A stretch of 64,000 bases of DNA from NCBI GenBank assembly GCA_963722605.1, contig CAVRNO010000002.1:1760178-1824177 (forward strand), given 5' to 3'. The notes under the pieces were generated by a model. It saw only the letters and a program-made list of their open reading frames with translations. It ran no database searches and was not told the DNA's origin. Shown here piece after piece: positions 1 through 64,000 of this stretch; the first letter of the stretch is position 1, and every line of letters starts with the position of its first letter. Source of the stretch: Candidatus Binataceae bacterium (lineage in GTDB: Bacteria > Desulfobacterota > Binatia > Binatales > Binataceae). The position numbers and the translations under genes are program-made.

Positions 1-2208
1 ATCACGCAGCAGCCGAACCAGCCGCTTGATCAGACGGTGGTCGATGTGGACATCAAATCGATTTACCGGATGGGCTTTTTCGAATCGGTGACCGCGCGCG
101 TGGAGCAGCGCAACGGCCGCAACGTGCTGGTGTACCGGGTGAAGGAGCGCCCGCAAATTACCGACGTCAAGTTCTACGGGATGAAGGAGATTCGGTCGAA
201 CGACGACAAGATCGTCGAGGCGGTGAAGCTGCATCCGGGGGCGATCCTCGATCCGATCGCGGTGAAGGAAACGATCGCCAACGTGACGCAGGTCTACGCG
301 GAAAAGGGCTACACCGACGCCAAAGTGGTCTTCAAGCCGATACCGCAACCCGACAACACGGCGTTCGCCGAATTCGACGTGACCGAGGGAGTGAAGGTCG
401 AGATCACGAAGATCGTGTTCGAGGGCAACAAGGCGTTTTCATCGTCCACTTTGTCCCGCCAGATGGAGACGGCAACCTACAGCAGATTGCTGAGCTGGCT
501 CACCGGATGGGGCGCGCTCGATCAGAAGAAATTGCAGGAGGACGTCGACCGGCTGACGGCGTTTTACTACGACAACGGCTACCTGAACGTGCAGGTTGGG
601 CAGCCGCAGGTGGTGCGCAGCGGCGACCAGATTACGATCGTAATAACCATCGACGAGGGCATCCCGTACCGCGTCGGCCGAATCAACATCGAAGGCAACC
701 TGAAATTTCCGCGCCGCGAACTGCGCAGGCTGCTGACGATCAAGAGCGGGCAACTGTTCCGCGGCTCGACGTTGCAGCGCCAGGTGCTTGCGCTGTCGGA
801 TTTCTACTCGAACCGCGGCTACGCGTACGTCAACATCGATCCGCGCACGCAACTGGTCCACACCACCAAGCGAGTCAACGTGGCTTTCGTGATCAATCCG
901 GGCCACGAAGTGCTCATCGACCGCGTCAATATCACCGGCAACACCAAGACCTCGGACAAGGTAATCCGCCGCGAGATCCAGGTTCAGGAACAGGAGCCGT
1001 ACAGCGCCGAAGAGATCCGGAATTCGAAGCAGCGGCTGGACCGGCTGGGATTCTTCACCGACACCCGCATCACGACCTCGCCGGCGGCGCAGCCCGACAA
1101 GATAAACCTCGACGTGAACGTGACCGAGGGCAACACCGCGTCGTTCCAGGTGGCGGGCGGATTCGACAGCTATCAATCGCTGTTCGGCAACTTTACCCTG
1201 GGCAACACCAACCTGTTCGGCGGCGGCGAATCGATGATCCTCAACGCGCAGGTCGGCTTCCTGTTTCAGAACTACAGCATCAGTTACACCGAGCCGTGGT
1301 TCCTGGACATCCCGCTCGCGGTGGGGCTGCAGTTGTTCGACAACAAAACCTACCTGCTGAGCTTCAACCAGTCGTCGGCAGGCTTCGCCCTGACCACGAC
1401 CTATCCGCTGACCGAGCTCGGCTTCAAGAAGCTGGGGCCGTTACCGCTCAAGGACGTGCAGGCGGGACTGGGCTACTCGTTTCAGAGCATAGGAATCACG
1501 GGGCTGAACCAGTACACGACTTACCAAATCGCACGCTACAAGGGCTACACGCAGACCTCGGAAGTTACCCCGACGATACGCCGCTTCACGGTGGATAATC
1601 CGATCGATCCGCGCACCGGCACCGTCGAGAGTCTGAACCTGCAGCTCGGCGGACTCGGCGGCACCAACGATTTCATCAAGGGCGTCGCGCATTTCCGATA
1701 TTTCTACCCGTTCCTGAAGAGCCAGACGCTGGGAACGTTCGTGGTGTCGCAGGGAATCACCTTCGGCATCGGGACCAACCTGCAAAGCGGGACCGGCGGC
1801 GAGCTGCCGCTGTACGAGCGATTCTTTCCCGGCGGCGTCGGCGGTCCCGGCGACGTGCGCGGCTATCAGCTCTATTCGTTGGGACCGCAGGTGACGCTGT
1901 ACAACAAGAACGGCACTCCGTCCAGCGTCCAGGACATCGGCGGCAGCAAGGAATTGTTGCTGAGCAACGAAATCACCTTCCCGATACTGTCGGGATTGGG
2001 AATCCGCGGGGTGGTGTTCAGCGACGCGGGGCAATCGTTCCTGCTCAAGGATTCGATCGCCATCGACAAGCTGCAGGCGTCGTTTGGATTCGGCGTGCGC
2101 TGGAAATCGCCGTTCGGGCCACTGGCGGTGGACATCGCTTTCCCGATCAACCCGCGGCCGGCCGACCAGAGCACCGTCTTCGAAATCGGAGCCGGCTCCC
2201 CGCTCTAG
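1..2208 (+). CDS. bamA: Outer membrane protein assembly factor BamA (5' end lies upstream of the window)
   Basis: Frame 1 is open from base 1, with no stop before the ATG at 37, so the start is off-window. The translation shows POTRA-like repeats followed by a long beta-barrel region. The gene sits directly upstream of skp-fabZ-lpxA, the conserved bamA context. Confidence 0.9.
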   Translation: MTQQPNQPLDQTVVDVDIKSIYRMGFFESVTARVEQRNGRNVLVYRVKERPQITDVKFYGMKEIRSNDDKIVEAVKLHPGAILDPIAVKETIANVTQVYAEKGYTDAKVVFKPIPQPDNTAFAEFDVTEGVKVEITKIVFEGNKAFSSSTLSRQMETATYSRLLSWLTGWGALDQKKLQEDVDRLTAFYYDNGYLNVQVGQPQVVRSGDQITIVITIDEGIPYRVGRINIEGNLKFPRRELRRLLTIKSGQLFRGSTLQRQVLALSDFYSNRGYAYVNIDPRTQLVHTTKRVNVAFVINPGHEVLIDRVNITGNTKTSDKVIRREIQVQEQEPYSAEEIRNSKQRLDRLGFFTDTRITTSPAAQPDKINLDVNVTEGNTASFQVAGGFDSYQSLFGNFTLGNTNLFGGGESMILNAQVGFLFQNYSISYTEPWFLDIPLAVGLQLFDNKTYLLSFNQSSAGFALTTTYPLTELGFKKLGPLPLKDVQAGLGYSFQSIGITGLNQYTTYQIARYKGYTQTSEVTPTIRRFTVDNPIDPRTGTVESLNLQLGGLGGTNDFIKGVAHFRYFYPFLKSQTLGTFVVSQGITFGIGTNLQSGTGGELPLYERFFPGGVGGPGDVRGYQLYSLGPQVTLYNKNGTPSSVQDIGGSKELLLSNEITFPILSGLGIRGVVFSDAGQSFLLKDSIAIDKLQASFGFGVRWKSPFGPLAVDIAFPINPRPADQSTVFEIGAGSPL

Positions 2209-2364
2209 CCGCGATCGATTTTTTCGGCATTGGGCGGCGATGAGGGCGTGGGCAACTGGATTTGATGCTCGATGAAGTACTATTGTGTATAGTTCACATG
2301 CACGAGCGATGCGCCGTGAGGACGCGTCCGAGGCAGGTAGTCAACAGGAGGCTTTCCGGGCTGT

Positions 2365-3015
2365 ATGAGGCAACGGTTGTTCATCGGTGCGTTGTTCGGT
2401 GCGTTCCTTGCGGTGATATCCGCGGCAGTTCCCGCGCATGCCGACCTGAAGTTCGCCTATGTTGACGTACAGCGAGCGCTCAATGAGTGCGACGCCGGCA
2501 AGCGGGCCAAGGCCGAATTCCAGGGCAAGGTCACGTCGGTGGAGGCGAAACTGCAGCGGCAGCAGAATGAGGTCCAGTCCCTCAAGGATGAAATGGAAAA
2601 GAAGGGCATGCTGATGAACCAGGATCAGCGCCAAAGCCTGCAGGACCAGTACATGGAAAAGCTCAAGAACTTCGAGCGCGACTACAAGGACTCGAAGGAC
2701 GAGTTACAGGCCAAGGACCAGGAGGTCACGGCGAAAATCGTGCATGACCTTGCGCAAGTCATCCGCACGCTGGGAGAGCGCGACGGCTACACGATGGTGA
2801 TGGAGAAGGGATCGATCCTGTGGGGTGCCCCGGGCATCGATATTACCGACCAGGTAATCCGCAATTACAACGCGATGCACGTGGCGATTGGCTCGGTCGG
2901 CGAAGCCGCCGGCGGCGGGGTATCGCGCGCGAGCGTCCAGCGCGAGCAGGCCGGCGCGCCGGCTCCGTCGGATTTCGGCGCGGCGGCGGCCAAGCGGTCG
3001 ACGATCTCGAAGTAG
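2365..3015 (+). CDS. skp: Periplasmic chaperone Skp/OmpH family
   Basis: Signal-like N-terminus (LFIGALFGAFLAVISAAVPAHA) followed by a long charged coiled-coil (KAEFQGK...QRQQNEVQSLKDEMEKK). Located immediately after bamA. Confidence 0.8.
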   Translation: MRQRLFIGALFGAFLAVISAAVPAHADLKFAYVDVQRALNECDAGKRAKAEFQGKVTSVEAKLQRQQNEVQSLKDEMEKKGMLMNQDQRQSLQDQYMEKLKNFERDYKDSKDELQAKDQEVTAKIVHDLAQVIRTLGERDGYTMVMEKGSILWGAPGIDITDQVIRNYNAMHVAIGSVGEAAGGGVSRASVQREQAGAPAPSDFGAAAAKRSTISK

Positions 3016-3049
3016 GCCGCTCAAAACCAGGTGCGCGAAGTAATTCCCG

Positions 3050-3505
3050 GTGTCTGACGACGCAAAGGTCGCGGAGCTTGGGCGGGTGTTGAGGCTGCTG
3101 CCTCATCGCTATCCGTTTCTGCTGGTCGATCGCATCCTGGAACTGGTCAAGGGCCGCATCGTAACCATCAAGAACGTCAGCTTCAACGAACCGTACTTCG
3201 CGGGGCATTTTCCGGGTCGTCCGGTGATGCCGGGGGTGTTGATCGTCGAGGCGCTGGCGCAGTCGGGGGCGATCCTGGCGCTCAATGAAGTGGGCGCGGA
3301 CCCGGCACCCCTGTTCATGCTGACCGGACTGGACAAAGTGCGCTTTCGCCGCCGCGTAATCCCGGGCGATCAGCTGCGGATGGAAGTGAAGATTCTGAAA
3401 TTTCATCGTCCGTTGTGGCGGATGCAGGCGGTAGCCCGCGTCGGCGACGAATTGGCGGCCCAGGCGGAATTTTCCGCGATGGAAGTCGAGGAGCAAGTCC
3501 GATAG
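3050..3505 (+). CDS. fabZ: 3-hydroxyacyl-ACP dehydratase FabZ
   Basis: Carries LPHRYPFLLVDRI and GHFPGRPVMPGVLIVEALAQ hot-dog dehydratase motifs. Length of 151 aa fits the family. Confidence 0.9.
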   Translation: MSDDAKVAELGRVLRLLPHRYPFLLVDRILELVKGRIVTIKNVSFNEPYFAGHFPGRPVMPGVLIVEALAQSGAILALNEVGADPAPLFMLTGLDKVRFRRRVIPGDQLRMEVKILKFHRPLWRMQAVARVGDELAAQAEFSAMEVEEQVR

Positions 3506-4296
3506 CGGGCCGAATCCATCCCTCCGCGGTCATCGACCGGCGGGCCGAACTCGACCCGAGCGTCGAAGTCGGTCCGGGCGCGGTGATCGGCCCGGAGGTC
3601 AAGATAGGGGCCGGCAGCGTGATTGGGCCCTGCGCGATGATCGAGCGCAATACCACGATCGGCGAGCGCAATCGCATCTGGCAGTTCGCCGCCATCGGCG
3701 CCGAACCGCAGGACCTCAAATTCAAGGGCGAGCCGTCAGTCGTGGAAATCGGCGACGACAACATGATTCGCGAGTTCGCGACCATTCACCGCGGCACCGA
3801 AGGCGGCGGGATGATCACGAAAGTCGGCAGTCACACGCTGGTGATGACGTACGCGCACATCGCGCACGACTGCATCATCGGCGACCACGTGATCCTGGCG
3901 GCGTGCACGGGGCTGGCCGGCCACTGCGCGATCGAGGAGTACGCGATTTGCGAGGGCCAGGTCGGGGTGCATCAGTTCAGCCGCATCGGCACTCACGCGA
4001 TCGTGGCGGCAGGCGCCAAGGTGGCGCAGGACGTGCCGCCGTACTCGATGGTGGCGGGAACCGAGCGCGCGCGGCTGGCGGGCGTCAACGAAGTCGGGCT
4101 GCAGCGGCGCGGCTTCAAGCCCGAAACGATCGCGGCGCTCAAGTCCGCGATCCGCACGCTGTTTTTCTCGAAGCTGCTGCGCGACGATGCGGTGAAGCAG
4201 GTCCTGGACGAGTACGGTTCGGTTGCCGAGGTGCGCCGGCTGGTTGAGTTCATAAACAACTCGAAGCGCGGAGTCGTCGGCCGCGAGCGTGAATAA
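3415..4296 (+). CDS. lpxA: Acyl-ACP--UDP-GlcNAc O-acyltransferase LpxA (start uncertain)
   Basis: Hexapeptide-repeat beta-helix sequence with an LpxA-type C-terminal helical region. The family-typical N-terminus IHPSAVID begins near 3514, but no ATG/GTG/TTG lies in frame between 3415 and that point. The ATG at 3415 overlaps fabZ by 91 nt. Confidence 0.85.
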   Translation: MADAGGSPRRRRIGGPGGIFRDGSRGASPIAGRIHPSAVIDRRAELDPSVEVGPGAVIGPEVKIGAGSVIGPCAMIERNTTIGERNRIWQFAAIGAEPQDLKFKGEPSVVEIGDDNMIREFATIHRGTEGGGMITKVGSHTLVMTYAHIAHDCIIGDHVILAACTGLAGHCAIEEYAICEGQVGVHQFSRIGTHAIVAAGAKVAQDVPPYSMVAGTERARLAGVNEVGLQRRGFKPETIAALKSAIRTLFFSKLLRDDAVKQVLDEYGSVAEVRRLVEFINNSKRGVVGRERE

Positions 4297-5104
4297 GCTC
4301 GGGCTCATCGCGGGCAACGGCGTCTTCCCGCTCGAAGTGGCGCGCGCCGCACGCCAGCGCGGAATAAAAGTCATCGCCGTCGCGCACCTTAACGAAAGCG
4401 ATCGCGCGCTCGACTCGGTGGCCGACGAAATCACCTGGATCAAAGTCGGCGAGCTGCAAAAAATAATCGACGTTTTCAAAAGCGCCGGAGTCTCCGAGGC
4501 CGCGATGGCCGGCGGCATCTCGCGCGCGCGGCTGAAGGATTCTTTCGCGCCCGATGCCCGCGCGCTCAAGATGCTCGCGGGCATCGGACGCTTCAGCGAC
4601 GACGCTGTGCTCCGCGGCGTCGCGCGTGAAGTCGAAACCGAAGGAATCAAGATGATCGACCCGCTCCCGATGGTCGAGCATTGGCTCGCGCGCGCAGGCG
4701 TCGGCGCCGGACCCGCGCCGACCGCTGCGCAAATCCGCGATCTCGAGCTCGCGTTCGCGGTCGCGCGCCGGATCGGCGCCTACGACATCGGCCAGACGGT
4801 CGCGGTCCGCGACGGGATGGTCGCTGCGGTGGAAGCGCTGGAAGGAACCGACGCCGCGCTGCGCCGCGCTGCCGCGCTGGTGGGCGCGGGCCTGGTGGTG
4901 GCCAAGGCGGCCAAACCGGGCCAGGACCTGCGCTTCGATCGCCCCGCGATTGGCCCGGCCACGGTGCGATTGCTCGCCGAGATCGGCGCGGCGATGCTGG
5001 GCGTCGAAGCCGGGGTCGCGCTGATTCTGGAACGCGAGCGCACGCTCGAGCTCGCGCGCGCGAAAAACGTGACGTTATACGGTTATGCCCAAGCCGGCGG
5101 TTGA
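4289..5104 (+). CDS. lpxI: UDP-2,3-diacylglucosamine pyrophosphatase LpxI (DUF1009 family)
   Basis: N-terminus LGLIAGNGVFPLEVARAARQRG and overall DUF1009-like sequence. Positioned between lpxA and lpxB. The GTG start overlaps the lpxA stop. Confidence 0.75.
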   Translation: MNKLGLIAGNGVFPLEVARAARQRGIKVIAVAHLNESDRALDSVADEITWIKVGELQKIIDVFKSAGVSEAAMAGGISRARLKDSFAPDARALKMLAGIGRFSDDAVLRGVAREVETEGIKMIDPLPMVEHWLARAGVGAGPAPTAAQIRDLELAFAVARRIGAYDIGQTVAVRDGMVAAVEALEGTDAALRRAAALVGAGLVVAKAAKPGQDLRFDRPAIGPATVRLLAEIGAAMLGVEAGVALILERERTLELARAKNVTLYGYAQAGG

Positions 5105-6047
5105 GCTGCGCGCCGCAGTGATTGGCGCGGGCCGCCTCGGCTCGCTGCACGCGCGCAAGTACGCCGCCATTTCGGGAATCAAGCTCGCACACGTCGTCGA
5201 TATCGACGCCGGGCGGGCGCGGGCCCTAGCGGCGGAAGTGGGCGCAACGCCGCTGGCCGACTACCGGATGCTGGCGGGCAAGGTGGACTTGGTGACGGTC
5301 GCGTCGCCCGGCGTGACGCATCATGAGATCGCATCGGCGATGCTGAAATCGGGCGTCGACGTGCTGCTGGAAAAGCCGATGGCCGAGACGCTGGTCCAGG
5401 CGCGCGAACTGGCCGGGCTGGCGTCGATGAGCGGCCGCATTCTTCAGATTGGCCACCTCGAGCGCTTCAATCCGGCGGTCGTCCATCTGCATTCGATCGT
5501 GAAAAATCCTCGCTTCGTGGAATGCCATCGGCTCGCGCCGTTCACCGAGCGCGGCACCGACGTGGACGTGGTGCTCGATCTGATGGTGCACGACCTCGAC
5601 GTGATCCTGTCGGTGGCGCCGTCGGAAGTCGCGTCGCTGGAGGCGGTCGGCGTCGCGATCCTTACCGATCGAATCGACCTCGCCAACGCGCGCATCCGCT
5701 TCCAGAGCGGCCTCATCGCCAATCTGGTCAGCAGCCGCGTGGCGGCCCGGCGCGAACGCAAGATTCGCTTCTTCCAGCGCGACGCGTACATCTCGGTCGA
5801 TTACGAGGCGCGCAGCATCCAGATGTATCGCAGAACTCCGCCGGCGCCGGGCGCGCAGTTCCCCACCATCTCGGCGGAGCAGATCGATTTCGGTGAAGGC
5901 GATCCGCTCGCCGACGAGGTCAATGCGTTCGTCGATTCCGTTCGCAGCAGGTCCACCCCGGCCGTCAGCGCCGAGGACGGACTGCGCGTGATGGAACTGA
6001 CCGAGAGAATCAAGGAAGTGATGCTGACGGATTCGGTCGCGCCTTGA
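5085..6047 (+). CDS. Gfo/Idh/MocA family NAD-dependent oxidoreductase
   Basis: N-terminal Rossmann motif (AAVIGAGRLGSLHARKY) and the EKP motif (LLEKPMA). Embedded in the lpx cluster. Confidence 0.75.
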   Translation: MPKPAVELRAAVIGAGRLGSLHARKYAAISGIKLAHVVDIDAGRARALAAEVGATPLADYRMLAGKVDLVTVASPGVTHHEIASAMLKSGVDVLLEKPMAETLVQARELAGLASMSGRILQIGHLERFNPAVVHLHSIVKNPRFVECHRLAPFTERGTDVDVVLDLMVHDLDVILSVAPSEVASLEAVGVAILTDRIDLANARIRFQSGLIANLVSSRVAARRERKIRFFQRDAYISVDYEARSIQMYRRTPPAPGAQFPTISAEQIDFGEGDPLADEVNAFVDSVRSRSTPAVSAEDGLRVMELTERIKEVMLTDSVAP

Positions 6048-6078
6048 CGCTTCCCGTCCGCTGCGACAGCATCGATTT

Positions 6079-6531
6079 GTGATACGTCCGCTCAGGCACA
6101 AGCTGCTCGCCGGTTTGGTGCTCGCAGCCGGCGCCGCTGCGTTTCTCATCTTCTTCGCGGCCCCGGATTGCACAACGGTGACCGGCAGCAACGAAGTTAC
6201 CATCGACGTGTCCGCGATGCGTCCCGGCAGCGCGCGCCTTTTCTCTTACACCGACGACGCGGGCAAGCGGCTGCGCTTCGTGCTCGCGCGCGGGCGCGAC
6301 GGCAAGTTGCGCTCGGTGTTCGACGCATGCCGCCAGTGCTCCGCGTTCCATCGCGGCTACCGGGTGGTTAAGGGCGAACTGATTTGCCGGGTGTGCGGCA
6401 ATCACTACCCGATCGATCGGATGACTGAAGGCAAGGCGTCATGCGTGCCTGTCGGCTTGCCGCACGAGGACGATTCCGGAATCGTCCACATCAAGACCGC
6501 AGACCTCAAAGCCGCAAGCGCGCTCTTCTGA
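6079..6531 (+). CDS. Membrane-anchored CxxC...CxxC protein, DUF2318-like
   Basis: One N-terminal TM helix followed by CRQC....CRVCGNHYPID, a four-Cys ribbon. The family assignment is from memory of the DUF2318 pattern only. Confidence 0.45.
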   Translation: MIRPLRHKLLAGLVLAAGAAAFLIFFAAPDCTTVTGSNEVTIDVSAMRPGSARLFSYTDDAGKRLRFVLARGRDGKLRSVFDACRQCSAFHRGYRVVKGELICRVCGNHYPIDRMTEGKASCVPVGLPHEDDSGIVHIKTADLKAASALF

Positions 6532-6688
6532 CTATTTGAGTAGCTATTGCAAGATCATGGTTGATATTCGCTCGATCGGATTGGCAACGGATATATAGCC
6601 AACAGGGATACAATATGAGTATTCACTGTGACCTCAGATCTTTCGCCATCATCGTTGCAACGACGGCGAGCCTGTTCGCGGCCGGCGG

Positions 6689-7213
6689 ATGCCACCGCGG
6701 CTCGACCCGGGCGGCGCGCCCGCTTTGAGCTGCCTCACCGATACCAGGCTCGTCGATCAGAACGGCAACCAGATCTCGCTCGCGTCGCTCAAGGGCAAAC
6801 CGCTGGTGGTGGATTTCATCTATACCTCGTGCGCGGGGGAGTGCCGGATGGAGACGGCGAAGTTCGCAAATATCGCGCAGCGGCTGGGGCCCGACCTCGG
6901 TTCCAAGATCACGCTCGTTTCGATCACTGTCGATCCCGAGCATGACGGCCCCAAGCAATTGCTCGATTACGCACGTAAGCAGGGGGCGGACGAGAAAGGA
7001 TGGTATTTCCTGACCGGAGCTCCCCGGGACATCGACAAAGCGCTGGCGGGTTTCGAGCTCACCCGGGAAGTCATGCCGGACGGTTCGGTCGGCCACCTGG
7101 TCGATATGATGCTGCTGGGACCGGACGGGCGGTTGGTGCGTGAATACAACGGCGATATCGTAAAAGCCCAGGATATCGTCGATGACGCCAGAAAGAGCCT
7201 GAACCAGAGTTGA
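6689..7213 (+). CDS. SCO1/SenC family thioredoxin-like copper chaperone (N-terminus may be frame-disrupted)
   Basis: Contains GKPLVVDFIYTSCAGEC (CxxxC) and a downstream conserved His (VGHLVD). A lipoprotein-type signal peptide (MSIHCDLRSFAIIVATTASLFAAGGC) is encoded at 6615-6728 in a different frame. Confidence 0.8.
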   Translation: MPPRLDPGGAPALSCLTDTRLVDQNGNQISLASLKGKPLVVDFIYTSCAGECRMETAKFANIAQRLGPDLGSKITLVSITVDPEHDGPKQLLDYARKQGADEKGWYFLTGAPRDIDKALAGFELTREVMPDGSVGHLVDMMLLGPDGRLVREYNGDIVKAQDIVDDARKSLNQS

Positions 7214-7308
7214 GAGACGCAGCATGAGGCGAGCAATCATTCTCGGCTCCCCGCTTGCCGCGATTATAGTGCTGGCATATCTGTGGTCGACGCTTCGGCG
7301 GTTCGTCG

Positions 7309-7689
7309 GTGGATGACGGCGGCCCGCGCGCGATGATGTGCATCGCGGGTCATTGCTGCTGCGCGAGGCGGACGGGGGCGCACACTCTCGCGGCCAACGG
7401 GGCGCAGCATCGTTTGACGCTCGATCCAAGCCAGTTCATCGGTCCGGTAAAGCAAGCGTACGAATTTGCGCAGAAAAATCCCACGCTGCTGGCGCAACTG
7501 CATTGCTATTGCGGATGTGACGTAAGCAACGGTCATCAGAATCTGCTCGATTGTTATCGCGACCGCCATGGCGAGACCTGCCAACTCTGCACCGAGGAGG
7601 CCTTGCTGGCCCAGCAGATGTCGGAGCAGGGTTCAACGGTGGATCAGATACGCGACGCGATCCGCAGGCGGTTGGTTCCCGCCAGATGA
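7309..7689 (+). CDS. CYCXC (PCYCGC-motif) family metal-binding protein (N-terminus uncertain)
   Basis: Contains LHCYCGCDVSNGHQNLLDCY...CQLCTEEA. A TM anchor (MRRAIILGSPLAAIIVLAYLW) is encoded at 7224-7316 in another frame. Confidence 0.6.
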   Translation: MDDGGPRAMMCIAGHCCCARRTGAHTLAANGAQHRLTLDPSQFIGPVKQAYEFAQKNPTLLAQLHCYCGCDVSNGHQNLLDCYRDRHGETCQLCTEEALLAQQMSEQGSTVDQIRDAIRRRLVPAR

Positions 7690-7743
7690 ATCACACGGGC
7701 GGGGCTATTTGCGCCGTCGCGTTTTTCAATCACAATCCCTTCG

Positions 7744-8943
7744 ATGCCGTTGAATGCCGAAGCGCCGCCGCTTGATCAACGCCTGAAAGAGACCAAACGC
7801 CCCCGCCGCATCATGATCGTTGCCGGCGAGGCGTCGGGCGATCTTCATGGCGGCGATCTGGCGCGCGAAATTCTCGCGCGCGATCCGTCGTGCGAGCTGT
7901 TCGGAATTGCGGGCGAGAAGATGCGCGCGGCCGGGGTGCGCGCGATCGTCGCCACCGAGGACATCCACGGGCTGGGACTTCTGGAACTGGCCTCCACCAT
8001 TGGGCGCACGATCGGCGCGTTTCGCGCTCTGCGTCGAATCATCAGGCGGGATAAGCCGGACCTTGTGATCCTGATTGACTACGCGGAGTTCAACCTGATG
8101 CTCTCCGGCACGGCCCGGCGCGCGGGCGTGCCCGTGCTCTACTACATCACCCCGCAGGTCTGGGCGTGGCGTCGCGGCCGAATCGACAAGCTGGTGGATC
8201 GCGCGGACCGCCTCGCGGTGGTGCTGCCGTTCGAGGCCGAGCTATTCCATCGCGCGGGCGAGCGCGTTTCATTCGTAGGCCATCCGCTGCTCGATCGGAT
8301 CGCCACGGTCCACAGCCGCGAGGAGACGCTCAAGCGCCACGGATTCCCGCCGCGCGCGCGAATCATCTCGATCCTGCCGGGCAGCCGGCGCGCCGAAGTT
8401 CGCTACCTGCTGAATCCGATGGTCAAGGCGGCGCGGATTGTCGCGCGCGATCATGACCTTGAAATAGTGCTCGCGCTGGCGCCGACCCTGACCCCCGCCG
8501 AACTCGCCGAGGTCGGACGCACGGACCTGGCCGGAATCAGGATTGTCGAGCGCGACACCTACGACCTTGTCGCGGCGAGCGAGCTCGCGCTGGTCGCGTC
8601 GGGGACCGCCACGCTGGAGACGGCGCTGCTCGGATGCCCCGAAGTTATCGCCTACAAAGTGTCGCCGCTTACCTATATCCTAGGACGGATGCTGGTGACG
8701 GGAGTCGATTTTATCGGGATGCCGAATATCCTGGCGGGCCGCCAAATCGTGCCCGAGCTGATCCAGGGCGGCGTGACTGCGGACAAGCTGGTGCGAGCCG
8801 CCGAGCCGCTCTTGAGCCGCACCATACGCGCGGAAACGGTGGCCGCGCTCAAGGCCTTGCGCGAGAAGCTCGGATCACCGGGAGCGGCGGGACGAGTCGC
8901 GGCGATCGCGCTCGAAATGATCGCGTCCAGGATGCCCGCATGA
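7744..8943 (+). CDS. lpxB: Lipid-A-disaccharide synthase LpxB
   Basis: N-terminal IMIVAGEASGDLHGGDLA motif, 399 aa, in lpx cluster context. Confidence 0.9.
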   Translation: MPLNAEAPPLDQRLKETKRPRRIMIVAGEASGDLHGGDLAREILARDPSCELFGIAGEKMRAAGVRAIVATEDIHGLGLLELASTIGRTIGAFRALRRIIRRDKPDLVILIDYAEFNLMLSGTARRAGVPVLYYITPQVWAWRRGRIDKLVDRADRLAVVLPFEAELFHRAGERVSFVGHPLLDRIATVHSREETLKRHGFPPRARIISILPGSRRAEVRYLLNPMVKAARIVARDHDLEIVLALAPTLTPAELAEVGRTDLAGIRIVERDTYDLVAASELALVASGTATLETALLGCPEVIAYKVSPLTYILGRMLVTGVDFIGMPNILAGRQIVPELIQGGVTADKLVRAAEPLLSRTIRAETVAALKALREKLGSPGAAGRVAAIALEMIASRMPA

Positions 8944-10733
8944 AGCTGCTTACCCCGATGCAATGGCGGCTGTTCGGCTACCTGCGCCGATACCTGTTCC
9001 CGTACGTGCTCTTGCTTGGAATCGCGATGGGCGTGCTGTCGGCGGCGACCGGCGGGGTCCCAATTCTCGTGAAGTGGGTAGTCGACCTGGGCACTAGTCT
9101 CGGAACCGCTCATCAGTTCGATGCGCGCAGTGCCTTGAAGCTGCGTGAATATTCGCTGGTGCTCGCGGGATTATTTTTGCTCCGAGCGCTCGGCAATTTT
9201 TCCGACGACTACTTGAGCGCATACATCGCCCAGAAGCTGACGATGGACATCCGGGCGGATCTGAACGAGAGCCTGCAACGCCAATCGCTGAGTTTCTTCA
9301 ATCGCACGCCGACGGGCGTGATGGTCTCGCGGGTAATCAGCGACGTGGGCCTGGTGATGTCGAGCCTGAGCAGCGGCTTGTTTTCGTTCGTCGCCGGCGG
9401 CATGTCGCTGGTCGCGTTGCTGCTGATCGCCTTTAAAATCGATTGGCAGCTCGCGATCATCGCGTTCGTCGGTTTTCCAGTCGTGGTGCTGCCGATCGTC
9501 GGTCTTTCCAAGAGAGTCCGCCGCGAAACCAAGAATCAGCAGAAACAATTGAGCGGTTTGCAGTCGCTGCTGGTTGAAACCTTCCAGGGAAACCGCGTGG
9601 TCAAGGCGTTCGGGATGGAAGATTACGAGCGCGCGCGTTTCAACCGCGAGCTCAAGCGGCTGTTCCGAATCTTCATGCGGGTGGCGCGGATCAAGGCCAT
9701 CACCGGACCGCTGATCGAGGCGATGGGGGCGTTCGCGGTCGTCGCGGTGGTTTGGTGGGCAGTGGGATCGCTGCAGGCGGGCACGCGCACGCTGGGTCAA
9801 TTCGCGGGTTTCTTTGCGGTTATGATTCTCGTGTACCCGCCGTTCAAAAGCGTCAGCAAGACCAACAACACTATCCAGCAGGGGCTGGCCGCGGCCGAGC
9901 GCGTCTTCGAGATGATGGATATGCCGAGCGATGTTCCCGACGATCCCGACGGAATCGAGCTGCGGCCCGGCCCGCACGGCGTTGCGTTCGAGAACGTCAG
10001 TTTCCGATACGGCGACGAATGGGTGCTGCACGATATCACCCTCGAGATCGGCGTTGGCAAGGTCGTAGCGCTGGTCGGGATGAGCGGCGGCGGCAAATCC
10101 ACGATGGCCGATCTGATTCCGCGCTTTTACGACGTGCAGCAAGGACGCGTCACGGTTGACGGCATCGATGTGCGCAAGCTGCGGCTCAAGTCGCTGCGCG
10201 CGGAAATCGGCCTGGTCACCCAGAGCACCTTTCTGTTCGACGACACGATTCGCGCCAATATCGCCTACGGCAGCAGCGACAAGCATCTCGAGCGCGTAAT
10301 CGCGGCAGCCAAGCTCGCCAACGCCCACGACTTCATCATGCGGCTGCCCAACGGTTACGAGACGATGGTGGGCGAGTTGGGCGTGCGCATGTCAGGCGGC
10401 GAGCGCCAGCGAATCGCGATCGCGCGCGCGCTGCTCAAGGACGCGCCGATTCTGATTCTCGACGAAGCAACCTCGTCGCTGGATTCGGCGGCCGAACGCT
10501 CCGTGCAGGAAGCGCTCGAGCACCTGATGGCGAACCGCACCACGCTGGTGATCGCGCATCGGCTGTCCACCGTGCGCCGGGCGGACCGGATCGTCGTGGT
10601 CGTTCACGGCCGGATAGTCGAAGATGGAACGCACGAGGAATTGTTTGCGCGCGGGCAGGAGTACCGAAAGCTCTACGACCTTCAATTCATGTCCCCCGAG
10701 GATTTGGCCGGTAATGGCGGCCTCGTCAACTGA
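8940..10733 (+). CDS. msbA: Lipid A export ABC transporter MsbA-like (fused permease and ATPase)
   Basis: Six-TM N-terminal half. Walker A GMSGGGKST, signature MSGGERQR, Walker B ILILDEATS. The ATG at 8940 overlaps the lpxB stop (ATGA). The longer ORF from 8634 overlaps lpxB and its extension is Arg/Gly-rich noise. Confidence 0.85.
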   Translation: MKLLTPMQWRLFGYLRRYLFPYVLLLGIAMGVLSAATGGVPILVKWVVDLGTSLGTAHQFDARSALKLREYSLVLAGLFLLRALGNFSDDYLSAYIAQKLTMDIRADLNESLQRQSLSFFNRTPTGVMVSRVISDVGLVMSSLSSGLFSFVAGGMSLVALLLIAFKIDWQLAIIAFVGFPVVVLPIVGLSKRVRRETKNQQKQLSGLQSLLVETFQGNRVVKAFGMEDYERARFNRELKRLFRIFMRVARIKAITGPLIEAMGAFAVVAVVWWAVGSLQAGTRTLGQFAGFFAVMILVYPPFKSVSKTNNTIQQGLAAAERVFEMMDMPSDVPDDPDGIELRPGPHGVAFENVSFRYGDEWVLHDITLEIGVGKVVALVGMSGGGKSTMADLIPRFYDVQQGRVTVDGIDVRKLRLKSLRAEIGLVTQSTFLFDDTIRANIAYGSSDKHLERVIAAAKLANAHDFIMRLPNGYETMVGELGVRMSGGERQRIAIARALLKDAPILILDEATSSLDSAAERSVQEALEHLMANRTTLVIAHRLSTVRRADRIVVVVHGRIVEDGTHEELFARGQEYRKLYDLQFMSPEDLAGNGGLVN

Positions 10734-10765
10734 CGCTCGCCGATCGTAAATTCGACTCGTCAAGT

Positions 10766-12055
10766 GTGCGGATCGGGCAGCCTTCGATGTTAACCGCGCT
10801 GTACAACTTGTTGTGGTATCCGGCGCTGCCGTTTGCGCTGCTCGCCGCGCATCCGGCCAGCATGCGCGACTTTCGCGAGCGGATGGGCCAGGGCGATTTT
10901 CCCGATACCGCGGGCGCACCGCGAATCTGGATTCATGCGGCTTCAGTCGGCGAGATCGAAGCGATTCGGCCGGTCGCCAACGGCCTGCTCGATCGCTATC
11001 CGGGCGCGGTCATCGCAATCACCGCGATGACCGCGGCGGGGCGTGAGGCGGCGATGCGCCGAATCCCGCGGGCGGCGGCGTGGATGCTCGCGCCGCTGGA
11101 CAATCGGCGCGCGGTGCGGTCCTTTCTGGAGCGCGTGCAGCCGGGCATCGTGCTGATCGCCGAGACTGAAATCTGGCCGAACTACTTCATCGAATCCGCG
11201 CGGTCGGGCGCGGCGATCGCGGTGGTCAACGGCCGGATGTCGGAGCGATCGTTGCGCCGCTACCTGCATGCGCGCAGTTTGTTTGAAGATGCGCTCGGAC
11301 GGGCTGCCTTGATTCTGACGCAGAGCCGCGAAGACGCGGATCGTTACGCGAAGTTCGATCTCGCGGCAAAAGTGGTGGTCACCGGCAATACCAAAATCGA
11401 AGCGGCGGGTTCGCAGGCGGCTAATGAAGAAACAATTCGCCCCGAGCTGATGGCGTTTGGATCCGGGCGGAAACTTTTTATCGCGGGATCGACCGCCGCC
11501 GGCGAGGACGCCGTGATTGCGGACGCTTATCGTGAACTGCGGATGAACTTTCCCGAGCTCGCACTGACGATCGCGCCGCGCCATCTCGAGCGCACGCCGG
11601 ACATCGAAAAGGCGCTGCATGCGGCCTCGCTCGACTACGTGAAGGCGTCGGAACTCGATTCACCCGGCGCGGCACAAGACGCAAACGTTTTGATCCTCGA
11701 CACCATGGGCGAGCTGCGCAGCTTCTATCGCCGCGGATCGATCGCGTTCGTCGGTGGCAGCCTCGCACCGGGACGCGGCGGGCAAAACCCGGCCGAGCCC
11801 GCGTTGGCCGGGGTCCCGGTCCTGATCGGTCCGTATCACGAGAACCAGCAGCAGCTAGTGTCGTCGCTGGTCAGTTCCGGCGGCGCACGAATCGTCAAGA
11901 ACGCACGCGACGTAATCAGCGAGACTTCGCAATGGCTAGCCGACGATCAGGCGCGACAGCGTGCGGGCCAACGCGCGCTCGCCACAGTGAGCGCGGAATC
12001 GGGCGGCGCACGGCTCGCCTTGAAGCAGCTCGAAGGGCTCATTAATCTCGGCTGA
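10766..12055 (+). CDS. waaA: 3-deoxy-D-manno-octulosonic acid (Kdo) transferase
   Basis: Contains IWIHAASVGEIEAIRPV and has a GT30-like length of 429 aa. Confidence 0.9.
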   Translation: MRIGQPSMLTALYNLLWYPALPFALLAAHPASMRDFRERMGQGDFPDTAGAPRIWIHAASVGEIEAIRPVANGLLDRYPGAVIAITAMTAAGREAAMRRIPRAAAWMLAPLDNRRAVRSFLERVQPGIVLIAETEIWPNYFIESARSGAAIAVVNGRMSERSLRRYLHARSLFEDALGRAALILTQSREDADRYAKFDLAAKVVVTGNTKIEAAGSQAANEETIRPELMAFGSGRKLFIAGSTAAGEDAVIADAYRELRMNFPELALTIAPRHLERTPDIEKALHAASLDYVKASELDSPGAAQDANVLILDTMGELRSFYRRGSIAFVGGSLAPGRGGQNPAEPALAGVPVLIGPYHENQQQLVSSLVSSGGARIVKNARDVISETSQWLADDQARQRAGQRALATVSAESGGARLALKQLEGLINLG

Positions 12056-12058
12056 CCG

Positions 12059-13177
12059 ATGCCCTCCAGCGAGCCGAGTCCGAATCGCCCACGAATCGAG
12101 CGATTGTGGCGGCGGGATCTTCCCGTTCCATTTCTTCCAATTTGGCTTCCGCTCGCGGCGGTGGCGGGATTCTACCGGGTCGGGGTCGCCGCGCGTCATC
12201 TGTACTGGCGGATGATGAAACGGCAGGCGCCGGTGATGACGGTAAGCGTTGGCAATCTGACCGTCGGCGGAAACGGCAAGACGCCATTCACGCTGTTTCT
12301 CGCCAGGCGCTTGCAGAGCCGCGGCTTGCGCGTCGGAATCGTGAGCCGGGGCTACCGGCGCCCGCGATCCAAAGCGCGCGCCGAGCTTGTGGCTGATGGC
12401 GGCGCCTTGAAAATCTCGCCGGAAGACGCAGGCGACGAACCGGCGATGATGGCAAAGTCGTTCACCGGTCCGATTGCGGTTGCGCGCCGGCGCATCGACG
12501 GCATCGAGCTGCTAAACAAACTCGGTCCGCTCGACGCGGTGATCCTGGATGACGGCTTTCAGCACGTGCGCTTGAATCGCGACGTGGATCTGGTGCTGGT
12601 GAGCAACGAGCGCGGCTTCGGCAATGGCTGGATGATCCCGGCGGGACCGATGCGCGAACCCATCCGCGCGGCCCGCCGCGCAGACGCGATCGTGGTGATG
12701 AACTTCGGAACCGGCGCGTCGGCGATTCGACCGTCGCAGATGAAAAAGCTCGCCGGGCGCAAGATACTTCACGCGTCGGTGCGGCCGCGCGCCTTTTTGG
12801 TCACCGAGAACGGGGTGTGGCGCGAAACTCCGCTCGGACTGGGGGGACGACGCGTGCTGGCGGTAAGCGGACTGGCGGATTCAAGCGGGTTCTACGCGAT
12901 GCTGCGTGAACTCGACGTGGACCTGGTCGGCGTTTTCGATTATCCGGACCATCACGCCTACACCAACGCTGACTGGCAGGCTATGGTCAATGCGATGCGC
13001 GACACCGACCTGGTCGTCACCACCGAGAAGGACCTGGTCAAGCTTGAGCGGTTTCCGTTCCCGCGCGATTCGCTATACGCTCTCAGGCTTGAAGTGACGA
13101 TGGATGCGGACGATGCGCGCGCGCTCGACGAGCTGATACTGAGCCGCATCACCGCGCGATCGGCGGCGGATGCATAG
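12059..13177 (+). CDS. lpxK: Tetraacyldisaccharide 4'-kinase LpxK
   Basis: P-loop VGNLTVGGNGKTPF. Follows waaA. Confidence 0.85.
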   Translation: MPSSEPSPNRPRIERLWRRDLPVPFLPIWLPLAAVAGFYRVGVAARHLYWRMMKRQAPVMTVSVGNLTVGGNGKTPFTLFLARRLQSRGLRVGIVSRGYRRPRSKARAELVADGGALKISPEDAGDEPAMMAKSFTGPIAVARRRIDGIELLNKLGPLDAVILDDGFQHVRLNRDVDLVLVSNERGFGNGWMIPAGPMREPIRAARRADAIVVMNFGTGASAIRPSQMKKLAGRKILHASVRPRAFLVTENGVWRETPLGLGGRRVLAVSGLADSSGFYAMLRELDVDLVGVFDYPDHHAYTNADWQAMVNAMRDTDLVVTTEKDLVKLERFPFPRDSLYALRLEVTMDADDARALDELILSRITARSAADA

Positions 13178-13210
13178 CAGACGAAAGCAAATGGCTGGAG
13201 GATTTCCGCG

Positions 13211-13381
13211 ATGGCGCTGAGTCAGGAATTGCTCGACATCCTAGCGTGCCCGAAATGCAAGGGCGACCTGCATCTCAACGACAAGCAGGACGGCCTGGTC
13301 TGCGGCGCTTGCAGACTCGAGTATCCGGTGCGCGACGACATTCCAATCATGCTGATCGAGGAAGCCAAGCCAATCGCGTGA
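13211..13381 (+). CDS. Trm112/YcaR (UPF0434) family small zinc-ribbon protein, 56 aa
   Basis: Hand translation: MALSQELLDILACPKCKGDLHLNDKQDGLVCGACRLEYPVRDDIPIMLIEEAKPIA. It is below the ORF-track length cutoff. The position after lpxK mirrors the lpxK-ycaR linkage known in enterobacteria. Confidence 0.7.
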   Translation: MALSQELLDILACPKCKGDLHLNDKQDGLVCGACRLEYPVRDDIPIMLIEEAKPIA

Positions 13382-13425
13382 AATCTCGGCGGCGCGCGGC
13401 CAGCCTGCCTGAAGCAACGAAAAAA

Positions 13426-14616
13426 ATGAAAACGAGCGAGGCGACGCGCGCCCGCCAGTTCGCATGGCTCGCGATGGGCATCTACATCGCCGGGCTCGGC
13501 ATCTCGGCAACGCTTCGGGCGCAGGGCGACTTCAACGTTTACTATCGCGCGGGCCATCGCGTGCTTCACGGCCTCGCGATCTATCCCCCCGCCGACTCCG
13601 ATCGATTTCTCTACGCGCCGGTTTTTGCCATCTTGTTCGCGCCGCTCGCCGCCCTCCCTCGCCATGTTGCGCAATTTGTTTTCTTCGTGGTCAACGCATT
13701 CTCGTTGATCGAATTGATCCTTGGCGCGGGCGTAATTCTGTTCGGCCGTGAGCGCCGATTGCCCGCCGCGCTGATCGTCGTCCCGGTGTTGCTGTCATTC
13801 CGGTTCATCGGCAACAACATCGAGCACGGCCAGATAAATCTTCCGACCCTGGCGTTGATTGTGTGGGTAATCATTTACGCCGGCGAGTCGCGCGACGGAT
13901 GGGCGGGCCTGATGCTTGCGGCGGCGATACTGATAAAGCCGTTCGCGGTGTTGGCCGCGCTTCATCTTGCGATTCGGCGGCGCTTCGGCGCGCTCGGATG
14001 GGCGGTGGCAGCGGGGATCGCGCTTGCCGTCGTGCCAATCGTGATCTTCGGGCCGCGCGGATGGGTCGATCAAACCGGCGCATACCTGAACGCGGTCGCT
14101 TCGATGACGAATCGATATCGCACGATGCTCACGAACCAGTCTGCCGTGTCGGCGGCCGCGCGCCTGATGAGCCTTCGCATTGGCGCCGGCGCGGAAACCT
14201 CGGCGGTTCCAACAATTGTTGGAATGGGCCTCGAAATAGTTTTGGTCGCGGCAGTGTCGCTCTGGGAAGCGATGAGCCGTGAGCGCGGAAATCTCACGAG
14301 CCACCTCGCGCTCTGCGGCCTGTTCTGCCTGATGCCCTCGATCGCGCCGATTTCGTGGAAAAGTTACTACGCGGCGATGCTCGTGCCGTACATGGCTCTG
14401 ACCGCGGCGCTTTGGACCGATCGAAACCGCGGCGAGCGCGCGCCCATTTCGGTGTGGACGCTGTTCGCGCTTTCCGTGTTGCTCAATCTTGCTCCGGGGA
14501 ATTATTTGAACCGGATCGCCCTCTTCTACTCCGCGCATTTCTTTTCGTCGTTGCTCACGCTCGCCGCCGTGTTCGCATTGTGGCTTCGAAACGGTAACGA
14601 GGCCGCCCAGGCGTGA
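13426..14616 (+). CDS. Polytopic membrane glycosyltransferase, DUF2029/GT87-like
   Basis: About 10 hydrophobic helices and the N-terminal motif QGDFNVYYRAG...FLYAPVFAILFAPLA. The start is taken at MKTSEATRA, because the upstream part of the ORF overlaps the Trm112-like gene. Confidence 0.55.
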   Translation: MKTSEATRARQFAWLAMGIYIAGLGISATLRAQGDFNVYYRAGHRVLHGLAIYPPADSDRFLYAPVFAILFAPLAALPRHVAQFVFFVVNAFSLIELILGAGVILFGRERRLPAALIVVPVLLSFRFIGNNIEHGQINLPTLALIVWVIIYAGESRDGWAGLMLAAAILIKPFAVLAALHLAIRRRFGALGWAVAAGIALAVVPIVIFGPRGWVDQTGAYLNAVASMTNRYRTMLTNQSAVSAAARLMSLRIGAGAETSAVPTIVGMGLEIVLVAAVSLWEAMSRERGNLTSHLALCGLFCLMPSIAPISWKSYYAAMLVPYMALTAALWTDRNRGERAPISVWTLFALSVLLNLAPGNYLNRIALFYSAHFFSSLLTLAAVFALWLRNGNEAAQA

Positions 14617-15356
14617 GAGCGCGCTCGAAAATGAATTGGCGCCGCGATCCGAACTTTTCGGCGTTCAGGATCGGACGCCGGGAGCTCGTGATCCGTCGCG
14701 ATATCGCCGGTCATGCCGCCGAGATCGTGCAAAAGCTCGACGAGCTTAAGTCGGCGGCGGATGCGGGCGCGGGAAATCGCCAGAGCGGATTTCGGCTGAA
14801 GCTGGCAGGCGGGCTCGAGATTTTCGCGCGCCGGGGGCGTCGCGGCGGAATGATCGGATCGATCCTCAGCGACGTTTACGTTGGCATCACGCCGCGCCCG
14901 TTGAATGAACTCGCCGTGGCGGTTGAAGCGATGCGGCGCAGAATTCCCGTGGCGGAACCGATGGGCGCCATGATCGAATGGATCGGCCCCGCTCTCTATC
15001 GCGGATTTTTTCTGACTCGTGCGCTGCGCGGGATGACGCTATGGGAGTTCGTGAAGACGGACGACGATCCGATCGTTCGCGGTCACGTTCTCGCGCAGGC
15101 GCGCGCAGCGATCGAGGCGATGCACGACAAGGGGCTGTTCCATGCCGACCTCAATCTGCACAACATCCTGGTGACGCAAACCGGCGAGAGCTTCAGCGTG
15201 ACCATTATCGACCTCGACAAGGCGCGGCTGTTCGATACGCCGTTGCCGGCAGCGATGCGCCGGGCGAACGCGGCGCGCTTGATACGGTCTGCGCGCAAGC
15301 TCGATCCGTCGGGGCAATATATCGACGCCGCGGCGCTCGCGATTCTGCTGGGGTGA
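14613..15356 (+). CDS. Kdo / lipopolysaccharide kinase family protein (InaA/KdkA-like)
   Basis: Kinase catalytic loop HADLNLHNILV and IIDLDKAR. Length about 245 aa. An ATG at 14631 is an alternative start. Confidence 0.6.
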   Translation: MRARSKMNWRRDPNFSAFRIGRRELVIRRDIAGHAAEIVQKLDELKSAADAGAGNRQSGFRLKLAGGLEIFARRGRRGGMIGSILSDVYVGITPRPLNELAVAVEAMRRRIPVAEPMGAMIEWIGPALYRGFFLTRALRGMTLWEFVKTDDDPIVRGHVLAQARAAIEAMHDKGLFHADLNLHNILVTQTGESFSVTIIDLDKARLFDTPLPAAMRRANAARLIRSARKLDPSGQYIDAAALAILLG

Positions 15357-15419
15357 CAGCGCGCGACAGCGGAGCGCGGCCTTAACACTGGCTACCCGTG
15401 CCAACGGGTGGGCGCGTGA

Positions 15420-15803
15420 CTATTCGCGCTTGAGCGCGATCGCCTCGATCTCGATTCGCGCGTTGCGCGGCAGCGCCGCCACCTGCACAGTCGAGCGCGC
15501 CGGATACGGCGGATCGAAATGCTCTCCGTACACCCGGTTGACGATCGCGAACTCGGCGAGATCGATCATGAAGATGGTGGTCTTGACCACATCGACGAAA
15601 TCGAGGCCTGCGGCAGCGAGCACCTCGCCGAGGTTCTGGAGCGCGCGCCGGGTCTCGAATTCGATACCGCCTTCGACCAGCACGCTCGACGCCGGGTCGA
15701 GACCGACCTGCCCCGAACAAAAAACCAAACCGTGTTGCTCGACCGCCTGCGAATACGGACCGATCGCGGCCGGCGCCTGCGTGGTGTGAATCGAGTTTTT
15801 CAT
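15420..15803 (-). CDS. ridA: RidA/YjgF family reactive-intermediate deaminase
   Basis: 127 aa with APAAIGPYSQAV...GQVGLDP...ARSTVQVAALPRNARIEIEAIA. Confidence 0.85.
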   Translation of the reverse strand: MKNSIHTTQAPAAIGPYSQAVEQHGLVFCSGQVGLDPASSVLVEGGIEFETRRALQNLGEVLAAAGLDFVDVVKTTIFMIDLAEFAIVNRVYGEHFDPPYPARSTVQVAALPRNARIEIEAIALKRE

Positions 15804-18016
15804 AAATTGCGATTGCCGTTGAGCTGGCCCAGGCGCGACACGCGCATGACGCCGTCGATCGCGCCGATCGAGTTCATCAGGTTGTTCAATTGGCGGGCGC
15901 TGGTCACGCTCACCTCGAAGACCGCCAGTGCGCGTCCGTCAGCGGCGTGAGTCTTCACTTCGGCGGTCGATATATTCACGCCCGCCGAGGCGATCGCCTT
16001 GCTCATCGCGGCGAGCAAGCCCGGCTGATCAGCGCATAGCACTTCGAGCCGAATCGACCGCGGCGCCTCCTCGCCGTCCTTCCATACCACCGGCACGCGC
16101 CGATCGGGGTCGGTGTTGAGCGCATGTGCGCATCCCGCGACGTGCACCGTAACCCCGCGTCCGCGCGTGATGAAGCCGGTGATCGCCTCGCCCGGGAGCG
16201 GATTGCAGCATCGCGCGAATCGCACCAGCATGTCGCCGACGCCCGAGACCACGACCGCGCTGCTGGCGGATTTGCGCGCTTCCTTGGCGGCGCGCTCTCT
16301 TTGCGCGGGCCCGAGCGGTGTTGGCGGTTTCTCGGGACGATAGAGTTTCAGCTCGGCGGGCGTCAGCAGTTTCGCGAGCAACTGCGCAGGCGTGATTATT
16401 CCGTAGCCGACCGCGGCCAGCAGGCTTTCGACGTCGCGCTGCGAGAATTCCGCCAGCACTGCGTCGAGGCGCTTGCTCGATTTAAGCTGCGTGACGCTGA
16501 GCTTGACCGGTTCGAGCTCGCGATCGAGCAGCGAGATTCCGAGATCGCGGGAGCGTTCCGCCTGTTGATTGCGCAGCCATTGGCGGATGCGCGATTTCGC
16601 GCGCGCGGTGGCCGCGTAGTTGGTCCAATCCTTGCCCGGCACCTGCTTGTCGGAGGTCAGCACCTCGATCGTATCGCCCGAACGAAGCCGGTAGCGCAGC
16701 GGCACCATCCGTCCGTTCACGCGCGCGCCGGCGAGATGGTTGCCGACCTGAGAATGGATCCGGTAGGCGAAATCGATCACGGTCGAGCCCAGCGGAAAAT
16801 CGAAGACGTCGCCCTTGGGGGTGAAGACGAAAACTTCCTCGGGAAACAGATCGTCCTTGACGGTGGCGAGAAATTCCTGAGGGTCCTTGAGATTCTGCTG
16901 CCATTCGATCAGCCGCCGCAACCATGCAAAGCGCTCGGTCTCCTTGAGCTCCCTGGAGTTGCCGTCCTTGTAGCTCCAGTGCGCCGCGATTCCCTCCTCG
17001 GCCACCTTGTGCATCTCGCGGGTGCGAATCTGCACTTCCATCCGCTGGCCGCGCGGACCGATCACGGTGGTGTGCAGCGACTGATACATGTTGGCCTTGG
17101 GCAGCGCGATGTAATCCTTGAAGCGGCCGGGCACCGGCTTCCAATTGGCGTGCACGACGCCGAGCGCCTCGTAACATTCGCGCAGCGTGTTCACGATGAT
17201 GCGGAACGCGACCAGGTCGTAGATTTCCTCGAAGCTGAGCCCCATCTCCTGCATCTTGGAGTGAATCGAAAAGAAATGTTTGGGCCGGCCGGTGACCTCG
17301 GCCGTGACCCCGTTGTCGGACAGGCGGCGCGACAGGATCTCGATGACGTTGGCGATGTACTCCTCGCGCTCTTTGCGTTTGGCGGCGACAAAGGCCTTCA
17401 GCGTCTGGTATGCGGTGGGATTGAGATAGCGAAACGCCAGATCCTCGAGCTCCGACTTGAGCCAGTAGATTCCGAGGCGATGAGCGATCGGAGCGTAAAT
17501 TTCCATCGTCTCGCGCGCGATCTCCTGCTGCCGGTCGGGCGCGAGATGGTCGAGCGTGCGCATATTGTGCAGCCGGTCGGCAAGCTTGATCAGCACGACG
17601 CGGATGTCGTGGGCCATCGCGATGATCATCTTGCGGAAATTCTCGGCCTGCTTTTCCTCGCGGCTCTGGAAGGTGACCTTCGAGACCTTGGTCACTCCGT
17701 CGACCAGTTGCGCGACCTCGGCGCCGAAAGCCGTCTGCACCTCCGCCAGCGAGGCGTGGGTATCCTCGACCACGTCGTGCAGCAAGCCGGTGACGATCGA
17801 AGGCACGTCGAGCTTGAGCTGAGCGATGATCATCGCGACGTTGAGCGGATGGGTGACGTAGGGCTCGCCCGATTCGCGCTTCTGTTCGAGATGCATCCGC
17901 GCCGAGTAGTCGTACGCGCGCCGGATGAGCCCGATGTCGGCCTGTGGATTGTAGCTCTGCACCCGCCCGATGAGGCCGGCGAGTTGGTCCGGATCGCTTT
18001 GCGCTAACTCTTCCAC
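15800..18016 (-). CDS. rel: Bifunctional (p)ppGpp synthetase/hydrolase (RelA/SpoT homolog)
   Basis: HD hydrolase motif (HPLNVA...LHDVVEDT), a synthetase domain, TGS and a C-terminal ACT-like region. 738 aa. Confidence 0.95.
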   Translation of the reverse strand: MEELAQSDPDQLAGLIGRVQSYNPQADIGLIRRAYDYSARMHLEQKRESGEPYVTHPLNVAMIIAQLKLDVPSIVTGLLHDVVEDTHASLAEVQTAFGAEVAQLVDGVTKVSKVTFQSREEKQAENFRKMIIAMAHDIRVVLIKLADRLHNMRTLDHLAPDRQQEIARETMEIYAPIAHRLGIYWLKSELEDLAFRYLNPTAYQTLKAFVAAKRKEREEYIANVIEILSRRLSDNGVTAEVTGRPKHFFSIHSKMQEMGLSFEEIYDLVAFRIIVNTLRECYEALGVVHANWKPVPGRFKDYIALPKANMYQSLHTTVIGPRGQRMEVQIRTREMHKVAEEGIAAHWSYKDGNSRELKETERFAWLRRLIEWQQNLKDPQEFLATVKDDLFPEEVFVFTPKGDVFDFPLGSTVIDFAYRIHSQVGNHLAGARVNGRMVPLRYRLRSGDTIEVLTSDKQVPGKDWTNYAATARAKSRIRQWLRNQQAERSRDLGISLLDRELEPVKLSVTQLKSSKRLDAVLAEFSQRDVESLLAAVGYGIITPAQLLAKLLTPAELKLYRPEKPPTPLGPAQRERAAKEARKSASSAVVVSGVGDMLVRFARCCNPLPGEAITGFITRGRGVTVHVAGCAHALNTDPDRRVPVVWKDGEEAPRSIRLEVLCADQPGLLAAMSKAIASAGVNISTAEVKTHAADGRALAVFEVSVTSARQLNNLMNSIGAIDGVMRVSRLGQLNGNRNL

Positions 18017-18648
18017 GGCGCGAATTCGCCGCGCAGGCGGCCGACCTTGAGCCGCTCTGCGTTTACGATCGTTTCCAGCCGCGCGACGGATTCATGAAGC
18101 TGGGCGTTGACTATCAGATAGTCGTATTCGGGATAGGCGCGGGCTTCGTCGCGCGCTTTGCGAAGCCGGTGCTGAATCTTCGATTCTTCCTCGGTGGCGC
18201 GCCCGCGCAGGCGCCCCTCGAGTTCGGCGAAGGTCGGCGGCAGAACAAAGATCGCGACCGCATCGCCGGGATATATCGCGCGAATCTGGCGCGCGCCCTG
18301 GATGTCGATGTCGAGCAGGATGTCCCGGCCCGAAGCGATTGCGGCGTCCAGCGGCGCGCGCGGCGTGCCGTATGAAGACTCGAACACCCGAGCCCATTCG
18401 GCGAATTCGCCCGACGCTTGCCTGCGTTTGAACTCTTCTTCGCTCACAAAGCTGTAATCGATTCCGTCCGCCTCGCCTCCGCGCGGCGCCCGCGTGGTCA
18501 AGGATACCGAAAACTCCAGCCCAGCGATGGCGTCGCGCGCGGCACGCGAAATCGTGGTCTTGCCGGCCCCCGAAGGCGCCGAAAGGATAAAAATTATACC
18601 GCGCCTGGGCGGCAAAGAATCACCTGATTTCAACGCTATAGAAGCCAT
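18004..18648 (-). CDS. gmk: Guanylate kinase
   Basis: P-loop SAPSGAGKTT and a guanylate kinase body. The 3' end overlaps the rel start, and there is no rpoZ between them. Confidence 0.9.
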   Translation of the reverse strand: MASIALKSGDSLPPRRGIIFILSAPSGAGKTTISRAARDAIAGLEFSVSLTTRAPRGGEADGIDYSFVSEEEFKRRQASGEFAEWARVFESSYGTPRAPLDAAIASGRDILLDIDIQGARQIRAIYPGDAVAIFVLPPTFAELEGRLRGRATEEESKIQHRLRKARDEARAYPEYDYLIVNAQLHESVARLETIVNAERLKVGRLRGEFAPWKS

Positions 18649-18679
18649 CGACCGGGTGCAAAGGCCCCTTTAGTATACC

Positions 18680-19558
18680 TTATTCGACGTTCTGGACCTG
18701 CTCGCGCATCTTTTCCGCTTGCGCCTTCACCTCGACCGTCACTTGAGAAAGCGCCGCGTTCTGCGACTTCGAACCCATCGTATTTACTTCGCGGTTGATT
18801 TCCTGGAGCAGAAATTCAATCGACTTCCCGACCTGCCCCTTGCGCTTGAGCAGCGCCTTGAGGCCGTCAAGATGGGTGCGCAGACGCAGAATCTCTTCGC
18901 TGATATCGCCGTGCTGCGAGGCGGACGACGCCTCGTCATAGAGGCGTTTCTCGTTGACCGGCAGGTCTTGCAGGAGTTCGCGAATCCGCTTGTGAAAATT
19001 TTCCATTATCTCCGCGCGCGTCTGCTCGGCCAGCCGTTCAATTTTAGGGACCGCCGCTTCGATGGCGCGGACCCGCTCGGCGAAATCCTTGTGCAGGCCG
19101 CGCCCTTCGCGCACCCGCTCGGCATCCAGCGCTTTCAACGCGCGAACCAAAGCCTTTAGGCCGAGCCTGAATGCCGCGCCCGAGCCGTGCTCCTCTTCCT
19201 CGACGACGTGAAAAATTTCAGGCCGGTTGAGGATCGATCCAATGTCCGGATTGCCGTTGAGCCGAAGCTGCTTGCCGAGACGGCGCAATTCGGCAACGTA
19301 CAAATTCGCCAGCCGATCGTTCACTTCGAGCCGCACCGGCGCAGGCCTCAATGCGACCGACTTGATAAAAATCTCGACCCGTCCGCGCGCCACGACGTTC
19401 TGTACGGCTTTGCGAATCTCGGCCTCATGCTCGCCCCATCCGCGCGGCACCGTCAGCTTGAGTTCGAGAAATCGCTGGTTCAGCGCGCGCACCTCGGCAA
19501 TCACGCGAGTGCCGTCCTGCTCGGCGACAGCTCTGCCGAAGCCGGTCATGCTTTTCAT
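18680..19558 (-). CDS. yicC: YicC family stress-induced protein
   Basis: N-terminus MKSMTGFGRA and C-terminus NREVNTMGSKSQ...VEVKAQAEKMREQVQNVE. The start is chosen at the family-typical Met; the ORF extension upstream is Arg-rich. Confidence 0.8.
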   Translation of the reverse strand: MKSMTGFGRAVAEQDGTRVIAEVRALNQRFLELKLTVPRGWGEHEAEIRKAVQNVVARGRVEIFIKSVALRPAPVRLEVNDRLANLYVAELRRLGKQLRLNGNPDIGSILNRPEIFHVVEEEEHGSGAAFRLGLKALVRALKALDAERVREGRGLHKDFAERVRAIEAAVPKIERLAEQTRAEIMENFHKRIRELLQDLPVNEKRLYDEASSASQHGDISEEILRLRTHLDGLKALLKRKGQVGKSIEFLLQEINREVNTMGSKSQNAALSQVTVEVKAQAEKMREQVQNVE

Positions 19559-19595
19559 ATAACACCGCCCATTTGTTACCTTCTTCCGGCGTTTT

Positions 19596-20756
19596 TCATA
19601 GCCACGCGCGATAGAGCGCGAGCGTCCGCGCCGCCATCTTCTCCATCGAATAATTTTCCACGGCGCGGGCGCGCGCCGCCGCGCCCATCTGCGATCTGAG
19701 CGCGGGCGACTCGGCCAGCCGGCCGATCGCCGACACAATACTATCGGGGTCGGCGGGCGGCACGAGGATTCCGGTGCGATCGTGCTCGACCACTTCGCAA
19801 AGGCCGCCGACGCGGCTGGCAATCATGGGGAGCGCGCTCGTCATGGCTTCCAGAGCGGCGATGCCGAGCCCTTCTTGCAGCGACGGCATCGCGAACGCGT
19901 CCGACGCCCACAGCAGTCCGCGAGGGTCGTCGATTCTGCCGAGCAGCTTGACCCTTTCAGCACATCTCAGATGCACGATCAGGTGTTCGAGGTCTGTGCG
20001 AATCGATCCGTGGCCCGCGATGAAGCATCTCAGCTTGATCGAGGGCGCGGCCGAGGCGAGCGCGGCGACGGCTTCGATGAGATAGCGATGGCCCTTGCGC
20101 GGCTCGAGCGCGCCAAGCGCAGAAATCACGAACTCGTCGCCGGATAATCCGAGCGCGGCGCGCGCCTCGAGGCGTTGCGCTGGAGTCGGCGGGTGGAAGC
20201 GGGCGCAATCGACGCCGCTTGGAACGATGTGAGTGCGCCGGCGATCGACGCCCGCGGCGGCGAGCGAATCGGCAACGGCGCCGGAGATCGCGACCACGCC
20301 ATCGACCGCGCGATTGTACAGGTACGGCGCGAAAACGCGGTTGGGCCTGTAGTCCATCCGGCGCGTAACGACCAGCGCGCGGGCGAAACCGCGCGCAAAC
20401 GGCGCCATCGAATGCGCACGCGAGGTATGGAAATGAACGACGTCGTAACGTTCACGTTTGAGGATCGCGCGCAGGCGTATGCCGGCCGCGAGGTCGATAG
20501 CATTGCGGATGCGCAGCGGATGGCATCTTATGCCCGCGGCGGTGGCCCGCTCCCAGAGCCGTCCCGCGGGATCGCAAATCAGCTCCGCGCGATGGCCCGC
20601 GGCGGCCAGGGCGATCGTCAAGCCCAGCACCTGGGTCTGGCCGCCGGCGAAGCCGAGTTCGGGATCGACGCCGGCGATGCTCAACGCCGGGGCGTCAACG
20701 GTGTCGCTAGTGGGATGCACCTGGATGGGGTCGTCAGGTTGAGCAGTCGGCGTCAT
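19596..20756 (-). CDS. Glycosyltransferase family 4 (GT-B fold)
   Basis: C-terminal E-x7-E region PSLQEGLGIAALEAMTSALPMIASRVGGLCEVV. 386 aa. Confidence 0.8.
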   Translation of the reverse strand: MTPTAQPDDPIQVHPTSDTVDAPALSIAGVDPELGFAGGQTQVLGLTIALAAAGHRAELICDPAGRLWERATAAGIRCHPLRIRNAIDLAAGIRLRAILKRERYDVVHFHTSRAHSMAPFARGFARALVVTRRMDYRPNRVFAPYLYNRAVDGVVAISGAVADSLAAAGVDRRRTHIVPSGVDCARFHPPTPAQRLEARAALGLSGDEFVISALGALEPRKGHRYLIEAVAALASAAPSIKLRCFIAGHGSIRTDLEHLIVHLRCAERVKLLGRIDDPRGLLWASDAFAMPSLQEGLGIAALEAMTSALPMIASRVGGLCEVVEHDRTGILVPPADPDSIVSAIGRLAESPALRSQMGAAARARAVENYSMEKMAARTLALYRAWL

Positions 20757-20844
20757 CTTGGCCCGGATTTCCGTTCTCCAAGTTAACCGTCAATTTGAAA
20801 AAATGCGAACGACACCGAATTGAATGCGGAACCCACCGGGGGTT

Positions 20845-20894
20845 GCAGGGGTGACCCCTGCACGCAGTGTTAAGGCCGCCCGCCGTTGGCGGGC
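20845..20894. repeat. 50-nt double-hairpin repeat, copy 1
   Basis: Sequence gcaggggtgacccctgcacGcagtgttaaggccgcccgccgttggcgggc matches 26551-26600 at 49 of 50 positions. It contains the stems GCAGGGG/CCCCTGC and GCCCGCC/GGCGGGC. Confidence 0.85.
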
Positions 20895-20990
20895 TTCCGA
20901 TGGCACTGTGGCCAGTATTTAGAGGCTGCGCGCTCCGTTGTCGCGCGCGGGCGCTGCCGCGGCATCTCGATGACAGCGCGGGCGGCCTTT

Positions 20991-23579
20991 CTATTTCTTC
21001 GGCGCGACTCCGGTACAACCCAGCTTCACGGTCTGCGGCGCGGAAAGCGCGTTGTCGTTAATCGTCAACTTCCCCGTATATCTAATCTTGGCCGGCGGTG
21101 TGCACGTGACCTGGACTTTGCAACTCTGCCCCGGGGCAAGCGTGCCGGTGCATTCGCTCCCTGGCACTAGCTGGAAGGTCGAAGGCGATGCGGATTCCAG
21201 TTTCATGATCACCGGCAGCGCCTTTTTCCCTTTGCCGGCATTCTTGATCGTTACCGTCGCAGGTTTGCTGATCGTATTCTCCGTGACCTTTTTGAACCTC
21301 ACAATCTGGGGAGAGATCGTGAGCTTCTCCTTCACCGGCGTGGGGGTCGCAGTCGGCGTCGCGGTTGAGGTCGCAGTAGCCGTAGCAGTCGTCGTGGCAG
21401 TCGGAGTTGCGGTCGCCGTCTCAGTGGGCGTCGATGTCGAAGTTGCGGTTGCAGCGGCTGTGTTGGTTGGCGTCGCAGTTGCCGTCGCCGTCTCAGTGGG
21501 CGTCGATGTTGAAGTCGGCGTTGACGTCGACGTCGCAGTAGCCGTCGAACTTTCTGTGGCGGTCGCCGTGGCCGTTTGAGCCGATGTTGCGGTAGCCGTT
21601 GACGTTGGGGTTGCGGTCGAGGAGCCCGTGGCGGTCGCAGTCGCTGTCGCGGTCGCGGTCGCTGTGTCTGTGGCTGTCGCTGTTGGCGTGGACGATGGTG
21701 TGTTGGTTGCCGTAGGCGTCGGCGATGCGGTTAACTGCCCGAATGCCACCTCAAACGCAATCGGATACCCGTTGCACGCAAGTCCGCCTGTGTGATCGTC
21801 GTAGGTCCACGCATACTGATGCGGGCACGCATTGGAGAATATCTCGTAATACGGCGTGTCCCCCGCATTCGTGCCGTCGCCCGCGGCCCACAGCGCCGCC
21901 GCCTCCCACTCCGGGTTAAGTGGCGATCCGGTACCCTCGAAAAAGCCGCTGATGGTGTCGTACGAGCCCAGACCGACGATCGGCGCGGGGAGGGTGGTTG
22001 CGTTGGAACCCAAGGGAAGGCATGCGACCCCGGTGTTGACGCCCGTCGCGGCGACGCAGGTATAAACCGGACTAGATGAATATCCCCCGCAATGTTTTCC
22101 TTCGTCCGAAGTCGAGGCACAATCGTTCGGCGGCTGTACCGTCGGCGTTCCTCCGCCGTTGGCTGTCGCGCAGATTCCGACCCAAGACGGCAAACCGGCG
22201 ATTCCGGTCACGGTGGGGCCAACCAGGCATTCCTCGCCCGGCGCGCAATCGATATCGCCCCAGCAAGTCGGCGTTCCCTGGTTGCCGGAGAACATCGTCA
22301 CGCCAACGTAGCTGCTGCTCACGGCTCCACTGTCGTTCGCCGCGTCGTACATGTCTTCATACCAGGAGCCGTCCGCGCTGAAGCCGATGCTGTGGACGCT
22401 GCCACTGGGAATCGGGGTCCCGCATTCAAGACTTGTCACGCCCGGCGCACTGACCGGCAATGGATAACTGGCGCCGCATAGCTTGCCTGGGCCGTTGCAG
22501 CCGATTACGCAGGTAAAGCCCCCGCTGCACGACGAAGGATCAGCACCCGTCGGGCAAGCTTCGCATTCGCCTGTCGCACATGCTCCGCCACCGCACGTGC
22601 CGGTGCCGGTCGGCGGTTCGATTACCTGCAGCAAGCTCGGACACACAGCGTTGAGGTCGGTGTTGCAGGCGGTCGAGGCACAGTCAGGACCGCCACCGGT
22701 GCCGGAGTTCGTCACTTTAACGGCGATCGGGTTGTTGTATCCCGCCAAATTGGTAACGTCGTACGTCGCAGCGCCGGCGCCGCCGTCAGCCGCGGAGTTA
22801 TCGGTTATTTCGAATTGCGAGGCCGGAGTTTCCGGACCGAAATTTGCCGGGAGCGGAGTTGAGATAGGAGTCGGCGCAACGCTGGCGCCAGGAGCAGGCG
22901 AGGGCAGGATCGTGTTCTGCCATGAGCCCTGGCACTGCCAGAGTCCGCTGCCGCAATCCCCTGTCCTGCACACCCCGCTTGCGAAACCGCAAAACGAACC
23001 GGCCGCGTAGTACGAAGCACTGCTGCCCGCGGCGGCAACGCAAACCGAGTTCGGCAGCGAGCTGCATGCCCCGTTCGTACCGGTACCGCTGCTGCAATCG
23101 ATCACACATTTGCCGCCGTAGCAGATGTGATTGTTCAACGTCGGATTGCCAGCCTTGCAGGTATTACCCGTCGTGCAGCAATCGCTTTGCGACGTACAAT
23201 CAACGAAATCGTTGTCCGGATCCGCGCCGAAGGTGCCGTTGAAGTCGCATTCGGTGCGCGCCCAGAATGTCCCTGACGTCCAGTCACCCGGCACGCAGAG
23301 AGAGAGCGAACTGCCGGCGTCGAGCTGCCAGTTGTTTTCCGGCGGCGACAGAATCGAACCGGCGTTAACGCTCTCGCCGATCCAGATCGGAAATGAATTC
23401 TGGTTGCGAAGCGTCACGCTCGTCGTGGTGCAGGTTGGCGCCGCGAGCGGCATCGCCCGTGTATTCTGCGCCGTCGCTGGACCGTTAAAGGAAATTACCG
23501 CGCAGATCAGAATTGCAACCAGCGCGGCGAATCCTGTTAGCTTGTACTTCCCGCCGATGTCTCGCATCTGCCCCCCCAA
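20991..23579 (-). CDS. Secreted Cys-rich expanded thaumatin-like protein with Thr/Ala/Pro linker and C-terminal beta-sandwich-like module
   Basis: N-terminal signal/TM segment. Thaumatin-type blocks appear in order: VTLRNQNSFPIWIG, WTSGTFWARTECDF, CRTGDCGSGLWQC (22932-22988), ASQFEIT...YDVTNLAGYNNPIAV, CNTDLNAVCPSLL and YEIFSNACPHQYAWTYDDHTGGLAC...IAFEVAF. A 130-aa T/A/P/S linker is at 21336-21725, and the terminal 114-aa module is at 20994-21335. Confidence 0.6.
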   Translation of the reverse strand: MGGQMRDIGGKYKLTGFAALVAILICAVISFNGPATAQNTRAMPLAAPTCTTTSVTLRNQNSFPIWIGESVNAGSILSPPENNWQLDAGSSLSLCVPGDWTSGTFWARTECDFNGTFGADPDNDFVDCTSQSDCCTTGNTCKAGNPTLNNHICYGGKCVIDCSSGTGTNGACSSLPNSVCVAAAGSSASYYAAGSFCGFASGVCRTGDCGSGLWQCQGSWQNTILPSPAPGASVAPTPISTPLPANFGPETPASQFEITDNSAADGGAGAATYDVTNLAGYNNPIAVKVTNSGTGGGPDCASTACNTDLNAVCPSLLQVIEPPTGTGTCGGGACATGECEACPTGADPSSCSGGFTCVIGCNGPGKLCGASYPLPVSAPGVTSLECGTPIPSGSVHSIGFSADGSWYEDMYDAANDSGAVSSSYVGVTMFSGNQGTPTCWGDIDCAPGEECLVGPTVTGIAGLPSWVGICATANGGGTPTVQPPNDCASTSDEGKHCGGYSSSPVYTCVAATGVNTGVACLPLGSNATTLPAPIVGLGSYDTISGFFEGTGSPLNPEWEAAALWAAGDGTNAGDTPYYEIFSNACPHQYAWTYDDHTGGLACNGYPIAFEVAFGQLTASPTPTATNTPSSTPTATATDTATATATATATATGSSTATPTSTATATSAQTATATATESSTATATSTSTPTSTSTPTETATATATPTNTAAATATSTSTPTETATATPTATTTATATATSTATPTATPTPVKEKLTISPQIVRFKKVTENTISKPATVTIKNAGKGKKALPVIMKLESASPSTFQLVPGSECTGTLAPGQSCKVQVTCTPPAKIRYTGKLTINDNALSAPQTVKLGCTGVAPKK

Positions 23580-23779
23580 GTTCGTTCAGCAGCCAGAAAT
23601 TCCGCTCTCGCTGCGCAAGACCCGGCTTGACATCACTAATGGTAGGAAAATACTACACACGATTATCAGGCGAAGCAATGGGCTCGGCTAATCCGTAGCG
23701 CTGATGATCACACTCGTAGTGTGCAAACACATTTGCTCGGGCTTGAAACCCGCGTAGCTGTTAGAGATTTCAGGAAGAG

Positions 23780-23878
23780 GACGCCGGCGATGCTCAGCGC
23801 CGGGGCGTCAATGGTGTCGCTAGAGGGAACCGGAAAAGCCGCGAAGAAGAAATAGACAGGGCAAAAGCACCTGCACCT
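23780..23878. repeat. Chimeric relic: copy of a GT4 5'-coding segment joined to a copy of the NHL-gene 3' end
   Basis: 23780-23828 matches 20668-20716 at 46 of 49 positions. 23825-23878 matches 26523-26570 (gggaaccggaaaagccgcgaagaa identical, then a degenerate stop and hairpin). The junction falls at the shared GGGA. Confidence 0.75.
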
Positions 23879-24060
23879 GAGTCAAGGAGAATCGCGGAGC
23901 CGGAGTCGCTGCGCTTCGGTCGGGTTTGCTCGGCTCAGACACTCTGGAGACACTGGTTACGATTCGTTGGGCTGTTCCTGCCCGCCATTTGTGTCTCGGG
24001 CGGCAACCTGATAACTCGATATCGATGAATGTCCTCAACGTCGCCGTTCTCCGAGGCTCG

Positions 24061-26550
24061 ATGAAACACTCTTGGGGGAAAGCCCGGATCGGCGTGATTG
24101 CAATCCTCGGCGCGGCCGCGCTGGCGACGGCGGGCCTCCATCGTACTTCAGACCGCGCCTATAGCGCGGATACGATGCCGACGCTCTTTGCTACGGACGA
24201 TTGTTCCGGCGCCGTGACGGCTTATCCCGCCGCAAGCAACGGCGACGTATCGCCGCTGGCCCCGGCGCCTACCGGCCTCGGCCAGCCGAGTTTTGTGGCC
24301 ATTGACGCGAGTGGAAAAATTTACGCCACCAACGCCTGCAACAACACGGTCACCATTTACGCCAGGGGGAGCAATGGCAACACCGCCCCCATCGCCATTA
24401 TCGGCGGGAGCAATACCGGCCTGAGCAACCCACAAGGCATCGCGCTGGATTCCAGCCGTAAAATCTATGTCGCGATCAGTGGCAACACTGTCTCCGGCGG
24501 CTCCATCGCCCCCAGCGTGCTTGTCTATCCGCCGCTGGGAAGCAGCACCGGGCTGCTCAACGAGGCCCCTACCGCCACCATCAGCGGGAGCAACACCGCC
24601 TTGAACAACCCATACGGCATCGCGGCGGATTCCAACGGCAACATCTATGTGGCGGACTCCTCCGCCGGCAGCGTGTTTGCCTATCCGCCGCTGGGAAGCA
24701 GTACCGGGCTGCTCAACGAGGCCCCCACCGCCACCATCAGCGGGAGCAACACCGGCTTGATCAACCCCTACGGCATCGCAGCAGATTCCAGCGCCAGGAT
24801 CTATGTGGCTGACTACTCCGCGAGCAGCGTGTATGTCTATCCGGCACTGGGGAGCAGCGCCGGGCTGCTCAACGAGTCCCCCACCGCCACCATCAGCGGG
24901 AGCGACACCGGCTTGGTCAGCCCATACGGCATCGCGCTGGATCCCAGCGGCAAAATCTACGTGACGGACAACGGCGCCACGAGCGTGTTTGTCTATGAGC
25001 CGCTGGCCAGCCTCCTCAGCGATCCCAATTCTCCAGACGTGACGCCAATCGCCACCATCAGCGGGAGCGACACCGGCTTGATCAACCCGTACGGCATCGC
25101 GCTGGATCCGAGCCGCAATATCTATGTGGTGGACACCTCGAGCGTGCTTGTCTATGAGCCGCTGGCCAGCCTCCTCAGCGATCCCAATTCTCCAGACGTG
25201 ACGCCAATCGTCACCATCAGCACGACCAACACCACCGGCCTGAGCTTCCCACAAGGCATCGCGCTGGATTCCAGCGGCAAAATCTATGTGGCGGATGACG
25301 GTGACAGATTTTGCGATGGTACCGAGAGCGTGTATGTGTATCCCGCCGGGAGCAATGGCAACGTCGCCCCAACCGCCACCATCAGCGGCGCCCATACCGG
25401 CCTTTGCGACCCAATCGGCATTGCGCTGGATTTCAGCGGCAACATCTATGTGGCGGACGACGGCAACCCCAACGCATTCCCATACATTTTCCCCAAGGTG
25501 CTTGTCTATCCGCCGTTGGGAAGCAGCACCGGGCCGCTCAACGAGGCCCCCACCGCCACCATCAGCGGGAGCAACACCGGCTTGGAAACCCCCTACGGCA
25601 TCGCGGCGGATTCCAGCGGTAAGATCTATGTGGCGGACTACGGCGCCACGAGCGTGTTTGCCTATCCGCCACTGGGAAGCAGCACCGGGCTGCTCAACGA
25701 GGCCCCCACCGCCACCATCAGCGGGAGCAACACCGGCTTGGAAACCCCCTACGGCATCGCGGCGGATTCTAGCGGCAATATCTATGTGGCGGATGAAGGT
25801 GACCAAGCTTGCGATGGTACCGAGAGCGTGTATGTCTATCCGCCGTTGGGAAGCACCACCGGGACGGTCAACGAGGTCCCCAGCGTAACCATCAACGGGA
25901 GCAATACTGGCCTGTGCTTCCCAGTCGGAATCGCCGTGGATTCCAGCGGTAACATCTATGTGGCGGATTACGGCACCACGAGCGTGTTTGTCTATCCGGC
26001 GCCGGGAATCAGCAGAGGGCTGTTCGACGAGTACCCCATCACCATTATAAGCGGTCCACTCACAGAACTGAGTAACCCTCAGTTCATCGGCATCCAGCCG
26101 GCAGCAGGGCCGACACCGACCGCGACCAAGACCGCAACGCCGACCGCGACCAAGACCGCAACACCGACTGCGACCGCGACGGCGACGCCAACTGCGACAC
26201 CGACGCCAATCTCGGAGAAGCTGACGTTCAGACCCGCTTCGCTGTCATTCGGAAAAACGGTGACAGTCGGAAAAACCAGCAAGCCCAAGACGGTCACGAT
26301 CAAGAACGCGGGCAGCAAAAAAACAGGCCTGGCGGTGAATATCGAGAGCGAGAGCGTGTTGCCGGCGACGTTCGCGGTCACATCGCAATGCAAACAAACG
26401 CTCGCGCCCGGCAAAAGTTGCAAGGTATCTGTCACCTTCACCCCGGCGGATACGGCGGCGCAGAGTGGAAACCTGAAGATTGTTGACAACGTGCTCGGCG
26501 AGCCACAGTCGGTGGGGCTATTGGGAACCGGAAAAGCCGCGAAGAAATAA
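24061..26550 (+). CDS. Secreted multi-blade NHL-repeat beta-propeller protein with Thr/Pro linker and C-terminal beta-sandwich-like module
   Basis: Signal peptide MKHSWGKARIGVIAILGAAALATAG. About 14 repeats of the type NPxGIAxDSSGxIYVAD..xxSVxVY. The linker is at 26110-26208 and the terminal module at 26209-26547. ATG 24025 and the ORF-track start at 23926 are alternative starts. Confidence 0.7.
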   Translation: MKHSWGKARIGVIAILGAAALATAGLHRTSDRAYSADTMPTLFATDDCSGAVTAYPAASNGDVSPLAPAPTGLGQPSFVAIDASGKIYATNACNNTVTIYARGSNGNTAPIAIIGGSNTGLSNPQGIALDSSRKIYVAISGNTVSGGSIAPSVLVYPPLGSSTGLLNEAPTATISGSNTALNNPYGIAADSNGNIYVADSSAGSVFAYPPLGSSTGLLNEAPTATISGSNTGLINPYGIAADSSARIYVADYSASSVYVYPALGSSAGLLNESPTATISGSDTGLVSPYGIALDPSGKIYVTDNGATSVFVYEPLASLLSDPNSPDVTPIATISGSDTGLINPYGIALDPSRNIYVVDTSSVLVYEPLASLLSDPNSPDVTPIVTISTTNTTGLSFPQGIALDSSGKIYVADDGDRFCDGTESVYVYPAGSNGNVAPTATISGAHTGLCDPIGIALDFSGNIYVADDGNPNAFPYIFPKVLVYPPLGSSTGPLNEAPTATISGSNTGLETPYGIAADSSGKIYVADYGATSVFAYPPLGSSTGLLNEAPTATISGSNTGLETPYGIAADSSGNIYVADEGDQACDGTESVYVYPPLGSTTGTVNEVPSVTINGSNTGLCFPVGIAVDSSGNIYVADYGTTSVFVYPAPGISRGLFDEYPITIISGPLTELSNPQFIGIQPAAGPTPTATKTATPTATKTATPTATATATPTATPTPISEKLTFRPASLSFGKTVTVGKTSKPKTVTIKNAGSKKTGLAVNIESESVLPATFAVTSQCKQTLAPGKSCKVSVTFTPADTAAQSGNLKIVDNVLGEPQSVGLLGTGKAAKK

Positions 26551-26600
26551 GCAGGGGTGACCCCTGCACCCAGTGTTAAGGCCGCCCGCCGTTGGCGGGC
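26551..26600. repeat. 50-nt double-hairpin repeat, copy 2
   Basis: Matches 20845-20894 at 49 of 50 positions. It starts immediately after the NHL-gene stop codon. Confidence 0.85.
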
Positions 26601-26676
26601 GCGGGCCCCTGCCAACGGCTCAATACTGCGCTGCCGCCGCCACGGCCAAGGGCTCCGGCCCCTGCGTTTGGGCGGG

Positions 26677-27369
26677 TCAGTCGAAGAATCTGTAATAGAG
26701 GATTGCGCAGACCGCGCTCATCGCGTCGCGAATGCCGATCTTCTTGCCCTCTTCGTAGGTCCGTCCCGAATACGACACCGGGACCTCGTAGATTCGCCAT
26801 CGCGCGCGCGCGGCTTTGGCGGTGATCTCGGGCTCGAAAGTGAAGCGATTCGCGCTGAGCTTGAGCGTCATCAATTTCTCACGCACGAAAGCCTTCATCC
26901 CGGTCTCCATGTCGGTCAGATTGAGGTCGCTGACCATGTTGGAGAACAGGGTCACTGCGCGATTGGCCACGTAGTGCCAGAAGAACATGACGCGATGCGG
27001 ACCGGAGAGAAAGCGCGAGCCGTAAACCATGTCGGCGCGGCCGTCGAGCAGCGGGATAATCATCGCGGCGTAGTCCCTGGGGTCGTATTCGAGGTCGGCG
27101 TCCTGCACGAAGACGTAAGGATTTTTCGCGGCGGCGAAGCCGAGCCGGAGCGCGGCGCCTTTGCCGCGATTGACGCTATGAAAGAAGCATTGAACGCGCG
27201 GATGGCTGAGCTCGCGCAGAATTTTGGCGGTGCCGTCGGTCGAGGCGTCATCGACGACGATAGCCTCGGAATCGAAGCCGCAATCCAGCACGCGCTCGAT
27301 TACGCGGCCGATGGTGGCGGCTTCGTTGTACACGGGAATCACCACGGAAATTTTGGTCTGCCCGTCCAT
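26677..27369 (-). CDS. Glycosyltransferase family 2 (polyprenol-phosphate sugar transferase-like)
   Basis: Contains KISVVIPVYNEAATI and VVDDASTDGT. The Met at MDGQTKIS overlaps the stop of the upstream kinase gene. Confidence 0.8.
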   Translation of the reverse strand: MDGQTKISVVIPVYNEAATIGRVIERVLDCGFDSEAIVVDDASTDGTAKILRELSHPRVQCFFHSVNRGKGAALRLGFAAAKNPYVFVQDADLEYDPRDYAAMIIPLLDGRADMVYGSRFLSGPHRVMFFWHYVANRAVTLFSNMVSDLNLTDMETGMKAFVREKLMTLKLSANRFTFEPEITAKAARARWRIYEVPVSYSGRTYEEGKKIGIRDAMSAVCAILYYRFFD

Positions 27370-28253
27370 CAGGTTTTGCTCGCCTCCCGAGGCTGCCGCA
27401 CGGGCGCCGATGCGTGGGTGGCGGCGGCTGCGGCTTTGCGTTCCCGTCCCATTCTGGCCGCGAGCATCGCGGCAACGCGGCGGCGACCCGCCCGCCGGCG
27501 CCGGACGGAAAACGCAGCGGCGTATCCGCACCATACGCGCATCCGATCCGTATTGGTGACGCCGCCGAGATCGAGATGCCCGAGCTGAACGAGATTGCGC
27601 ATCCGCGGCCGCTCGAAGCGGCTCAGAATCGTGCGGCGGGTGCGTTCATGATCGATGAAAACGAATTGCGGCGGCTCGACTCCGGTGACGAAGATGTTGA
27701 ACGGGGTCATGTCGCCGTGGATGTATCCGGCGCGATGCAATCGGGCGAGCTCGGCGCCGAGCGCGCGCAACACGGCGCGCCGGGACTCGAGCCGCGCACG
27801 CCTCAAAAAAAGCGCAAGATTAGACCCCTCGACGCGCGCGGTTACTATGATCTCGCGCCCGCCGCCGCGTTCGGCGCCGAGCAGCAGAATTTCCGGCACT
27901 CCGAAGGCATCAGCGCGCAGACTCTCCGATATTGAGGCGACGTGCGCGGCACGGCTGCGCTTGAATATCCGCCTGATTCGATTCAGGCCGCGGATCGGGT
28001 CGAGCAGCTTGAGATAGGCGTCAGGACCTCCAACATGATCGAAATGCTCGAACCATGTCTCGGCATGACGCGAGCGGCGCACCCGAATCGCCAAGGCGCC
28101 GTCGATCGCGGCGAATGCGGAATCGACCAGCGCCTGCCGGAGCCGCGGTGAAAATCGCGCGGCGGGGCCCGGAATGAACAGCGTCCATCCCGCGCGCGTC
28201 AACGGCGGTCCGTCAAAGCCCGGCATCTGCCAGGTGATCCTCTGCCAGGTCAT
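27369..28253 (-). CDS. Lipopolysaccharide kinase (Kdo/WaaP) family protein
   Basis: Contains IHGDMTPFNIFV and FIDHERTRR kinase motifs. The start is chosen at MTWQRITW, which forms an ATGA overlap with the upstream gene's stop. Confidence 0.6.
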   Translation of the reverse strand: MTWQRITWQMPGFDGPPLTRAGWTLFIPGPAARFSPRLRQALVDSAFAAIDGALAIRVRRSRHAETWFEHFDHVGGPDAYLKLLDPIRGLNRIRRIFKRSRAAHVASISESLRADAFGVPEILLLGAERGGGREIIVTARVEGSNLALFLRRARLESRRAVLRALGAELARLHRAGYIHGDMTPFNIFVTGVEPPQFVFIDHERTRRTILSRFERPRMRNLVQLGHLDLGGVTNTDRMRVWCGYAAAFSVRRRRAGRRRVAAMLAARMGRERKAAAAATHASAPVRQPREASKT

Positions 28254-29273
28254 CCGGCCGCTCCACGCATCGCGAGCGCGCTCTTCAAGCCGGCCGCGAC
28301 TTCTTCGGGGGATATTCGCCGCATGCATTCGCGCCCGACAGGGCATTGACGAAGATAGCAGGGATGACACGGGATTGCGCCGCTGATCGCGAGCTCGGCA
28401 AAACCCCACGGGGCGGAGCGCTCGGCGGCGGTAGCGCCCCACAGCGACACTACCGGGCATCCCGTCGCGGCCGCGATATGCATCGGGCCGGAGTCGGGTC
28501 CGAAGGCGACGGCGCATTGGGGAAAGATCGCGATCAGATCGCGGATCGAGGTGCGTCCGGCCAGATTGAGCGCGGGGACGCCGCCCAGGTGGCGCATGAC
28601 TTCGGCGGCGAGTTTCGTTTCACCGGGACCGCCGAGCAACACCGGAAACAGTTTCGGGCGGCCTTCGCCGGGGCTCGCCGCCATCCGGATTACCGCGGCG
28701 GTCGATTCAGGAAAGTAGATGCGGCTTGGCCACGACGAGCCAAGGATCACAGCCAGGATCGGACGCGGCGCATCGACGCAGCATCGCGCGATGCGCGAGC
28801 GCGCTCCTCGTCCGTCGCGGCGAGTCCGAATTCGATCGGCGATGGCGCGATGCCGAGCGCGTCGCCGAACGCCTGGTATTGAAGGAGCTTGAGGCGCATG
28901 TTCGGCTGCGGCGCGATCCGACGATTGGAAAAGAGATAGTTGAACTCCTTGGTGTTGGGCTGGGCGAAACCAAAACGGTCCTTGGCGCCCGAGACTCGCG
29001 AGGTGACACCGCTTTTAAGATGACGCTGAAGGTCTATCGCCAGGTCGAAACGGCCCTGGCGAATTCGACGCAGGAACGAAATGAAGGTCCACGGCGCCGG
29101 GTGCGATCGTACACGATCACCTCGTCGAGCCATCGATGGTGCTCGAGCACTCCGCTGGACTTGGGTTCGACGGCCCACGCGATGTGCGCGCCGGGCCACG
29201 CGTTGCGAATGCGCCCCAGCAAGGGCAGCGCGCGAACCACGTCGCCGATCGCGCCAAGCAGCACGATCAGCAC
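28250..29273 (-). pseudogene. GT9 heptosyltransferase-like gene split over three reading frames
   Basis: The N-terminal piece (29273-29034) carries LIVLLGAIGDVVRALPLL. The middle piece (29199-28747) carries RFDLAIDLQRHLKSG. The C-terminal piece (28750-28250) carries ILGSSWPSRIYFPE...GPDSGPMHIAAATGCPVVSLWG. The span is 1024 nt (3n+1), consistent with two 1-nt losses. Confidence 0.7.
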
Positions 29274-29295
29274 CCGGCGCGGAGGCTCGAGCTCG

Positions 29296-30510
29296 CTAGC
29301 GATCGCACTCTCCGCCGATCATGTTGATCATCCCGAAGGTCGCGATGATGTCGGGGATCATCCGGCCTATGAGCATCTTGTTGAGCGCGCCCATCCCGAG
29401 AAAGCACGGCGGCCGCACCCGCACGCGATATGGGCGTCCGCTGCCGTCGCTCACGACGTAAAAGCCCAGCTCGCCGTTGGCGGCCTCGACCGCCTGGTAA
29501 ACCTCGCCGGCGGGCACGTGGATGCCCTCCATGATCAGCTTGAAGTGGTTCATCAGGCCTTCGATCGAGTTGTACACCTTCTGCTTGTCGGGCAGCACGA
29601 CCCTGGGATCGGTGATCGTGACGGGACCTTCAGGAATCGACGCGAGCGCCTGCTCCACGATGCGCTTGGACTGGTACATCTCCTGGAAGCGGACGTTGAA
29701 GCGATCGTAATTGTCGCCGCGGTCTCCGGTCGGGATCTCGAACTCCATCCGGTCATACACCAGGTAGGGATGCGCCTTGCGAACGTCGTAAGGCACGCCG
29801 GCCGCGCGCAGCAGCGGACCGCTCAGCCCGTATGAGATCGCCTCCTGCTTCGGCATCTTCCCGATTCCCGCCATCCGGTCGATGAATACGCGGTTGCGGC
29901 TGAGCAACTGGTCGCAGTCGGCGAGAACCTGATCGAGGCGCGCGAACGAAGCTTTGATCCGATCGGCGAAATCGGCGGGCAGGTCATGGGTCACGCCGCC
30001 GACGCGGCACCATGTCACGGTGACTCGCGCGCCGGTGACAGCCTCGATCAAGTCGTAGAGAAACTCGCGCGCCTCCACCATGTACATCCCGACAGTCGAC
30101 GCGCCGACCTCGTGCGACGCCATCCCGAGGCACGTCAGGTGGTCGGCGATGCGGGAAACCTCGCTCATGATCATGCGCACGTACTTGCATCGCTCGGTCG
30201 TGTCGATGCCGAGCAGGCGCTCGACGGCGAGCGCGAAGCCGACGTTGTTGATGCAGGGCGAGGCGTAATTGAGGCGGTCGGTGTAGGGGAAGCATTGGGT
30301 CCAGGTGCCCTGCTCGCACATCTTTTCGAATCCGCGATGCAGGAATCCGACCTCGACGTCGCAATCGACGATGCGCTCGCCCTCGAGCTTCAAGTTGAAC
30401 TTGATGGTGCCGTGGGACGCGGGATGCGACGGCCCCATCTGCAGTTCCATGATCTCGTCGGAGGGGTCCGACGGTACGATTTTGTTCTTCCAGCGGGCGG
30501 GTAGTGACAT
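29296..30510 (-). CDS. nuoD: NADH-quinone oxidoreductase subunit D
   Basis: 404 aa with MELQMGPSHPASHGT...RVRPPCF...MIGGECDR, typical of NuoD/49-kDa subunits. Confidence 0.95.
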   Translation of the reverse strand: MSLPARWKNKIVPSDPSDEIMELQMGPSHPASHGTIKFNLKLEGERIVDCDVEVGFLHRGFEKMCEQGTWTQCFPYTDRLNYASPCINNVGFALAVERLLGIDTTERCKYVRMIMSEVSRIADHLTCLGMASHEVGASTVGMYMVEAREFLYDLIEAVTGARVTVTWCRVGGVTHDLPADFADRIKASFARLDQVLADCDQLLSRNRVFIDRMAGIGKMPKQEAISYGLSGPLLRAAGVPYDVRKAHPYLVYDRMEFEIPTGDRGDNYDRFNVRFQEMYQSKRIVEQALASIPEGPVTITDPRVVLPDKQKVYNSIEGLMNHFKLIMEGIHVPAGEVYQAVEAANGELGFYVVSDGSGRPYRVRVRPPCFLGMGALNKMLIGRMIPDIIATFGMINMIGGECDR

Positions 30511-30535
30511 GGCTTGTATCGCGGCGCGTGTGCCT

Positions 30536-31036
30536 TCAGCGCGAGGAGCGCCGCGGATTCACGACCGGGTCGATCTCCGGGACGATCGGTTGGCGTTTGT
30601 TGTAGTAATAATCCTTGCGCAGCGGATGACCCTCGAACGAATCGTACATCAGGATGCGGCGCAAATCGGGATGACCCTTGAAGACGATTCCGAACATGTC
30701 GAAGCATTCGCGCTCGAGCCAGTCGGCGGCGCTCCACAGGCCGACGACGCTGTGAACCCAGGGATCGGCGCCGTCCACGCCGATCTTGACCCGGATGCGA
30801 TGGGCAAGGTTGAGCGAGTTCAGTTGATAGACGACCTCGAAGCGCGGCTTGCGCTCGGGCCAATCGACCGCGGTGACGTCGGTCAGGAAATTGAAATCGA
30901 AGTCAGGCTCGTCGCGGAGCGCGCGGAAGAAATCAAGCGCGTGTTCGCGATCGATGGTGAAAGTTTCCTCGTCGCGCGCATTTTGCGCGTCGAGAATTTC
31001 CGCGCCGAAGCGCGCTCTTAGTTTTTCAGTCAGCAT
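30536..31036 (-). CDS. nuoC: NADH-quinone oxidoreductase subunit C
   Basis: 166 aa with FLTDVTAVDW...ADWLERECFDMFGIVFKGHPDLRRIL. Confidence 0.9.
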   Translation of the reverse strand: MLTEKLRARFGAEILDAQNARDEETFTIDREHALDFFRALRDEPDFDFNFLTDVTAVDWPERKPRFEVVYQLNSLNLAHRIRVKIGVDGADPWVHSVVGLWSAADWLERECFDMFGIVFKGHPDLRRILMYDSFEGHPLRKDYYYNKRQPIVPEIDPVVNPRRSSR

Positions 31037-31045
31037 CGATCTCTG

Positions 31046-31402
31046 TTAGTCCCAATCGAGCGCGCCGCGCTGCCAGGCGTAGAGCAGGCCGACGCCAAGA
31101 ATCGCGATGAAGATCAACGCCTCGACGAAGCCGAACATTCCCAGGTAGCGCAGCTCGACCGCCCACGGATAGAGAAAAATCACCTCGACGTCGAAGATCA
31201 GAAACAGGATTGCGGTCAGGTAGAAGCGCACCGAGAAGCGCCCCCACGCCGAGCCGCTCGACGGGTTGCCGCACTCGAAGGCCTCGCTCTTGACCGGGTC
31301 CCCGGCACGCTTGGGCCCAATCAGCATGTTAATGGTGCACAGCAGGCCGACGATCACGCCGGCGACGAACAGGGTCACAGCCACGGGATACCACGTTGTC
31401 AT
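31046..31402 (-). CDS. nuoA: NADH-quinone oxidoreductase subunit A
   Basis: 118 aa and three TM helices, with FECG and FLIFDVEVIFLYPWAV. Only 9 nt separate it from nuoC. Confidence 0.9.
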   Translation of the reverse strand: MTTWYPVAVTLFVAGVIVGLLCTINMLIGPKRAGDPVKSEAFECGNPSSGSAWGRFSVRFYLTAILFLIFDVEVIFLYPWAVELRYLGMFGFVEALIFIAILGVGLLYAWQRGALDWD

Positions 31403-31674
31403 GCTCGAACCGTCCGCAAGTACTTCTTATTTCGATATCAATAGCTGATGAGCGCGCCTTTTGGAACGATCGCCAGGCATTTTAATATGAAGACGGCGCG
31501 GCGGCGGCCGGTCGGATGCTTGACGGTGGTGCGGAAACCTGATTTTTTCCCTGCTCGAAAAATCCGAAACCGGGTCGCGATTATCAGCACTATTGACCCT
31601 TCCAACCCGCAGGACTAATTACACGTAATGTTAGCGATTTGTTGCGGGACTAAATTCCAAACAGCGGCAGCCGC

Positions 31675-33021
31675 TTGCCGCAAGAGGGAATCAAGATGAA
31701 TCGCACAATCGGATGGGGAGTTTGGTGCGGCGGAGTCCTGACTACTTTGATGCTTCTGGTCGGGATTACCAACGCCCCGGTATCGGCCCAGGTCAAGCCC
31801 GGAGATTTCATCACCCCGGACAACGCGTCCAAGGTCCAGGACCTGCTCCCGCCCGGCACGTACATGCGCGTGCTGCACGGCATGACGATGAAGATCGAGC
31901 CGACCGAGCGCATCGACTGGCCCCAGCCCTACACTGAGGCGACCGAAAAGTACTCGAGCCAGACCAGGCTGACCCCTGACCATCGCAGCCTGATCGGCTA
32001 CGTCGCGGGGCAGCCGTTTCCTATTATCGACGCCAACGATCCGCAGGCGGCCCAGAAGGTGATCTGGAACGAAGTCTTCCGGCCAATTTCCACGGACGAC
32101 TACGATCTGCGCTGGTTCGATTGCGACAGCGTGTACTGGGGCAAAAACAAGCCGTTTTTCGAGATCACTGACATCGAGATCGGCCACTACGCGGGCTACA
32201 ACGAAGTCGGACGGACCGAGGTCGAACCGCTGCCGATCGATCCCGACTTCAATGTAACTGGACGCTATTACGAGGCGCTGCTTTATCCGGTTCTCGCTCC
32301 GGCGCAAGGCCGCGGCAACGGGATCCTCAAGTTCCGCTACGCCGACCCGAGACACGATGACGACAGTTGGACCTGGACGCCCGGTACGCGCCGGCTGCGG
32401 CGTCTGAGCTACTCGCTGAGTGACAACCCTTCAGGCGGCGCGCAGTCTTACGATCCCAACCATTACGAGGGCTGGAGCGGCAAGCCCGAGGACTACGATT
32501 TCAAGTTCCTGGGCGAAAAGACGATGCTCGCCGCAGTCGATGTCCATCACGGTGTCGATCCGCGCTGCCCAACCGACGGCGGCGCCAGCCATTGCCCGGA
32601 TCCGTGGCAGCTCAGGCGGCTCTACATGCTTGAGGCCAAGGCACGGCCGGGACGGTACGCCAGCGCCCTTTACAGCCGCGAAATTATTTACATCGACTCG
32701 GAGGCCGACTTCCCGATGTTCGTGGACATGTATGACAACCGGGGCCAGTTGTTCTTCAACTACACCGGGTGGGTGAACTATGCCGATCGGGCGCGGCCGG
32801 ACTCGCGCATCGCGATTTACCCGTTCAAGCGCGAGTTCCAGGTCGGTTCCTCGACGGTGGACGTGCAGAGCGGGCTTTCCACCGTTTGCTACCATCCGTC
32901 GATGAACGCTCCGACAGCGGAGGGCTGGTTCATCAACATGGGCGCCGTGGATCGCGAATGGTTCACTCCCGAGGCGATGGCGCGCGCGGCGGAGGGCGGT
33001 CACGGGATAGCAGGCGACTGA
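31675..33021 (+). CDS. DUF1329 family periplasmic/outer-membrane-associated protein
   Basis: Signal peptide followed by PGDFITPDNASKVQDLLPPGTYMRVLHGMTMKIEPTERIDWPQPY...YVAGQPFPIIDANDP. I recognise this as the DUF1329 N-terminal pattern. Confidence 0.7.
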   Translation: MPQEGIKMNRTIGWGVWCGGVLTTLMLLVGITNAPVSAQVKPGDFITPDNASKVQDLLPPGTYMRVLHGMTMKIEPTERIDWPQPYTEATEKYSSQTRLTPDHRSLIGYVAGQPFPIIDANDPQAAQKVIWNEVFRPISTDDYDLRWFDCDSVYWGKNKPFFEITDIEIGHYAGYNEVGRTEVEPLPIDPDFNVTGRYYEALLYPVLAPAQGRGNGILKFRYADPRHDDDSWTWTPGTRRLRRLSYSLSDNPSGGAQSYDPNHYEGWSGKPEDYDFKFLGEKTMLAAVDVHHGVDPRCPTDGGASHCPDPWQLRRLYMLEAKARPGRYASALYSREIIYIDSEADFPMFVDMYDNRGQLFFNYTGWVNYADRARPDSRIAIYPFKREFQVGSSTVDVQSGLSTVCYHPSMNAPTAEGWFINMGAVDREWFTPEAMARAAEGGHGIAGD

Positions 33022-33064
33022 CCGCCACTCTCCCTTCGTCAGTCGTCCCCCGCACGCGATTGCT

Positions 33065-33087
33065 CCCCTTCCCTGGCAGGGAAGGGG
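33065..33087 (+). terminator. GC-rich perfect hairpin downstream of the DUF1329 gene (terminator or REP-like element)
   Basis: ccccttccctg-g-cagggaagggg has 11-bp arms and lies 44 nt after the stop. No clear T-tract follows. Confidence 0.35.
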
Positions 33088-33162
33088 ACGGGGGTTAGGT
33101 TTGCCTGCACCAATCGCTCATCGCGCTCGCGCAGCCGCAAATCCGCCGCTAAGATTCATCAC

Positions 33163-34243
33163 GTGGATCACGACGAAGAGCTGGAAAGATGGGCGGCAAA
33201 GGCGGTGGCGCGGCGATGGCCCCGCGCACGCGTCGAGAAAATCGCGGCCTTGCGCGGCGATCTCTCGACCCGCCGCTTCTGGCGCGTATCGATTTCGCAG
33301 CCAGAGGAACGCGTCGCCCCGGACGACGAAGCCGGCGCGCCGCTGAGCGCGATCCTGGTCGATCTCGGCCCCGAAGACTTCCCCGCTTACGTTCGCGCGC
33401 TCGATCTTATCCGTGGCCGCCACTACGAGCCGCCGTGGATCAACCTGCATCGCGCGCTCGAGTCGATCGGCGCTCCCGTTCCCGCGCTCTACGACGCGGC
33501 CCCCGCCCGGCGCGCGATGCTGGTGGAAGATGTCGGCGAACTATCCCTGCTCGACGCCGTCCGCCGTCCCGGCGCCGATGCCGCCGACCTGTTCCGGCTC
33601 GCCGTCTCCGAATTGATTCGCATCCACGTTGACGGTACCGGTCAAATCGATCGCCGATGCGTCGCGCGGGAGATCGCGTACACCGGCCGGCTGTTCGATT
33701 GGGAGATGAAGGAATTTCGGGAAGTCGGGCTCGCCACCGTCGCGCCGGGCGCCGGCTTGCCGCCGATCGCACCCGAACTGGCGCGGCTGGCCGCGCGGCT
33801 CGATTCGCTTCCCGCGCGTGTTCTCGCATCGCGACTACCACGGCTACAATTTGTTCATCCAGGACGGCCCGCGAATTCGAATCATAGATTTTCAGGATGC
33901 GCTGATGGCGCCCGCCGCGCAGGACCTCGCCGTGCTGCTGACGACCCGCGACACCGGCGAATTCATTACGCCGGCGATCGAGCGCCGCCTGCTCAACTTC
34001 TACTGCGCGGGAGTGGCCCGGCGCGGCGCCCCCACGACGCTAAGCCTTGAGGAATTCATGACCAGCTATCGCCTGTGCGTTTTGCAACACGCGCTCAAGA
34101 TGATCGGACGCTTCGAGATGTTCGAGCGCGGCGGCAAGCGCGGATACCGTCCCTACATTCCGCATGCGCTCGCACAGGCGCGCCGGATGCTGGCTCAGAT
34201 GCGCCCTGAGTTTCCCGAACTTTGCGCGGCGCTCGGCGCTTAG
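33163..34243 (+). pseudogene. Aminoglycoside-phosphotransferase-fold sugar kinase, AmgK-like, with one frame change
   Basis: The N-terminal part (LRGDLSTRRFWRV) is in one frame up to ...LDSLPARV. The catalytic FSHRDYHGYNLFI...IIDFQDA continues in the next frame from about 33818. The span is 3n+1. It lies adjacent to a MurU-like gene. Confidence 0.6.
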
Positions 34244-34258
34244 CAGGGCGCCTGTTCA

Positions 34259-35060
34259 ATGAAGGCACTGGTACTGGCCGCCGGGATGGGCGAGCGGCTT
34301 CGCCCGCTGACTGACACGACGCCGAAACCGATGCTCGAACTCGGCGGCCGGCCGTTGATTCATTATGCGCTCGCGATGCTGCGTCGCGGCGGCATCACCG
34401 AGGTCGCGATCAACGTCCATCATCTGGCGTCCGCGGTTCGCCAGCGGACTCGGCGACGGATCTGCCCTCGGACTGCGCATCACCTACGCGCCCGAGCCGG
34501 TTTTGCTCGGCACCGGCGGCCCGCTAAATGGCCTGCGGGAATTCCTCTGCGGCGACGACAAAAAGAAAAACGAAAATACTTTCGTAATCGCCAACAGCGA
34601 CACGATCCTCGATCTCGACCTGCGCGCGATGCTCGCGCTCCATCGCGACCGCGGCGCGCTCGCCACCATCGCGCTGTTCCACCCCGCCAATCTCGATTAC
34701 TACAGCCGTCTCGAAATCGACGCCGGCGATAGACTCCGCCGGATGCGCCTGCTCGTGCGCCACGACCCGCTTCAATACGACGATTACCCGGCCGCCCTCG
34801 ATGACGCCGTGGCCGGATCGCTCTCGCCGTTCATGTATTGCGGCGTGATCGTCGCGGATCGCGCGATATTCGACCTGATGCCTGCGGCGCCGCCCTGGAG
34901 CATGATGGCCGGCCTGTTCGCGCCGATGGTGGCAAAGGGGATGCCGGTGTTCGGCTACGTCCATCGCGGCTACTTCCGCACGATCGACGACCTCAAGAGT
35001 TACAACGCACTCAAAGCCGAGTTCGCCTCGTCACCACCCCCGGGAATTCTCATCCTCTGA
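34259..35060 (+). pseudogene. Sugar-1-phosphate nucleotidylyltransferase, MurU-like, with one frame change
   Basis: MKALVLAAGMGERLRPLTDTTPKPML...INVHHLASAVRQ is in one frame. LGDGSALGLRITYAPEPVLLGTGGPL follows in the next frame, with the shift near 34445-34449. The span is 3n+1. Confidence 0.65.
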
Positions 35061-35297
35061 CCGCGCCCGAGTTAGCGTGCCACACTCTCGCGCCGGCGAT
35101 TGTTCCTCCTTCGCGATTACCTGGGCCATCTATTTTACGGGAGAGGAAGCCGACCGACCGCCGGTCGGTAGGTGAGGGTGCCGTATATCTCGGATCTTCA
35201 GCCAACGAGATTGACCCGCCGCGCGCATCCGGGCTCTTGCATCAATTTGCGCGCGCAACGCCGCCTTCTGGCTAAACGAAACAAAGAACCTAATTTG

Positions 35298-35327
35298 GGT
35301 TTATCCCGAAATCGGTTTATGTTTCGG
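35298..35327 (+). promoter_or_regulatory. Candidate operator upstream of the controller gene
   Basis: Direct repeat GGTTTAT at 35298-35304 and 35314-35320, interleaved with the inverted repeat CCGAAA (35306-35311) / TTTCGG (35322-35327). It lies 18 nt upstream of the GTG start. No known C-box consensus was recognised. Confidence 0.2.
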
Positions 35328-35344
35328 CGTCAAATGGTGTTGCC

Positions 35345-35593
35345 GTGACGCAGTCCGTTTTCAGCGGTCGATACCGCCGCTTGCGGGAACTTCTAATCGA
35401 GGCACGCAAGAAAGCCGGCTTGACGCAGGTAGAACTCGCGCAAAAGTTGAGCAGGCCGCAATCTTTCGTTTCCAAATACGAACTCGGAGAACGGCGACTC
35501 GACGTAGTCGAGTTCCTCGAAGTGGCCAAAGCGCTCGGCGCCAAGCCGGAAAAGGTTTTGAGGCACCTCACTCTTCCTGCCGGCGAAGACTAG
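35345..35593 (+). CDS. XRE-family helix-turn-helix protein, likely R-M controller (C) protein
   Basis: 82 aa with GLTQVELAQKLSRPQSFVSKYELGERRL. Located immediately upstream of the endonuclease gene. Confidence 0.7.
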   Translation: MTQSVFSGRYRRLRELLIEARKKAGLTQVELAQKLSRPQSFVSKYELGERRLDVVEFLEVAKALGAKPEKVLRHLTLPAGED

Positions 35594-35601
35594 GCCGAAG
35601 A

Positions 35602-36216
35602 ATGAAGATCGTCAAAATCGAGACCCTGGCGAGCAGCGGGCCATTCGCCAAGTCCGAAGCATGGCAAAAGATTCGCAGCGATCTACTGGTCGGGATTAGA
35701 GCGGTTGTCTGGCCGAAGGGGACCAAGAAGTTTACGATCTATCCACAGAGCGGAAAGAAGCGTGGCGAAGGCAACGGCGTCAAGCCGATCAAAGATGGAC
35801 TGATCAAGCGCCTCACGAAAAGGGGATGGGGCAGCGAGATCACAGTCGATCTTGGGGTAACCCCGAATCCGGGAAAATTCGACGCCGTCCTCAAGAGTAC
35901 GGAACATAAGCCGGTTGTGCTGGAATGGGAGACTGGAAATATCTCTTCAAGCCATCGGGCATTGAACAAGATGGCCCTTGGCTTGTGCACTGGCAAGCTG
36001 GCTGCTGGAATTTTGGTTGTTCCCTCACGAAAGCTCTATGTATATTTGACTGATCGGATTGGAAACTTCGAGGAACTGGCTCCCTACCTGAACTTGTGGA
36101 GATCGGTTCCGTATCCGGACGGCGCGGTATTGGAGATCGTTGTCATCGAACAGGATGCGGAAAGCCTCAAGGTGCCCCGAATTCCAAAGGGAACGGACGG
36201 AAGATCGGCTCTCTAG
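35602..36216 (+). CDS. Type II restriction endonuclease, BamHI-like family
   Basis: Blocks match BamHI as I remember it: PGKFDAV (BamHI GGPIDVY), VLEWETGNISSSHRALNKMALGL (BamHI MEFETGNISSAHRSMNKLLLGL), LYVYLTDRIGNFEELAPYL (BamHI LAYYLTDRVTNFEELEPYF) and VPRIPKGTDG (BamHI VPLIPKGSDG). The D...ExE catalytic pattern is retained. Confidence 0.75.
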   Translation: MKIVKIETLASSGPFAKSEAWQKIRSDLLVGIRAVVWPKGTKKFTIYPQSGKKRGEGNGVKPIKDGLIKRLTKRGWGSEITVDLGVTPNPGKFDAVLKSTEHKPVVLEWETGNISSSHRALNKMALGLCTGKLAAGILVVPSRKLYVYLTDRIGNFEELAPYLNLWRSVPYPDGAVLEIVVIEQDAESLKVPRIPKGTDGRSAL

Positions 36217-36219
36217 GTA

Positions 36220-37134
36220 TTGCGCAATATCCCAATATCGGATATTTCATGCATTATGAAGCAGACCCCATTCAAGTGGAAAGAGGAAGTGTTTCAAGCG
36301 GAGGGGTTCTTCAGCAAGGGCAGCCTTCCCATTGTCCCTGTCTTTAGCACCAACCTTGGTACGCTCTTCTCGGCTGACTGCATGACCCTTTTGCCGGAGA
36401 TGGCCAGCGAATCAATCGACACAGTGTTTGCCGATCCGCCTTTCAATCTAGGCAAGAAATATGGCCACAGCACCGACGATCTAAAGCCCGACGCCGAATA
36501 TCTTGACTGGTCGCGGAAGTGGATCTCTGAATGCGTTCGCATTCTAAAGCCCGGAGGTGCTTTCTTCCTCTACAACCTGCCAAAATGGAACGTAATCTTC
36601 GGGGCATACCTAATGGAACTAGGTATGCATTTCAAACACTGGATCGCCGTCGAAATTAGCAGTTCATATCCCATTTCGGGAAGGTTACACCCGAGTCATT
36701 ATGGTCTCCTGTACTGTACTAAGGGCAAAGCGAAGACGTTTCGGCGGATACGCATTCCAATTCAAACGTGTCGCCACTGCGGAGGCGAAGTCAAAGACTA
36801 CGGCGGACACAGGCATGCGATGAATCCCCGCGGCGTGAACTTGAAGGACGTCTGGACTGACATCCCCCCTGTCAGGCATTGGAAGTTCAAGTCCAAGGAC
36901 CGCCGTGCCAACGCTCTGTCGTCCAAAATTCTTGACAGGATAGTTGAAATCAGTACCCACCCAGGTGAGGTCGTGTTTGATCCATTCGGCGGAAGCGGAA
37001 CAACTTATGCGGTTTGCGAAGCGAAGCAGCGGCATTGGATTGGCATTGAGATAGACTACGCGCGGGAGATTGCTGAGAGATTGGAGTCCGGCCAGGTTCA
37101 CCCTCACAAGAATGATGACTACGTCGAGGACTAA
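36220..37134 (+). CDS. Beta-class N4-cytosine/N6-adenine DNA methyltransferase
   Basis: Motif IV FADPPFNLGKKY precedes motif I VFDPFGGSGTT. A CRHCGG Cys pair lies between them. The TTG at 36220 and the ATG at 36256 are both possible starts. Confidence 0.85.
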   Translation: MRNIPISDISCIMKQTPFKWKEEVFQAEGFFSKGSLPIVPVFSTNLGTLFSADCMTLLPEMASESIDTVFADPPFNLGKKYGHSTDDLKPDAEYLDWSRKWISECVRILKPGGAFFLYNLPKWNVIFGAYLMELGMHFKHWIAVEISSSYPISGRLHPSHYGLLYCTKGKAKTFRRIRIPIQTCRHCGGEVKDYGGHRHAMNPRGVNLKDVWTDIPPVRHWKFKSKDRRANALSSKILDRIVEISTHPGEVVFDPFGGSGTTYAVCEAKQRHWIGIEIDYAREIAERLESGQVHPHKNDDYVED

Positions 37135-37304
37135 TACTACCGGGCGAGGTAAATCCCCCATTACCGTTCTAATCTAACAGGGCGATGCCCACATCCCGCG
37201 GCGGTGGGGATTCTCTTCCACGCGGGAAGCCCGAAACCCGCGTGAGGTTTCGGGAAATTCCGGTGCGCCCCCCCTGCCCCCGTCTGGAGCAGCACCTTCG
37301 CACG

Positions 37305-37997
37305 CTACTCTTCCATTTCCGCTTTCAGATTGTCGATCAGCTCGATCAGCTCGGCCATCGAGTTGATCACGTAGTCGGGTTTGAAATACGGATGGGTTTG
37401 CAGGTATTTGAACGACGCCGCGCCGGTCGCCACCGCGACCGAAGCGCCGTAGCCCGCGCCGGCCGCCGCCATGATGTCGCGCGGCTCGTCGCCAACGTAC
37501 ATGCACGCGTGGGGAAGTACCGCCGCCTTGAGCGCCGTCTGCTTGAGGCTCTCCGTTTTGTCCAGCGCGCGGAGCGAGCTGGTGGCCTGGGTCACCACCT
37601 GGTCCAGGTACGTGGCCAGCCCGACCATCGCCAGCTTCTCGACCAGCCGGCGCGAATCGCCCGGCCGGCTGGTGATCACGCCGGTCGCGTAGCCGCGCCG
37701 TTTGAGTTCGGCCAGGGTATCCTGCACGTGCGGCAGCACTTCGAGCCGCTCGGTCTTGTCGATTTCTGCCAGGAAGTATGCGTACGCGAGCTTCACGTAC
37801 TCGGGCCTGAGATGCTCCGGCACGCCCAGCCATACGTCGTCGCCGGAAAGCGCCTCGTGAAATCGCTCACGGGTCAGCGGCGGTTGGTAGCCGAGTTCGT
37901 CGAACGCGTTTTTCGTGGCGATATACAACGGGCCGTGGATATCGACCAGGGTGCCGTCGAGATCGAAAAAGATTGCCTTGAATTTGCGCGATGCCAA
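37305..37997 (-). CDS. HAD-superfamily hydrolase (phosphoglycolate phosphatase-like)
   Basis: Contains the FFDLDGTLVD motif I, GVITSRP and VGDEPRDIMAA. Confidence 0.75.
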   Translation of the reverse strand: MASRKFKAIFFDLDGTLVDIHGPLYIATKNAFDELGYQPPLTRERFHEALSGDDVWLGVPEHLRPEYVKLAYAYFLAEIDKTERLEVLPHVQDTLAELKRRGYATGVITSRPGDSRRLVEKLAMVGLATYLDQVVTQATSSLRALDKTESLKQTALKAAVLPHACMYVGDEPRDIMAAAGAGYGASVAVATGAASFKYLQTHPYFKPDYVINSMAELIELIDNLKAEMEE

Positions 37998-38063
37998 CAG
38001 AATTACCCGAGATGCCCATCCCGAGTGTGTGGAGATGCCGCCCGAACTGTCAAGCGGGGCTGA

Positions 38064-40250
38064 TTAGCGGCTGCCCTGATACAGCAGCATATACTCGCGC
38101 CGGCCTCCGATCACTTTTTTTACGTACTCGCGCGTCTCCTTGTACGCGATATTCTCGACCCACTCGTCGTCCGCGCCGGGAAACTCGGCCACCCACTTCG
38201 ACACCGCGTGCTCGCCCGCGTTGTACGCGGCGACCGCCCGAAACGCGTTGCCGCCAAACATCTCGAGCAGGTTTTTCAGGTACGCCGTCCCCAGCTCGAC
38301 GTTGACCGGCGGATCGTAGAGCCGGATCGCCTCGCTATCCATGCCGTGCTCGGACGCCATCTTTTTCGCCGTTGACGGAATCAACTGCATCAAGCCGCGC
38401 GCGTTGGAGCTCGACGTGGCCTCGGGGTTGAACAGGCTTTCCTGCCGCGCCAGCGCGAGCACCAGGTAGGGATCGATCGCGAGCCGCGCGCATGCCGACC
38501 CAAACAGGTCCCAATACGCCCGCGGATAGCGGACCCGCTCGGCGGCGGCGTGGCTCATCAGCCCGCTTTTTTCCATGCGCGTCGCAGCCACGATCGCGTC
38601 GTACCACGCGCCGGCGCTCGCCAGCCCGGCCAGGATGAAACGCCGCATCTCGACGCTGCCGCCGCCGTGCTGCTCGAGCGCCTTCAATTCGCCGGGCTCA
38701 AGTTCCTTGAGCCCCATCGCGCGGAGCGTTTGCAGCCGCGCCATGTGATACTCGGCGGCGCCGCTGACGGAGGGTGCCGCGCCCCATTGGGGATCGGCCG
38801 CCGACGCCGCCGCAAGATCGGGCCGCGAGGCCGCCACGCGCCGGCTGGCGAGCTCGGGATAGTAATTGCTGTCGGTGCTCTCAGCGAGTCTTGCGAAAAT
38901 AGCACGCGCCTCGCCCAAATCGCCGGCATTTTCACTCGCCCGCGCACGCCAGTACTCGCACATGTCCCGATTAGTCGCATCTTTCGCGCGGGCGCCTGCA
39001 AGCTTGAATCCCGCCGCCGCGCTCCGGTAGTTGCGCCCAAGGTACAGCGTCCAGGGGATGCGAAATCGCGCATCCTGGGCGGCGTCGCTCGCGGGATAGC
39101 GCGCGGCCAGCCGTCGATACTGCGCCCGGGCGGAATCGAGCCGATGCTGTTCCTCGAAGATTCTGCCGATTCGGAGCATCGCGTCTGGCGCGCGCTCGCT
39201 CGCCGGAAAATTCGCGACCAGCTTGTTCAGCGCCGCGCGCGCCAGTTCGTCTTGATCGTCATGCCAGTAGATAAGCGCAAGGGCTTCAAGCGCAGCCGGC
39301 GCGTCCGGTCCCCGCGGCGCGATTCGGAGATAGTCGAGGATCGCACGCCGGGCGCGGTCGGGCTCCGGCTTGAGCGCGCGCGCGGTCACCCAAATGAGTT
39401 CCGCGCGAACCGATTCCTCCGGCGCCAGCGCCAGCCCCGCGCTTGCCTGCTCCTCGGCCGCCGACAATTCGCCCTCGCGCAGCAGCAGCTCGGATTCGGC
39501 GCGATGGTACCCGAGCGAAGCCGTGTCGGCGATCTCGCCGTTCGCCGCGAGAATCGAATAAGCAAGCGAGCGCGCTTCGGCGTCCGCATCCGAGCGCGGA
39601 TACTTGTCCCGGATTTCCATCGCCTCCGCGTAGGCTGACTTTGGATTCCCGAGTGCGACGAGCGCGCGGGCTTCGGCGAGCCGAGCGCGCTGCTCGATCG
39701 ACGCTTCGGGCGCCCGCGCAATCAGCCGCGACGCGACCGCGGAGGCCTCGGCGTCGCGCCCGAGCTTCAGCAGATTCTCCGCCAGGATCATCTCGCCGCG
39801 ATCGATAAACACGCTCTCCGGATACGACCTGACCAGGCGATCGAGCGTGTCTGCCGAGGCGTTCAGATCGCCCTGGTCCTGCTGGGCGAGTGCAAGATAA
39901 AAGAGCGCATAGTCGCCGAGCGCGGGAAAATTGCGGGATGCGAATTCAAGCCGCTCGATCGCGCGCGCATTGTCGTGATTCTGATACGCGCGATAACCCT
40001 CAAGGAACGCCGTCGATCCGTCAGACGGCGGCTGCCCGGGCGCAGCGATTGAAGCGGCCGGGGTCGACAACGACACGGGCGTGGTTTCCGCCGACGGCGC
40101 GACTTGCGAGGACGCCGCCGATGACCCGGCGCGCGCAGGTGCCGCCGCGCATCCGCCGAGCATCATCGCGGAGAAAATCACCATCGCGCCACCACTCCAA
40201 CATTTCGCTATCATCTGATCTTGGTTAGCGCATGCTGGAAGCGTCTTCAA
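38064..40250 (-). CDS. Soluble lytic murein transglycosylase (Slt70-like, TPR/superhelical N-domain plus SLT domain)
   Basis: C-terminal ALARQESLFNPEA...ARGLMQLIPSTA...AAYNAGEHAV. A lipobox-like MMLGGCAA lies near the N-terminus. Confidence 0.8.
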   Translation of the reverse strand: MKTLPACANQDQMIAKCWSGGAMVIFSAMMLGGCAAAPARAGSSAASSQVAPSAETTPVSLSTPAASIAAPGQPPSDGSTAFLEGYRAYQNHDNARAIERLEFASRNFPALGDYALFYLALAQQDQGDLNASADTLDRLVRSYPESVFIDRGEMILAENLLKLGRDAEASAVASRLIARAPEASIEQRARLAEARALVALGNPKSAYAEAMEIRDKYPRSDADAEARSLAYSILAANGEIADTASLGYHRAESELLLREGELSAAEEQASAGLALAPEESVRAELIWVTARALKPEPDRARRAILDYLRIAPRGPDAPAALEALALIYWHDDQDELARAALNKLVANFPASERAPDAMLRIGRIFEEQHRLDSARAQYRRLAARYPASDAAQDARFRIPWTLYLGRNYRSAAAGFKLAGARAKDATNRDMCEYWRARASENAGDLGEARAIFARLAESTDSNYYPELASRRVAASRPDLAAASAADPQWGAAPSVSGAAEYHMARLQTLRAMGLKELEPGELKALEQHGGGSVEMRRFILAGLASAGAWYDAIVAATRMEKSGLMSHAAAERVRYPRAYWDLFGSACARLAIDPYLVLALARQESLFNPEATSSSNARGLMQLIPSTAKKMASEHGMDSEAIRLYDPPVNVELGTAYLKNLLEMFGGNAFRAVAAYNAGEHAVSKWVAEFPGADDEWVENIAYKETREYVKKVIGGRREYMLLYQGSR

Positions 40251-40819
40251 TCAAAGTGATTCTTGCCTCGGCGTCGCCGCGCCGCCGTCAACTCTTGGCC
40301 GCGGCGGGGATTCAGTTCGACGTGATCGAAAGCATGGTGCCGGAGCGGCGGCTTGCGGGCGAGCCGGCGCGCGACTATGCACTCAGAATGGCGCGGGAAA
40401 AAGCCCTCGCGGTTTCATCGCGGTTCCCCGATGCGATCGTCATCGGCGCCGACACCATCGTGATGTGCGACGCTCAAATCCTGGAAAAACCCGCCCATCC
40501 CGAAGACGCGCGCCGGATGCTCGCGATGCTCTCCGGGCGGACTCACACGGTGGTGACCGCCTTCGCACTGGCGCGCGGTGAAAAAATTCTGGAGAGTTCG
40601 CCGGTCGAGAGCCAGGTCACTTTTCGCAAGCTCGGCGACTCCGAAATCGACGATTACATCGCCACCGAAGAACCATTCGACAAGGCCGGCGCCTACGGGA
40701 TTCAGGGCGTCGGCGGCGGATTTATTTCCCACGTCGAAGGATCGCGCGACAACGTGATGGGATTGCCGGCGGAGCGCGTCGTCGCGGCGCTCGCGCGATG
40801 GGGCGTGAGGCGGGGTTAG
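40232..40819 (+). CDS. maf: Maf-like nucleoside triphosphate pyrophosphatase
   Basis: Contains ILASASPRRRQLL...GADTIV...KAGAYGIQG. Confidence 0.85.
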   Translation: MLEASSIKVILASASPRRRQLLAAAGIQFDVIESMVPERRLAGEPARDYALRMAREKALAVSSRFPDAIVIGADTIVMCDAQILEKPAHPEDARRMLAMLSGRTHTVVTAFALARGEKILESSPVESQVTFRKLGDSEIDDYIATEEPFDKAGAYGIQGVGGGFISHVEGSRDNVMGLPAERVVAALARWGVRRG

Positions 40820-40821
40820 CG

Positions 40822-41523
40822 ATGGTCGCAGAAATTCCGGCTGGCGATGAAATCGAGCGGCGGCTTAAGCTCGTGCGAGCGCGGATCGCCGAGGCTGCGC
40901 GCCGCGCCGGCCGCGATCCCGCGTCGATTTGTCTGGTGCTCGCGAGCAAGACCCAGCCCGCCGCGGCGATTCGCGCCGCGGCGCTCGCTGGCGCGCGCGA
41001 TTTCGGCGAGAATTATGTCCAGGAGGCGATCGCGAAGCGCGCCGAGCTGGCGGACTTGACCGAAATCCGATGGCATCTCATCGGCCATCTGCAAACCAAC
41101 AAGGCCAAGGCTGCCGCGCGCGCCTTCGCGCTCATCCACAGCGTCGATTCGGTCCGGCTGGCCGAGGCGCTCGCTCGCGCGCAACCGTCGCCGTGCGTCC
41201 GCGCGCTCATCGAGGTGAATCTCGCCGCCGAGGCGAGCAAGAGCGGAGTCGCCCCCGGCGAGGTCGCCGCTATCCTCGACGCGGCTCGCGCCATGATCGA
41301 AATCGAGGGCTTGATGACGATTCCGCCGCCCGCCGCCAGCGCCGGCGCGACGCGCCCATACTTCGCGCGCCTGCGCGAGCTGCGCGATCGCCTTGCAGTA
41401 CAATCGGGGCTTGCGCTAAGCGAACTCTCGATGGGCATGACCGAGGACTTCGAGATAGCGATCGAGGAAGGCGCGACCATCGTGCGGATCGGACGCGCGG
41501 TCTTCGGCGAACGCACCGCGTGA
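40822..41523 (+). CDS. yggS: YggS family pyridoxal-phosphate homeostasis protein
   Basis: Contains SKTQP...FGENYVQEA...WHLIGHLQTNKAK...SMGMTEDFEIAIEEGAT. The ATG is at 40822, just after the maf stop. Confidence 0.85.
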   Translation: MVAEIPAGDEIERRLKLVRARIAEAARRAGRDPASICLVLASKTQPAAAIRAAALAGARDFGENYVQEAIAKRAELADLTEIRWHLIGHLQTNKAKAAARAFALIHSVDSVRLAEALARAQPSPCVRALIEVNLAAEASKSGVAPGEVAAILDAARAMIEIEGLMTIPPPAASAGATRPYFARLRELRDRLAVQSGLALSELSMGMTEDFEIAIEEGATIVRIGRAVFGERTA

Positions 41524-41543
41524 AAAAGTGAAAACGTGAAAGA

Positions 41544-42383
41544 ATGAAAAAACTGGGATTCATCGGCGGCGGCAACATGGCCGAGGCGCTCGCGCACGGC
41601 CTCATCGCGCACAAGCTCTTCAAGCCGTCCGAAATTATCGTCTCCGACGTCGCGCCCGAGCGCCGGCGTAAACTCGCCCGCGCGCTCAAGCTCGCGACGA
41701 CGCCCGACAATGCCGAGGTCGTGCGCGAGGCCGGCGCCGTAGTGCTCGCGGTCAAGCCGCAGACGATCGACGCGGTGATGGCCGGTCTCGCGGAAGAATT
41801 GGCAAAGATGGGCGGCAAGGCCGCCGCCCGCGGCAAGCTGTTCATCTCGATCGCCGCCGGCGTGACGATCGCGCGGCTGAGCCGCGGCCTCGGTAAGCGC
41901 GCGCGAGTGATCCGCGTGATGCCGAACGCGCCCGCGATGGTGGGTCAGGGGATGGCGGCTATGGTGCGCGGGCGCGGAGCGTCGGCGGCGGACCAGGCGT
42001 TCGCGCTGCGCATTTTCAGCGCCGTGGGCGACGCCGTCGCGCTCAAGGACGAAAAGCTCCTCGACGTGGTCACTGCGCTCTCGGGCAGCGGCCCCGCTTA
42101 CGTTTACCTGTTCGCCAAGGCGATGGCGGATGCGGCCGCGAGCGAGGGAATCCCGCGCGAACTGGCGCTTCGGATGACGCTCAAGACGATTCGCGGCGCC
42201 GAGCAGCTGATGCGCGAGTCCGGGCGCGAGGCCGCCGACTTGATCGCGGCCGTCGCTTCGCCGGGCGGCACCACCGAGGCCGCGCTGCGCCGGTTCGCCG
42301 AGCATGGTTTTTCTGATATCGTGGCCGCCGCATTGCGCGCCGCGAGCGATCGCTCGCGCGAACTTGGGCGCACAGTCAACTAG
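41544..42383 (+). CDS. proC: Pyrroline-5-carboxylate reductase
   Basis: Contains GFIGGGNMAEAL...RVMPNAPAMVGQG...SPGGTTEAAL. Confidence 0.9.
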   Translation: MKKLGFIGGGNMAEALAHGLIAHKLFKPSEIIVSDVAPERRRKLARALKLATTPDNAEVVREAGAVVLAVKPQTIDAVMAGLAEELAKMGGKAAARGKLFISIAAGVTIARLSRGLGKRARVIRVMPNAPAMVGQGMAAMVRGRGASAADQAFALRIFSAVGDAVALKDEKLLDVVTALSGSGPAYVYLFAKAMADAAASEGIPRELALRMTLKTIRGAEQLMRESGREAADLIAAVASPGGTTEAALRRFAEHGFSDIVAAALRAASDRSRELGRTVN

Positions 42384-42398
42384 CAGGAGCGTTATCGC

Positions 42399-42701
42399 GT
42401 GTACGCCTGGACCAACCTGATTATCTTCATCGCGCAGACCCTCAACGGTTTGCTGACGCTCTATTTGTACGTCGTGATCATTTCCGCGTTGATGACGTGG
42501 ATCGAGCCGAACCCGTACAATCCGATCGTCCGCTTCGTCTATTCGATCACGGAGCCGGTCTTCGATTGGTTCCGCGAGCATGTCCCGGTGGTGTTCGGCG
42601 GAATCGATTTCTCACCGCTCGTCGTGATCATCGGCATCCAGCTCATCCAGCGCGTCGTCATTCCGAGCGTGGTGCACGCGCTGATTCCCGCATACGTGTG
42701 A
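42399..42701 (+). CDS. yggT: YggT family membrane protein
   Basis: 100 aa, two TM helices, with the conserved Y..VIIISALMSW-type segment (LYLYVVIISALMTWI). Confidence 0.8.
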   Translation: MYAWTNLIIFIAQTLNGLLTLYLYVVIISALMTWIEPNPYNPIVRFVYSITEPVFDWFREHVPVVFGGIDFSPLVVIIGIQLIQRVVIPSVVHALIPAYV

Positions 42702-43033
42702 ATCCTGGCCCCAATCCTCCCGCGACAGACACGCCCTGGATGCGCGTGGGCGGCGGCGAGCTGACGATCGAGGTAACTGCCCGGCCCGGCGCCTCGCGCC
42801 GAGGCGTCATCGGCACGACCGGCGGGCGCCTCGTCATCGGCGTCCATTCAGGGCCGGAAAAAGGCAAAGCGAACGACGAGCTGATCGAGTACCTTGCCGC
42901 GGAACTGCGCATCCCGCGATCGGCGATCCTGATCGTTCGCGGGGCAACCTCGCGGCGCAAGACGATCCGAATCGTGACGCATCAGCCGGCCAAGGCCGCC
43001 TCGCGGCTGCGGGAGATTGGCAGACCAAAGTAG
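42698..43033 (+). CDS. DUF167 (YggU) family protein
   Basis: Contains LTIEVTARPGASRRGV...LVIGVHSGPEKGKANDELIEYLAAELRIPRSAILIVRGATSRRK. The GTG at 42698 overlaps the yggT stop, and the ATG at 42740 is an alternative. Confidence 0.7.
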   Translation: MNPGPNPPATDTPWMRVGGGELTIEVTARPGASRRGVIGTTGGRLVIGVHSGPEKGKANDELIEYLAAELRIPRSAILIVRGATSRRKTIRIVTHQPAKAASRLREIGRPK

Positions 43034-43083
43034 CGTCTGCCAGTGTAAAACGGCGAATCGAAAGCGAAACATCGCCGTTTCGG

Positions 43084-43112
43084 TTGACTACACTGCTTTT
43101 CATGGTTAACTA
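43084..43112 (+). promoter_or_regulatory. Candidate sigma70-type promoter for the FmdB-like gene
   Basis: TTGACT (43084-43089), a 17-nt spacer, then TAACTA (43107-43112), 46 nt upstream of the ATG. This is a pattern match only. Confidence 0.2.
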
Positions 43113-43158
43113 AAGGGGCGGAAGATGCGAGTTTTCGATTAGCACTCCCGGTTTTGCG

Positions 43159-43554
43159 ATGCCAATTTACGAATACAAGTGCAACAAATGCGGCGTGTTC
43201 GAGGCGATGCAGGGAATCAAGGAACCCGCGCTCAAGAAATGCCCGACGTGCAACAGCAAGGTGGAGCGCCAGATGTCGCGCGGCTCCTTCATCCTGAAGG
43301 GCAGCGGATGGTACGCCACGGATTACGGCAAGAAGAGCACCCCCAGCAGCACGGACTCGGATTCAGCATCGTCGTCGGCAACGCCCGCAACCAACGGCAC
43401 TACGCCGTCGTCGAGCGATTCGTCGTCGAAGCCGGCCGCCGAATCAAAGCCGCCAACCGAATCCAAATCATCGTCATCTGAATCGAAAACGTCTTCATCC
43501 AAGACATCTTCAGTGTCCAAATCGTCGCCTGAAAAGTCTGCGTCGGCCAAATAG
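43159..43554 (+). CDS. FmdB-family zinc-ribbon protein with Ser-rich tail
   Basis: MPIYEYKCNKCGVFE...KKCPTCNS, followed by a low-complexity tail of about 70 aa rich in S/T/P/K. Confidence 0.75.
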   Translation: MPIYEYKCNKCGVFEAMQGIKEPALKKCPTCNSKVERQMSRGSFILKGSGWYATDYGKKSTPSSTDSDSASSSATPATNGTTPSSSDSSSKPAAESKPPTESKSSSSESKTSSSKTSSVSKSSPEKSASAK

Positions 43555-43834
43555 CCGCCGACTGATCGGCACTCGTTCGGCAGCGATTTCGGAGCGCTTC
43601 GACGGGGCGCCCAATTCCTGCACTGACTGTTCCTGCCCGCGATTTGTCGGTCGCGCGGCAGTCTGCTAAATATTCGTCACACTGAAGCCTTGTCACGCCG
43701 CCCGCTCGCCCTTTTGGATTGATATCTAATGGTGCCGCACGTGGAAAACACCCCAGGAGATGAGAGAGAAGCCCCGCTTCGAGGGTGGATGCTTATCGGT
43801 TCTTCCGATTCGGCAGTTGAATGTAATCAGCTTT

Positions 43835-45802
43835 ATGCCTAGCGAACTCCAGAACCTCGACAGCATCTTCAACAGCCGAGTTTTCCGAATCCCGGACTAC
43901 CAGCGCGGATACTCATGGGGTCCGCAGCAGTTGAATGATTTTTGGGAAGACCTCGACCGCCTCGGTGACCAGCGCAATCACTACACAGGACAATTGACAC
44001 TTGAGAAGGTACCTGACGCTGCCTTGAAACAATGGGACGAGGACACATGGCTTATCGAAGGAAAAGGCTACAAGCCCTTCTACGTAGTGGATGGTCAGCA
44101 GCGGTTGATTACGGCCATCATACTTATCAAATGCCTTCTCGACCGGCTCTCCGGCGATGAGCAGGTAGCATTCACGGAGAAGTCTGATCACGTAAAAAAG
44201 TACCTCGTGCAAACAGCGTCAGTGAGCCGGGCCTACCTGTTCGGTTACGAAAAGGACAACCCAAGCTACGAGTACTTTAAGACACAAATCCTCGCTGAGC
44301 CGTCGAATCAGTTTCAAGGTACGGAGACGACATATACCGCAAATTTGGAGGCGGCGAGGGAGTTCTTTCGTCAAAAACTCATAGAAGCGCCACACCCCGA
44401 GATCGAGCGGTGGTTCAAAGCCGTCACGCAGAAGTTCGTATTCAACGTTTATGAGCTGGTGGAGGAGCTGGACGCGTTCGTGGTCTTCGAGACCATGAAC
44501 AATCGAGGCAAGGCGCTCTCAAAATTAGAATTATTGAAAAACCGACTAATCTACCTCTCCACGCTTCTTCCGGAACCCACCGAACAGACAGACCGGCAGG
44601 CGCTTCGTCGGAACATCAACGACGCATGGAAGACTGTGTTTGAGTTCCTTGGGCGTCAGAAGGACGAACCTCTGGATGATGACGATTTTCTGCAGGCGCA
44701 CTGGATCATGTATTTTATCTATGCGAGGGAGCAGGCGGGGCAATTTTCTAATTTTCTTCTCAATGAACACTTTACGACGGCGCGCGTGGGCACTGGCGAA
44801 CTCACCGTCGGGGAACTGCAGCGATACGTGACTAGCGTTCAAGACTCTGTGAGGAAGTGGCATGAACTCCATTTCCCAAATCGAGCCACCGGGCTGGGTG
44901 AACAGGTGCGTCGAGGCCTTGAACGGCTGGGCAGGCTGCGGCGCGGCGCGTTCGAACCGCTAATGATGGCGGCCATGCAGAACCACAGCTTGAATGATGC
45001 GAAACTAACGGAATTTCTGACAGCAGCAGAGCGCTTCGTTTTCGCGATAAGCCGGCTCTGCCAGCGGCGGTCCGACACCGGCGACAGTGAATTCTACCGT
45101 CTAGCCGGGCAATTGTTTCGCCAAGAAAAGACGTTAGCTGATACCACGCAAACCGTGAATGAGAGCACGGAGCGCTATTTTTCTGCGGAAAAAGCACAGT
45201 CAGAAATGCGCGACCTCTTCCTCCGCGGAGAGGGTTTCTATAGTTGGGAGGGACGGCGATATTTCCTGTTCGAGTACGAGCAGCACCTCAAGAACAAGGC
45301 GGGGATGGAAACATCCAAGCTGGATTGGGATGAGTTTATCACCTCCAAAAAGGACCAGGTTACGATTGAGCACATCTACCCCGTTACGCCTGTTGCCGGA
45401 GAGTGGCCATCTTTTGAGGGGAGATCCGAGTCCGAACAGGCGTCTCTAAGGAACTCGCTCGGAAACTTACTGGCGCTCTCGCAGAGCCGGAACTCGAAGT
45501 TTTCAAACCGTCCCTTCGCCACAAAAAAGCAAGATGCCGACGGTGTGCGCGGCTATTTCAACGGGTCATACAGCGAGATTGCCGTGGCGCAGTTTCCCGA
45601 CTGGACACCCGACACGGTTTTAGAGCGCGGCTTGGCGATGCTCGATTTTCTAGAGACACGCTGGGAAGTTTCTCTCGGAACCCGCGCCGAAAAGTTGAAG
45701 CTCCTCAATCTTGAGTTCCTTGAGTCCCCCGTTGAGACCACGGACGAAGCGAGAGTACAAACGCCCAAGACGCGCACGAAAAGAGAGGACATAAGCATTT
45801 GA
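43835..45802 (+). CDS. DUF262 plus DUF1524 protein (GmrSD-like type IV restriction / DndB-ParB-nuclease family)
   Basis: N-terminal FRIPDYQRGYSWGPQQLNDFWEDL and VVDGQQRLITAI. C-terminal His-Me-like TIEHIYPV...SLGNLLALSQSRNSKFSNRPFATKK. GC content is visibly lower than in the flanks. Confidence 0.8.
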   Translation: MPSELQNLDSIFNSRVFRIPDYQRGYSWGPQQLNDFWEDLDRLGDQRNHYTGQLTLEKVPDAALKQWDEDTWLIEGKGYKPFYVVDGQQRLITAIILIKCLLDRLSGDEQVAFTEKSDHVKKYLVQTASVSRAYLFGYEKDNPSYEYFKTQILAEPSNQFQGTETTYTANLEAAREFFRQKLIEAPHPEIERWFKAVTQKFVFNVYELVEELDAFVVFETMNNRGKALSKLELLKNRLIYLSTLLPEPTEQTDRQALRRNINDAWKTVFEFLGRQKDEPLDDDDFLQAHWIMYFIYAREQAGQFSNFLLNEHFTTARVGTGELTVGELQRYVTSVQDSVRKWHELHFPNRATGLGEQVRRGLERLGRLRRGAFEPLMMAAMQNHSLNDAKLTEFLTAAERFVFAISRLCQRRSDTGDSEFYRLAGQLFRQEKTLADTTQTVNESTERYFSAEKAQSEMRDLFLRGEGFYSWEGRRYFLFEYEQHLKNKAGMETSKLDWDEFITSKKDQVTIEHIYPVTPVAGEWPSFEGRSESEQASLRNSLGNLLALSQSRNSKFSNRPFATKKQDADGVRGYFNGSYSEIAVAQFPDWTPDTVLERGLAMLDFLETRWEVSLGTRAEKLKLLNLEFLESPVETTDEARVQTPKTRTKREDISI

Positions 45803-46010
45803 ATCCGGCAGGGGGCACCGCTCGAGCCTTCTCGCTTCCAATCGACCGCACGCCGCCTTCTCGGGCACCATCATCCGACGTGCCGATTGTCGCATCGAGA
45901 TCGGGCTAATATGCCCCTCGGCTCCTCCCCCCTAACCCGTTCTAACAGGGCCCTCCGACGGAGCTTACCCTGAGTACTCGACCGGCTCCGGATCACGCAA
46001 AAAGTAAGCG

Positions 46011-46268
46011 ACACTTCTGTCATTCTAGAGCGAAGGCTGCCGGAGCGAAGAATCCCGGATCCGGGTTCCTTCGCTGCGCTCAGGATGACTCAAAAAAGTT
46101 CTAAGAGGCCGTCAGCCCCGCAACTTTGTTTTAATACTGGGTGCAGGGCTCAGCCCTGCCGCGTAGTCGCGAAAAGATGCGCTGCGCAGATTTTCGCGTC
46201 TTCTCACTGCGGGTGCAGGGGCCGCCACCCCTGCCCAAGGAAGTGTGAAACCCACGGCGGGTTTCACA
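46011..46268. repeat. Cluster of REP-like hairpins
   Basis: An imperfect palindrome is centred on GGATCC (agcgaagaatcccgg/atccgggttccttcgct, about 46044-46075). Other hairpins are GCAGGGC-tca-GCCCTGC (46143-46159), GCAGGGG-ccgcca-CCCCTGC (46215-46234) and TGTGAAACCC-acggc-GGGTTTCACA (46244-46268). Confidence 0.5.
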
Positions 46269-46358
46269 TTCAACTAAGTGATTTCCCCTTCCCCGGCGCG
46301 GCCACCGACTGGCTCTAGCTGTGGCAAGCCTACTGCTTTTTTGTTTGAATCGTGCGCG

Positions 46359-47309
46359 ATGCGTGCGCTGGTGTTTGATCGCAATCTGGAATTTCGCGCC
46401 GACTATCCCGATCCCGTCGCGGCGCCGGGCGAGAGTATCGTTCGCGTCGGATTCGCCGGCATCTGCGGAACCGACCTGGAAATTGCCCGCGGCTACATGC
46501 AATATCGCGGCGTGCCGGGTCATGAATTCGCCGGCCGCGTAGTCGAATCGAAAAACCCCGGGCTCCGGGGCAAGCGCGTCGTTGGCGAGATCAACGCGGG
46601 ATGCGGCCGATGCGCGACGTGCGCCGGCGGTCTCGGGCGCCATTGTCCTGATCGCACGGTGCTCGGAATCCTCGGGCGCGACGGCGCCTTTGCGGAGTTC
46701 CTTCGCCTTCCCGACGCCAACCTGATCGCGATTCCCGATTCGATTCCCGACGAGCTTGCGGTATTCACCGAACCGGTCGCGGCCGCGTACGAAATTTTCG
46801 AGCAGGTTCATTTATCGCGCAATCAGGCGATTGCGGTGATAGGTGACGGCAGGCTGGGCGCGATTGTTGCTCTCGCGCTCAAGGGCGAGAAGTACCAGCC
46901 GATCGTCGCGGGCCATCATCGCGAGAAACTCGCGCGCCTGGCCGGACTCGGGCTGGATGTAGCCGAGGAATCTTCGATTCGGGACAAATTCGAGGTCGTG
47001 ATCGATTGCAGTGGCAGCCCGTCGGGTTTTCGGCGCGCGGCTGAAATCGTCCGCCCGCGCGGAAAGATCATACTGAAGAGCACCGCGGCCGCCGCCGCCG
47101 AAATCAATCTGGCGCCAATCGTGGTGAATGAAATCACCGTGATCGGCTCGCGATGCGGCCGGTTTGAGCCCGCGCTCGACGCACTCGCCGCAGGGAAGAT
47201 CGACCCGCGCCCGCTCGTCGATGGCGCCTTCGCGCTCGATGACGGCCTGGCAGCCTTCGAAGCCGCGAAGAATCCGCTCAACTTCAAAATACTGCTGAGA
47301 GCGTCGTGA
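46359..47309 (+). CDS. Zinc-binding medium-chain dehydrogenase/reductase
   Basis: Contains GICGTDLEIARGY...GHEFAG and the structural-zinc Cys cluster CGRCATCAGGLGRHC. The start is at MRALVFD. Confidence 0.8.
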   Translation: MRALVFDRNLEFRADYPDPVAAPGESIVRVGFAGICGTDLEIARGYMQYRGVPGHEFAGRVVESKNPGLRGKRVVGEINAGCGRCATCAGGLGRHCPDRTVLGILGRDGAFAEFLRLPDANLIAIPDSIPDELAVFTEPVAAAYEIFEQVHLSRNQAIAVIGDGRLGAIVALALKGEKYQPIVAGHHREKLARLAGLGLDVAEESSIRDKFEVVIDCSGSPSGFRRAAEIVRPRGKIILKSTAAAAAEINLAPIVVNEITVIGSRCGRFEPALDALAAGKIDPRPLVDGAFALDDGLAAFEAAKNPLNFKILLRAS

Positions 47310-49303
47310 AACGGCGGAGCCCCCGGCCACTCCGCGCCGGCCCAATACTGGTCGGAGTCGATACCGGCGGCACGTTCACCGATCTGGTCGCGATCGCCGG
47401 CGATGAGATCCGCGTGCACAAAGTGCTCTCGACCCCGGCGGACCCTGCCGACGCCGTCATCCGCGGCCTCGGCGAGATGCTCGCGGGGATCGGCGCGGCG
47501 CCGGATTCCGTCACCTACAGTTCCACCGTCGCGACCAACGCGATCCTCGAAAAAAAAGGCGCGCGCGTCGCGATGTTTACCAACGCGGGGTTCGAGGACC
47601 TGATCGAAATCGGCCGGCAGAACCGCGACGAGCTTTACGCGCTGGCGCCTTCGCGACCCGAGCCGCTGGTCGGCCGCGCGATGCGCTTTGGCGTCGCCGA
47701 GCGCACGATATTCGACGGCACGGTCATCAAATCGCTGAGCCGCGCTGAGCTTGCGCGAATCCGGCGGATAGCGGCGCGCAGCCGCGCCGGCGCATTCGCC
47801 ATCTGCCTGCTTCATTCGTACGCCAATCCCAAAGGCGAGGAATCGATCGCGCGGGCGCTCGCGCCGCTGGGACGGCCGCTGTCGGTCTCGCATCGGATTC
47901 TCGCCGAATATCGCGAGTACGAGCGCTTCTCGACCGCGATCGTGAATGCGTACGTAGCGCCGCGGATGGCCTCGCATCTGAAAAACCTTGAGACCCGGCT
48001 TAAAGGCGCGCCGCTGCGCGTGATGCAGTCCAACGGCAGCGCGATCGGCCCCGAACTCGCGCGCGCGGAGCCGGTGCGAACGATTCTCTCCGGCCCCGCC
48101 GCGGGCGTGATCGGAGCGGCAAGCCTGGCGCGCGCATTCGGCGCCGATCGTTTCATCACGTTCGACATGGGCGGAACCTCGACCGACGTATCGATGTTCG
48201 ATCGCCGCGCGCGAATCCGCACGCTCAGCCATCCCGGCGGATACGCGGTGCGCACGCCGGTTATCGACATTCATACCGTCGGCGCAGGCGGCGGATCGAT
48301 CGCGCGGATCGACGCGGGCGGTGCGCTGCGGGTCGGGCCGGACAGCGCGGGCGCCGATCCCGGGCCCGCGTGCTATGGACGCGGCGAGTCGTGCACCGTG
48401 ACCGACGCCGACCTGGTGGCGGGCAGGCTGGTCGCGGGAAATTTCCTGGGCGGCCGGATGAAGCTTTATCCGGAGCGGGCCCGGCGCGCGTTGTCGCGGC
48501 TGGCGCGCGAGATGAAAACCAATCCGATTGCGGCGGCGCGCGGGATTATTCGTGTCGTCAACGCGAACATGGAGCGTGCGATTCGCGTGATCACGGTCGA
48601 GCGCGGGCACGATCCGCGCGACTTCGCGCTCCTCGCGTTCGGGGGCGCCGGCCCGATGCATGCGTGCGAGCTGGCGCTCGACTTGGGCATCCGGCGAATC
48701 GTGATGCCGCGAAATCCCGGGCTGCTCTGTGCGTGGGGCGCGTCGAGCGCGCCCTTGGGCCGCGAGTATTCGCTCACGGTGCGCGAGACCAATCCGGGCT
48801 ATCGCGCCCTGCTCGCCCGTGCCGCGGGACTGGTCCGTCGCGCACGCGCCGAGCTCGGCGCTGAAGGAGCGTCGGCGATCCGACACGAGCTGTGGGCCGA
48901 CATGCGCTATCGGGGGCAGTCGTACGAACTCGAAATCGCGCTCACGCCCCGATTCGTCGCCGACTTCCATTCGGCGCATCAGGACACTTTTGGACATTCA
49001 TCCGCCCGCGCCGCCGTCGAAGTGGTGAATATCCGCGTCCGCGCGGTCGCACGGGAGGCGGCCGCCGGGCCGAAGCGAATCGCACGCCAGATCGGGAAGC
49101 CGGCGCCGATTTCAAGCGGACGAGTCCTGGTTGGCGGCCGCGAACGCACGGCGCCGATCTACGATCGAGGCTCATTCGGCGCGGGCGCGCGCGTGCGCGG
49201 GCCAGCCGTCGTCGTCGAGCTGAGTTCCACCGCGTACGTCGCGCCGGAATTCACTTTGCGGGTGGACGACTTCGGCAATCTGCAGTTGGAGGCGGCGCGA
49301 TGA
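47306..49303 (+). CDS. hyuA: Hydantoinase/oxoprolinase family, A (beta) subunit
   Basis: N-terminal VGVDTGGTFTDLV and central FDMGGTSTDV. 665 aa. Confidence 0.85.
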   Translation: MKRRSPRPLRAGPILVGVDTGGTFTDLVAIAGDEIRVHKVLSTPADPADAVIRGLGEMLAGIGAAPDSVTYSSTVATNAILEKKGARVAMFTNAGFEDLIEIGRQNRDELYALAPSRPEPLVGRAMRFGVAERTIFDGTVIKSLSRAELARIRRIAARSRAGAFAICLLHSYANPKGEESIARALAPLGRPLSVSHRILAEYREYERFSTAIVNAYVAPRMASHLKNLETRLKGAPLRVMQSNGSAIGPELARAEPVRTILSGPAAGVIGAASLARAFGADRFITFDMGGTSTDVSMFDRRARIRTLSHPGGYAVRTPVIDIHTVGAGGGSIARIDAGGALRVGPDSAGADPGPACYGRGESCTVTDADLVAGRLVAGNFLGGRMKLYPERARRALSRLAREMKTNPIAAARGIIRVVNANMERAIRVITVERGHDPRDFALLAFGGAGPMHACELALDLGIRRIVMPRNPGLLCAWGASSAPLGREYSLTVRETNPGYRALLARAAGLVRRARAELGAEGASAIRHELWADMRYRGQSYELEIALTPRFVADFHSAHQDTFGHSSARAAVEVVNIRVRAVAREAAAGPKRIARQIGKPAPISSGRVLVGGRERTAPIYDRGSFGAGARVRGPAVVVELSSTAYVAPEFTLRVDDFGNLQLEAAR

Positions 49304-50865
49304 AGCTTGATTCGATCACACTCGCCGTGATGAACAGCCGTCTTGCCGCGATCGCCGACGAGATGGGCGTAGTGCTCGGGCAGACGGCGTTCTCGCCCAA
49401 CATCAAGGAGCGGCACGATTTTTCGTGTGCGATTTTCGACGCGCGCGGCGAGCTGGTCGCACAGGCCGCGCATATTCCGGTGCATCTCGGCTCGACGCCG
49501 CTCTCGGTGCGCGCGGCAATCGCGAGCCTCGCGCTCGAGCGCGGCGACGTCGCCGCGCTGAACGATCCCTTCGCCGGCGGAACGCATCTGCCCGACCTGA
49601 CCCTGGTCGCTCCGGTGTTTATCGGCAACGAGCGCCGCCCGTTCGCGTACGCCGCCAACCGCGCGCATCACGCGGATATGGGCGGGATCGCGCCGGGCTC
49701 GATGGCGCTGGCGACCGAGATTTACCAGGAAGGTTTCCGCCTGCCTCCGGTGAAAATTGTCAGCGGCGGCGAGATCGCCCGCGACGTGATGACGCTGTTC
49801 CTCGCCAACACCAGGGTCCGCGAGGAGCGCGAGGGCGACCTGCGCGCGCAGATCGCCGCGTTATCGGTCGGCGCCAAGCGGTTGCTTGCGATCGTAAAAA
49901 CGTCGGGACGCAAGACGGTCGAAGCGGCGATGGACGGGCTCAAGGATTACGCGGAGCGCCTGATGATCACGGCGCTCGGCGAGCTTCGGCCGGGGACTTA
50001 TCGGGCCGAGGATTTTCTCGACGACGACGGATTCGGCACAGGTCCGATTCCAATTCGCGCCGCAATCAAAATAGGCGGCGGCAAGGCGATCGTCGATTTC
50101 ACCGGCTCCGCGCCGCAGGTGCGCGGTTCGGTCAACGCAAATTTCGCGATCACCCTGTCGGCGACTTTCTATGTCATGAAATGCCTCGCGGCCGAGGCCG
50201 TGCCCGCCAACGAGGGCCTGATGCGTCCAATCAGCATCCTCGCGCCACCGGGCTCGATCGTCAACGCGTTGGCTCCCGCGGCGGTCGCGGGCGGAAACGT
50301 CGAGACCTCGCAGCGAATTGTCGACGTTCTTTTTCGCGCGCTGGCCAAGGCGGCGCCCAGCCGCATCCCGGCGGCGAGTTCGGGCTCGATGTCGAATCTG
50401 ACGGTCGGCGGCTTCGACCGATTCCGCGGCCGCCATTTTTCATATTACGAAACGATCGCCGGAGGCGCGGGCGCCGCAAGCGGCCGGCCCGGCGCGTCCG
50501 GCATCCACACTCACATGACCAACACGCTCAACACGCCGATCGAGGCGCTTGAGGCCTACTACCCGATGCGGATCACCGAGTATCGAATCCGGCGCGGCTC
50601 CGGCGGCCGCGGCCGCGCGCGCGGCGGCGACGGACTGATTCGCGAACTCGAGTGCCTGGTCGATTCCAGCGCAAGCTTGCTCACCGAACGGCGGAAAATC
50701 GCGCCATACGGACTCGCCGGCGGAGGGCCCGGCGCGACCGGGATCAACATTCTGGTGCGCGGCGCGCGGCGAACCCGGTTGCCTGGCAAAACGAATATCG
50801 AGCTCAAAGCGCACGAGCGCATTCGAATCGAGACACCCGGCGGCGGCGCCTGGGGCCGTCGCTAA
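49300..50865 (+). CDS. hyuB: Hydantoinase/oxoprolinase family, B (alpha) subunit
   Basis: Contains MKLDSITLAVMNSRLAAIADEMG...NIKERHDFSCAIFD...NDPFAGGTHLPD. The ATG overlaps the hyuA stop (ATGA). Confidence 0.85.
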   Translation: MKLDSITLAVMNSRLAAIADEMGVVLGQTAFSPNIKERHDFSCAIFDARGELVAQAAHIPVHLGSTPLSVRAAIASLALERGDVAALNDPFAGGTHLPDLTLVAPVFIGNERRPFAYAANRAHHADMGGIAPGSMALATEIYQEGFRLPPVKIVSGGEIARDVMTLFLANTRVREEREGDLRAQIAALSVGAKRLLAIVKTSGRKTVEAAMDGLKDYAERLMITALGELRPGTYRAEDFLDDDGFGTGPIPIRAAIKIGGGKAIVDFTGSAPQVRGSVNANFAITLSATFYVMKCLAAEAVPANEGLMRPISILAPPGSIVNALAPAAVAGGNVETSQRIVDVLFRALAKAAPSRIPAASSGSMSNLTVGGFDRFRGRHFSYYETIAGGAGAASGRPGASGIHTHMTNTLNTPIEALEAYYPMRITEYRIRRGSGGRGRARGGDGLIRELECLVDSSASLLTERRKIAPYGLAGGGPGATGINILVRGARRTRLPGKTNIELKAHERIRIETPGGGAWGRR

Positions 50866-50901
50866 ACTCGCCGGTGGCGCATCGGCGAGCGGCCCGCTAG
50901 C

Positions 50902-51322
50902 TTGAGCACGATGGCGGAGCAGCAATTCTACGTCGGCATCCACGGTGTTATCGCGAGCCGCGGGCGAATACTCGTGCTCAAGCGCGCGCCGGTAATGCCG
51001 TATCGCCCCGGAAGCTGGGACCTTCCCGGCGGCCATATTGCGCTCGGCGAGAGCTTCGAGGATTGCCTGTTGCGCGAGGTCAAGGAGGAAACCGGGCTCG
51101 AGGTCGCGATCGACCGCCTGCTCGGATCTGCACAGCATGCTTTCCGAGCCTTATCTGCAGGCGCTCTACTCGTGCCGGCTGGCGGTTTTTCGCAATGTGC
51201 GGCTGCGGCCCGACGAACACGTCGAGCATCGATGGGCGACGCCGGCCGAGCTCGCGAGCCTCGAGCTGATACCTTATCTCGCGGCAATTCTGAAGTGCGG
51301 GATGCTGAGTTACGTGAAGTGA
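50902..51322 (+). pseudogene. Small Nudix hydrolase with one frame change
   Basis: The Nudix box GGHIALGESFEDCLLREVKEETGLEV is in the first frame. The C-terminal part, HSMLSEPYLQALYSCR...EHRWATPAELASLELIP, continues in the next frame from about 51121-51130. The span is 3n+1. Confidence 0.6.
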
Positions 51323-51338
51323 TCGAGGCGATGCGGCG

Positions 51339-52241
51339 CTATCTTGCAATCAGGCGGCCGCGCCAGTAACCGAGGAAGTTGGCGCATTCGAGTTGGTGAT
51401 AGATCGCGCGCTCCGGATCGCCGCGCATCGCGGCAGCCGCCATTCTCACTCCGTTGCGGACCAGCTTGTCGAGGCGATTGTGGCTTGGCAGTCCGGCAAA
51501 TGCGGTGCCCATGCCAAAGGCGAAGCTCTTGCGCCGCAGATACGCGCGCGTCATCCGTTCGGGGCCAATCAGATGATGCACGATCGCGCGCGGTGCAAAA
51601 CCCATCGCGCCGCCGCGCGCGATTATCCGGGCGAACAGTTCGGTGTCCTCGCCCGAGATAGGATTGCCGCCGACCACGCCGAGGTCTTCGCGAAATTTCC
51701 CGAATCGGGCGAAGGTTGAGCGCCTGAATCCGACGTTGGCGCTGAAATAATTATCCAACCGCTCGGCAGATGACGCCGGCGCCGACTCGATCGCACGCCG
51801 GTCGTGAACCGCGAGCTTGACCCACAGGCTCGGCCCGAGCCACTCGGGCGGCGCCGACAACCATCGCGGGATAACCATCCCGCACGCGGCGTCCAGCTCG
51901 CGCCGGCGCATTTCATCGAGCAGTTCGGCGGCCCAGTCGCGTTCGGCAATTGCGTCGTCGTCGATGAAGAAGATGAAGTCCGACGCGGTTTCGTCCACCG
52001 CGCGATTTCGCGCAAAGCTCGAACCCAAACGCGGCTCAAAAACCCGCCGCATCGCAAGCGCCCCGCCGCGCGCGCATTCATCGATTACCGCCGCGGTATC
52101 GTCGGTCGAGCCGTTGTCGATGACGAGGCAGTCGGCCTCGACGCTGGCCGGTATCGCGAGCGCGGCGATACTCGCCAAGGTCCCGCGCACCAGCGCCGCG
52201 CGATTATGCGTGGGAATCGCAATTGTGAGTTTGACTGTCAA
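51339..52241 (-). CDS. Glycosyltransferase family 2
   Basis: Contains LTIAIPTHNRAALV, VIDNGSTDDT and FFIDDDA. Confidence 0.75.
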   Translation of the reverse strand: MTVKLTIAIPTHNRAALVRGTLASIAALAIPASVEADCLVIDNGSTDDTAAVIDECARGGALAMRRVFEPRLGSSFARNRAVDETASDFIFFIDDDAIAERDWAAELLDEMRRRELDAACGMVIPRWLSAPPEWLGPSLWVKLAVHDRRAIESAPASSAERLDNYFSANVGFRRSTFARFGKFREDLGVVGGNPISGEDTELFARIIARGGAMGFAPRAIVHHLIGPERMTRAYLRRKSFAFGMGTAFAGLPSHNRLDKLVRNGVRMAAAAMRGDPERAIYHQLECANFLGYWRGRLIAR

Positions 52242-52379
52242 TGCGCTCGTGCGCGCGGGCTAAGCTAGACCGTCGCCGCTTGACGCCGCGTCCGGTCTCC
52301 ATCATAGCCCAACCGCGCCTCGCACCGGACAACCCGGCACCGAGGCTATTCCCGGCGCCGCCGCGGCGGGCCGCGTCAG

Positions 52380-53546
52380 TTATTTGGCCGCCGAAGGCGC
52401 TGCGGCGGGCGCCGAAGCTGCTGAAGCAGCCGCTGCGGGCGAAGCTCCCGGCGACGGCGATGGCGCCGCGGGCTTGGGCAGCGGCGCGCTCGATTGCGTA
52501 AACACGATCGACGTGACCGTCAGGTCGGGCGTCGCCTTTTGCTGGATGTCGGTCGGAGCCGTGAGGCGGAAACCGAAACTGCGTGTCTCGCCCGGCACGA
52601 ACGGCAGCACCGGACGCCCGAAGTTGTTGAACTCGAGCGGCGTCGCGACCGGCGTGTGAGCCTCGCTGAAGACTTCCTTTTTGTTTTTCCCTTTGCCCTC
52701 GGAATAGGTGACCGTGAACTGAACCTCGTCGATCGCCTTGTCGCCGCTGTTCGTCATCTTGCCGAAAATTCCCGGCACTCGCGACGCTGACATCTTCATG
52801 TCCACGTCGCTCAACGCGATTTTCGGCACGTACGCCTGCGCGTCGGGGATCTGCTTCTGCGCGTTTTGTATATCCGCCAGCTCGCGCCCGTACTGGAACT
52901 TGAGGCCCGCGTTGCCGGTCGCCTGCTCTTTGTCCAGTTCGTCGAGAATTTTCTGATAGGCGGCGATCGCCTTGTCGTAGTCGTGCTTGTGGTAGAGATC
53001 GACAGCGTCCTTGTGTTCCTTGACGATATTTTCTCTGACCGGGAAATTGACGAGCAGCCGCCATTCGCCGCCCTCGTTCATCAACACCAGATTGTCGTCG
53101 TAGCTGATCTTGGGGTACGTGCCTTCGGCCAGGTTCTTTTGCGCAATCGAGTCGGGGGTCGCAGACCCGCTAAGCGAGGCATCCACCGTCCGCTCCCAGA
53201 GCGCGAGATCGGGCCGCGTCACGCTGACCGTGACGATTGCCTTGCCGCCGTCGGTCTTCGAGTCGCCAACCTTGTAATCGTAAGTGCGCAGCACGCCCTT
53301 GAACCAGTCCCTGCTCACTTCGGGGGCCATCGGGATTTCGACCAGGAACTGATCCATCGTGCGATCGAGCTGGTCCTGATGCGACAGCGCCTGGTAGCAG
53401 GCCGGGTAATTGTAAAGTTTCAGGTTGCTCAGATAGGTTTGCGCCGCGCTCTGGGGCGTATGACCCTGGCATCCCGCCATCAGAAACGCACAAACCACGC
53501 CGGCCGCAAGCATCGCACCCTTGGCCTGAATTCTGCTCATAGTCAT
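52380..53546 (-). CDS. Hypothetical lipoprotein with Ala/Pro/Ser-rich C-terminal tail
   Basis: Lipobox AFLMAGC after MTMSRIQAKGAMLAAGVV. An SD-like GGAGAAGGA lies upstream. No family was recognised. Confidence 0.5.
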   Translation of the reverse strand: MTMSRIQAKGAMLAAGVVCAFLMAGCQGHTPQSAAQTYLSNLKLYNYPACYQALSHQDQLDRTMDQFLVEIPMAPEVSRDWFKGVLRTYDYKVGDSKTDGGKAIVTVSVTRPDLALWERTVDASLSGSATPDSIAQKNLAEGTYPKISYDDNLVLMNEGGEWRLLVNFPVRENIVKEHKDAVDLYHKHDYDKAIAAYQKILDELDKEQATGNAGLKFQYGRELADIQNAQKQIPDAQAYVPKIALSDVDMKMSASRVPGIFGKMTNSGDKAIDEVQFTVTYSEGKGKNKKEVFSEAHTPVATPLEFNNFGRPVLPFVPGETRSFGFRLTAPTDIQQKATPDLTVTSIVFTQSSAPLPKPAAPSPSPGASPAAAASAASAPAAAPSAAK

Positions 53547-53736
53547 CGTCGAATTCCTTCTCCCCGCGAGCCGCAAACGGTTTGATTCTAATGTCGCCCC
53601 CGCCAAAAACAAGCTCGCCTGATGGGCAGTTTCCAGCCCTTGGCCGCCGGCTCGCGAGGCAACAATCTTGCTTATCAGAAAAAAGGCGCGCTATGCGAAC
53701 GGCCGCGCCGCTCGATTGCGGTTCTTTCGCCGGCGA

Positions 53737-54942
53737 TCACTGCGTTTGCACCGCTCCGGCCCGAGCCGCCTGCGCGGCCCGCGGCGGAAACCAAAAGCGC
53801 TCGACTTCGGTGGCGCGGACCGCGTCGTCGATCATCCGCGGGATATCGAAGCGCGATTCCGCCGCCTCGACTTCCTCGATTCGCGCGCGGGTCTCGGGAT
53901 GCGCCGGCACAAACAGCGTGCAGCAGTCCTGGTCGGGCAATATCGAGGTCTCGAACGTGTGCAGCCGGCGCGCCTGATCGATAATTTCGTTCTTGTCCAT
54001 CCCCACCAGCGGGCGCATGACCGGGAACGCCGCCGCCTTCTCGATAACCGCCATGTTTTCCAGCGTCTGCGACGCCACCTGCCCCAGGCTCTCGCCCGTT
54101 ACCAGCACCGTCGCGCCTGAACGCTCTGCCAGCGCGCTGGCGATTCGCAGCATGAAGCGCCGGTACAGCACTACCCGCAGCGGACGCAGAGTGTTCGCCA
54201 CGATCTCGCGCTGCAGATTTCCAAACGGCACCAGCATCAACGCCGATCGCGCCTGCCATCGCGTCAGGTGGGCCGCAAGCTCCGCCGCCTTCTCCCGGCT
54301 CGCCGCCGAGACGATCGGGTATGCATGAAAATGCACGAAGTCGAGCCTGAGCCCGCGCCTCATCATGCGATGCGCCGCGACCGGCGAATCGATCCCGCCC
54401 GACAGCAGCGCCATTCCATGCCCCGAGACTCCCACTGGAAGTCCGCCCGCACCCGCGATCTTGCCCGCCGACACGTAGGCCGCATCGTTCATTATCTCGA
54501 TTGATATCGTGAGCTCGGGCGCGTCGAGATTCACTTCGAAGCCAAGCGCCTCCTGCACCTCACCGCCAACCGCGCGGTCTATTTCCACCGAATTCATCGC
54601 GAACCGCTTGTCCTCGCGCCTGGTCCGCACCGCAAAGGTTCTCGCATTGCTCCCGCTGGCGCATTTGATCGCTTCGCGCGCGATCGATTCGATGTCGCGG
54701 GCGGTCGCATGGCTGAGCGAGAAGTTCTGCAGCCCGAAGACCAACGCCGCGCGCTCGGCTGCGGTTTCGTCGCTCAGCTCGTCGGGAATTTGCACCATCA
54801 GGCGCGGCCCCACGCTGCGTATATTGCCCAGCCGGTAATCGCTGAAAATATCGCGCAGATTTTGCTTGACCTGGTCCACGAATCGCCACTGGTTGCGCCC
54901 CTTGAGCGCGATCTCGTGATACCTGCCGATCAAATATCGCAT
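53737..54942 (-). CDS. thiI: tRNA 4-thiouridine synthase / sulfurtransferase ThiI
   Basis: Contains MRYLIGRYHEIALKGRNQ (ferredoxin-like/THUMP N-terminus) and the PP-loop LLSGGIDSPVAA. The start is chosen at the family-typical Met. Confidence 0.85.
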   Translation of the reverse strand: MRYLIGRYHEIALKGRNQWRFVDQVKQNLRDIFSDYRLGNIRSVGPRLMVQIPDELSDETAAERAALVFGLQNFSLSHATARDIESIAREAIKCASGSNARTFAVRTRREDKRFAMNSVEIDRAVGGEVQEALGFEVNLDAPELTISIEIMNDAAYVSAGKIAGAGGLPVGVSGHGMALLSGGIDSPVAAHRMMRRGLRLDFVHFHAYPIVSAASREKAAELAAHLTRWQARSALMLVPFGNLQREIVANTLRPLRVVLYRRFMLRIASALAERSGATVLVTGESLGQVASQTLENMAVIEKAAAFPVMRPLVGMDKNEIIDQARRLHTFETSILPDQDCCTLFVPAHPETRARIEEVEAAESRFDIPRMIDDAVRATEVERFWFPPRAAQAARAGAVQTQ

Positions 54943-55059
54943 GTTATTATGATTTCGCTCGCGTGCAGCCGCCGGACTTGAGGTTAGCCCAGGCGCCGGC
55001 AGCATTGAAAACCGGCCGTGCGCTTGCAAGCAGGCCCTCGCCCGCGATTATCTGTAGCA

Positions 55060-55686
55060 ATGAGTGACGCTACCACGTTTTCCCGCCAGGTCGATCTCAT
55101 CCGGCGCAAGCTCTCCACCGTCACTCCCGCCCCGCGCGCCGCGCTGGCAAACAAATCGAACGCGGCCGCGGTGCTGATGCCGCTGTTCGAGCGCGAGGGC
55201 GGCCTTCACATCGTCTATATACGCCGCTCCGACCATGTCGCCAGCCATCGCGGCCAGGTGGCATTTCCCGGCGGACGCGTCGATCCGGTGGATGCGACCC
55301 TGCTCGACGCCGCGCTGCGCGAGGCGCACGAAGAAGTCGGCATCCATCCTTCGACCGTGGAAGTGGTCGGCGCTTTCCCCACCATGCAAACGACGACCAG
55401 CGGAATTGTCGTCGCGCCATTCGTCGGCGTGATCCCGTCCGACGCGCCGCTCACGCCTCAAATCTCCGAGGTCGCCGAAATCTTCGACGTGCCCCTGGCC
55501 GCGCTGCGCGATCCGAAGTTTCGCGGCGACTACGAATGGAAGGGCGGCGAGCCGTCCGCTCGTTCCTCGAAATTTCCGGCGATTCACTACCGCGGCCAGG
55601 TAATCTGGGGCCTAACTTTGCGCATCACGCTGAACCTGCTGGAGATTCTTGAGACGGCGCCCTTTTCTTCCAATTCTTCCTCGTAA
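55060..55686 (+). CDS. Nudix hydrolase, CoA pyrophosphatase-like
   Basis: Contains GQVAFPGGRVDPVDATLLDAALREAHEEVGI with the preceding LMPL...segment typical of the NudL/Nudt7 type. Confidence 0.75.
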   Translation: MSDATTFSRQVDLIRRKLSTVTPAPRAALANKSNAAAVLMPLFEREGGLHIVYIRRSDHVASHRGQVAFPGGRVDPVDATLLDAALREAHEEVGIHPSTVEVVGAFPTMQTTTSGIVVAPFVGVIPSDAPLTPQISEVAEIFDVPLAALRDPKFRGDYEWKGGEPSARSSKFPAIHYRGQVIWGLTLRITLNLLEILETAPFSSNSSS

Positions 55687-55822
55687 TAGCGCTGCCAATG
55701 TAATAAGTTGCGCGCCCTGACGGCGTAACTTGCCCGCCGCGACGGACGCCTTGCGCGCCCTGCTGACGAACTGAAGGGAAGAAAAGTGAAGAAGTGAAAT
55801 TTCCACGCGGGAGCCGAATCCA

Positions 55823-57401
55823 ATGGGACGCAACATCCTTTTCATCACCACCGATCAGCAGCGCTACGACGCGCTGGGATGCAACGGCGGCAAGATCGCG
55901 AAGACGCCGGTGGCCGACCGGCTCGCCAACAGTGGAATCAACTACCGGCGCGCGCACAATCAAAATGTCGTCTGCATGCCGGCCCGCTCCACGATGATTA
56001 CCGGCCAGTACGTGCGCACCCACGGCGTCGTCGCCAACGGGGTTGCGCTGCCGCCGGATTCGCCGAGCGTCGCGGCTTATCTTCACGAGAAGGCCGGTTA
56101 TCGCACCGCGCTGCTGGGCAAGGCGCATTTCGAGCCCGCTTTCGATTTGCAGGGGCGATGGTTCGAGAACCAGATGGCGCGCAAAAATTCTACCGGGCCG
56201 TATCGCGGCTTCGATCGGATGGAGTTGGCGATGCATTCGCCGATCGGCGGATGGCATTATTCGCTGTGGTTGCAGAAAAACCATCCCGAGGACATGGGCG
56301 GCTTCGCGCCGCTGCTCACCGCGATGCCCGGCGGCGACACCGGCGCGCCCGAAGTGAAGTACAATCCCATTGCGCGCGAGCATTACCACACCGATTGGGT
56401 GGCCGCGCGCACGATCGCATACCTCGATTCGCTCGATCCCGACGACAACTGGTTCGTGTGGATGAGTTTCCCCGATCCGCACCATCCATGGGATCCGCCG
56501 CAGGCCGAAGCGCGGCGAATCAATTGGCGCGATCTCGATCTGCCCGCCGGCTACCCGGGCTCGCGCGAAAAAATCGAAAAGATACTGGCCGGCAAGCCGC
56601 GCCATTGGCTCGATTGGTACCAGGGCCGCTTTGGCAACTTCGAGGGCGGGCCGGCCAGCTTCGTCCCGTGCAATCTCACCGAGGATCAGATTCGCGAAGT
56701 CAACGCGATGATCCACGTCGAAAACGAATTGATCGACCAGGCCTGCGGACGCGTGCTCGCCCGAATCGCCGAGCGGGGATGGGAGACCGCGCACCGACGT
56801 ATTTTTCACCACCGACCACGGCGAGCTGCAAGGCGACTTCGGATTGCTCTACAAGGGGCCGTATCACGTTGACGCCTTGATGCGGCTGCCGATGATCTGG
56901 CGCCCCGCTCCGTCGGCCAATATCCCGCACAACGAAATCGCGGAACCGGTCGGGCAACTCGATCTGGCGCCGACGTTTTGCCAAATCGCGGGCGTCCCGG
57001 TTCCCGATTGGATGCAGGGAAAGCCGCTGCCGACCGCGCCGGGTTCGGGCCGCGAGCGGGTGATCACCGAATGGGATAGCCAGTTCGCCGCAATCGGGAT
57101 GCATCTGCGCAGTATCTATCGCGACGGCTACACGCTCACGGTTTACGAGAAATCGACCCGCGACTATGGCTTCGACATCGCCAATATCCCCGCGTTTCTG
57201 GCACCGCGCGGTCCGATCGCCGATATCCGCTACGACGGCACCGAGGGCGAGCTTTACAATCTGCGCGAGGATCCGATGCAATGGCGCAATCTGTGGGACG
57301 ATCCGGCATGCGCGAAGCTCAAGAGCGATCTGCGCGCCGACCTGTACGACCATCTTCCTCCCGAGCGCAGTCCCAAGCTGCCCGTGGAGGCGCCCGCTTG
57401 A
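55823..57401 (+). pseudogene. Sulfatase (formylglycine-type) with one frame change
   Basis: Contains NILFITTDQQRYD and VCMPARSTMITG (C-x-P-x-R). The body runs to ...ARIAERGWE in the first frame. TDVFFTTDHGELQG...LMRLPMIW continues in another frame from about 56783-56793. The span is 3n+1. Confidence 0.7.
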
Positions 57402-57467
57402 GAAGGGGCCTCGTAACGGCATTGACTCTGCGGTGGAATCCAGTGGCGGCGACGCAATCTTCAGCGG

Positions 57468-57981
57468 CTAGGGCTTTGCGAGCATTTCGAAGTAGGAGAC
57501 GCCGATCAGATCGGCGTGCGTGACTCCAAGCGCCGCCAGGGTTTCATCGACCGCGCCGCGGCTGCTTTCGGGATCGTCACCGTCGGCGATCACCGCCTCG
57601 ATCTCGCCGAACTCTCCCAGATCCCGCGACCCGATCGAGATGGAGGCGGAGGTTGCCGCGCGTCATCAGGGTTCGCACTTTTTCGACCACGGCAATCGCG
57701 CCGAGCGCATCATCCAGAACTCGCAGCATCCGCGCCGGGCCGGCGACCGGCGCGATCTCGTACTCGCTCAGCATCAGCGCGCCGCTTTCGCCGCTTCGTT
57801 GCCGGTAGGAGATCAGAACGGCGCTGCCGTTTTCCTCGCGCAGCTTCAGGTTGCCGTTTGCGACGCGAAAGAACGTGTCGCGCTGATTGAGTATCGCGCG
57901 CCGCCCGTATCCAAGCGCGACCGCGCGCGCCTCGGCCTCATCATGATTGAGGAGCCGAAACTTCGCTTCGAGGTTTTTCAT
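57468..57981 (-). pseudogene. CYTH-domain protein (class IV adenylate cyclase CyaB-like) with one frame change
   Basis: MKNLEAKFRL...LKLREE...LHLDRV is in the first frame. Hand translation of the next frame gives DLGEFGEIEAVIADGDDPESSRGAVDETLAALGVTHADLIGVSYFEMLAKP-stop. The shift is at the CCC/GGG run 57623-57625. The span is 514 nt (3n+1). Confidence 0.6.
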
Positions 57982-58018
57982 TTTTTCGCTTTTTCGTTTT
58001 TCGTTTTTCGTTTTTTCG
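57982..58018. repeat. Heptanucleotide tandem repeat (TTTTTCG)x5, abutting the CYTH gene start codon
   Basis: tttttcg-c-tttttcg-tttttcg-tttttcg-ttttttcg. On the gene strand this reads (CGAAAAA)n directly 5' of the ATG. Confidence 0.9.
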
Positions 58019-58101
58019 TTGATCGTGACCGTCTTGGCGGGGAAAACTTGACAGCTCGGGAAGCCTGCGCATAGGCTCCCACGACTTCGCACGGCGTTCA
58101 T

Positions 58102-59289
58102 TTGAGTATTTTACCGGAAACCAATCTTGACGATGCGAAACTGCTCGAGGCCGGCTTCGACCCCGCGCTCGCGCCTGCCGACGCGATCGCGAAGCTGCGC
58201 GCGCTCAAGGGCATGGCCGGGATCGCGGACGGTGCAATTGCGCGCGCGCTCGGCAGGATCGCAGACCCCGGCGCCGCGGCGATGCTCGCCGAGATGGAAG
58301 CCGGCGCGGCCGGCGCTCTCAGGCGGGAAATCCGCCGCGCGCTGTACAAGCTGAAGCATCACGGTATCAACGCACCCGCCGCGACCGCTGTTTCAGTGGC
58401 AAGCGCTCCACGTGCCGCCGCCGCTGAAAAAAGTGAAAAAACCGCGATGCTCTCGCCGATCGACGCCGAGGGCGCGCGTATCGTCTGGATCGTGAAGCCG
58501 CGCGTGCAGGGCGGCGTGATCCGGATGTGGGCGCTCATCTCCGAGCGCGAGGGCCTGGTCGGTGCGCAGAACACGAGCCTGTCGCGGCGGGAGCTTAAAT
58601 CCGAACGCGAGGAACTCGAGCATCGCGCGCAGGTCAAGCTGGTTGACGCCGACTGGCGCGTCGCCGACTTTATCGCGTGCGAGGCCTGGCGCAACACGCC
58701 CGAGTCGCGCCGCGGCCAAGTCGGAAACTTTCTCACGCTCCGCTCCGAGTTGATCGCATCGCCGCCGCCGACTGAACTGCTTCATCCCGTCTATGCCGAG
58801 CTTGCGGCAGAGGCGGCGGGCGAGCCGCCGGCCGAGTTGCTCAAGGAACCGGAAATTCTCGAATGGCGGATGCCTGACGCAATGCTCAAACCCTACGTCG
58901 AGGAGATTGCGCGCGCCGGCGAAAGCGTGATCGTCTTGAATCCTTTGCACAAGCAGGAGCGCGTGAATGCCGTGATCAATCGCGCGACTATGGAACTGCT
59001 GAGCGGCGACAACGGCCGGCGGGTCCGGCGGCGGCTCGAGGATATCGCGTACTACATGGCGCGGGCTGGACGCCGCACGCAGGCGGGATGGGCGGCGGCG
59101 GCCGCGGCGCGGCTGCGCGACGGAATTGACGTGACCAAGGTGCTTTTCTTTCAGGGCTTCATCCGCACCCAGCTCGGCACGGTCGCGGCGGCCGAGCAGC
59201 AGAAGGCCGAACAGGAGCCGCGGCTGATCATGACTCCGGCCGAGGCGATGCGCGCGCGCGAAGCTGAAGCCTCAAGGGGCCGGCGCTAG
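58102..59289 (+). CDS. Hypothetical protein, 395 aa, Ala/Arg-rich
   Basis: Long ORF with coding-like composition and a TTG start. No motif was recognised. Confidence 0.4.
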   Translation: MSILPETNLDDAKLLEAGFDPALAPADAIAKLRALKGMAGIADGAIARALGRIADPGAAAMLAEMEAGAAGALRREIRRALYKLKHHGINAPAATAVSVASAPRAAAAEKSEKTAMLSPIDAEGARIVWIVKPRVQGGVIRMWALISEREGLVGAQNTSLSRRELKSEREELEHRAQVKLVDADWRVADFIACEAWRNTPESRRGQVGNFLTLRSELIASPPPTELLHPVYAELAAEAAGEPPAELLKEPEILEWRMPDAMLKPYVEEIARAGESVIVLNPLHKQERVNAVINRATMELLSGDNGRRVRRRLEDIAYYMARAGRRTQAGWAAAAAARLRDGIDVTKVLFFQGFIRTQLGTVAAAEQQKAEQEPRLIMTPAEAMRAREAEASRGRR

Positions 59290-59486
59290 GCGCGCATCCC
59301 TGCCATCACGCCCTCGATTGGCCTGGATATCGCTGCGCGCGCTAATCGCAATCCCTTCCAGGTAATTATCAACTCACGGTTAAACCGCTTGCCGGGGGAG
59401 GCCGATTGGTCTACAAGGCGAGTTGGAGCCGGAGAGTTCAAAGGAAATCCCGGTTAAGGCTAAGGGACTCGGGGAGGTAAACGACT

Positions 59487-60191
59487 ATGAGCCTTTCTCG
59501 GCGTCTGGTGGCTGAATTCATTGGCACATTCTGGCTGGTGCTGGGCGGATGCGGTACCGCAGTATTGGCCGCGGGCTTCCCTCATACGGGAGTAGGCTTT
59601 GTCGGGGTGGCGCTGGCGTTCGGACTCACGCTGCTGACGATGGCGTACGCGATCGGGCATATCAGCGGCTGTCATATCAATCCGGCGGTAACCGCCGGGC
59701 TGTGCGCAGGGGGCCGCTTCCCCGCCGGCGAAGTGATCCCGTATATCGTGGCGCAAGTCTTGGGCGGGATTGTCGCCGCGGCGATCCTTTACGTAATCGC
59801 CAGCGGAGCAGAAGGGTTCAGTCTGAGCGCGGGTTTTGCGGCCAACGGCTACGGTGCGCACTCACCGGGCGGGTACTCGCTGCTTTCGTGCCTGGTATGC
59901 GAAGTGGTGATGACGCTTATCTTCCTGTTCGTGATAATGGGTGCGACCGACAAGCGCGTCCCGGCCGGGTTCGCGCCGATTCCAATCGGGCTGGTGCTGA
60001 CGCTCATTCACCTGATCAGCATTCCGGTGACAAACACGTCGGTCAACCCTGCGCGCAGCACCGGACCGGCTTTGTTTGTTGGCGGCTGGGCAATAGGACA
60101 GTTGTGGCTTTTCTGGCTGGCGCCAATTGCGGGTGGCGTGCTCGGCGGACTGCTATATCGGGGGTTGCAGTCCGAGGGGGAAAAAGTTTGA
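59487..60191 (+). CDS. aqpZ: Aquaporin Z
   Basis: Two NPA boxes ([14 protein letters not shown]), six TM helices, and an SD GGGGAGG upstream. Confidence 0.95.
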
Positions 60192-60292
60192 GGACGCAGC
60201 GCCGCCTGTGTATCGTGCCGATACGCTCGCGCCTCATCACGCGGCGGCAAGAAACGCACGCGGCAAGATCGCTCCGACAAGGAGGATTCGCA

Positions 60293-60757
60293 ATGAAAGC
60301 TCTCATCTCATGGGCAGGTGCGCTCACTCTAGTGTGCGTCCCATCGTGCGTTTTCGCGCAAGATGCAGGCAGCACGGCGCCATCTGCGCAAGCCTCGACA
60401 GACATGGGTGCGCCGTCGGTTCCGGGCGTGCCGTCGGTTCCGGGCGTGCCGTCGGTTCCGGGCGTGCCGTCGGTTCCGGGCGTGCCGTCAGTTCCGGGCG
60501 TGCCGTCGGTTCCGGGTGTGCCGTCAGTTCCGGGCGTACCGTCGGTTCCGGGCGTGCCGTCGGTTCCGGGTGTGCCGTCAGTTCCGGGCGTGCCGTCGGT
60601 TCCGGGTGTGCCGTCAGTTCCGGGCGTACCGTCGGTTCCGGGCATGCCGTCGGCTCCGGGTATGCCGTCGGCTCCGGGCATGCCATCAGTGCCGGGCATG
60701 CCGTCGGTTCCGGGTATGCCGTCGGTGCCGGGTGCGGCGTCATCTCCGTCGAGCTGA
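60293..60757 (+). CDS. Secreted hexapeptide-repeat protein (VPSVPG)n
   Basis: SD GGAGGA at 60281-60286. Signal peptide MKALISWAGALTLVCVPSCVFA. It is followed by 18 units of APSVPG/VPSVPG/MPSAPG/MPSVPG. The longer track ORF from 59549 overlaps aqpZ out of frame. Confidence 0.6.
   Translation: MKALISWAGALTLVCVPSCVFAQDAGSTAPSAQASTDMGAPSVPGVPSVPGVPSVPGVPSVPGVPSVPGVPSVPGVPSVPGVPSVPGVPSVPGVPSVPGVPSVPGVPSVPGVPSVPGMPSAPGMPSAPGMPSVPGMPSVPGMPSVPGAASSPSS
60410..60733 (+). repeat. 18-nt tandem repeat, 18 copies (coding)
   Basis: Units gtgccgtcggttccgggc with few substitutions (g/a at the wobble position, gtg to atg, gtt to gct). The array is contiguous with no spacers. Confidence 0.9.
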
Positions 60758-60861
60758 CCGAACATTTTCTCTCGATGGATTAGCCCATCCGCTGACAAAT
60801 GGGCCCGTCGCGGCGACTAAGCAGCGGTCTGAGGATCTTTGCTATCGAGTACTGGCAGGCG

Positions 60862-61968
60862 CTAAGCGCGCCGCTCAGTTTCCCACGGCGGTCCAAACGG
60901 GCGGTTCAATGCGGGACGCGGCGGCTTGTCGTAGCTCGGCAGTATCCCGGCACGATCGGCGTAATCGGCGAAATACGAACGGATTCCCGCGCGTTCGAGA
61001 ACCGCGTCGAGTGCGGCGCTGCGAAACTTCGCATAGCGGGCAAGCAGGGTCGCGCGGGCTTCGGCGAGGAACGGCGTCACGGCGATTTCGATTCGATTCC
61101 CGCTGGCGAATGCAAGCTGCGCTTTCCCATCCACCGCCGCGCGGCTGACCCACGGCAGGTAGAAGCGGCCGAGTTCGGCCAGAATCGCAATCATCGTCTC
61201 GGGCACTCCGCCCGCCGCGATCCATTCACCGAACTCCTGATCTTCGGGCTCCATCAGGCGGTGAGTGTGCGCGACGATGGCCCGCGCGTCCTCATCTACC
61301 CATCTCCGGCAGAGCGGATCGTTAATGAAATGCGCCGCGTTGCCGCCGAAGAACGCGAAATCCGAGAGCGCCGGGCGCGCGCCAAAGAAGTACGGATGCG
61401 ACGCAAGATGCGCGCCGGTCAGGCGCAGCCACGGGCGCAAAATTTCGCCAATCCATGAGTCGATGTTGATCGCGGTGACGCCGAACGGCTCGCAGGTCGC
61501 GGTGACGTGCGCCCTGACCACCGCGTAAGCCTGGTCGCCGGGAAAATTCAACTCATGGGTGGCGTCGCGCGCCAGCTCCCATCCGCCGACGCGATGGTTT
61601 TCCTCGTGGAACCATCGCGATCCAACTGCGGGCCGATAAAACCATTCGTCGAGCGCGTCTTCGAGGATGTAGTCGATAAAGCGCAGCACCGGATCGGCGG
61701 GAAACACGCGAGGCTCGGGAAAGCGCGACTCCAGGTAATGGATCATAGCGGTCGTATCCCACATGAATTCGCCGCCGGGCGTCTTCACCACCGGCATCGC
61801 GCCGGGCCATCCAGCCGCGCGCGCGGCGGGATTTGCGCCTGCGAATCGGCGCAATAGATATGGGATAGCCTTGTAGTCGAGATACCCGGTGAGCTTGCGC
61901 GTGAAGTAGGACTGCGTCATCCCATACACGCGCCAGCTCGCGGCGCGAGGCTTGCGCTCAGACGGCAT
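60862..61968 (-). CDS. GST-like (thioredoxin-fold N-domain) protein, paralog 2
   Basis: The N-terminus WRVYGMTQSYFTRKLTGYLDYKAIPY aligns with paralog 1 YRIFGVELSPYSVKVRSYFRYKGIPH. The start at MPSERK lies 6 nt after the upstream stop. Confidence 0.55.
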   Translation of the reverse strand: MPSERKPRAASWRVYGMTQSYFTRKLTGYLDYKAIPYLLRRFAGANPAARAAGWPGAMPVVKTPGGEFMWDTTAMIHYLESRFPEPRVFPADPVLRFIDYILEDALDEWFYRPAVGSRWFHEENHRVGGWELARDATHELNFPGDQAYAVVRAHVTATCEPFGVTAINIDSWIGEILRPWLRLTGAHLASHPYFFGARPALSDFAFFGGNAAHFINDPLCRRWVDEDARAIVAHTHRLMEPEDQEFGEWIAAGGVPETMIAILAELGRFYLPWVSRAAVDGKAQLAFASGNRIEIAVTPFLAEARATLLARYAKFRSAALDAVLERAGIRSYFADYADRAGILPSYDKPPRPALNRPFGPPWETERRA

Positions 61969-61976
61969 CGCCGGCG

Positions 61977-62975
61977 CTAGCCACGCAGCCCCGCAAGACA
62001 TCCCGCACGATCGAGGACCGCGTCGATCGCGCGCTTGTCGGGGATCGCGGCGTATTTTTCGCGCAGCGCGCCCAGCGATTTGGCCTGATACTTCTGCGGC
62101 TTCTGAATCCAGGTGCGGCCGGCCAGTTCCACGCTGAATTCCTCGCGACCGGCCGCGATGGCCGCCGCGTTGGCAACCGTCCATGGCATGAAGAGCGGGC
62201 CGACCTGGCGCGCGAGCAGCGGCATCAGCGTCGGTTCGAGACTCGCCCACGTCTCGAACTCGCCTTCCGCCCGCGGCCACAGCATCCGATGGATCCACGC
62301 AAGAAGATTGGGCGTGCGCGCGCCGATGAGCGCGCCGGGCGTCGGATCGGTCCAGGCTTCGTAGAGCTGCCCCCACATCGCGAAGTCTCCAAAGGCCGGC
62401 CGTGCGCCGAAAAGATAGGCGCGGCTGGCCAGGTGGGTCTCGAGCAGCGCAATCGTCTCGCAGAATGAGTCTTCAATTTGGGGCGCGGTCTGTGCGTTCG
62501 AACCAACGAACCATAGCCGCCCGACCATCCGCTCGCGCACTTGGGCAGTCGCAGCGGAAAGCTGCTTCTCGTCCGCCGCCGGCATCATCATGCACGCGAT
62601 GCGTCCGGCGGAGCTGATCTGATCGACGTCGCGCGCCCATCGATAGTGGAACATCCACTTGTTGCCCCATTCGTCGCCAAATTCCTCCAGCAGCACCGAG
62701 ACGAAGGCGGCAACCGGATCCGACGGATGAATCGCCGGCTGCAAGTACTGAGATTCAAAGCGCTCGATTATTGGGGTCGAGTCCTGCACGCCTTCGTCAT
62801 CCGGGGTAACGACGAGCGGCACGATCGGAAGGCGGGCGTATTTCTGGTATTCGGCCTGGCTGTCGAAGTTGCGGATTATCCACTTGTGCGGGATTCCCTT
62901 GTAACGGAAATAGGAACGAACCTTGACCGAGTAAGGAGAAAGCTCAACGCCAAATATGCGGTAGGGATTAGTCAT
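61977..62975 (-). CDS. GST-like (thioredoxin-fold N-domain) protein, paralog 1
   Basis: Contains MTNPYRIFGVELSPYSVKVRSYFRYKGIPH...PIVPLVVTPDDEGVQDSTPIIERFE. The helical C-domain carries LEEFGDEW. Confidence 0.6.
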   Translation of the reverse strand: MTNPYRIFGVELSPYSVKVRSYFRYKGIPHKWIIRNFDSQAEYQKYARLPIVPLVVTPDDEGVQDSTPIIERFESQYLQPAIHPSDPVAAFVSVLLEEFGDEWGNKWMFHYRWARDVDQISSAGRIACMMMPAADEKQLSAATAQVRERMVGRLWFVGSNAQTAPQIEDSFCETIALLETHLASRAYLFGARPAFGDFAMWGQLYEAWTDPTPGALIGARTPNLLAWIHRMLWPRAEGEFETWASLEPTLMPLLARQVGPLFMPWTVANAAAIAAGREEFSVELAGRTWIQKPQKYQAKSLGALREKYAAIPDKRAIDAVLDRAGCLAGLRG

Positions 62976-63080
62976 TTGATTTATTTCCAGGCGGCGGCCT
63001 CCCTATGAGCGAGGCGACCAGCTCAGGTGCGCATATTGGCGCATCGCGCGTCAATAACTCGAAGGCCGGCGCAGCGGGAG

Positions 63081-63707
63081 TCAGAAGAGCGGGCGCTGGG
63101 CACAGGCGGCGACCGGCGAGAACGAGCGTCGATGAATCGGCGAGGGGCCGAGCCTGGCGAGCGAATCCATATGCTCGCTGGTGCAATAGCCCTTGTGTTG
63201 CGCGAAGCCGTAGCCGGGATAGATCGCGTCGAGATCGACCATCATGCGATCGCGGGTAACTTTGGCGACGATGGAGGCGGCCGCGATGCAGAAACTTTTG
63301 CGATCGCCGCCTACGATTCGGGTCTGCGGAAGTTCGAGGCCCGCAATCAGGCGGCCGTCAACCAGCACGTGGCCGGGCGCCAGATTCAATGCGGACAGCG
63401 CGCGGCGGCTCGCCGACATCGTGGCCCAATAGATATTGAGGCGATCGATTTCGTTGACTTCGGCGATGCCGACACCGACCGCGATGGCGCGGTCGCGGAT
63501 CGGCGCGAACAGAGCCTCGCGCTGTTCGTGGGTCAACTGTTTGGAATCGTGCACGCCGCTGATGAATGTTTCGGGCGCGAAGACCACCGCGGCTGCGACC
63601 ACCGGACCGGCCATCGGACCGACGCCGGCTTCGTCAACACCGGCGACGGCGTCGATGCCGAGTTTCCACAGGCGCCGTTCGTAGCGCAGGTCGGGCCGCT
63701 TGCTCAT
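63081..63707 (-). CDS. rnhB: Ribonuclease HII
   Basis: Contains VAGVDEAGVGPMAGPVVAAAVV and DSKQLT. 208 aa. Confidence 0.9.
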   Translation of the reverse strand: MSKRPDLRYERRLWKLGIDAVAGVDEAGVGPMAGPVVAAAVVFAPETFISGVHDSKQLTHEQREALFAPIRDRAIAVGVGIAEVNEIDRLNIYWATMSASRRALSALNLAPGHVLVDGRLIAGLELPQTRIVGGDRKSFCIAAASIVAKVTRDRMMVDLDAIYPGYGFAQHKGYCTSEHMDSLARLGPSPIHRRSFSPVAACAQRPLF

Positions 63708-63757
63708 CGTGATAGTTGGTGTCGGTTACTCGCCTGTTACCGGTTGCGTGCCGTCGT

Positions 63758-64000
63758 TTACGCCATCCGTTTCAGGCGCGCCTTGCGAATCGTCTCGGCG
63801 GCTTCGTCGGGAGCGCTGATGTCGTTGAGGCGGATGGCGTAGTCGGCGCTGGCGGCGGACGCGATCGTGACGTCGCCAAGTCCGATCATCCGTTGAAGGA
63901 CGCGCTTGCTGACCTCAACCGAGCGGATGTCGGCCAGTTCCATCTCGCGACGGCGCAGCGCAAGCAGCCCGCGCTTTTCGATCAAGCGGTCGGAGGTGAG
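63758..64000 (-). CDS. Bacterial PH-domain (bPH_2/YdbS-like) protein, 5' end beyond the window
   Basis: Contains LTSDRLIEKRGLLALRRREMELADIRSVEV...GLGDVTI. The frame stays open to the window edge. Confidence 0.5.
   Translation of the reverse strand, partial: LTSDRLIEKRGLLALRRREMELADIRSVEVSKRVLQRMIGLGDVTIASAASADYAIRLNDISAPDEAAETIRKARLKRMA

Follow-up and report, generated by a model that had tools for sequence, protein, structure and literature searches.

The Binataceae are uncultured bacteria that are widespread in soil and peat, and to our knowledge nothing is known of how they export proteins or display them. In a stretch of 64,000 nucleotides from a Candidatus Binataceae genome (hereafter, the window), two genes, A and B, are transcribed away from each other and encode predicted secreted proteins. 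This locus raises the question of what a C-terminal tail common to two otherwise unrelated proteins might do, and whether the pair constitutes an undescribed cell-surface system, as a preliminary description of the sequence had proposed. It does not; A and B belong to a modular protein family, being new members of known families, and we hold the identity and architecture assigned to that family to be very probably correct. The divergent arrangement of two secreted proteins of about 870 aa is confirmed, with open frames of 862 and 874 aa and a spacer of about 490 nt (493 nt from ATG to ATG).

Gene A (20991..23579, minus strand; a complete ORF of 862 aa) encodes a predicted secreted protein with a thaumatin-like head, a linker and a basic Ig-like tail. 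The open frame begins with TTG at 23579, and the likelier start is the ATG at 23567 (MRDIGGKYKL...), where we place it because MRDIGG is the start called in a 93% ortholog (P0186). A Sec signal peptide is predicted at 23469..23567 (minus strand; MRDIGGKYKLTGFAALVAILICAVISFNGPATA/Q), judged by eye from its n-, h- and c-regions and AxA site. The head (21732..23468, minus strand) has a thaumatin fold that two large Cys-rich insertions divide into three conserved segments, and there are 39 Cys in the first 620 residues. This assignment draws on the Pfam Thaumatin model (PF00314; 64.4 bits against a cut-off of 27.4, in three stretches), on a profile of the A family that matches thaumatin-like proteins in the PDB (E 1.6e-21 to Mal d 2, in three segments), and on an AF2 model of moderate quality (pLDDT 72) for which Foldseek returns thaumatin-like proteins (E 1.6e-8, TMt about 0.5). 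A Thr/Pro/Ala/Ser linker of about 134-136 aa follows (21330..21731, minus strand), encoded by degenerate 12- and 18-nt DNA repeats (family D2), and then a C-terminal module of 112 aa (20994..21329, minus strand) of the choice-of-anchor D type, which ends ...GCTGVAPKK. The module carries a net charge of +12 (pI 9.9, 15 Lys) and the head a charge of -38.

Gene B (23926..26550, plus strand; a complete ORF of 874 aa) likewise encodes a predicted secreted protein, in which a linker joins an NHL propeller to a tail that is again Ig-like and basic. Its open frame runs from 23926, the likelier start being the ATG at 24061 (MKHSWGKARIGV...); the ortholog in the closest relative, L082, begins MKASWGKARIGV. 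The predicted Sec signal peptide (24061..24165, plus strand; MKHSWGKARIGVIAILGAAALATAGLHRTSDRAYS/A) was also judged by eye, and the N-termini of A and B both show a basic stretch, a hydrophobic stretch and an AxA-like site, and appear to be of Sec type without a lipobox. The head (24166..26094, plus strand) is made of NHL-type blades (GIAxDxxGxIYVxD) encoded in 156-nt tandem repeat units (family D1), and probably forms two propellers. By motif there are 11 blades, possibly 12, rather than the 14 or so originally estimated; Pfam NHL (PF01436) gives 174 bits in 9 reported stretches against a threshold of 20 bits, and both head families named in the preliminary description are upheld by HMM search. 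The Thr/Pro/Ala linker is only 38 aa long (26095..26208, plus strand), and the C-terminal module, a predicted Ig-like beta-sandwich of the choice-of-anchor D/ASH type (26209..26547, plus strand), ends ...LGTGKAAKK. Its net charge is +10 (pI 10.0, 15 Lys), and that of the head -40. Neither the exact B sequence nor that of P0018 has a record in the assembly index.

The heads are unrelated and the tails homologous: BLASTP aligns the last 119 aa of A and B alone (52% identity, E 2e-23), leaving the rest of the proteins without alignment, and the modules themselves are 52-53% identical. The tail is an ASH/choice-of-anchor D beta-sandwich, as had been suggested from its appearance. Both copies exceed the cut-off of 45 bits for NCBIfam NF012200 (choice_anch_D), A with 47.2 (residues 748-844) and B with 55.5 (residues 761-856), which places the module in a named and extremely common family and tells against an undescribed system. 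B also passes the Pfam gathering thresholds for ASH (PF15780; 33.2 against 27), Cep192_D4 (PF22073; 40.9 against 35.5) and HYDIN_VesB_CFA65-like_Ig (PF22544; 31.9 against 25.5), whereas A, though clearly homologous to B, falls below all three (19.2, 19.7 and 21.1 respectively). Structural prediction agrees, for the AF2 model of the B tail (pLDDT 92.9) is an eight-strand sandwich with 32 Foldseek matches in the PDB at E <=1e-3, mainly ASH/PapD-like Ig domains, among them those of HYDIN, CEP192, VesB (4LK4) and VesC (6BQM) at TMq 0.63-0.75. The conserved core reads ...C...L.PG.SC.V.V.F.P..., and homologs carry the NCBI labels 'choice-of-anchor D domain-containing protein' and 'thaumatin family protein'.

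The choice-of-anchor D superfamily comprises 41,866 representative proteins. In the foremost of these, which are giants, the domain is repeated 10-60 times in tandem, and such stalk repeats are its main form in the superfamily. This prevalence of tandem arrays is compatible with a purely structural role of the tail. A and B end 5-6 residues past the last strand (...CTGVAPKK and ...GTGKAAKK, each followed by the stop codon). No hydrophobic segment follows the module; models for PEP-CTERM, LPXTG and GlyGly-CTERM signals do not match A or B, and neither do the NCBIfam/TIGRFAM models of T9SS type A and type B sorting domains at E up to 1.

Tails of this kind, a polycationic subfamily that we call K-tails, are frequent in related bacteria. 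We surveyed genomes with one peptide pattern, CKVSVTF[TKS]P, in a biased sample, so that the counts are lower bounds; there are at least 88 relatives, the closest of them all in metagenome-assembled genomes of Ca. Binatus/Binataceae, and at least 8 K-tail genes in Ca. Binatus soli UBA7539. All 41 intact genes have a single, terminal module, with a C-terminal Lys in 40 and a short Lys-rich extension past the domain in 38; most have 1 to 7 residues after the GTG motif, and in most Thr, Pro, Ala and Ser make up >80% of the 50 residues that precede the module. The N-termini are signal-peptide-like in most genes of the family. The heads are of at least six types (NHL propellers, sedolisin-type proteases, beta-helix, sortilin/BNR-like, GH30-like and thaumatin), about two thirds of them being NHL propellers, and they are acidic, with a mean pI of 4.7. 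The modules are strongly basic, with means of +8.9 for net charge, 9.8 for pI, and 15.3 Lys to 0.7 Arg in a genome of about 62% GC; they contain on average 0.05 Trp and 0.12 Tyr. Other tail subtypes, found on orthologs of the thaumatin-like protein, are mostly basic as well (pI at least 8.9 in 18 of 23), and the acidic tails on a few of these orthologs (P0210, P0215, P0216) indicate that basic charge is not obligatory. As for the C-terminal peptide itself, a strict motif such as a PDZ ligand finds no support in that form, since the length and sequence of the tail vary in everything except the terminal Lys.

That the module is swapped among different heads, as first proposed, is borne out both by the many unrelated heads on which it occurs in relatives and by comparison of orthologs. 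The head of A is 79-80% identical to those of P0187 and P0188, while the tails are only 34-40% identical, and this over partial alignments. Similarly, the head of B is 81% identical to that of its neighbour-ortholog in L082, which terminates in two other Ig-like domains. The alternative tails are themselves choice-of-anchor D domains (41 and 78 bits). In two thaumatin orthologs, P0209 and P0212, the C-terminus is instead a run of hydrophobic residues with basic ones behind it, and the tail of P0209 gives a weak match to a 'C-terminal anchoring domain'. The discordance between head and tail identities implies that tails have been exchanged between heads, and the repetitive DNA of the linker would be the site of exchange.

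We think it somewhat more likely than not that A and B belong to a large family of Sec-exported proteins, particular to the Ca. Binatus/Binataceae lineage, in which the basic tail acts as a portable targeting tag; by analogy with the Ig-fold of VesB, a signal for type II secretion, a tag for export or for retention at the cell surface is the most likely role. In each protein a signal peptide precedes an acidic functional head, to which a Thr/Pro/Ala linker attaches a single Ig-like domain at the C-terminus, of the choice-of-anchor D/ASH (VesB-like) superfamily, and after Sec export the folded, basic tail would direct the protein to its destination. The foremost alternative, which we consider unlikely, is that the tail has no targeting role at all, being a generic Ig-like stabiliser or spacer that A and B share through common descent and duplication only. 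The enormous size of the superfamily and its tandem arrays, which are typical of structural stalks, would fit such a domain, and the literature gives it no function, a search under the name 'choice-of-anchor D' having found nothing on the subject. Moreover, deletion of the Ig-fold from the protease VesB destabilises the enzyme (PMC12369372). Yet a mere spacer would hardly be expected to be single and strictly C-terminal, as the Binataceae domain is, to favour Lys so consistently over Arg despite a GC-rich genome, or to end in Lys in 40 of 41 genes. Nor is the tail plainly lost: orthologous heads swap basic terminal subtypes or gain an apparent membrane anchor, and this repeated replacement without simple loss speaks for some feature of the C-terminus being under selection.

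A further possibility, which we rate a little lower still, is that the tail resembles a carbohydrate-binding module (CBM) and docks secreted enzymes on polymeric substrates or negatively charged soil particles, not on the surface of the producer. A catalytic head, a Pro/Thr linker and a small C-terminal beta-sandwich form the classic layout of CBM-bearing glycoside hydrolases, and thaumatin-like proteins bind beta-1,3-glucan; the layout of A and B and the nature of the A head are consistent with such a role. Several other heads are hydrolase-like (a sedolisin pro-domain, a beta-helix resembling pectate lyase and a weak GH30 match), and the strong positive charge of the tail would bind any polyanion. 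However, the scarcity of Trp and Tyr leaves no aromatic platform, and the sole invariant Phe, flanked by residues of the buried-beta-strand type, is probably a core position. The NHL propellers that dominate the family have no evident polysaccharide activity, no CBM family occurs among the Pfam matches of A and B at E up to 1, and the fold matches are to ASH, PapD and VesB rather than to CBMs.

The surroundings of the pair bear on whether A and B work together. LPS-core glycosyltransferase genes do flank the pair, as the preliminary description had it, in a cluster of GT4, GT2, a WaaP-like kinase and a GT9 heptosyltransferase; on the left, however, YicC, Gmk and SpoT come first, and then lipid A genes. 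Among 40 of the larger ORFs of the window outside A and B, Pfam matches are to outer-membrane biogenesis, lipid A and LPS core, and housekeeping genes, and also to a BamHI-type restriction-modification system, GmrSD and a hydantoinase. A 50-nt repeat said to bracket the locus is real, its copies at 20845-20894 and 26551-26600 being identical at 49 of 50 positions, but it does not mark a boundary. The first copy is a hairpin that separates the GT4 gene from the 3' end of A (20845..20894, plus strand); the second belongs to an extended, REP-like double-hairpin form of the element (D6; 26551..26646, plus strand) directly after the stop codon of B. The element is dispersed genome-wide through intergenic regions in many Ca. 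Binatus contigs (with copies in L001, L002, L003, L007, L031, L041, L043, L081 and L082), in one case directly after dnaG, and this occurrence in at least 9 other Binatus-type loci rules it out as the edge of a mobile element or island. In fold stability the element does not significantly exceed shuffled sequence (z = -1.55).

The spacer between A and B records an earlier rearrangement. At 23780..23852 (plus strand), a 49-nt copy of the 5' region of GT4 (23780-23828) is fused, at a 16-nt microhomology, to the remnant of a third K-tail module, of which the last 13 or so codons remain (...VSLEGTGKAAKKK and its stop codon, 23813-23852). L082 has at the same place a frameshifted pseudogene of linker plus module and about 1.1 kb more DNA; the sequence in the window is a deletion scar. 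Apart from this 40-nt remnant, tblastn finds no third copy of the tail in the 64-kb window. A promoter scan of the spacer gave one sigma-70-like site (23627-23654), no more than expected by chance. That the two genes make up a cell-surface system of their own, tied to the surrounding LPS genes, is very improbable and largely refuted by the lack of synteny, for although the divergent pair lies inside the LPS-core cluster, and the order A, GT4, YicC is kept with a divergent B-like gene in L082, the pair is linked in this closest relative only, there with a different B tail, while A orthologs at 77% and 67% identity stand in unrelated neighbourhoods without an adjacent B-like gene, flanking genes are shared by none of 80 sampled genome loci, K-tail genes are scattered over at least 7 loci in one genome, and the co-occurring sorting or secretion gene once envisaged is missing from the window, where the 40 ORFs scanned include no sortase, exosortase, rhombosortase, T9SS or type II secretion gene at Pfam E up to 1e-5. 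A and B are adjacent because genes with such tails have been duplicated, have decayed and have recombined at this spot, and not as two parts of one machine.

If the tail is a portable targeting tag, there are two ways in which it might operate, and these are compatible with each other. It may, we suggest tentatively, keep the acidic cargo bound by charge to the anionic envelope of the producing cell (LPS core or exopolysaccharide), at the end of a stalk formed by the linker. With somewhat less probability, it could also, or instead, be a recognition domain for translocation across the outer membrane by type II secretion, by analogy with VesB. A still broader proposal, and a speculative one that we think unlikely to hold in full, is that diderm soil bacteria possess, in the polycationic, Lys-terminated choice-of-anchor D tail, a novel type of C-terminal domain for sorting and retention, a folded Ig-like tag whose recognition for outer-membrane translocation would be followed by retention of acidic cargo on phosphorylated LPS or exopolysaccharide by charge; the class would include the Binataceae and a tandem variant in the Terriglobales, would resemble the C-terminal domains (CTDs) of T9SS cargo in function with an independent mechanism, and would be exchangeable between genes as a cassette, with the linker repeats at one edge and the REP-like hairpin downstream at the other.

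A signal peptide in front of an acidic head, with a basic choice-of-anchor D domain joined to its C-terminal side through a Thr/Pro/Ala linker, is a recognisable signature for a sizeable part of the likely Binataceae exoproteome. Should the tail be an export or retention tag, a function would be given to a very common domain and the prediction of surface proteins in metagenomes would be aided; should it be a structural Ig domain only, the locus is an ordinary one.

Among known proteins, the head of A compares with bacterial thaumatin-like proteins such as that of Amycolatopsis rifamycinica (PDB 7P22), the fold of which it matches in three segments; it is about 580 aa long against about 210 aa in a typical thaumatin, owing to its two insertions of about 75 and 220 aa. 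B resembles NHL-repeat propellers of the ScyD/ScyE type and scores 115 against a cut-off of 80 for the NCBIfam ScyE_fam subfamily, yet this score is no guide to function, since it is summed over many repeats and scytonemin genes are absent nearby. Modular glycoside hydrolases of the Cellulomonas/Cellvibrio type share with A and B a layout in which the signal peptide and head are followed by a PT-rich linker and then a small beta-sandwich, together with the shuffling of tails; the A/B-type tail differs in having no CBM signature or aromatic binding face, and its heads are mostly NHL propellers. With the choice-of-anchor D family the tails share the predicted PapD-like beta-sandwich. The family name presumably refers to homologs in which varied sorting signals follow the domain (PEP-CTERM, LPXTG, T9SS), a feature that does not enter the definition of the HMM, whereas no such signal follows it in A or B, and it is terminal in the 41 relatives too; the Binataceae K-tail domain is single, last and polycationic (about 15 Lys), and most superfamily members are tandem arrays.

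Two further systems offer comparisons for what the tail might do. The CTD of T9SS cargo in Bacteroidota is a tag for export and attachment. Like the K-tails, these CTDs are C-terminal Ig-like beta-sandwiches of about 100 aa that occur on many unrelated secreted proteins within one lineage, with many paralogs per genome. The lineages differ, however, and in T9SS cargo the CTD is cleaved off and anionic LPS takes its place, while A and B show no sign of processing and have no T9SS genes beside them.

The other system is that of the Vibrio cholerae type II secretion substrates VesB and VesC, the tails of which belong to the same fold family (4LK4, TMq 0.66, E 7.8e-5; 6BQM, TMq 0.63), after which Pfam PF22544 is named, albeit at a sequence identity of only about 19%. 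In VesB the sandwich leads into a GlyGly-CTERM membrane anchor, which rhombosortase processes, whereas A and B stop immediately behind theirs; no type II secretion gene lies in the window, and the words secretion, pili, Gram-negative and lipopolysaccharide do not occur in a genome survey of the Binatota (PMC8262859). VesB, the head of which is an enzyme, and A and B, in which the Sec signal peptide is predicted, are alike in carrying the domain C-terminal to a secreted head. The Ig-fold of VesB is a type II secretion signal that depends on the EpsC PDZ domain and remains functional when grafted onto beta-lactamase (PMC12369372), and by its fold the K-tail is tied to the sole bacterial Ig-fold of the family with a demonstrated role.

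Genes A and B are divergently transcribed and share similarity at one end only. Gene A lies at 20991-23579 on the minus strand as an 862-aa open frame, its likely start being the ATG at 23567 (MRDIGGKYKL...), in agreement with the start called for an ortholog at 93% identity; gene B lies at 23926-26550 on the plus strand as an 874-aa open frame, with a likely start at ATG 24061 (MKHSWGKARIGV...) that agrees with its ortholog in L082, a locus from the closest relative (GCA_052916065.1). The two start codons are 493 nt apart, and both N-termini, judged by eye, resemble Sec signal peptides and lack a lipobox. BLASTP aligned A and B across their last 119 residues alone (52% identity, E 2e-23), and no further intact copy of this tail was found in the window; the earlier observation of a divergent pair with a common C-terminal module is therefore confirmed. 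Head and tail are joined by a Thr/Pro/Ala linker; that of A spans 136 aa and that of B 38 aa. The head of A is a thaumatin fold of approximately 580 aa interrupted by two large Cys-rich insertions, since the Pfam Thaumatin match (64 bits) falls in three stretches, an A-family profile matches thaumatin-like proteins in the PDB (E 1.6e-21), likewise in three segments, and a moderate AF2 model (pLDDT 72) resembles plant, fungal and bacterial thaumatin-like proteins; 39 Cys occur among the first 620 residues. The head of B is an NHL propeller (Pfam NHL, 174 bits), in which motif counting gives 11 blades rather than the approximately 14 originally supposed; its ScyE_fam score is a sum over repeats and uninformative on function.

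Both tails are choice-of-anchor D domains by the threshold of NCBIfam NF012200 itself (cut-off 45; A 47.2, B 55.5). The B tail also exceeds the Pfam thresholds for ASH, Cep192_D4 and HYDIN/CFA65/VesB-like Ig domains, whereas the A tail falls below these. A model of the B tail, built from an alignment of 37 homologs, is an eight-strand beta-sandwich (pLDDT 92.9), for which the nearest solved folds are the ASH domains of HYDIN and CEP192 and the Ig-folds of VesB (4LK4) and VesC (6BQM), with TMq of 0.63-0.75. Type IX secretion (T9SS) C-terminal domains and PEP-CTERM, LPXTG and GlyGly-CTERM signals were considered and rejected, the NCBIfam scan giving no match. Homologs are labelled by NCBI as 'choice-of-anchor D domain-containing protein' or 'thaumatin family protein', and the literature searched yielded nothing about what the domain does or about this Binataceae family. 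The superfamily is very common: of 1.84 billion representative proteins searched with a profile, 41,866 matched at E up to 1e-3, the top matches being giant proteins with 10-60 tandem copies.

Close relatives of the tails (50-77% identity) come almost exclusively from metagenome-assembled genomes of Ca. Binatus and Binataceae from soil and peat. A few short contigs carrying them are binned outside Binataceae, and at least one of these (L043, labelled 'Bacteroidetes') is probably mis-binned and Binatus-derived, because it contains the Binatus-type 50-nt repeat D6. We refer to this basic, Lys-ending subfamily as the K-tail. In 41 intact genes from Binatus/Binataceae loci the module is single and the last domain; in most of them Thr, Pro, Ala and Ser make up more than 80% of the 50 preceding residues, the usual extension past the GTG motif is 4-7 residues of KAAKKK or KAPKTKK type, and Lys is the final residue in 40 of the 41. 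Ca. Binatus soli UBA7539 has at least 8 K-tail genes at 7 loci, and 8 loci have two or three K-tail genes inside 20 kb, counts that are lower bounds given a genome scan relying on one peptide pattern. N-termini are signal-peptide-like in most K-tail proteins. NHL propellers form the head in 28 of 44 and a sedolisin pro-domain in five; the others have a right-handed beta-helix, a fold like that of sortilin/BNR, a weak match to GH30 or no recognisable domain, and A alone in the sample joins a thaumatin head to a K-tail. In the ENA long-read contig L001 (2514-8363) an NHL and K-tail gene and several FG-GAP genes are split into overlapping fragments, probably through indel errors in the assembly; fragmentation of this type explains many short 'stand-alone' database matches of 90-140 aa to the module. 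Acidobacteriota are a second lineage in which a related Ig-like domain is consistently C-terminal: in Terriglobales (L037-L080, for example L042 10001-10606) the domains form terminal doublets or triplets ending ...SPQTxSLTGTGD or GTGK, without Lys tail or Thr/Pro linker.

Head and tail differ strongly in charge. The Binataceae modules (approximately 110 residues) have a mean net charge of +8.9 and pI of 9.8, with 15.3 Lys against 0.7 Arg in a genome of approximately 62% GC, and the heads of the same proteins have a mean pI of 4.7; net charges of head and tail are -38 and +12 in A, and -40 and +10 in B. The other terminal subtypes found on thaumatin orthologs have a pI of at least 8.9 in 18 of 23 cases, and three are acidic. 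A purely structural role for this Ig domain seems unlikely to us. A CBM-like domain binding substrate or particles is quite improbable, for the modules are nearly devoid of aromatics, the core Phe excepted, and so offer no aromatic face, and that NHL heads predominate likewise speaks against it.

The history of the locus can be followed in relatives. Homologs of the A head (36-93% identity, 800-850 aa) have the same general layout. L082 retains the order of A, the glycosyltransferase gene GT4 and YicC at 93% nucleotide identity, together with a divergent B-like gene whose head is 81% identical to that of B, with fewer blades, and whose C-terminus consists of two different choice-of-anchor D domains (78 bits) 39% identical to the B tail. 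The L082 spacer between these genes, 1.4 kb long, holds a frameshifted pseudogene of linker and K-tail module, the intact 3' part of which has 79% amino acid identity to the B tail and ends in GTGKAAKKK and a stop codon, as well as 142 nt duplicated from the 5' region of GT4, one copy of D6 and an element of 109 nt. The corresponding scar in the window (23780-23852, against L082 2719-3901) consists of 49 nt copied from the 5' region of GT4 (20667-20715), joined at a 16-nt microhomology to a module remnant, the last approximately 13 K-tail codons (ending in VSLEGTGKAAKKK and the stop). With only these two pieces left, the window spacer is a deletion derivative, approximately 1.1 kb shorter than that of L082.

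Elsewhere the pair is not maintained. Where A has orthologs of 77% and 67% identity, the gene surroundings are unrelated and no B is adjacent, and the flanking genes of the window are shared by none of the 80 genome loci; a dedicated system formed by A and B is largely refuted by this absent synteny and must be considered highly improbable. Tails vary independently as well. The A and B tails are 53% identical, and nearly all A-head homologs, P0186 excepted, carry another tail subtype (NF012200, 41 bits) that aligns to the A tail over partial lengths only, at 27-40% identity. In two A-head orthologs, P0209 and P0212, the Ig-like tail is replaced by a different C-terminal region in which basic residues follow a hydrophobic stretch; the tail of P0209 weakly matches the 'lipo-invert putative C-terminal anchoring domain' of NCBIfam, with 23 bits against a cut-off of 37. 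By these discordant identities, heads and tails have separate histories, and tails have been exchanged. The likely crossover site is the repetitive linker DNA, which contains 12- and 18-nt repeats. Between the A and B linkers are inverted repeats (21336-21407 with 26113-26184, and 21599-21678 with 26130-26209) of 72-80 nt, 71-75% complementary and 4.4-4.7 kb apart; a recombination event joining these would turn round the heads together with the spacer, leaving each head with the other's tail.

The D6 repeat, with two GC-rich hairpins, is present in the window at 20845-20894 and 26551-26646. The preliminary description saw it as bracketing the locus; the repeat is real, but the bracket was rejected, as D6 is dispersed across Binatus-type loci (also L001, L002, L003, L007, L031, L041, L043, L081 and L082) and frequently begins at the first base past the stop codon of a K-tail gene, and likewise after dnaG in L001. 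In Ca. Binatus genomes it is a dispersed element of REP-like or terminator-like type. The 109-nt element, with two hairpins, is found at 46160-46268 and recurs whole or in part at 90-98% identity in L082 (inside the A/B spacer), L031, L081, L010, L009, L027 and L035, apparently forming, besides D6, a second family of short dispersed repeats. Other genes of the window encode BamA, Skp, LpxA/I/B/K, MsbA, WaaA, GT87, SpoT, Gmk, YicC, GT4, GT2, a WaaP-like kinase, GT9 and NuoD, besides unrelated products, and no sortase-like or secretion-system genes were found in the rest of the window, of which 40 larger ORFs were scanned with Pfam. The GT9 heptosyltransferase occupies two adjacent minus-strand ORFs (28250-28750 and 28747-29199), one matching the C-terminal half of the Pfam model and the other its N-terminal half, and this LPS-core gene could thus have a frameshift, be a pseudogene or contain a sequencing error. 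Likely horizontally acquired defence genes sit where the GC content of the window is lowest, in two stretches (35602-37134 and 43760-45802) at 0.54-0.57 against approximately 0.63: a restriction endonuclease of BamHI type adjoining an N6/N4 DNA methylase, and a restriction enzyme of GmrSD type.

A and B are thus new members of known families, and the proposal that they represent an undescribed system fails on the grounds that its own authors had named, namely a common named domain and a pair linkage that is not conserved. They belong to a family spread across the lineage, whose Sec-signal proteins combine various acidic heads with a flexible linker and, at the terminus, a single basic Ig-like domain that is exchangeable. 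What remains is a clear lineage-specific way of using a common domain, namely as a terminal, polycationic and exchangeable element; we think it unlikely to constitute a novel type of sorting or retention domain. The tail would act as a targeting tag, for which two compatible roles are proposed. It may, tentatively, retain the protein by charge on the anionic envelope of the cell itself, the linker serving as a stalk; the reasons are the asymmetry in charge, the Lys tail and, in two homologs, a C-terminus at this position that is hydrophobic and anchor-like. A more doubtful role, by analogy, would be recognition for type II secretion, because the tail shares fold membership with VesB. The matched parts of VesB and VesC are the C-terminal Ig-folds of Vibrio cholerae proteases, and that of VesB carries a secretion signal, dependent on EpsC-PDZ, which can be transferred to beta-lactamase by grafting (PMC12369372).

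Follow-up and report, generated by a model that had tools for sequence, protein, structure and literature searches.

The gene analysed here almost certainly codes for a true thaumatin-like protein (TLP) of a diderm soil bacterium in the Candidatus Binataceae/Binatia lineage, and two conserved disulfide-rich modules nearly triple the usual size of its thaumatin domain. What is unusual about the protein is these expanded modules, foremost an insertion of about 220 aa in domain II whose predicted fold is unlike solved structures. The literature views TLPs as plant, fungal and animal proteins of ~16-26 kDa. An earlier, sequence-only reading of the window, the 64,000-nucleotide stretch of DNA that was analysed, had described thaumatin-fold proteins as mainly eukaryotic and had regarded an expanded bacterial version with a surface-type tail as unusual. 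This does not hold for bacterial thaumatins as such: an Amycolatopsis rifamycinica TLP has been solved (7P22), thaumatin motifs have been reported in Legionella (PMC4256840), and members of this exact family are already labelled as thaumatin family protein at NCBI and JGI. A literature search for thaumatin together with Binatia, Binatota or Binataceae returned nothing relevant.

A thaumatin core with two insertions

The ORF exists at the proposed coordinates; it lies on the minus strand and encodes 862 aa (Table 1). An in-frame ATG with a G-run ahead of it lies at codon 5 (23567), and a 93% identical homologue (P0001) starts at the equivalent position; judged from the sequence, this ATG is probably the true start rather than the TTG. 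With a GC content of 0.61-0.64, the gene does not differ from the surrounding DNA. A promoter and terminator scan of 20600-24100 gave no signal exceeding shuffled expectation.

Table 1. Features of the thaumatin-like gene and its divergent neighbour (positions in the window)
Feature	Residues (aa)	Position	Strand	Remarks
Whole CDS	862	20991..23579	(-)	counted from TTG start
Sec-type signal peptide (putative)	1-38	23466..23579	(-)	basic n-region, hydrophobic FAALVAILICAVISF, PATA/QN
Thaumatin N-core	39-110	23250..23465	(-)	domain I beta-strands, ends FWARTEC
Insertion 1	112-203	22971..23246	(-)	92 residues, 10 Cys, within C111-C204 loop
Thaumatin mid-core	204-351	22527..22970	(-)	CRTGDCGSGLWQC, FEIT (E257), YDV (D274), CPSLL
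Insertion 2	352-573	21861..22526	(-)	222 residues, 12 Cys, mixed alpha/beta
Thaumatin C-core	574-616	21732..21860	(-)	TPYYEIFSNACPHQYAWTYDD...C602...FEVAFGQL
Thr/Ala/Pro/Ser-rich low-complexity linker	617-748	21336..21731	(-)	composition, tandem repeats
C-terminal choice-of-anchor D, ASH-type Ig-like domain	749-862	20991..21335	(-)	followed by stop codon
NHL-repeat beta-propeller protein, secreted, divergent neighbour		23926..26550	(+)	same kind of T/P linker, homologous tail

The Pfam Thaumatin profile (PF00314, cut-off 27.4) matched the whole protein with 64.4 bits (E 1.6e-17) and the head alone with 74.9 bits, and all 42 of 42 family members passed the cut-off. When a profile of the family was compared with Pru av 2 (2AHN) and Mal d 2 (3ZS3), three collinear blocks aligned (E 2e-19). 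An AF2 model of the protein (pTM 0.74) gave a consistent picture: in a Foldseek search of the PDB, the top 29 matches were all TLPs (E 2e-7 to 3.5e-3, probability 0.99-1.00, target-normalised TM ~0.45-0.50), including TLXI (3g7m) and zeamatin (1du5), and there were no other significant matches. The sequence-only reading had placed the thaumatin-family blocks in canonical order and had suggested a profile search and a structure prediction as checks. The profile score and the TLP-only fold matches both bear out membership of the thaumatin family, and the predicted structure contains the thaumatin beta-sandwich; neither a missing PF00314 match nor an unrelated fold was found. Given the PF00314 E-value and the recurrence of the layout and the invariant cysteines in 42 aligned homologues, the arrangement of motifs is far beyond chance.

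The core is divided into three segments. The N-core, which runs up to WARTEC at aa 106-111, is supported by the PF00314 stretch 59-140, by alignment to 2ahn residues 2-58 and by strands in the model. The mid-core aligns with 2ahn residues 64-171 and 3zs3 residues 66-180 with invariant columns, holds CPSLL at aa 313-317 and also includes the canonical part of domain II; its loop at ~aa 217-252 is Pro-rich and modelled with low confidence. The C-core aligns with 2ahn residues 183-219, and the C-terminal block reported earlier is present as CPHQYAWTYDD at aa 585-595, with Y, D and D invariant. The family signature had been described as a near-match in which only the first G is replaced. That description stands for ASGVCRTGDCGSGLWQC at aa 200-216 (22932-22982), while the end point given for it, 22988, was 6 nt too high. 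The strict pattern PS00316, G-x-[GF]-x-C-x-T-[GA]-D-C-x(1,2)-[GQ]-x(2,3)-C, is unmatched, the first G being Ala, and with position 1 relaxed it matches the protein once. None of 47 family members carries the strict pattern and 26 of the 47 carry the relaxed one; the imperfect PROSITE signature is a trait of the whole family.

Insertion 1 lies inside a canonical disulfide loop, as C111 and C204 are the equivalents of thaumatin C56 and C66, and domain III is enlarged by its growth from this loop. Where about 95 inserted residues had been claimed, 92 separate C111 and C204, compared to 9 between thaumatin C56 and C66, and the segment is as dense in Cys and Gly as described (11 C and 11 G in 87 aa). 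It was modelled with a pLDDT of 58-75 in the full model, has 14 conserved positions across the family and shows a dN/dS of 0.36. Searched in isolation, insertion 1 matched no Pfam family at E<=10. A hevein/CBM18-like reading, considered for its CC-x5-C spacing, was rejected on the same Pfam result and because other family members show no conservation of the CC.

Insertion 2 follows the equivalent of thaumatin C164 and makes domain II ~six-fold larger. The region between CPSLL and the C-terminal block had been put at about 270 aa, which agrees with the 271 residues between C313 and C585 (43 between thaumatin C134 and C177), and it is likewise Cys- and Gly-dense, with 17 C and 44 G in 252 aa. 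This insertion was modelled with a pLDDT of 80-95 in the full model, and domain II modelled alone reached a pLDDT of 89.9 and a pTM of 0.86. The domain II model had no analogue among PDB folds (best E=5), insertion 2 had no match among PDB sequences, and neither insertion 2 nor the whole of domain II matched a Pfam family at E<=10. As modelled, insertion 2 is an autonomous, compact alpha/beta module without a solved structural analogue, and the confident prediction paired with the missing analogue makes it a good target for structure determination. The module, which would add six disulfides and has 54 positions conserved at 90% or more and a dN/dS of 0.21, was never found outside TLPs. We rejected the idea that the insertions arose by internal duplication, as hhalign gave probabilities of at most 1.1% for insertion 1 against insertion 2, for the halves of insertion 2, and for either insertion against the core blocks.

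Conservation, cleft residues and origin

The family is rare, with 148 matches among 1.84 billion representatives, and is almost confined to Candidatus Binataceae/Binatia metagenome-assembled genomes from soil, peat, wetland and sediment, where it is present in ~45 species genomes. Fungi are abundant in these source habitats, an observation that was counted for the fungal-glucan reading discussed below. Values of dN/dS range from 0.1 to 0.5 and are below 1 in every module; for the whole CDS compared with a second family locus (L002), dN/dS is 0.28, consistent with purifying selection. Rather than the one-off oddity that a single stretch of DNA might suggest, the protein belongs to a family that is conserved, restricted to one lineage almost entirely and subject to purifying selection. 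An artefact, whether from ORF mis-calling, a pseudogene or assembly chimerism, is effectively refuted. Shadow ORFs do arise opposite the repetitive, low-complexity linker DNA, which could also cause assembly breaks, but the full-length collinear architecture recurs in 40+ independent assemblies, the cysteines are invariant, dN/dS is far below 1 and the AF2 models are confident.

The head consists of 578 aa with 38 cysteines and a net charge of -38. Family members have 34-38 Cys per head, an even number in 49 of the 51 proteins counted, and nearly every cysteine is invariant across the 42 aligned homologues, those of the insertions included. By alignment, 14 of the 16 cysteine positions that form eight disulfides in long-type TLPs can be recognised, their pairing here being presumed; the equivalents of thaumatin C9 and C204 are missing, and hence the C9-C204 disulfide. 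Fewer cysteines are also found in small and fungal TLPs (PMC13148976). A bacterial protein with what are probably ~19 disulfides is of interest to oxidative-folding biology.

The sequence-only reading had also raised the question of whether the acidic cleft is kept, and the answer is divided. The REDDD residues, which we take to be R44, E84, D97, D102 and D185 in osmotin numbering and which were mapped through alignments, are retained at three of five positions. Equivalents of E84, D97 and D185 are invariant in 42/42 members, while across the same 42 the R44 equivalent varies between I, T, V, S and R, and at the D102 position A, S or G occurs, never Asp. With the R44 and D102 equivalents lost, the cleft chemistry differs from that of the antifungal PR-5 proteins.

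As for its origin, the family may descend from a plant or fungal TLP that an ancestor in Binatia or Acidobacteriota gained from a eukaryote by ancient horizontal transfer, with stepwise enlargement afterwards in which insertion 2 preceded insertion 1; we consider this possible but less likely than not. In an exhaustive search, all 12 of the 12 named canonical-length proteins nearest the query were plant or fungal. The family profile, in a single search, scored 72 bits with plant TLPs, 45 with a fungal TLP and only 27 with actinobacterial 7P22, although the higher plant scores may simply reflect slower evolution of the long-type plant TLPs. Stepwise gain is suggested by class B relatives that have insertion 2 and a canonical 10-aa spacing at the site of insertion 1. 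Since the GC content resembles that of the surroundings and the family occurs in ~45 species genomes, any transfer would be old.

Display, neighbourhood and possible function

All family members have signal-peptide-like N-termini, and no lipobox was seen on reading the sequence of the putative signal peptide. The surface-type tail claimed by the earlier reading was recovered as a T/A/P linker followed by a choice-of-anchor D domain that scores above its cut-off (NF012200, 47.2 bits at aa 748-844, cut-off 45), with weak ASH, HYDIN_VesB and Cep192_D4 matches in addition. The linker contains 61 T, 34 A, 16 S and 13 P in 132 aa, is encoded by imperfectly repetitive DNA and has counterparts 55-200 aa long in most family members. 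Matches to antifreeze proteins (6xnr, 4dt5, E 0.3-0.4) and to AaBglC were set aside, as they fall on this low-complexity T/A stretch. The tail has a net charge of +12 and ends in TGVAPKK; choice-of-anchor D is detected in 27 of 42 members at E<=1e-3, and an acidic head (family mean charge -30) with a mostly basic tail is the pattern across the family. No sorting signal was recognised after the tail, which makes surface retention a conjecture. When the tail alone was searched against a collection of 5.8 billion proteins, 12 candidates were found, mostly short fragments.

A second copy of this type of tail lies nearby, at 26209-26544 in the divergent NHL neighbour, and is 50% identical to the TLP tail over 113 aa. 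Other genes in the window include a GT4 directly downstream, GT87, Kdo/LPS kinases, WaaA (Kdo transferase) and BamA; the presence of BamA, WaaA and LPS kinases identifies the organism as diderm. These neighbours recur in none of 47 other family loci. A subgroup of ~10 loci has a common, unrelated housekeeping context, and across the family loci no conserved CAZyme, glucan-uptake or other informative neighbour was found. With no context conserved across loci, synteny and operon structure were discarded as functional clues.

We infer that the head binds a glycan, probably beta-1,3-glucan, and is displayed on a stalk. After Sec export, the head would fold oxidatively in the periplasm, forming ~19 disulfides, and would be presented extracellularly on the extended linker while the basic Ig-like tail keeps the protein at the envelope or close to it. 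As in other members of the GH64-TLP superfamily, a polysaccharide may then bind in the cleft that separates the beta-sandwich from domain II and whose floor retains the invariant E257, D274 and D594/D595; fungal-wall beta-1,3-glucan is the most probable ligand. Binding of beta-glucan by the TLP cleft is known (PMC13148976), and in GH64 glucanases, as in the acidic SUN domains of fungi, a thaumatin-like domain and a second lobe form a beta-1,3-glucan groove (PMC13251364). Enlarged domains II and III could remodel the cleft walls so that the groove becomes longer or deeper, weak glycan cleavage by the head is a possible extra, and the outcome would be fungal antagonism or the scavenging of fungal walls in soil. 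Taken as a whole, from export and display to glycan binding and its consequences for fungi, we put this mechanism at slightly less than an even chance. Points against it are the two lost REDDD residues, the lack of a conserved informative neighbour, a tail with no recognised sorting signal, and the missing GH64 similarities in the Pfam and fold searches. A bolder version, in which the domain II module is a new fold that together with insertion 1 turns the shallow cleft into a deep canyon with new specificity or catalysis, strikes us as rather doubtful. If true, the GH64-TLP superfamily would gain a third functional branch in Binatia, made up of anti-fungal lectins or glucanases displayed on a bacterial surface.

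The stalk and Ig-tail layout is also typical of surface adhesins, and the protein could be an adhesin or matrix protein whose head binds a self-made, plant or soil polymer (EPS, LPS O-antigen, cellulose/hemicellulose), serving attachment and not antagonism. The homologous tail on the NHL neighbour suggests a shared surface-display system, LPS and glycosyltransferase genes surround the gene in the window, and the changes in REDDD point to a ligand unlike that of PR-5 proteins. We nevertheless consider attachment unlikely, as the envelope-gene neighbourhood is conserved in no other locus, a head with a charge of -38 is a less natural partner for anionic EPS or LPS, and the documented ligands of the superfamily are limited to beta-glucans and, for its inhibitors, proteins.

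Inhibitors themselves provide another model, as TLXI and zeamatin are among the significant fold matches, disulfide-rich and protease-resistant scaffolds are common among inhibitors, this head has 38 Cys and its canonical acidic cleft is partly degenerate. The insertions would then form a protein-protein interface. This seems improbable: three invariant acidic cleft residues would be needless, TLXI is wholly without domain II, a 130-aa stalk and tail serve no obvious need in an inhibitor, and there is no linked partner gene.

We find it similarly hard to credit a released, osmotin-type membrane-permeabilising toxin that kills fungi through a membrane or receptor and not through glucan binding. 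TLPs with strong antifungal activity usually have a basic surface, at most with an acidic cleft in it, whereas the entire head is very acidic here (family mean -30), and a tethering tail argues against free diffusion. Consistent with a toxin are the secretion of the protein, its soil habitats and the permeabilisation of fungal membranes by osmotin and zeamatin (PMC13148976).

Comparison with known thaumatin-like systems

Close counterparts of the Binatia protein are the long-type plant PR-5 proteins and TLPs (Pru av 2, 2AHN; Mal d 2, 3ZS3; osmotin; PR-5d). These belong to the same PF00314 family, have the beta-sandwich fold, are also secreted and share the collinear blocks FWARTxC, CxTGDCG, F/AEx, YDVS, CPxxL and CPxxYxxxYDD. 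The plant head measures ~200-220 aa with 16 Cys, whereas the Binatia head measures 578 aa with 38 Cys; the Binatia protein adds the 92- and 222-aa modules, a linker and an Ig-like tail, resides in a bacterial host and does without the strict PROSITE signature. Canonical bacterial TLPs (Amycolatopsis rifamycinica 7P22 and the Legionella motif proteins) are likewise bacterial with a thaumatin fold, and their existence means that the fold is not restricted to eukaryotes. They are single domains of canonical size (~220 aa in 7P22), without insertions, stalk or tail.

Two further systems combine a thaumatin-like domain with a second lobe. The GH64 laminaripentaose-producing beta-1,3-glucanases (3GD0), which make up the second branch of the GH64-TLP superfamily, are bacterial and extracellular, have a wide acidic beta-1,3-glucan groove and share the concept of a thaumatin-like beta-sandwich with a large alpha/beta lobe. 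Membership of GH64 itself, considered because 3gd0 was among the Foldseek matches, was rejected for the Binatia protein, which has no match to the GH64 Pfam family at E<=1 and only an insignificant fold match to 3gd0 (E 0.67, probability 0.09), and whose domain II alone matches no PDB fold. In the fungal SUN domain (Sun4/Sim1), found in cell-wall and extracellular proteins, a thaumatin-like domain and a Cys-rich second lobe form a conserved polar canyon for beta-1,3-glucan, and its surface is very acidic, like that of the Binatia head (PMC13251364). The second lobe of SUN is an N-terminal sushi-like fusion, whereas the Binatia module is an internal insertion; SUN is fungal-specific and entirely without REDDD, and no sequence similarity to the Binatia family was detected.

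Set beside these systems, the Binatia family indicates that the thaumatin scaffold tolerates two large internal disulfide-rich elaborations, and that these evolved and diversified in uncultured, globally distributed soil bacteria of little-known ecology. Should the head bind or cleave fungal glucan, it would constitute a structurally new glycan-recognition module and point to an unrecognised bacterial-fungal interaction in soils and peat.

Family membership and anatomy of the thaumatin-like protein

The product of the thaumatin-like protein (TLP) gene almost certainly belongs to the thaumatin family, because Pfam, matches to PDB sequences with both sequence and profile, and Foldseek agree. PF00314 matches the protein in three collinear stretches (E 1.6e-17; 64.4 bits, gathering cut-off 27.4) and scores 74.9 bits against the mature thaumatin part (the head, aa 39-616) alone. 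Among PDB sequences, phmmer matched cherry Pru av 2 (2AHN) at 4.9e-8 and also apple Mal d 2, and with a family profile the best match improved to 1.9e-19, again over three collinear blocks. An AlphaFold2 model of the 578-aa head, built from a 42-sequence alignment, has a mean pLDDT of 73 and a pTM of 0.74, and a Foldseek search of the PDB with this model matched 29 thaumatin-like structures (probability 0.99-1.00) and nothing else at a significant level. The assignment made in the sequence-only reading therefore holds for profile and fold alike. All of the motifs listed in that reading are present in the ORF, including the near-match to the PROSITE signature, ASGVCRTGDCGSGLWQC, in which the strict pattern is broken at the first Gly only; its location stands except for the upper bound, 22988, which was too high by 6 nt.

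The mechanical ORF begins with TTG, but the true start is probably the ATG four codons downstream, since this ATG is preceded by GGGGGGG and coincides with the annotated start of P0001, the closest homologue (93% identical). At its N-terminus the sequence has the features of a Sec signal peptide, with cleavage predicted between PATA and QN, and lacks a lipobox. Combining HMMER alignments with thaumatin and osmotin numbering, cross-checked through the self-consistent positions of E84, D97 and D102, we could place 14 of the 16 canonical thaumatin Cys. C111, C204, C209, C216, C300, C305, C313, C585 and C602 correspond to thaumatin C56, C66, C71, C77, C121, C126, C134, C177 and C193, respectively, and C329, C334, C339, C342 and C351 to the remaining five domain II Cys, while the thaumatin C9-C204 pair has no counterpart. 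Insertion 1 (ins1, aa 112-203; 10 Cys) sits inside the C56-C66 loop, a stretch of only 9 residues in thaumatin, and so grows out of domain III. Insertion 2 (ins2, aa 352-573; 12 Cys) comes after the C164 equivalent, where canonical TLPs run directly into 'PTxYSxxF', and so extends domain II. Two more Cys, C50 and C95 in the N-terminal core, bring the head to 38, an even count compatible with 19 disulfides. The head is followed by a linker of 132 aa (61 Thr, 34 Ala, 16 Ser and 13 Pro) and a C-terminal domain (the tail, aa 749-862) that matches NCBIfam choice-of-anchor D (47.2 bits, cut-off 45) and, weakly, ASH/HYDIN-type Ig-like Pfam families.

Coordinates of the TLP gene, its surroundings and homologous loci
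Feature	Sequence	Position	Strand	Detail
TLP ORF	window	20991-23579	-	862 codons
TTG	window	23579
ATG	window	23567		codon 5
WARTEC	TLP	aa 106-111
ASGVCRTGDCGSGLWQC	window	22932-22982		aa 200-216
CPSLL	TLP	aa 313-317
CPHQYAWTYDD	TLP	aa 585-595
TLP tail	window	20991-21335
NHL beta-propeller neighbour	window	23926-26550	+	874 aa, 9 NHL stretches
Tail of NHL neighbour	window	26209-26544
Outer-membrane/LPS biogenesis genes	window	37-2208, 8634-15356, 27369-28517
GmrSD-type gene	window	43760-45802	+	type IV restriction endonuclease
Lowest-GC stretch	window	44001-46000		GC 0.544
Further GC dip	window	36001-38000		GC 0.565
Long ORF	window	21052-21579	+	opposite T/A/P linker
Long ORF	window	24148-25806	-	opposite NHL repeats
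Regions compared for dS	window; L002	21732-23465; 634-2382
First tandem TLP gene	L007	5755-8469		class A
Following paralogue	L007	8480-10804
Divergent TLP	L046	4681-6864
Divergent TLP	L047	2142-3968
Divergent TLP	L048	4351-6216

Conservation and fold of the insertions

From 5.8 billion proteins we retrieved 47 clusters, nearly all spanning the whole query at 36-93% identity. An alignment of 42 of these bears out both large insertions noticed earlier: the layout recurs, and the insertion Cys are nearly all invariant. Many Gly, Pro, Trp, Asp and Asn positions are invariant as well, for example in NQGTPTCWGDIDC and PLNPEW, and 49 of the 51 proteins counted have 34, 36 or 38 Cys per head. In a pairwise comparison with L002, the closest genome locus, dN/dS is 0.28 for the whole gene, 0.36 for ins1 and 0.21 for ins2; values against more distant loci are lower, but dS is saturated there. 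We conclude that ins1 and ins2 are conserved functional modules. Between the window and L002, dS is uneven along the gene (0.65 in ins2, about 0.20-0.29 in the other modules), which may reflect a mosaic or recombinant history.

Modelled alone, the enlarged domain II (aa 313-590) reaches a pLDDT of 89.9 and a pTM of 0.86, by which it is predicted to be an autonomous compact alpha/beta module. Foldseek returned no fold analogue of this model in the PDB (best E 5), neither insertion has a Pfam match at E<=10, and no PDB sequence matches ins2 at an E below 0.88. Profile-profile comparison gave no indication that either insertion arose by duplication of the other or of part of the core.

Distribution, origin and genomic setting

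An exhaustive phmmer search of 1.84 billion cluster representatives gave only 148 matches at E<=1e-3, and 34 when the limit was E<=1e-30. GTDB contigs (one genome per species) held 47 loci, almost all from MAGs of Candidatus Binataceae, Binatus or Binatia, among them Microflora Danica bins that bear the name 'uncultured delta proteobacterium'; a few lie in bins assigned to Terriglobales, Acidiferrales, Acidobacteriota or Rhizomicrobium. Metagenomes from soil, peat, wetland and freshwater sediment contain near-identical DNA. Segment HMMs distinguish three architectures: class A, the type found in the window, comprises about 55 clusters and has the core with ins1 and ins2; class B combines ins2 with canonical spacing (~10 aa) at the ins1 site (P0075, P0077, P0079, P0086 and P0092); class C is the canonical TLP. 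No ins2 without a thaumatin core was seen in this survey. One Binatia genome (L007) encodes tandem thaumatin-like paralogues, the first with both insertions and the one directly following with ins2 and a divergent or absent ins1. In more divergent Binatia TLPs (L041-L048), the mid and C-terminal core blocks are recognisable, with 230 to about 410 aa between them that do not match the ins2 HMM, which suggests that domain II underwent more than one expansion or diverged past recognition.

These data are compatible with an old eukaryote-to-bacterium transfer. The 12 named canonical proteins nearest the query are all from plants or fungi, and the family profile scores plant TLPs at 72 bits and the actinobacterial 7P22 at 27; however, the GC content of the gene is native.

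The window encodes BamA (POTRA domains and Omp85), an MsbA-like ABC exporter, the WaaA Kdo transferase, GT87, two LPS kinases of the Kdo/WaaP family, RelA/SpoT, Gmk, YicC and NuoD, with outer-membrane and LPS biogenesis genes abundant and a GT4 gene immediately following the TLP gene on its downstream side. This BamA/LPS-type content identifies the window as ordinary chromosomal DNA from a diderm bacterium. No conserved neighbours of the TLP gene were found in the other loci, so the gene behaves as a unit of its own. The secreted NHL beta-propeller neighbour, which is transcribed divergently, contains tandem DNA repeats of about 156 bp, a T/P-rich linker of the TLP type and a choice-of-anchor D tail 50% identical to that of the TLP, both ending ...TG.A.KK, which suggests that this genome uses a common C-terminal display module independent of cargo. 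The only TLP homologue with this tail is P0001 (head 93% identical); P0002 and P0003, with heads 78% identical, have another choice-of-anchor D tail with no similarity detected by phmmer, and other members have unrelated C-termini, such as the aromatic-rich ends of P0012, P0021 and P0022. Because tails differ where heads are similar, they appear to be exchanged at the repetitive linker. Two long ORFs with V/A/G-rich translations look like shadow ORFs of repetitive GC-rich codons rather than genes. Elsewhere in the window, a GmrSD-type gene in the stretch of lowest GC (about 0.63 elsewhere) may represent a small acquired defence island; a further GC dip lies apart from it.

Cleft chemistry, proposed function and known systems

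The acidic cleft is kept in part. The equivalents of osmotin E84 (E257, in FEIT), D97 (D274, in YDV) and D185 (D595, beside D594) are each invariant in 42/42 members, but the R44 equivalent, T104, varies (I, T, V, S or R), and A279, at the position of D102, can be A, S or G but is not Asp in any member. The invariant R108 of WARTEC matches osmotin R48, not R44. The head has a net charge of -38 (family mean -30, range -44 to -12) and the tail one of +12 (family mean +6).

We tentatively propose, with somewhat less than even confidence in the whole, that the TLP would be exported by Sec, undergo oxidative folding in the periplasm and be displayed on the Thr/Ala/Pro linker, a long stalk that may be glycosylated, and the basic Ig-like tail would keep it at the envelope. 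The groove that separates the beta-sandwich from the enlarged domain II, floored by the three invariant carboxylates, would bind polysaccharide. Beta-1,3-glucan is the best candidate ligand because it is the ligand documented for TLP clefts (PMC13148976), because the two other known architectures that join a thaumatin-like lobe to a second lobe, those of GH64 glucanases and of the fungal SUN domains, which are very acidic, bind it (PMC13251364), and because the habitat is rich in fungi. An adhesin for self, EPS or plant polymer is unlikely, and an enzyme inhibitor resembling TLXI or zeamatin or an osmotin-like membrane toxin still more so, each to the same degree; that the protein is an artefact hardly merits consideration.

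That a bacterial thaumatin fold is itself unusual, as had been suggested, was overstated: PDB 7P22 is a TLP of Amycolatopsis rifamycinica, thaumatin motifs have been reported in Legionella genomes (PMC4256840), and this same family already includes proteins that were named 'thaumatin family protein' by the NCBI and JGI pipelines. The TLP reviews PMC3048497 and PMC13148976 cover only eukaryotic forms of about 200 aa, and a literature search for thaumatin together with Binatia found no linking paper. What is new is the pair of internal modules, the very high disulfide content, the conserved head-stalk-tail layout and the orphan fold of domain II, which make this family a lineage-restricted, strongly conserved and structurally elaborated branch of the thaumatins. 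Such an elaborated TLP would surprise a specialist in these proteins and is a good structural and biochemical target.
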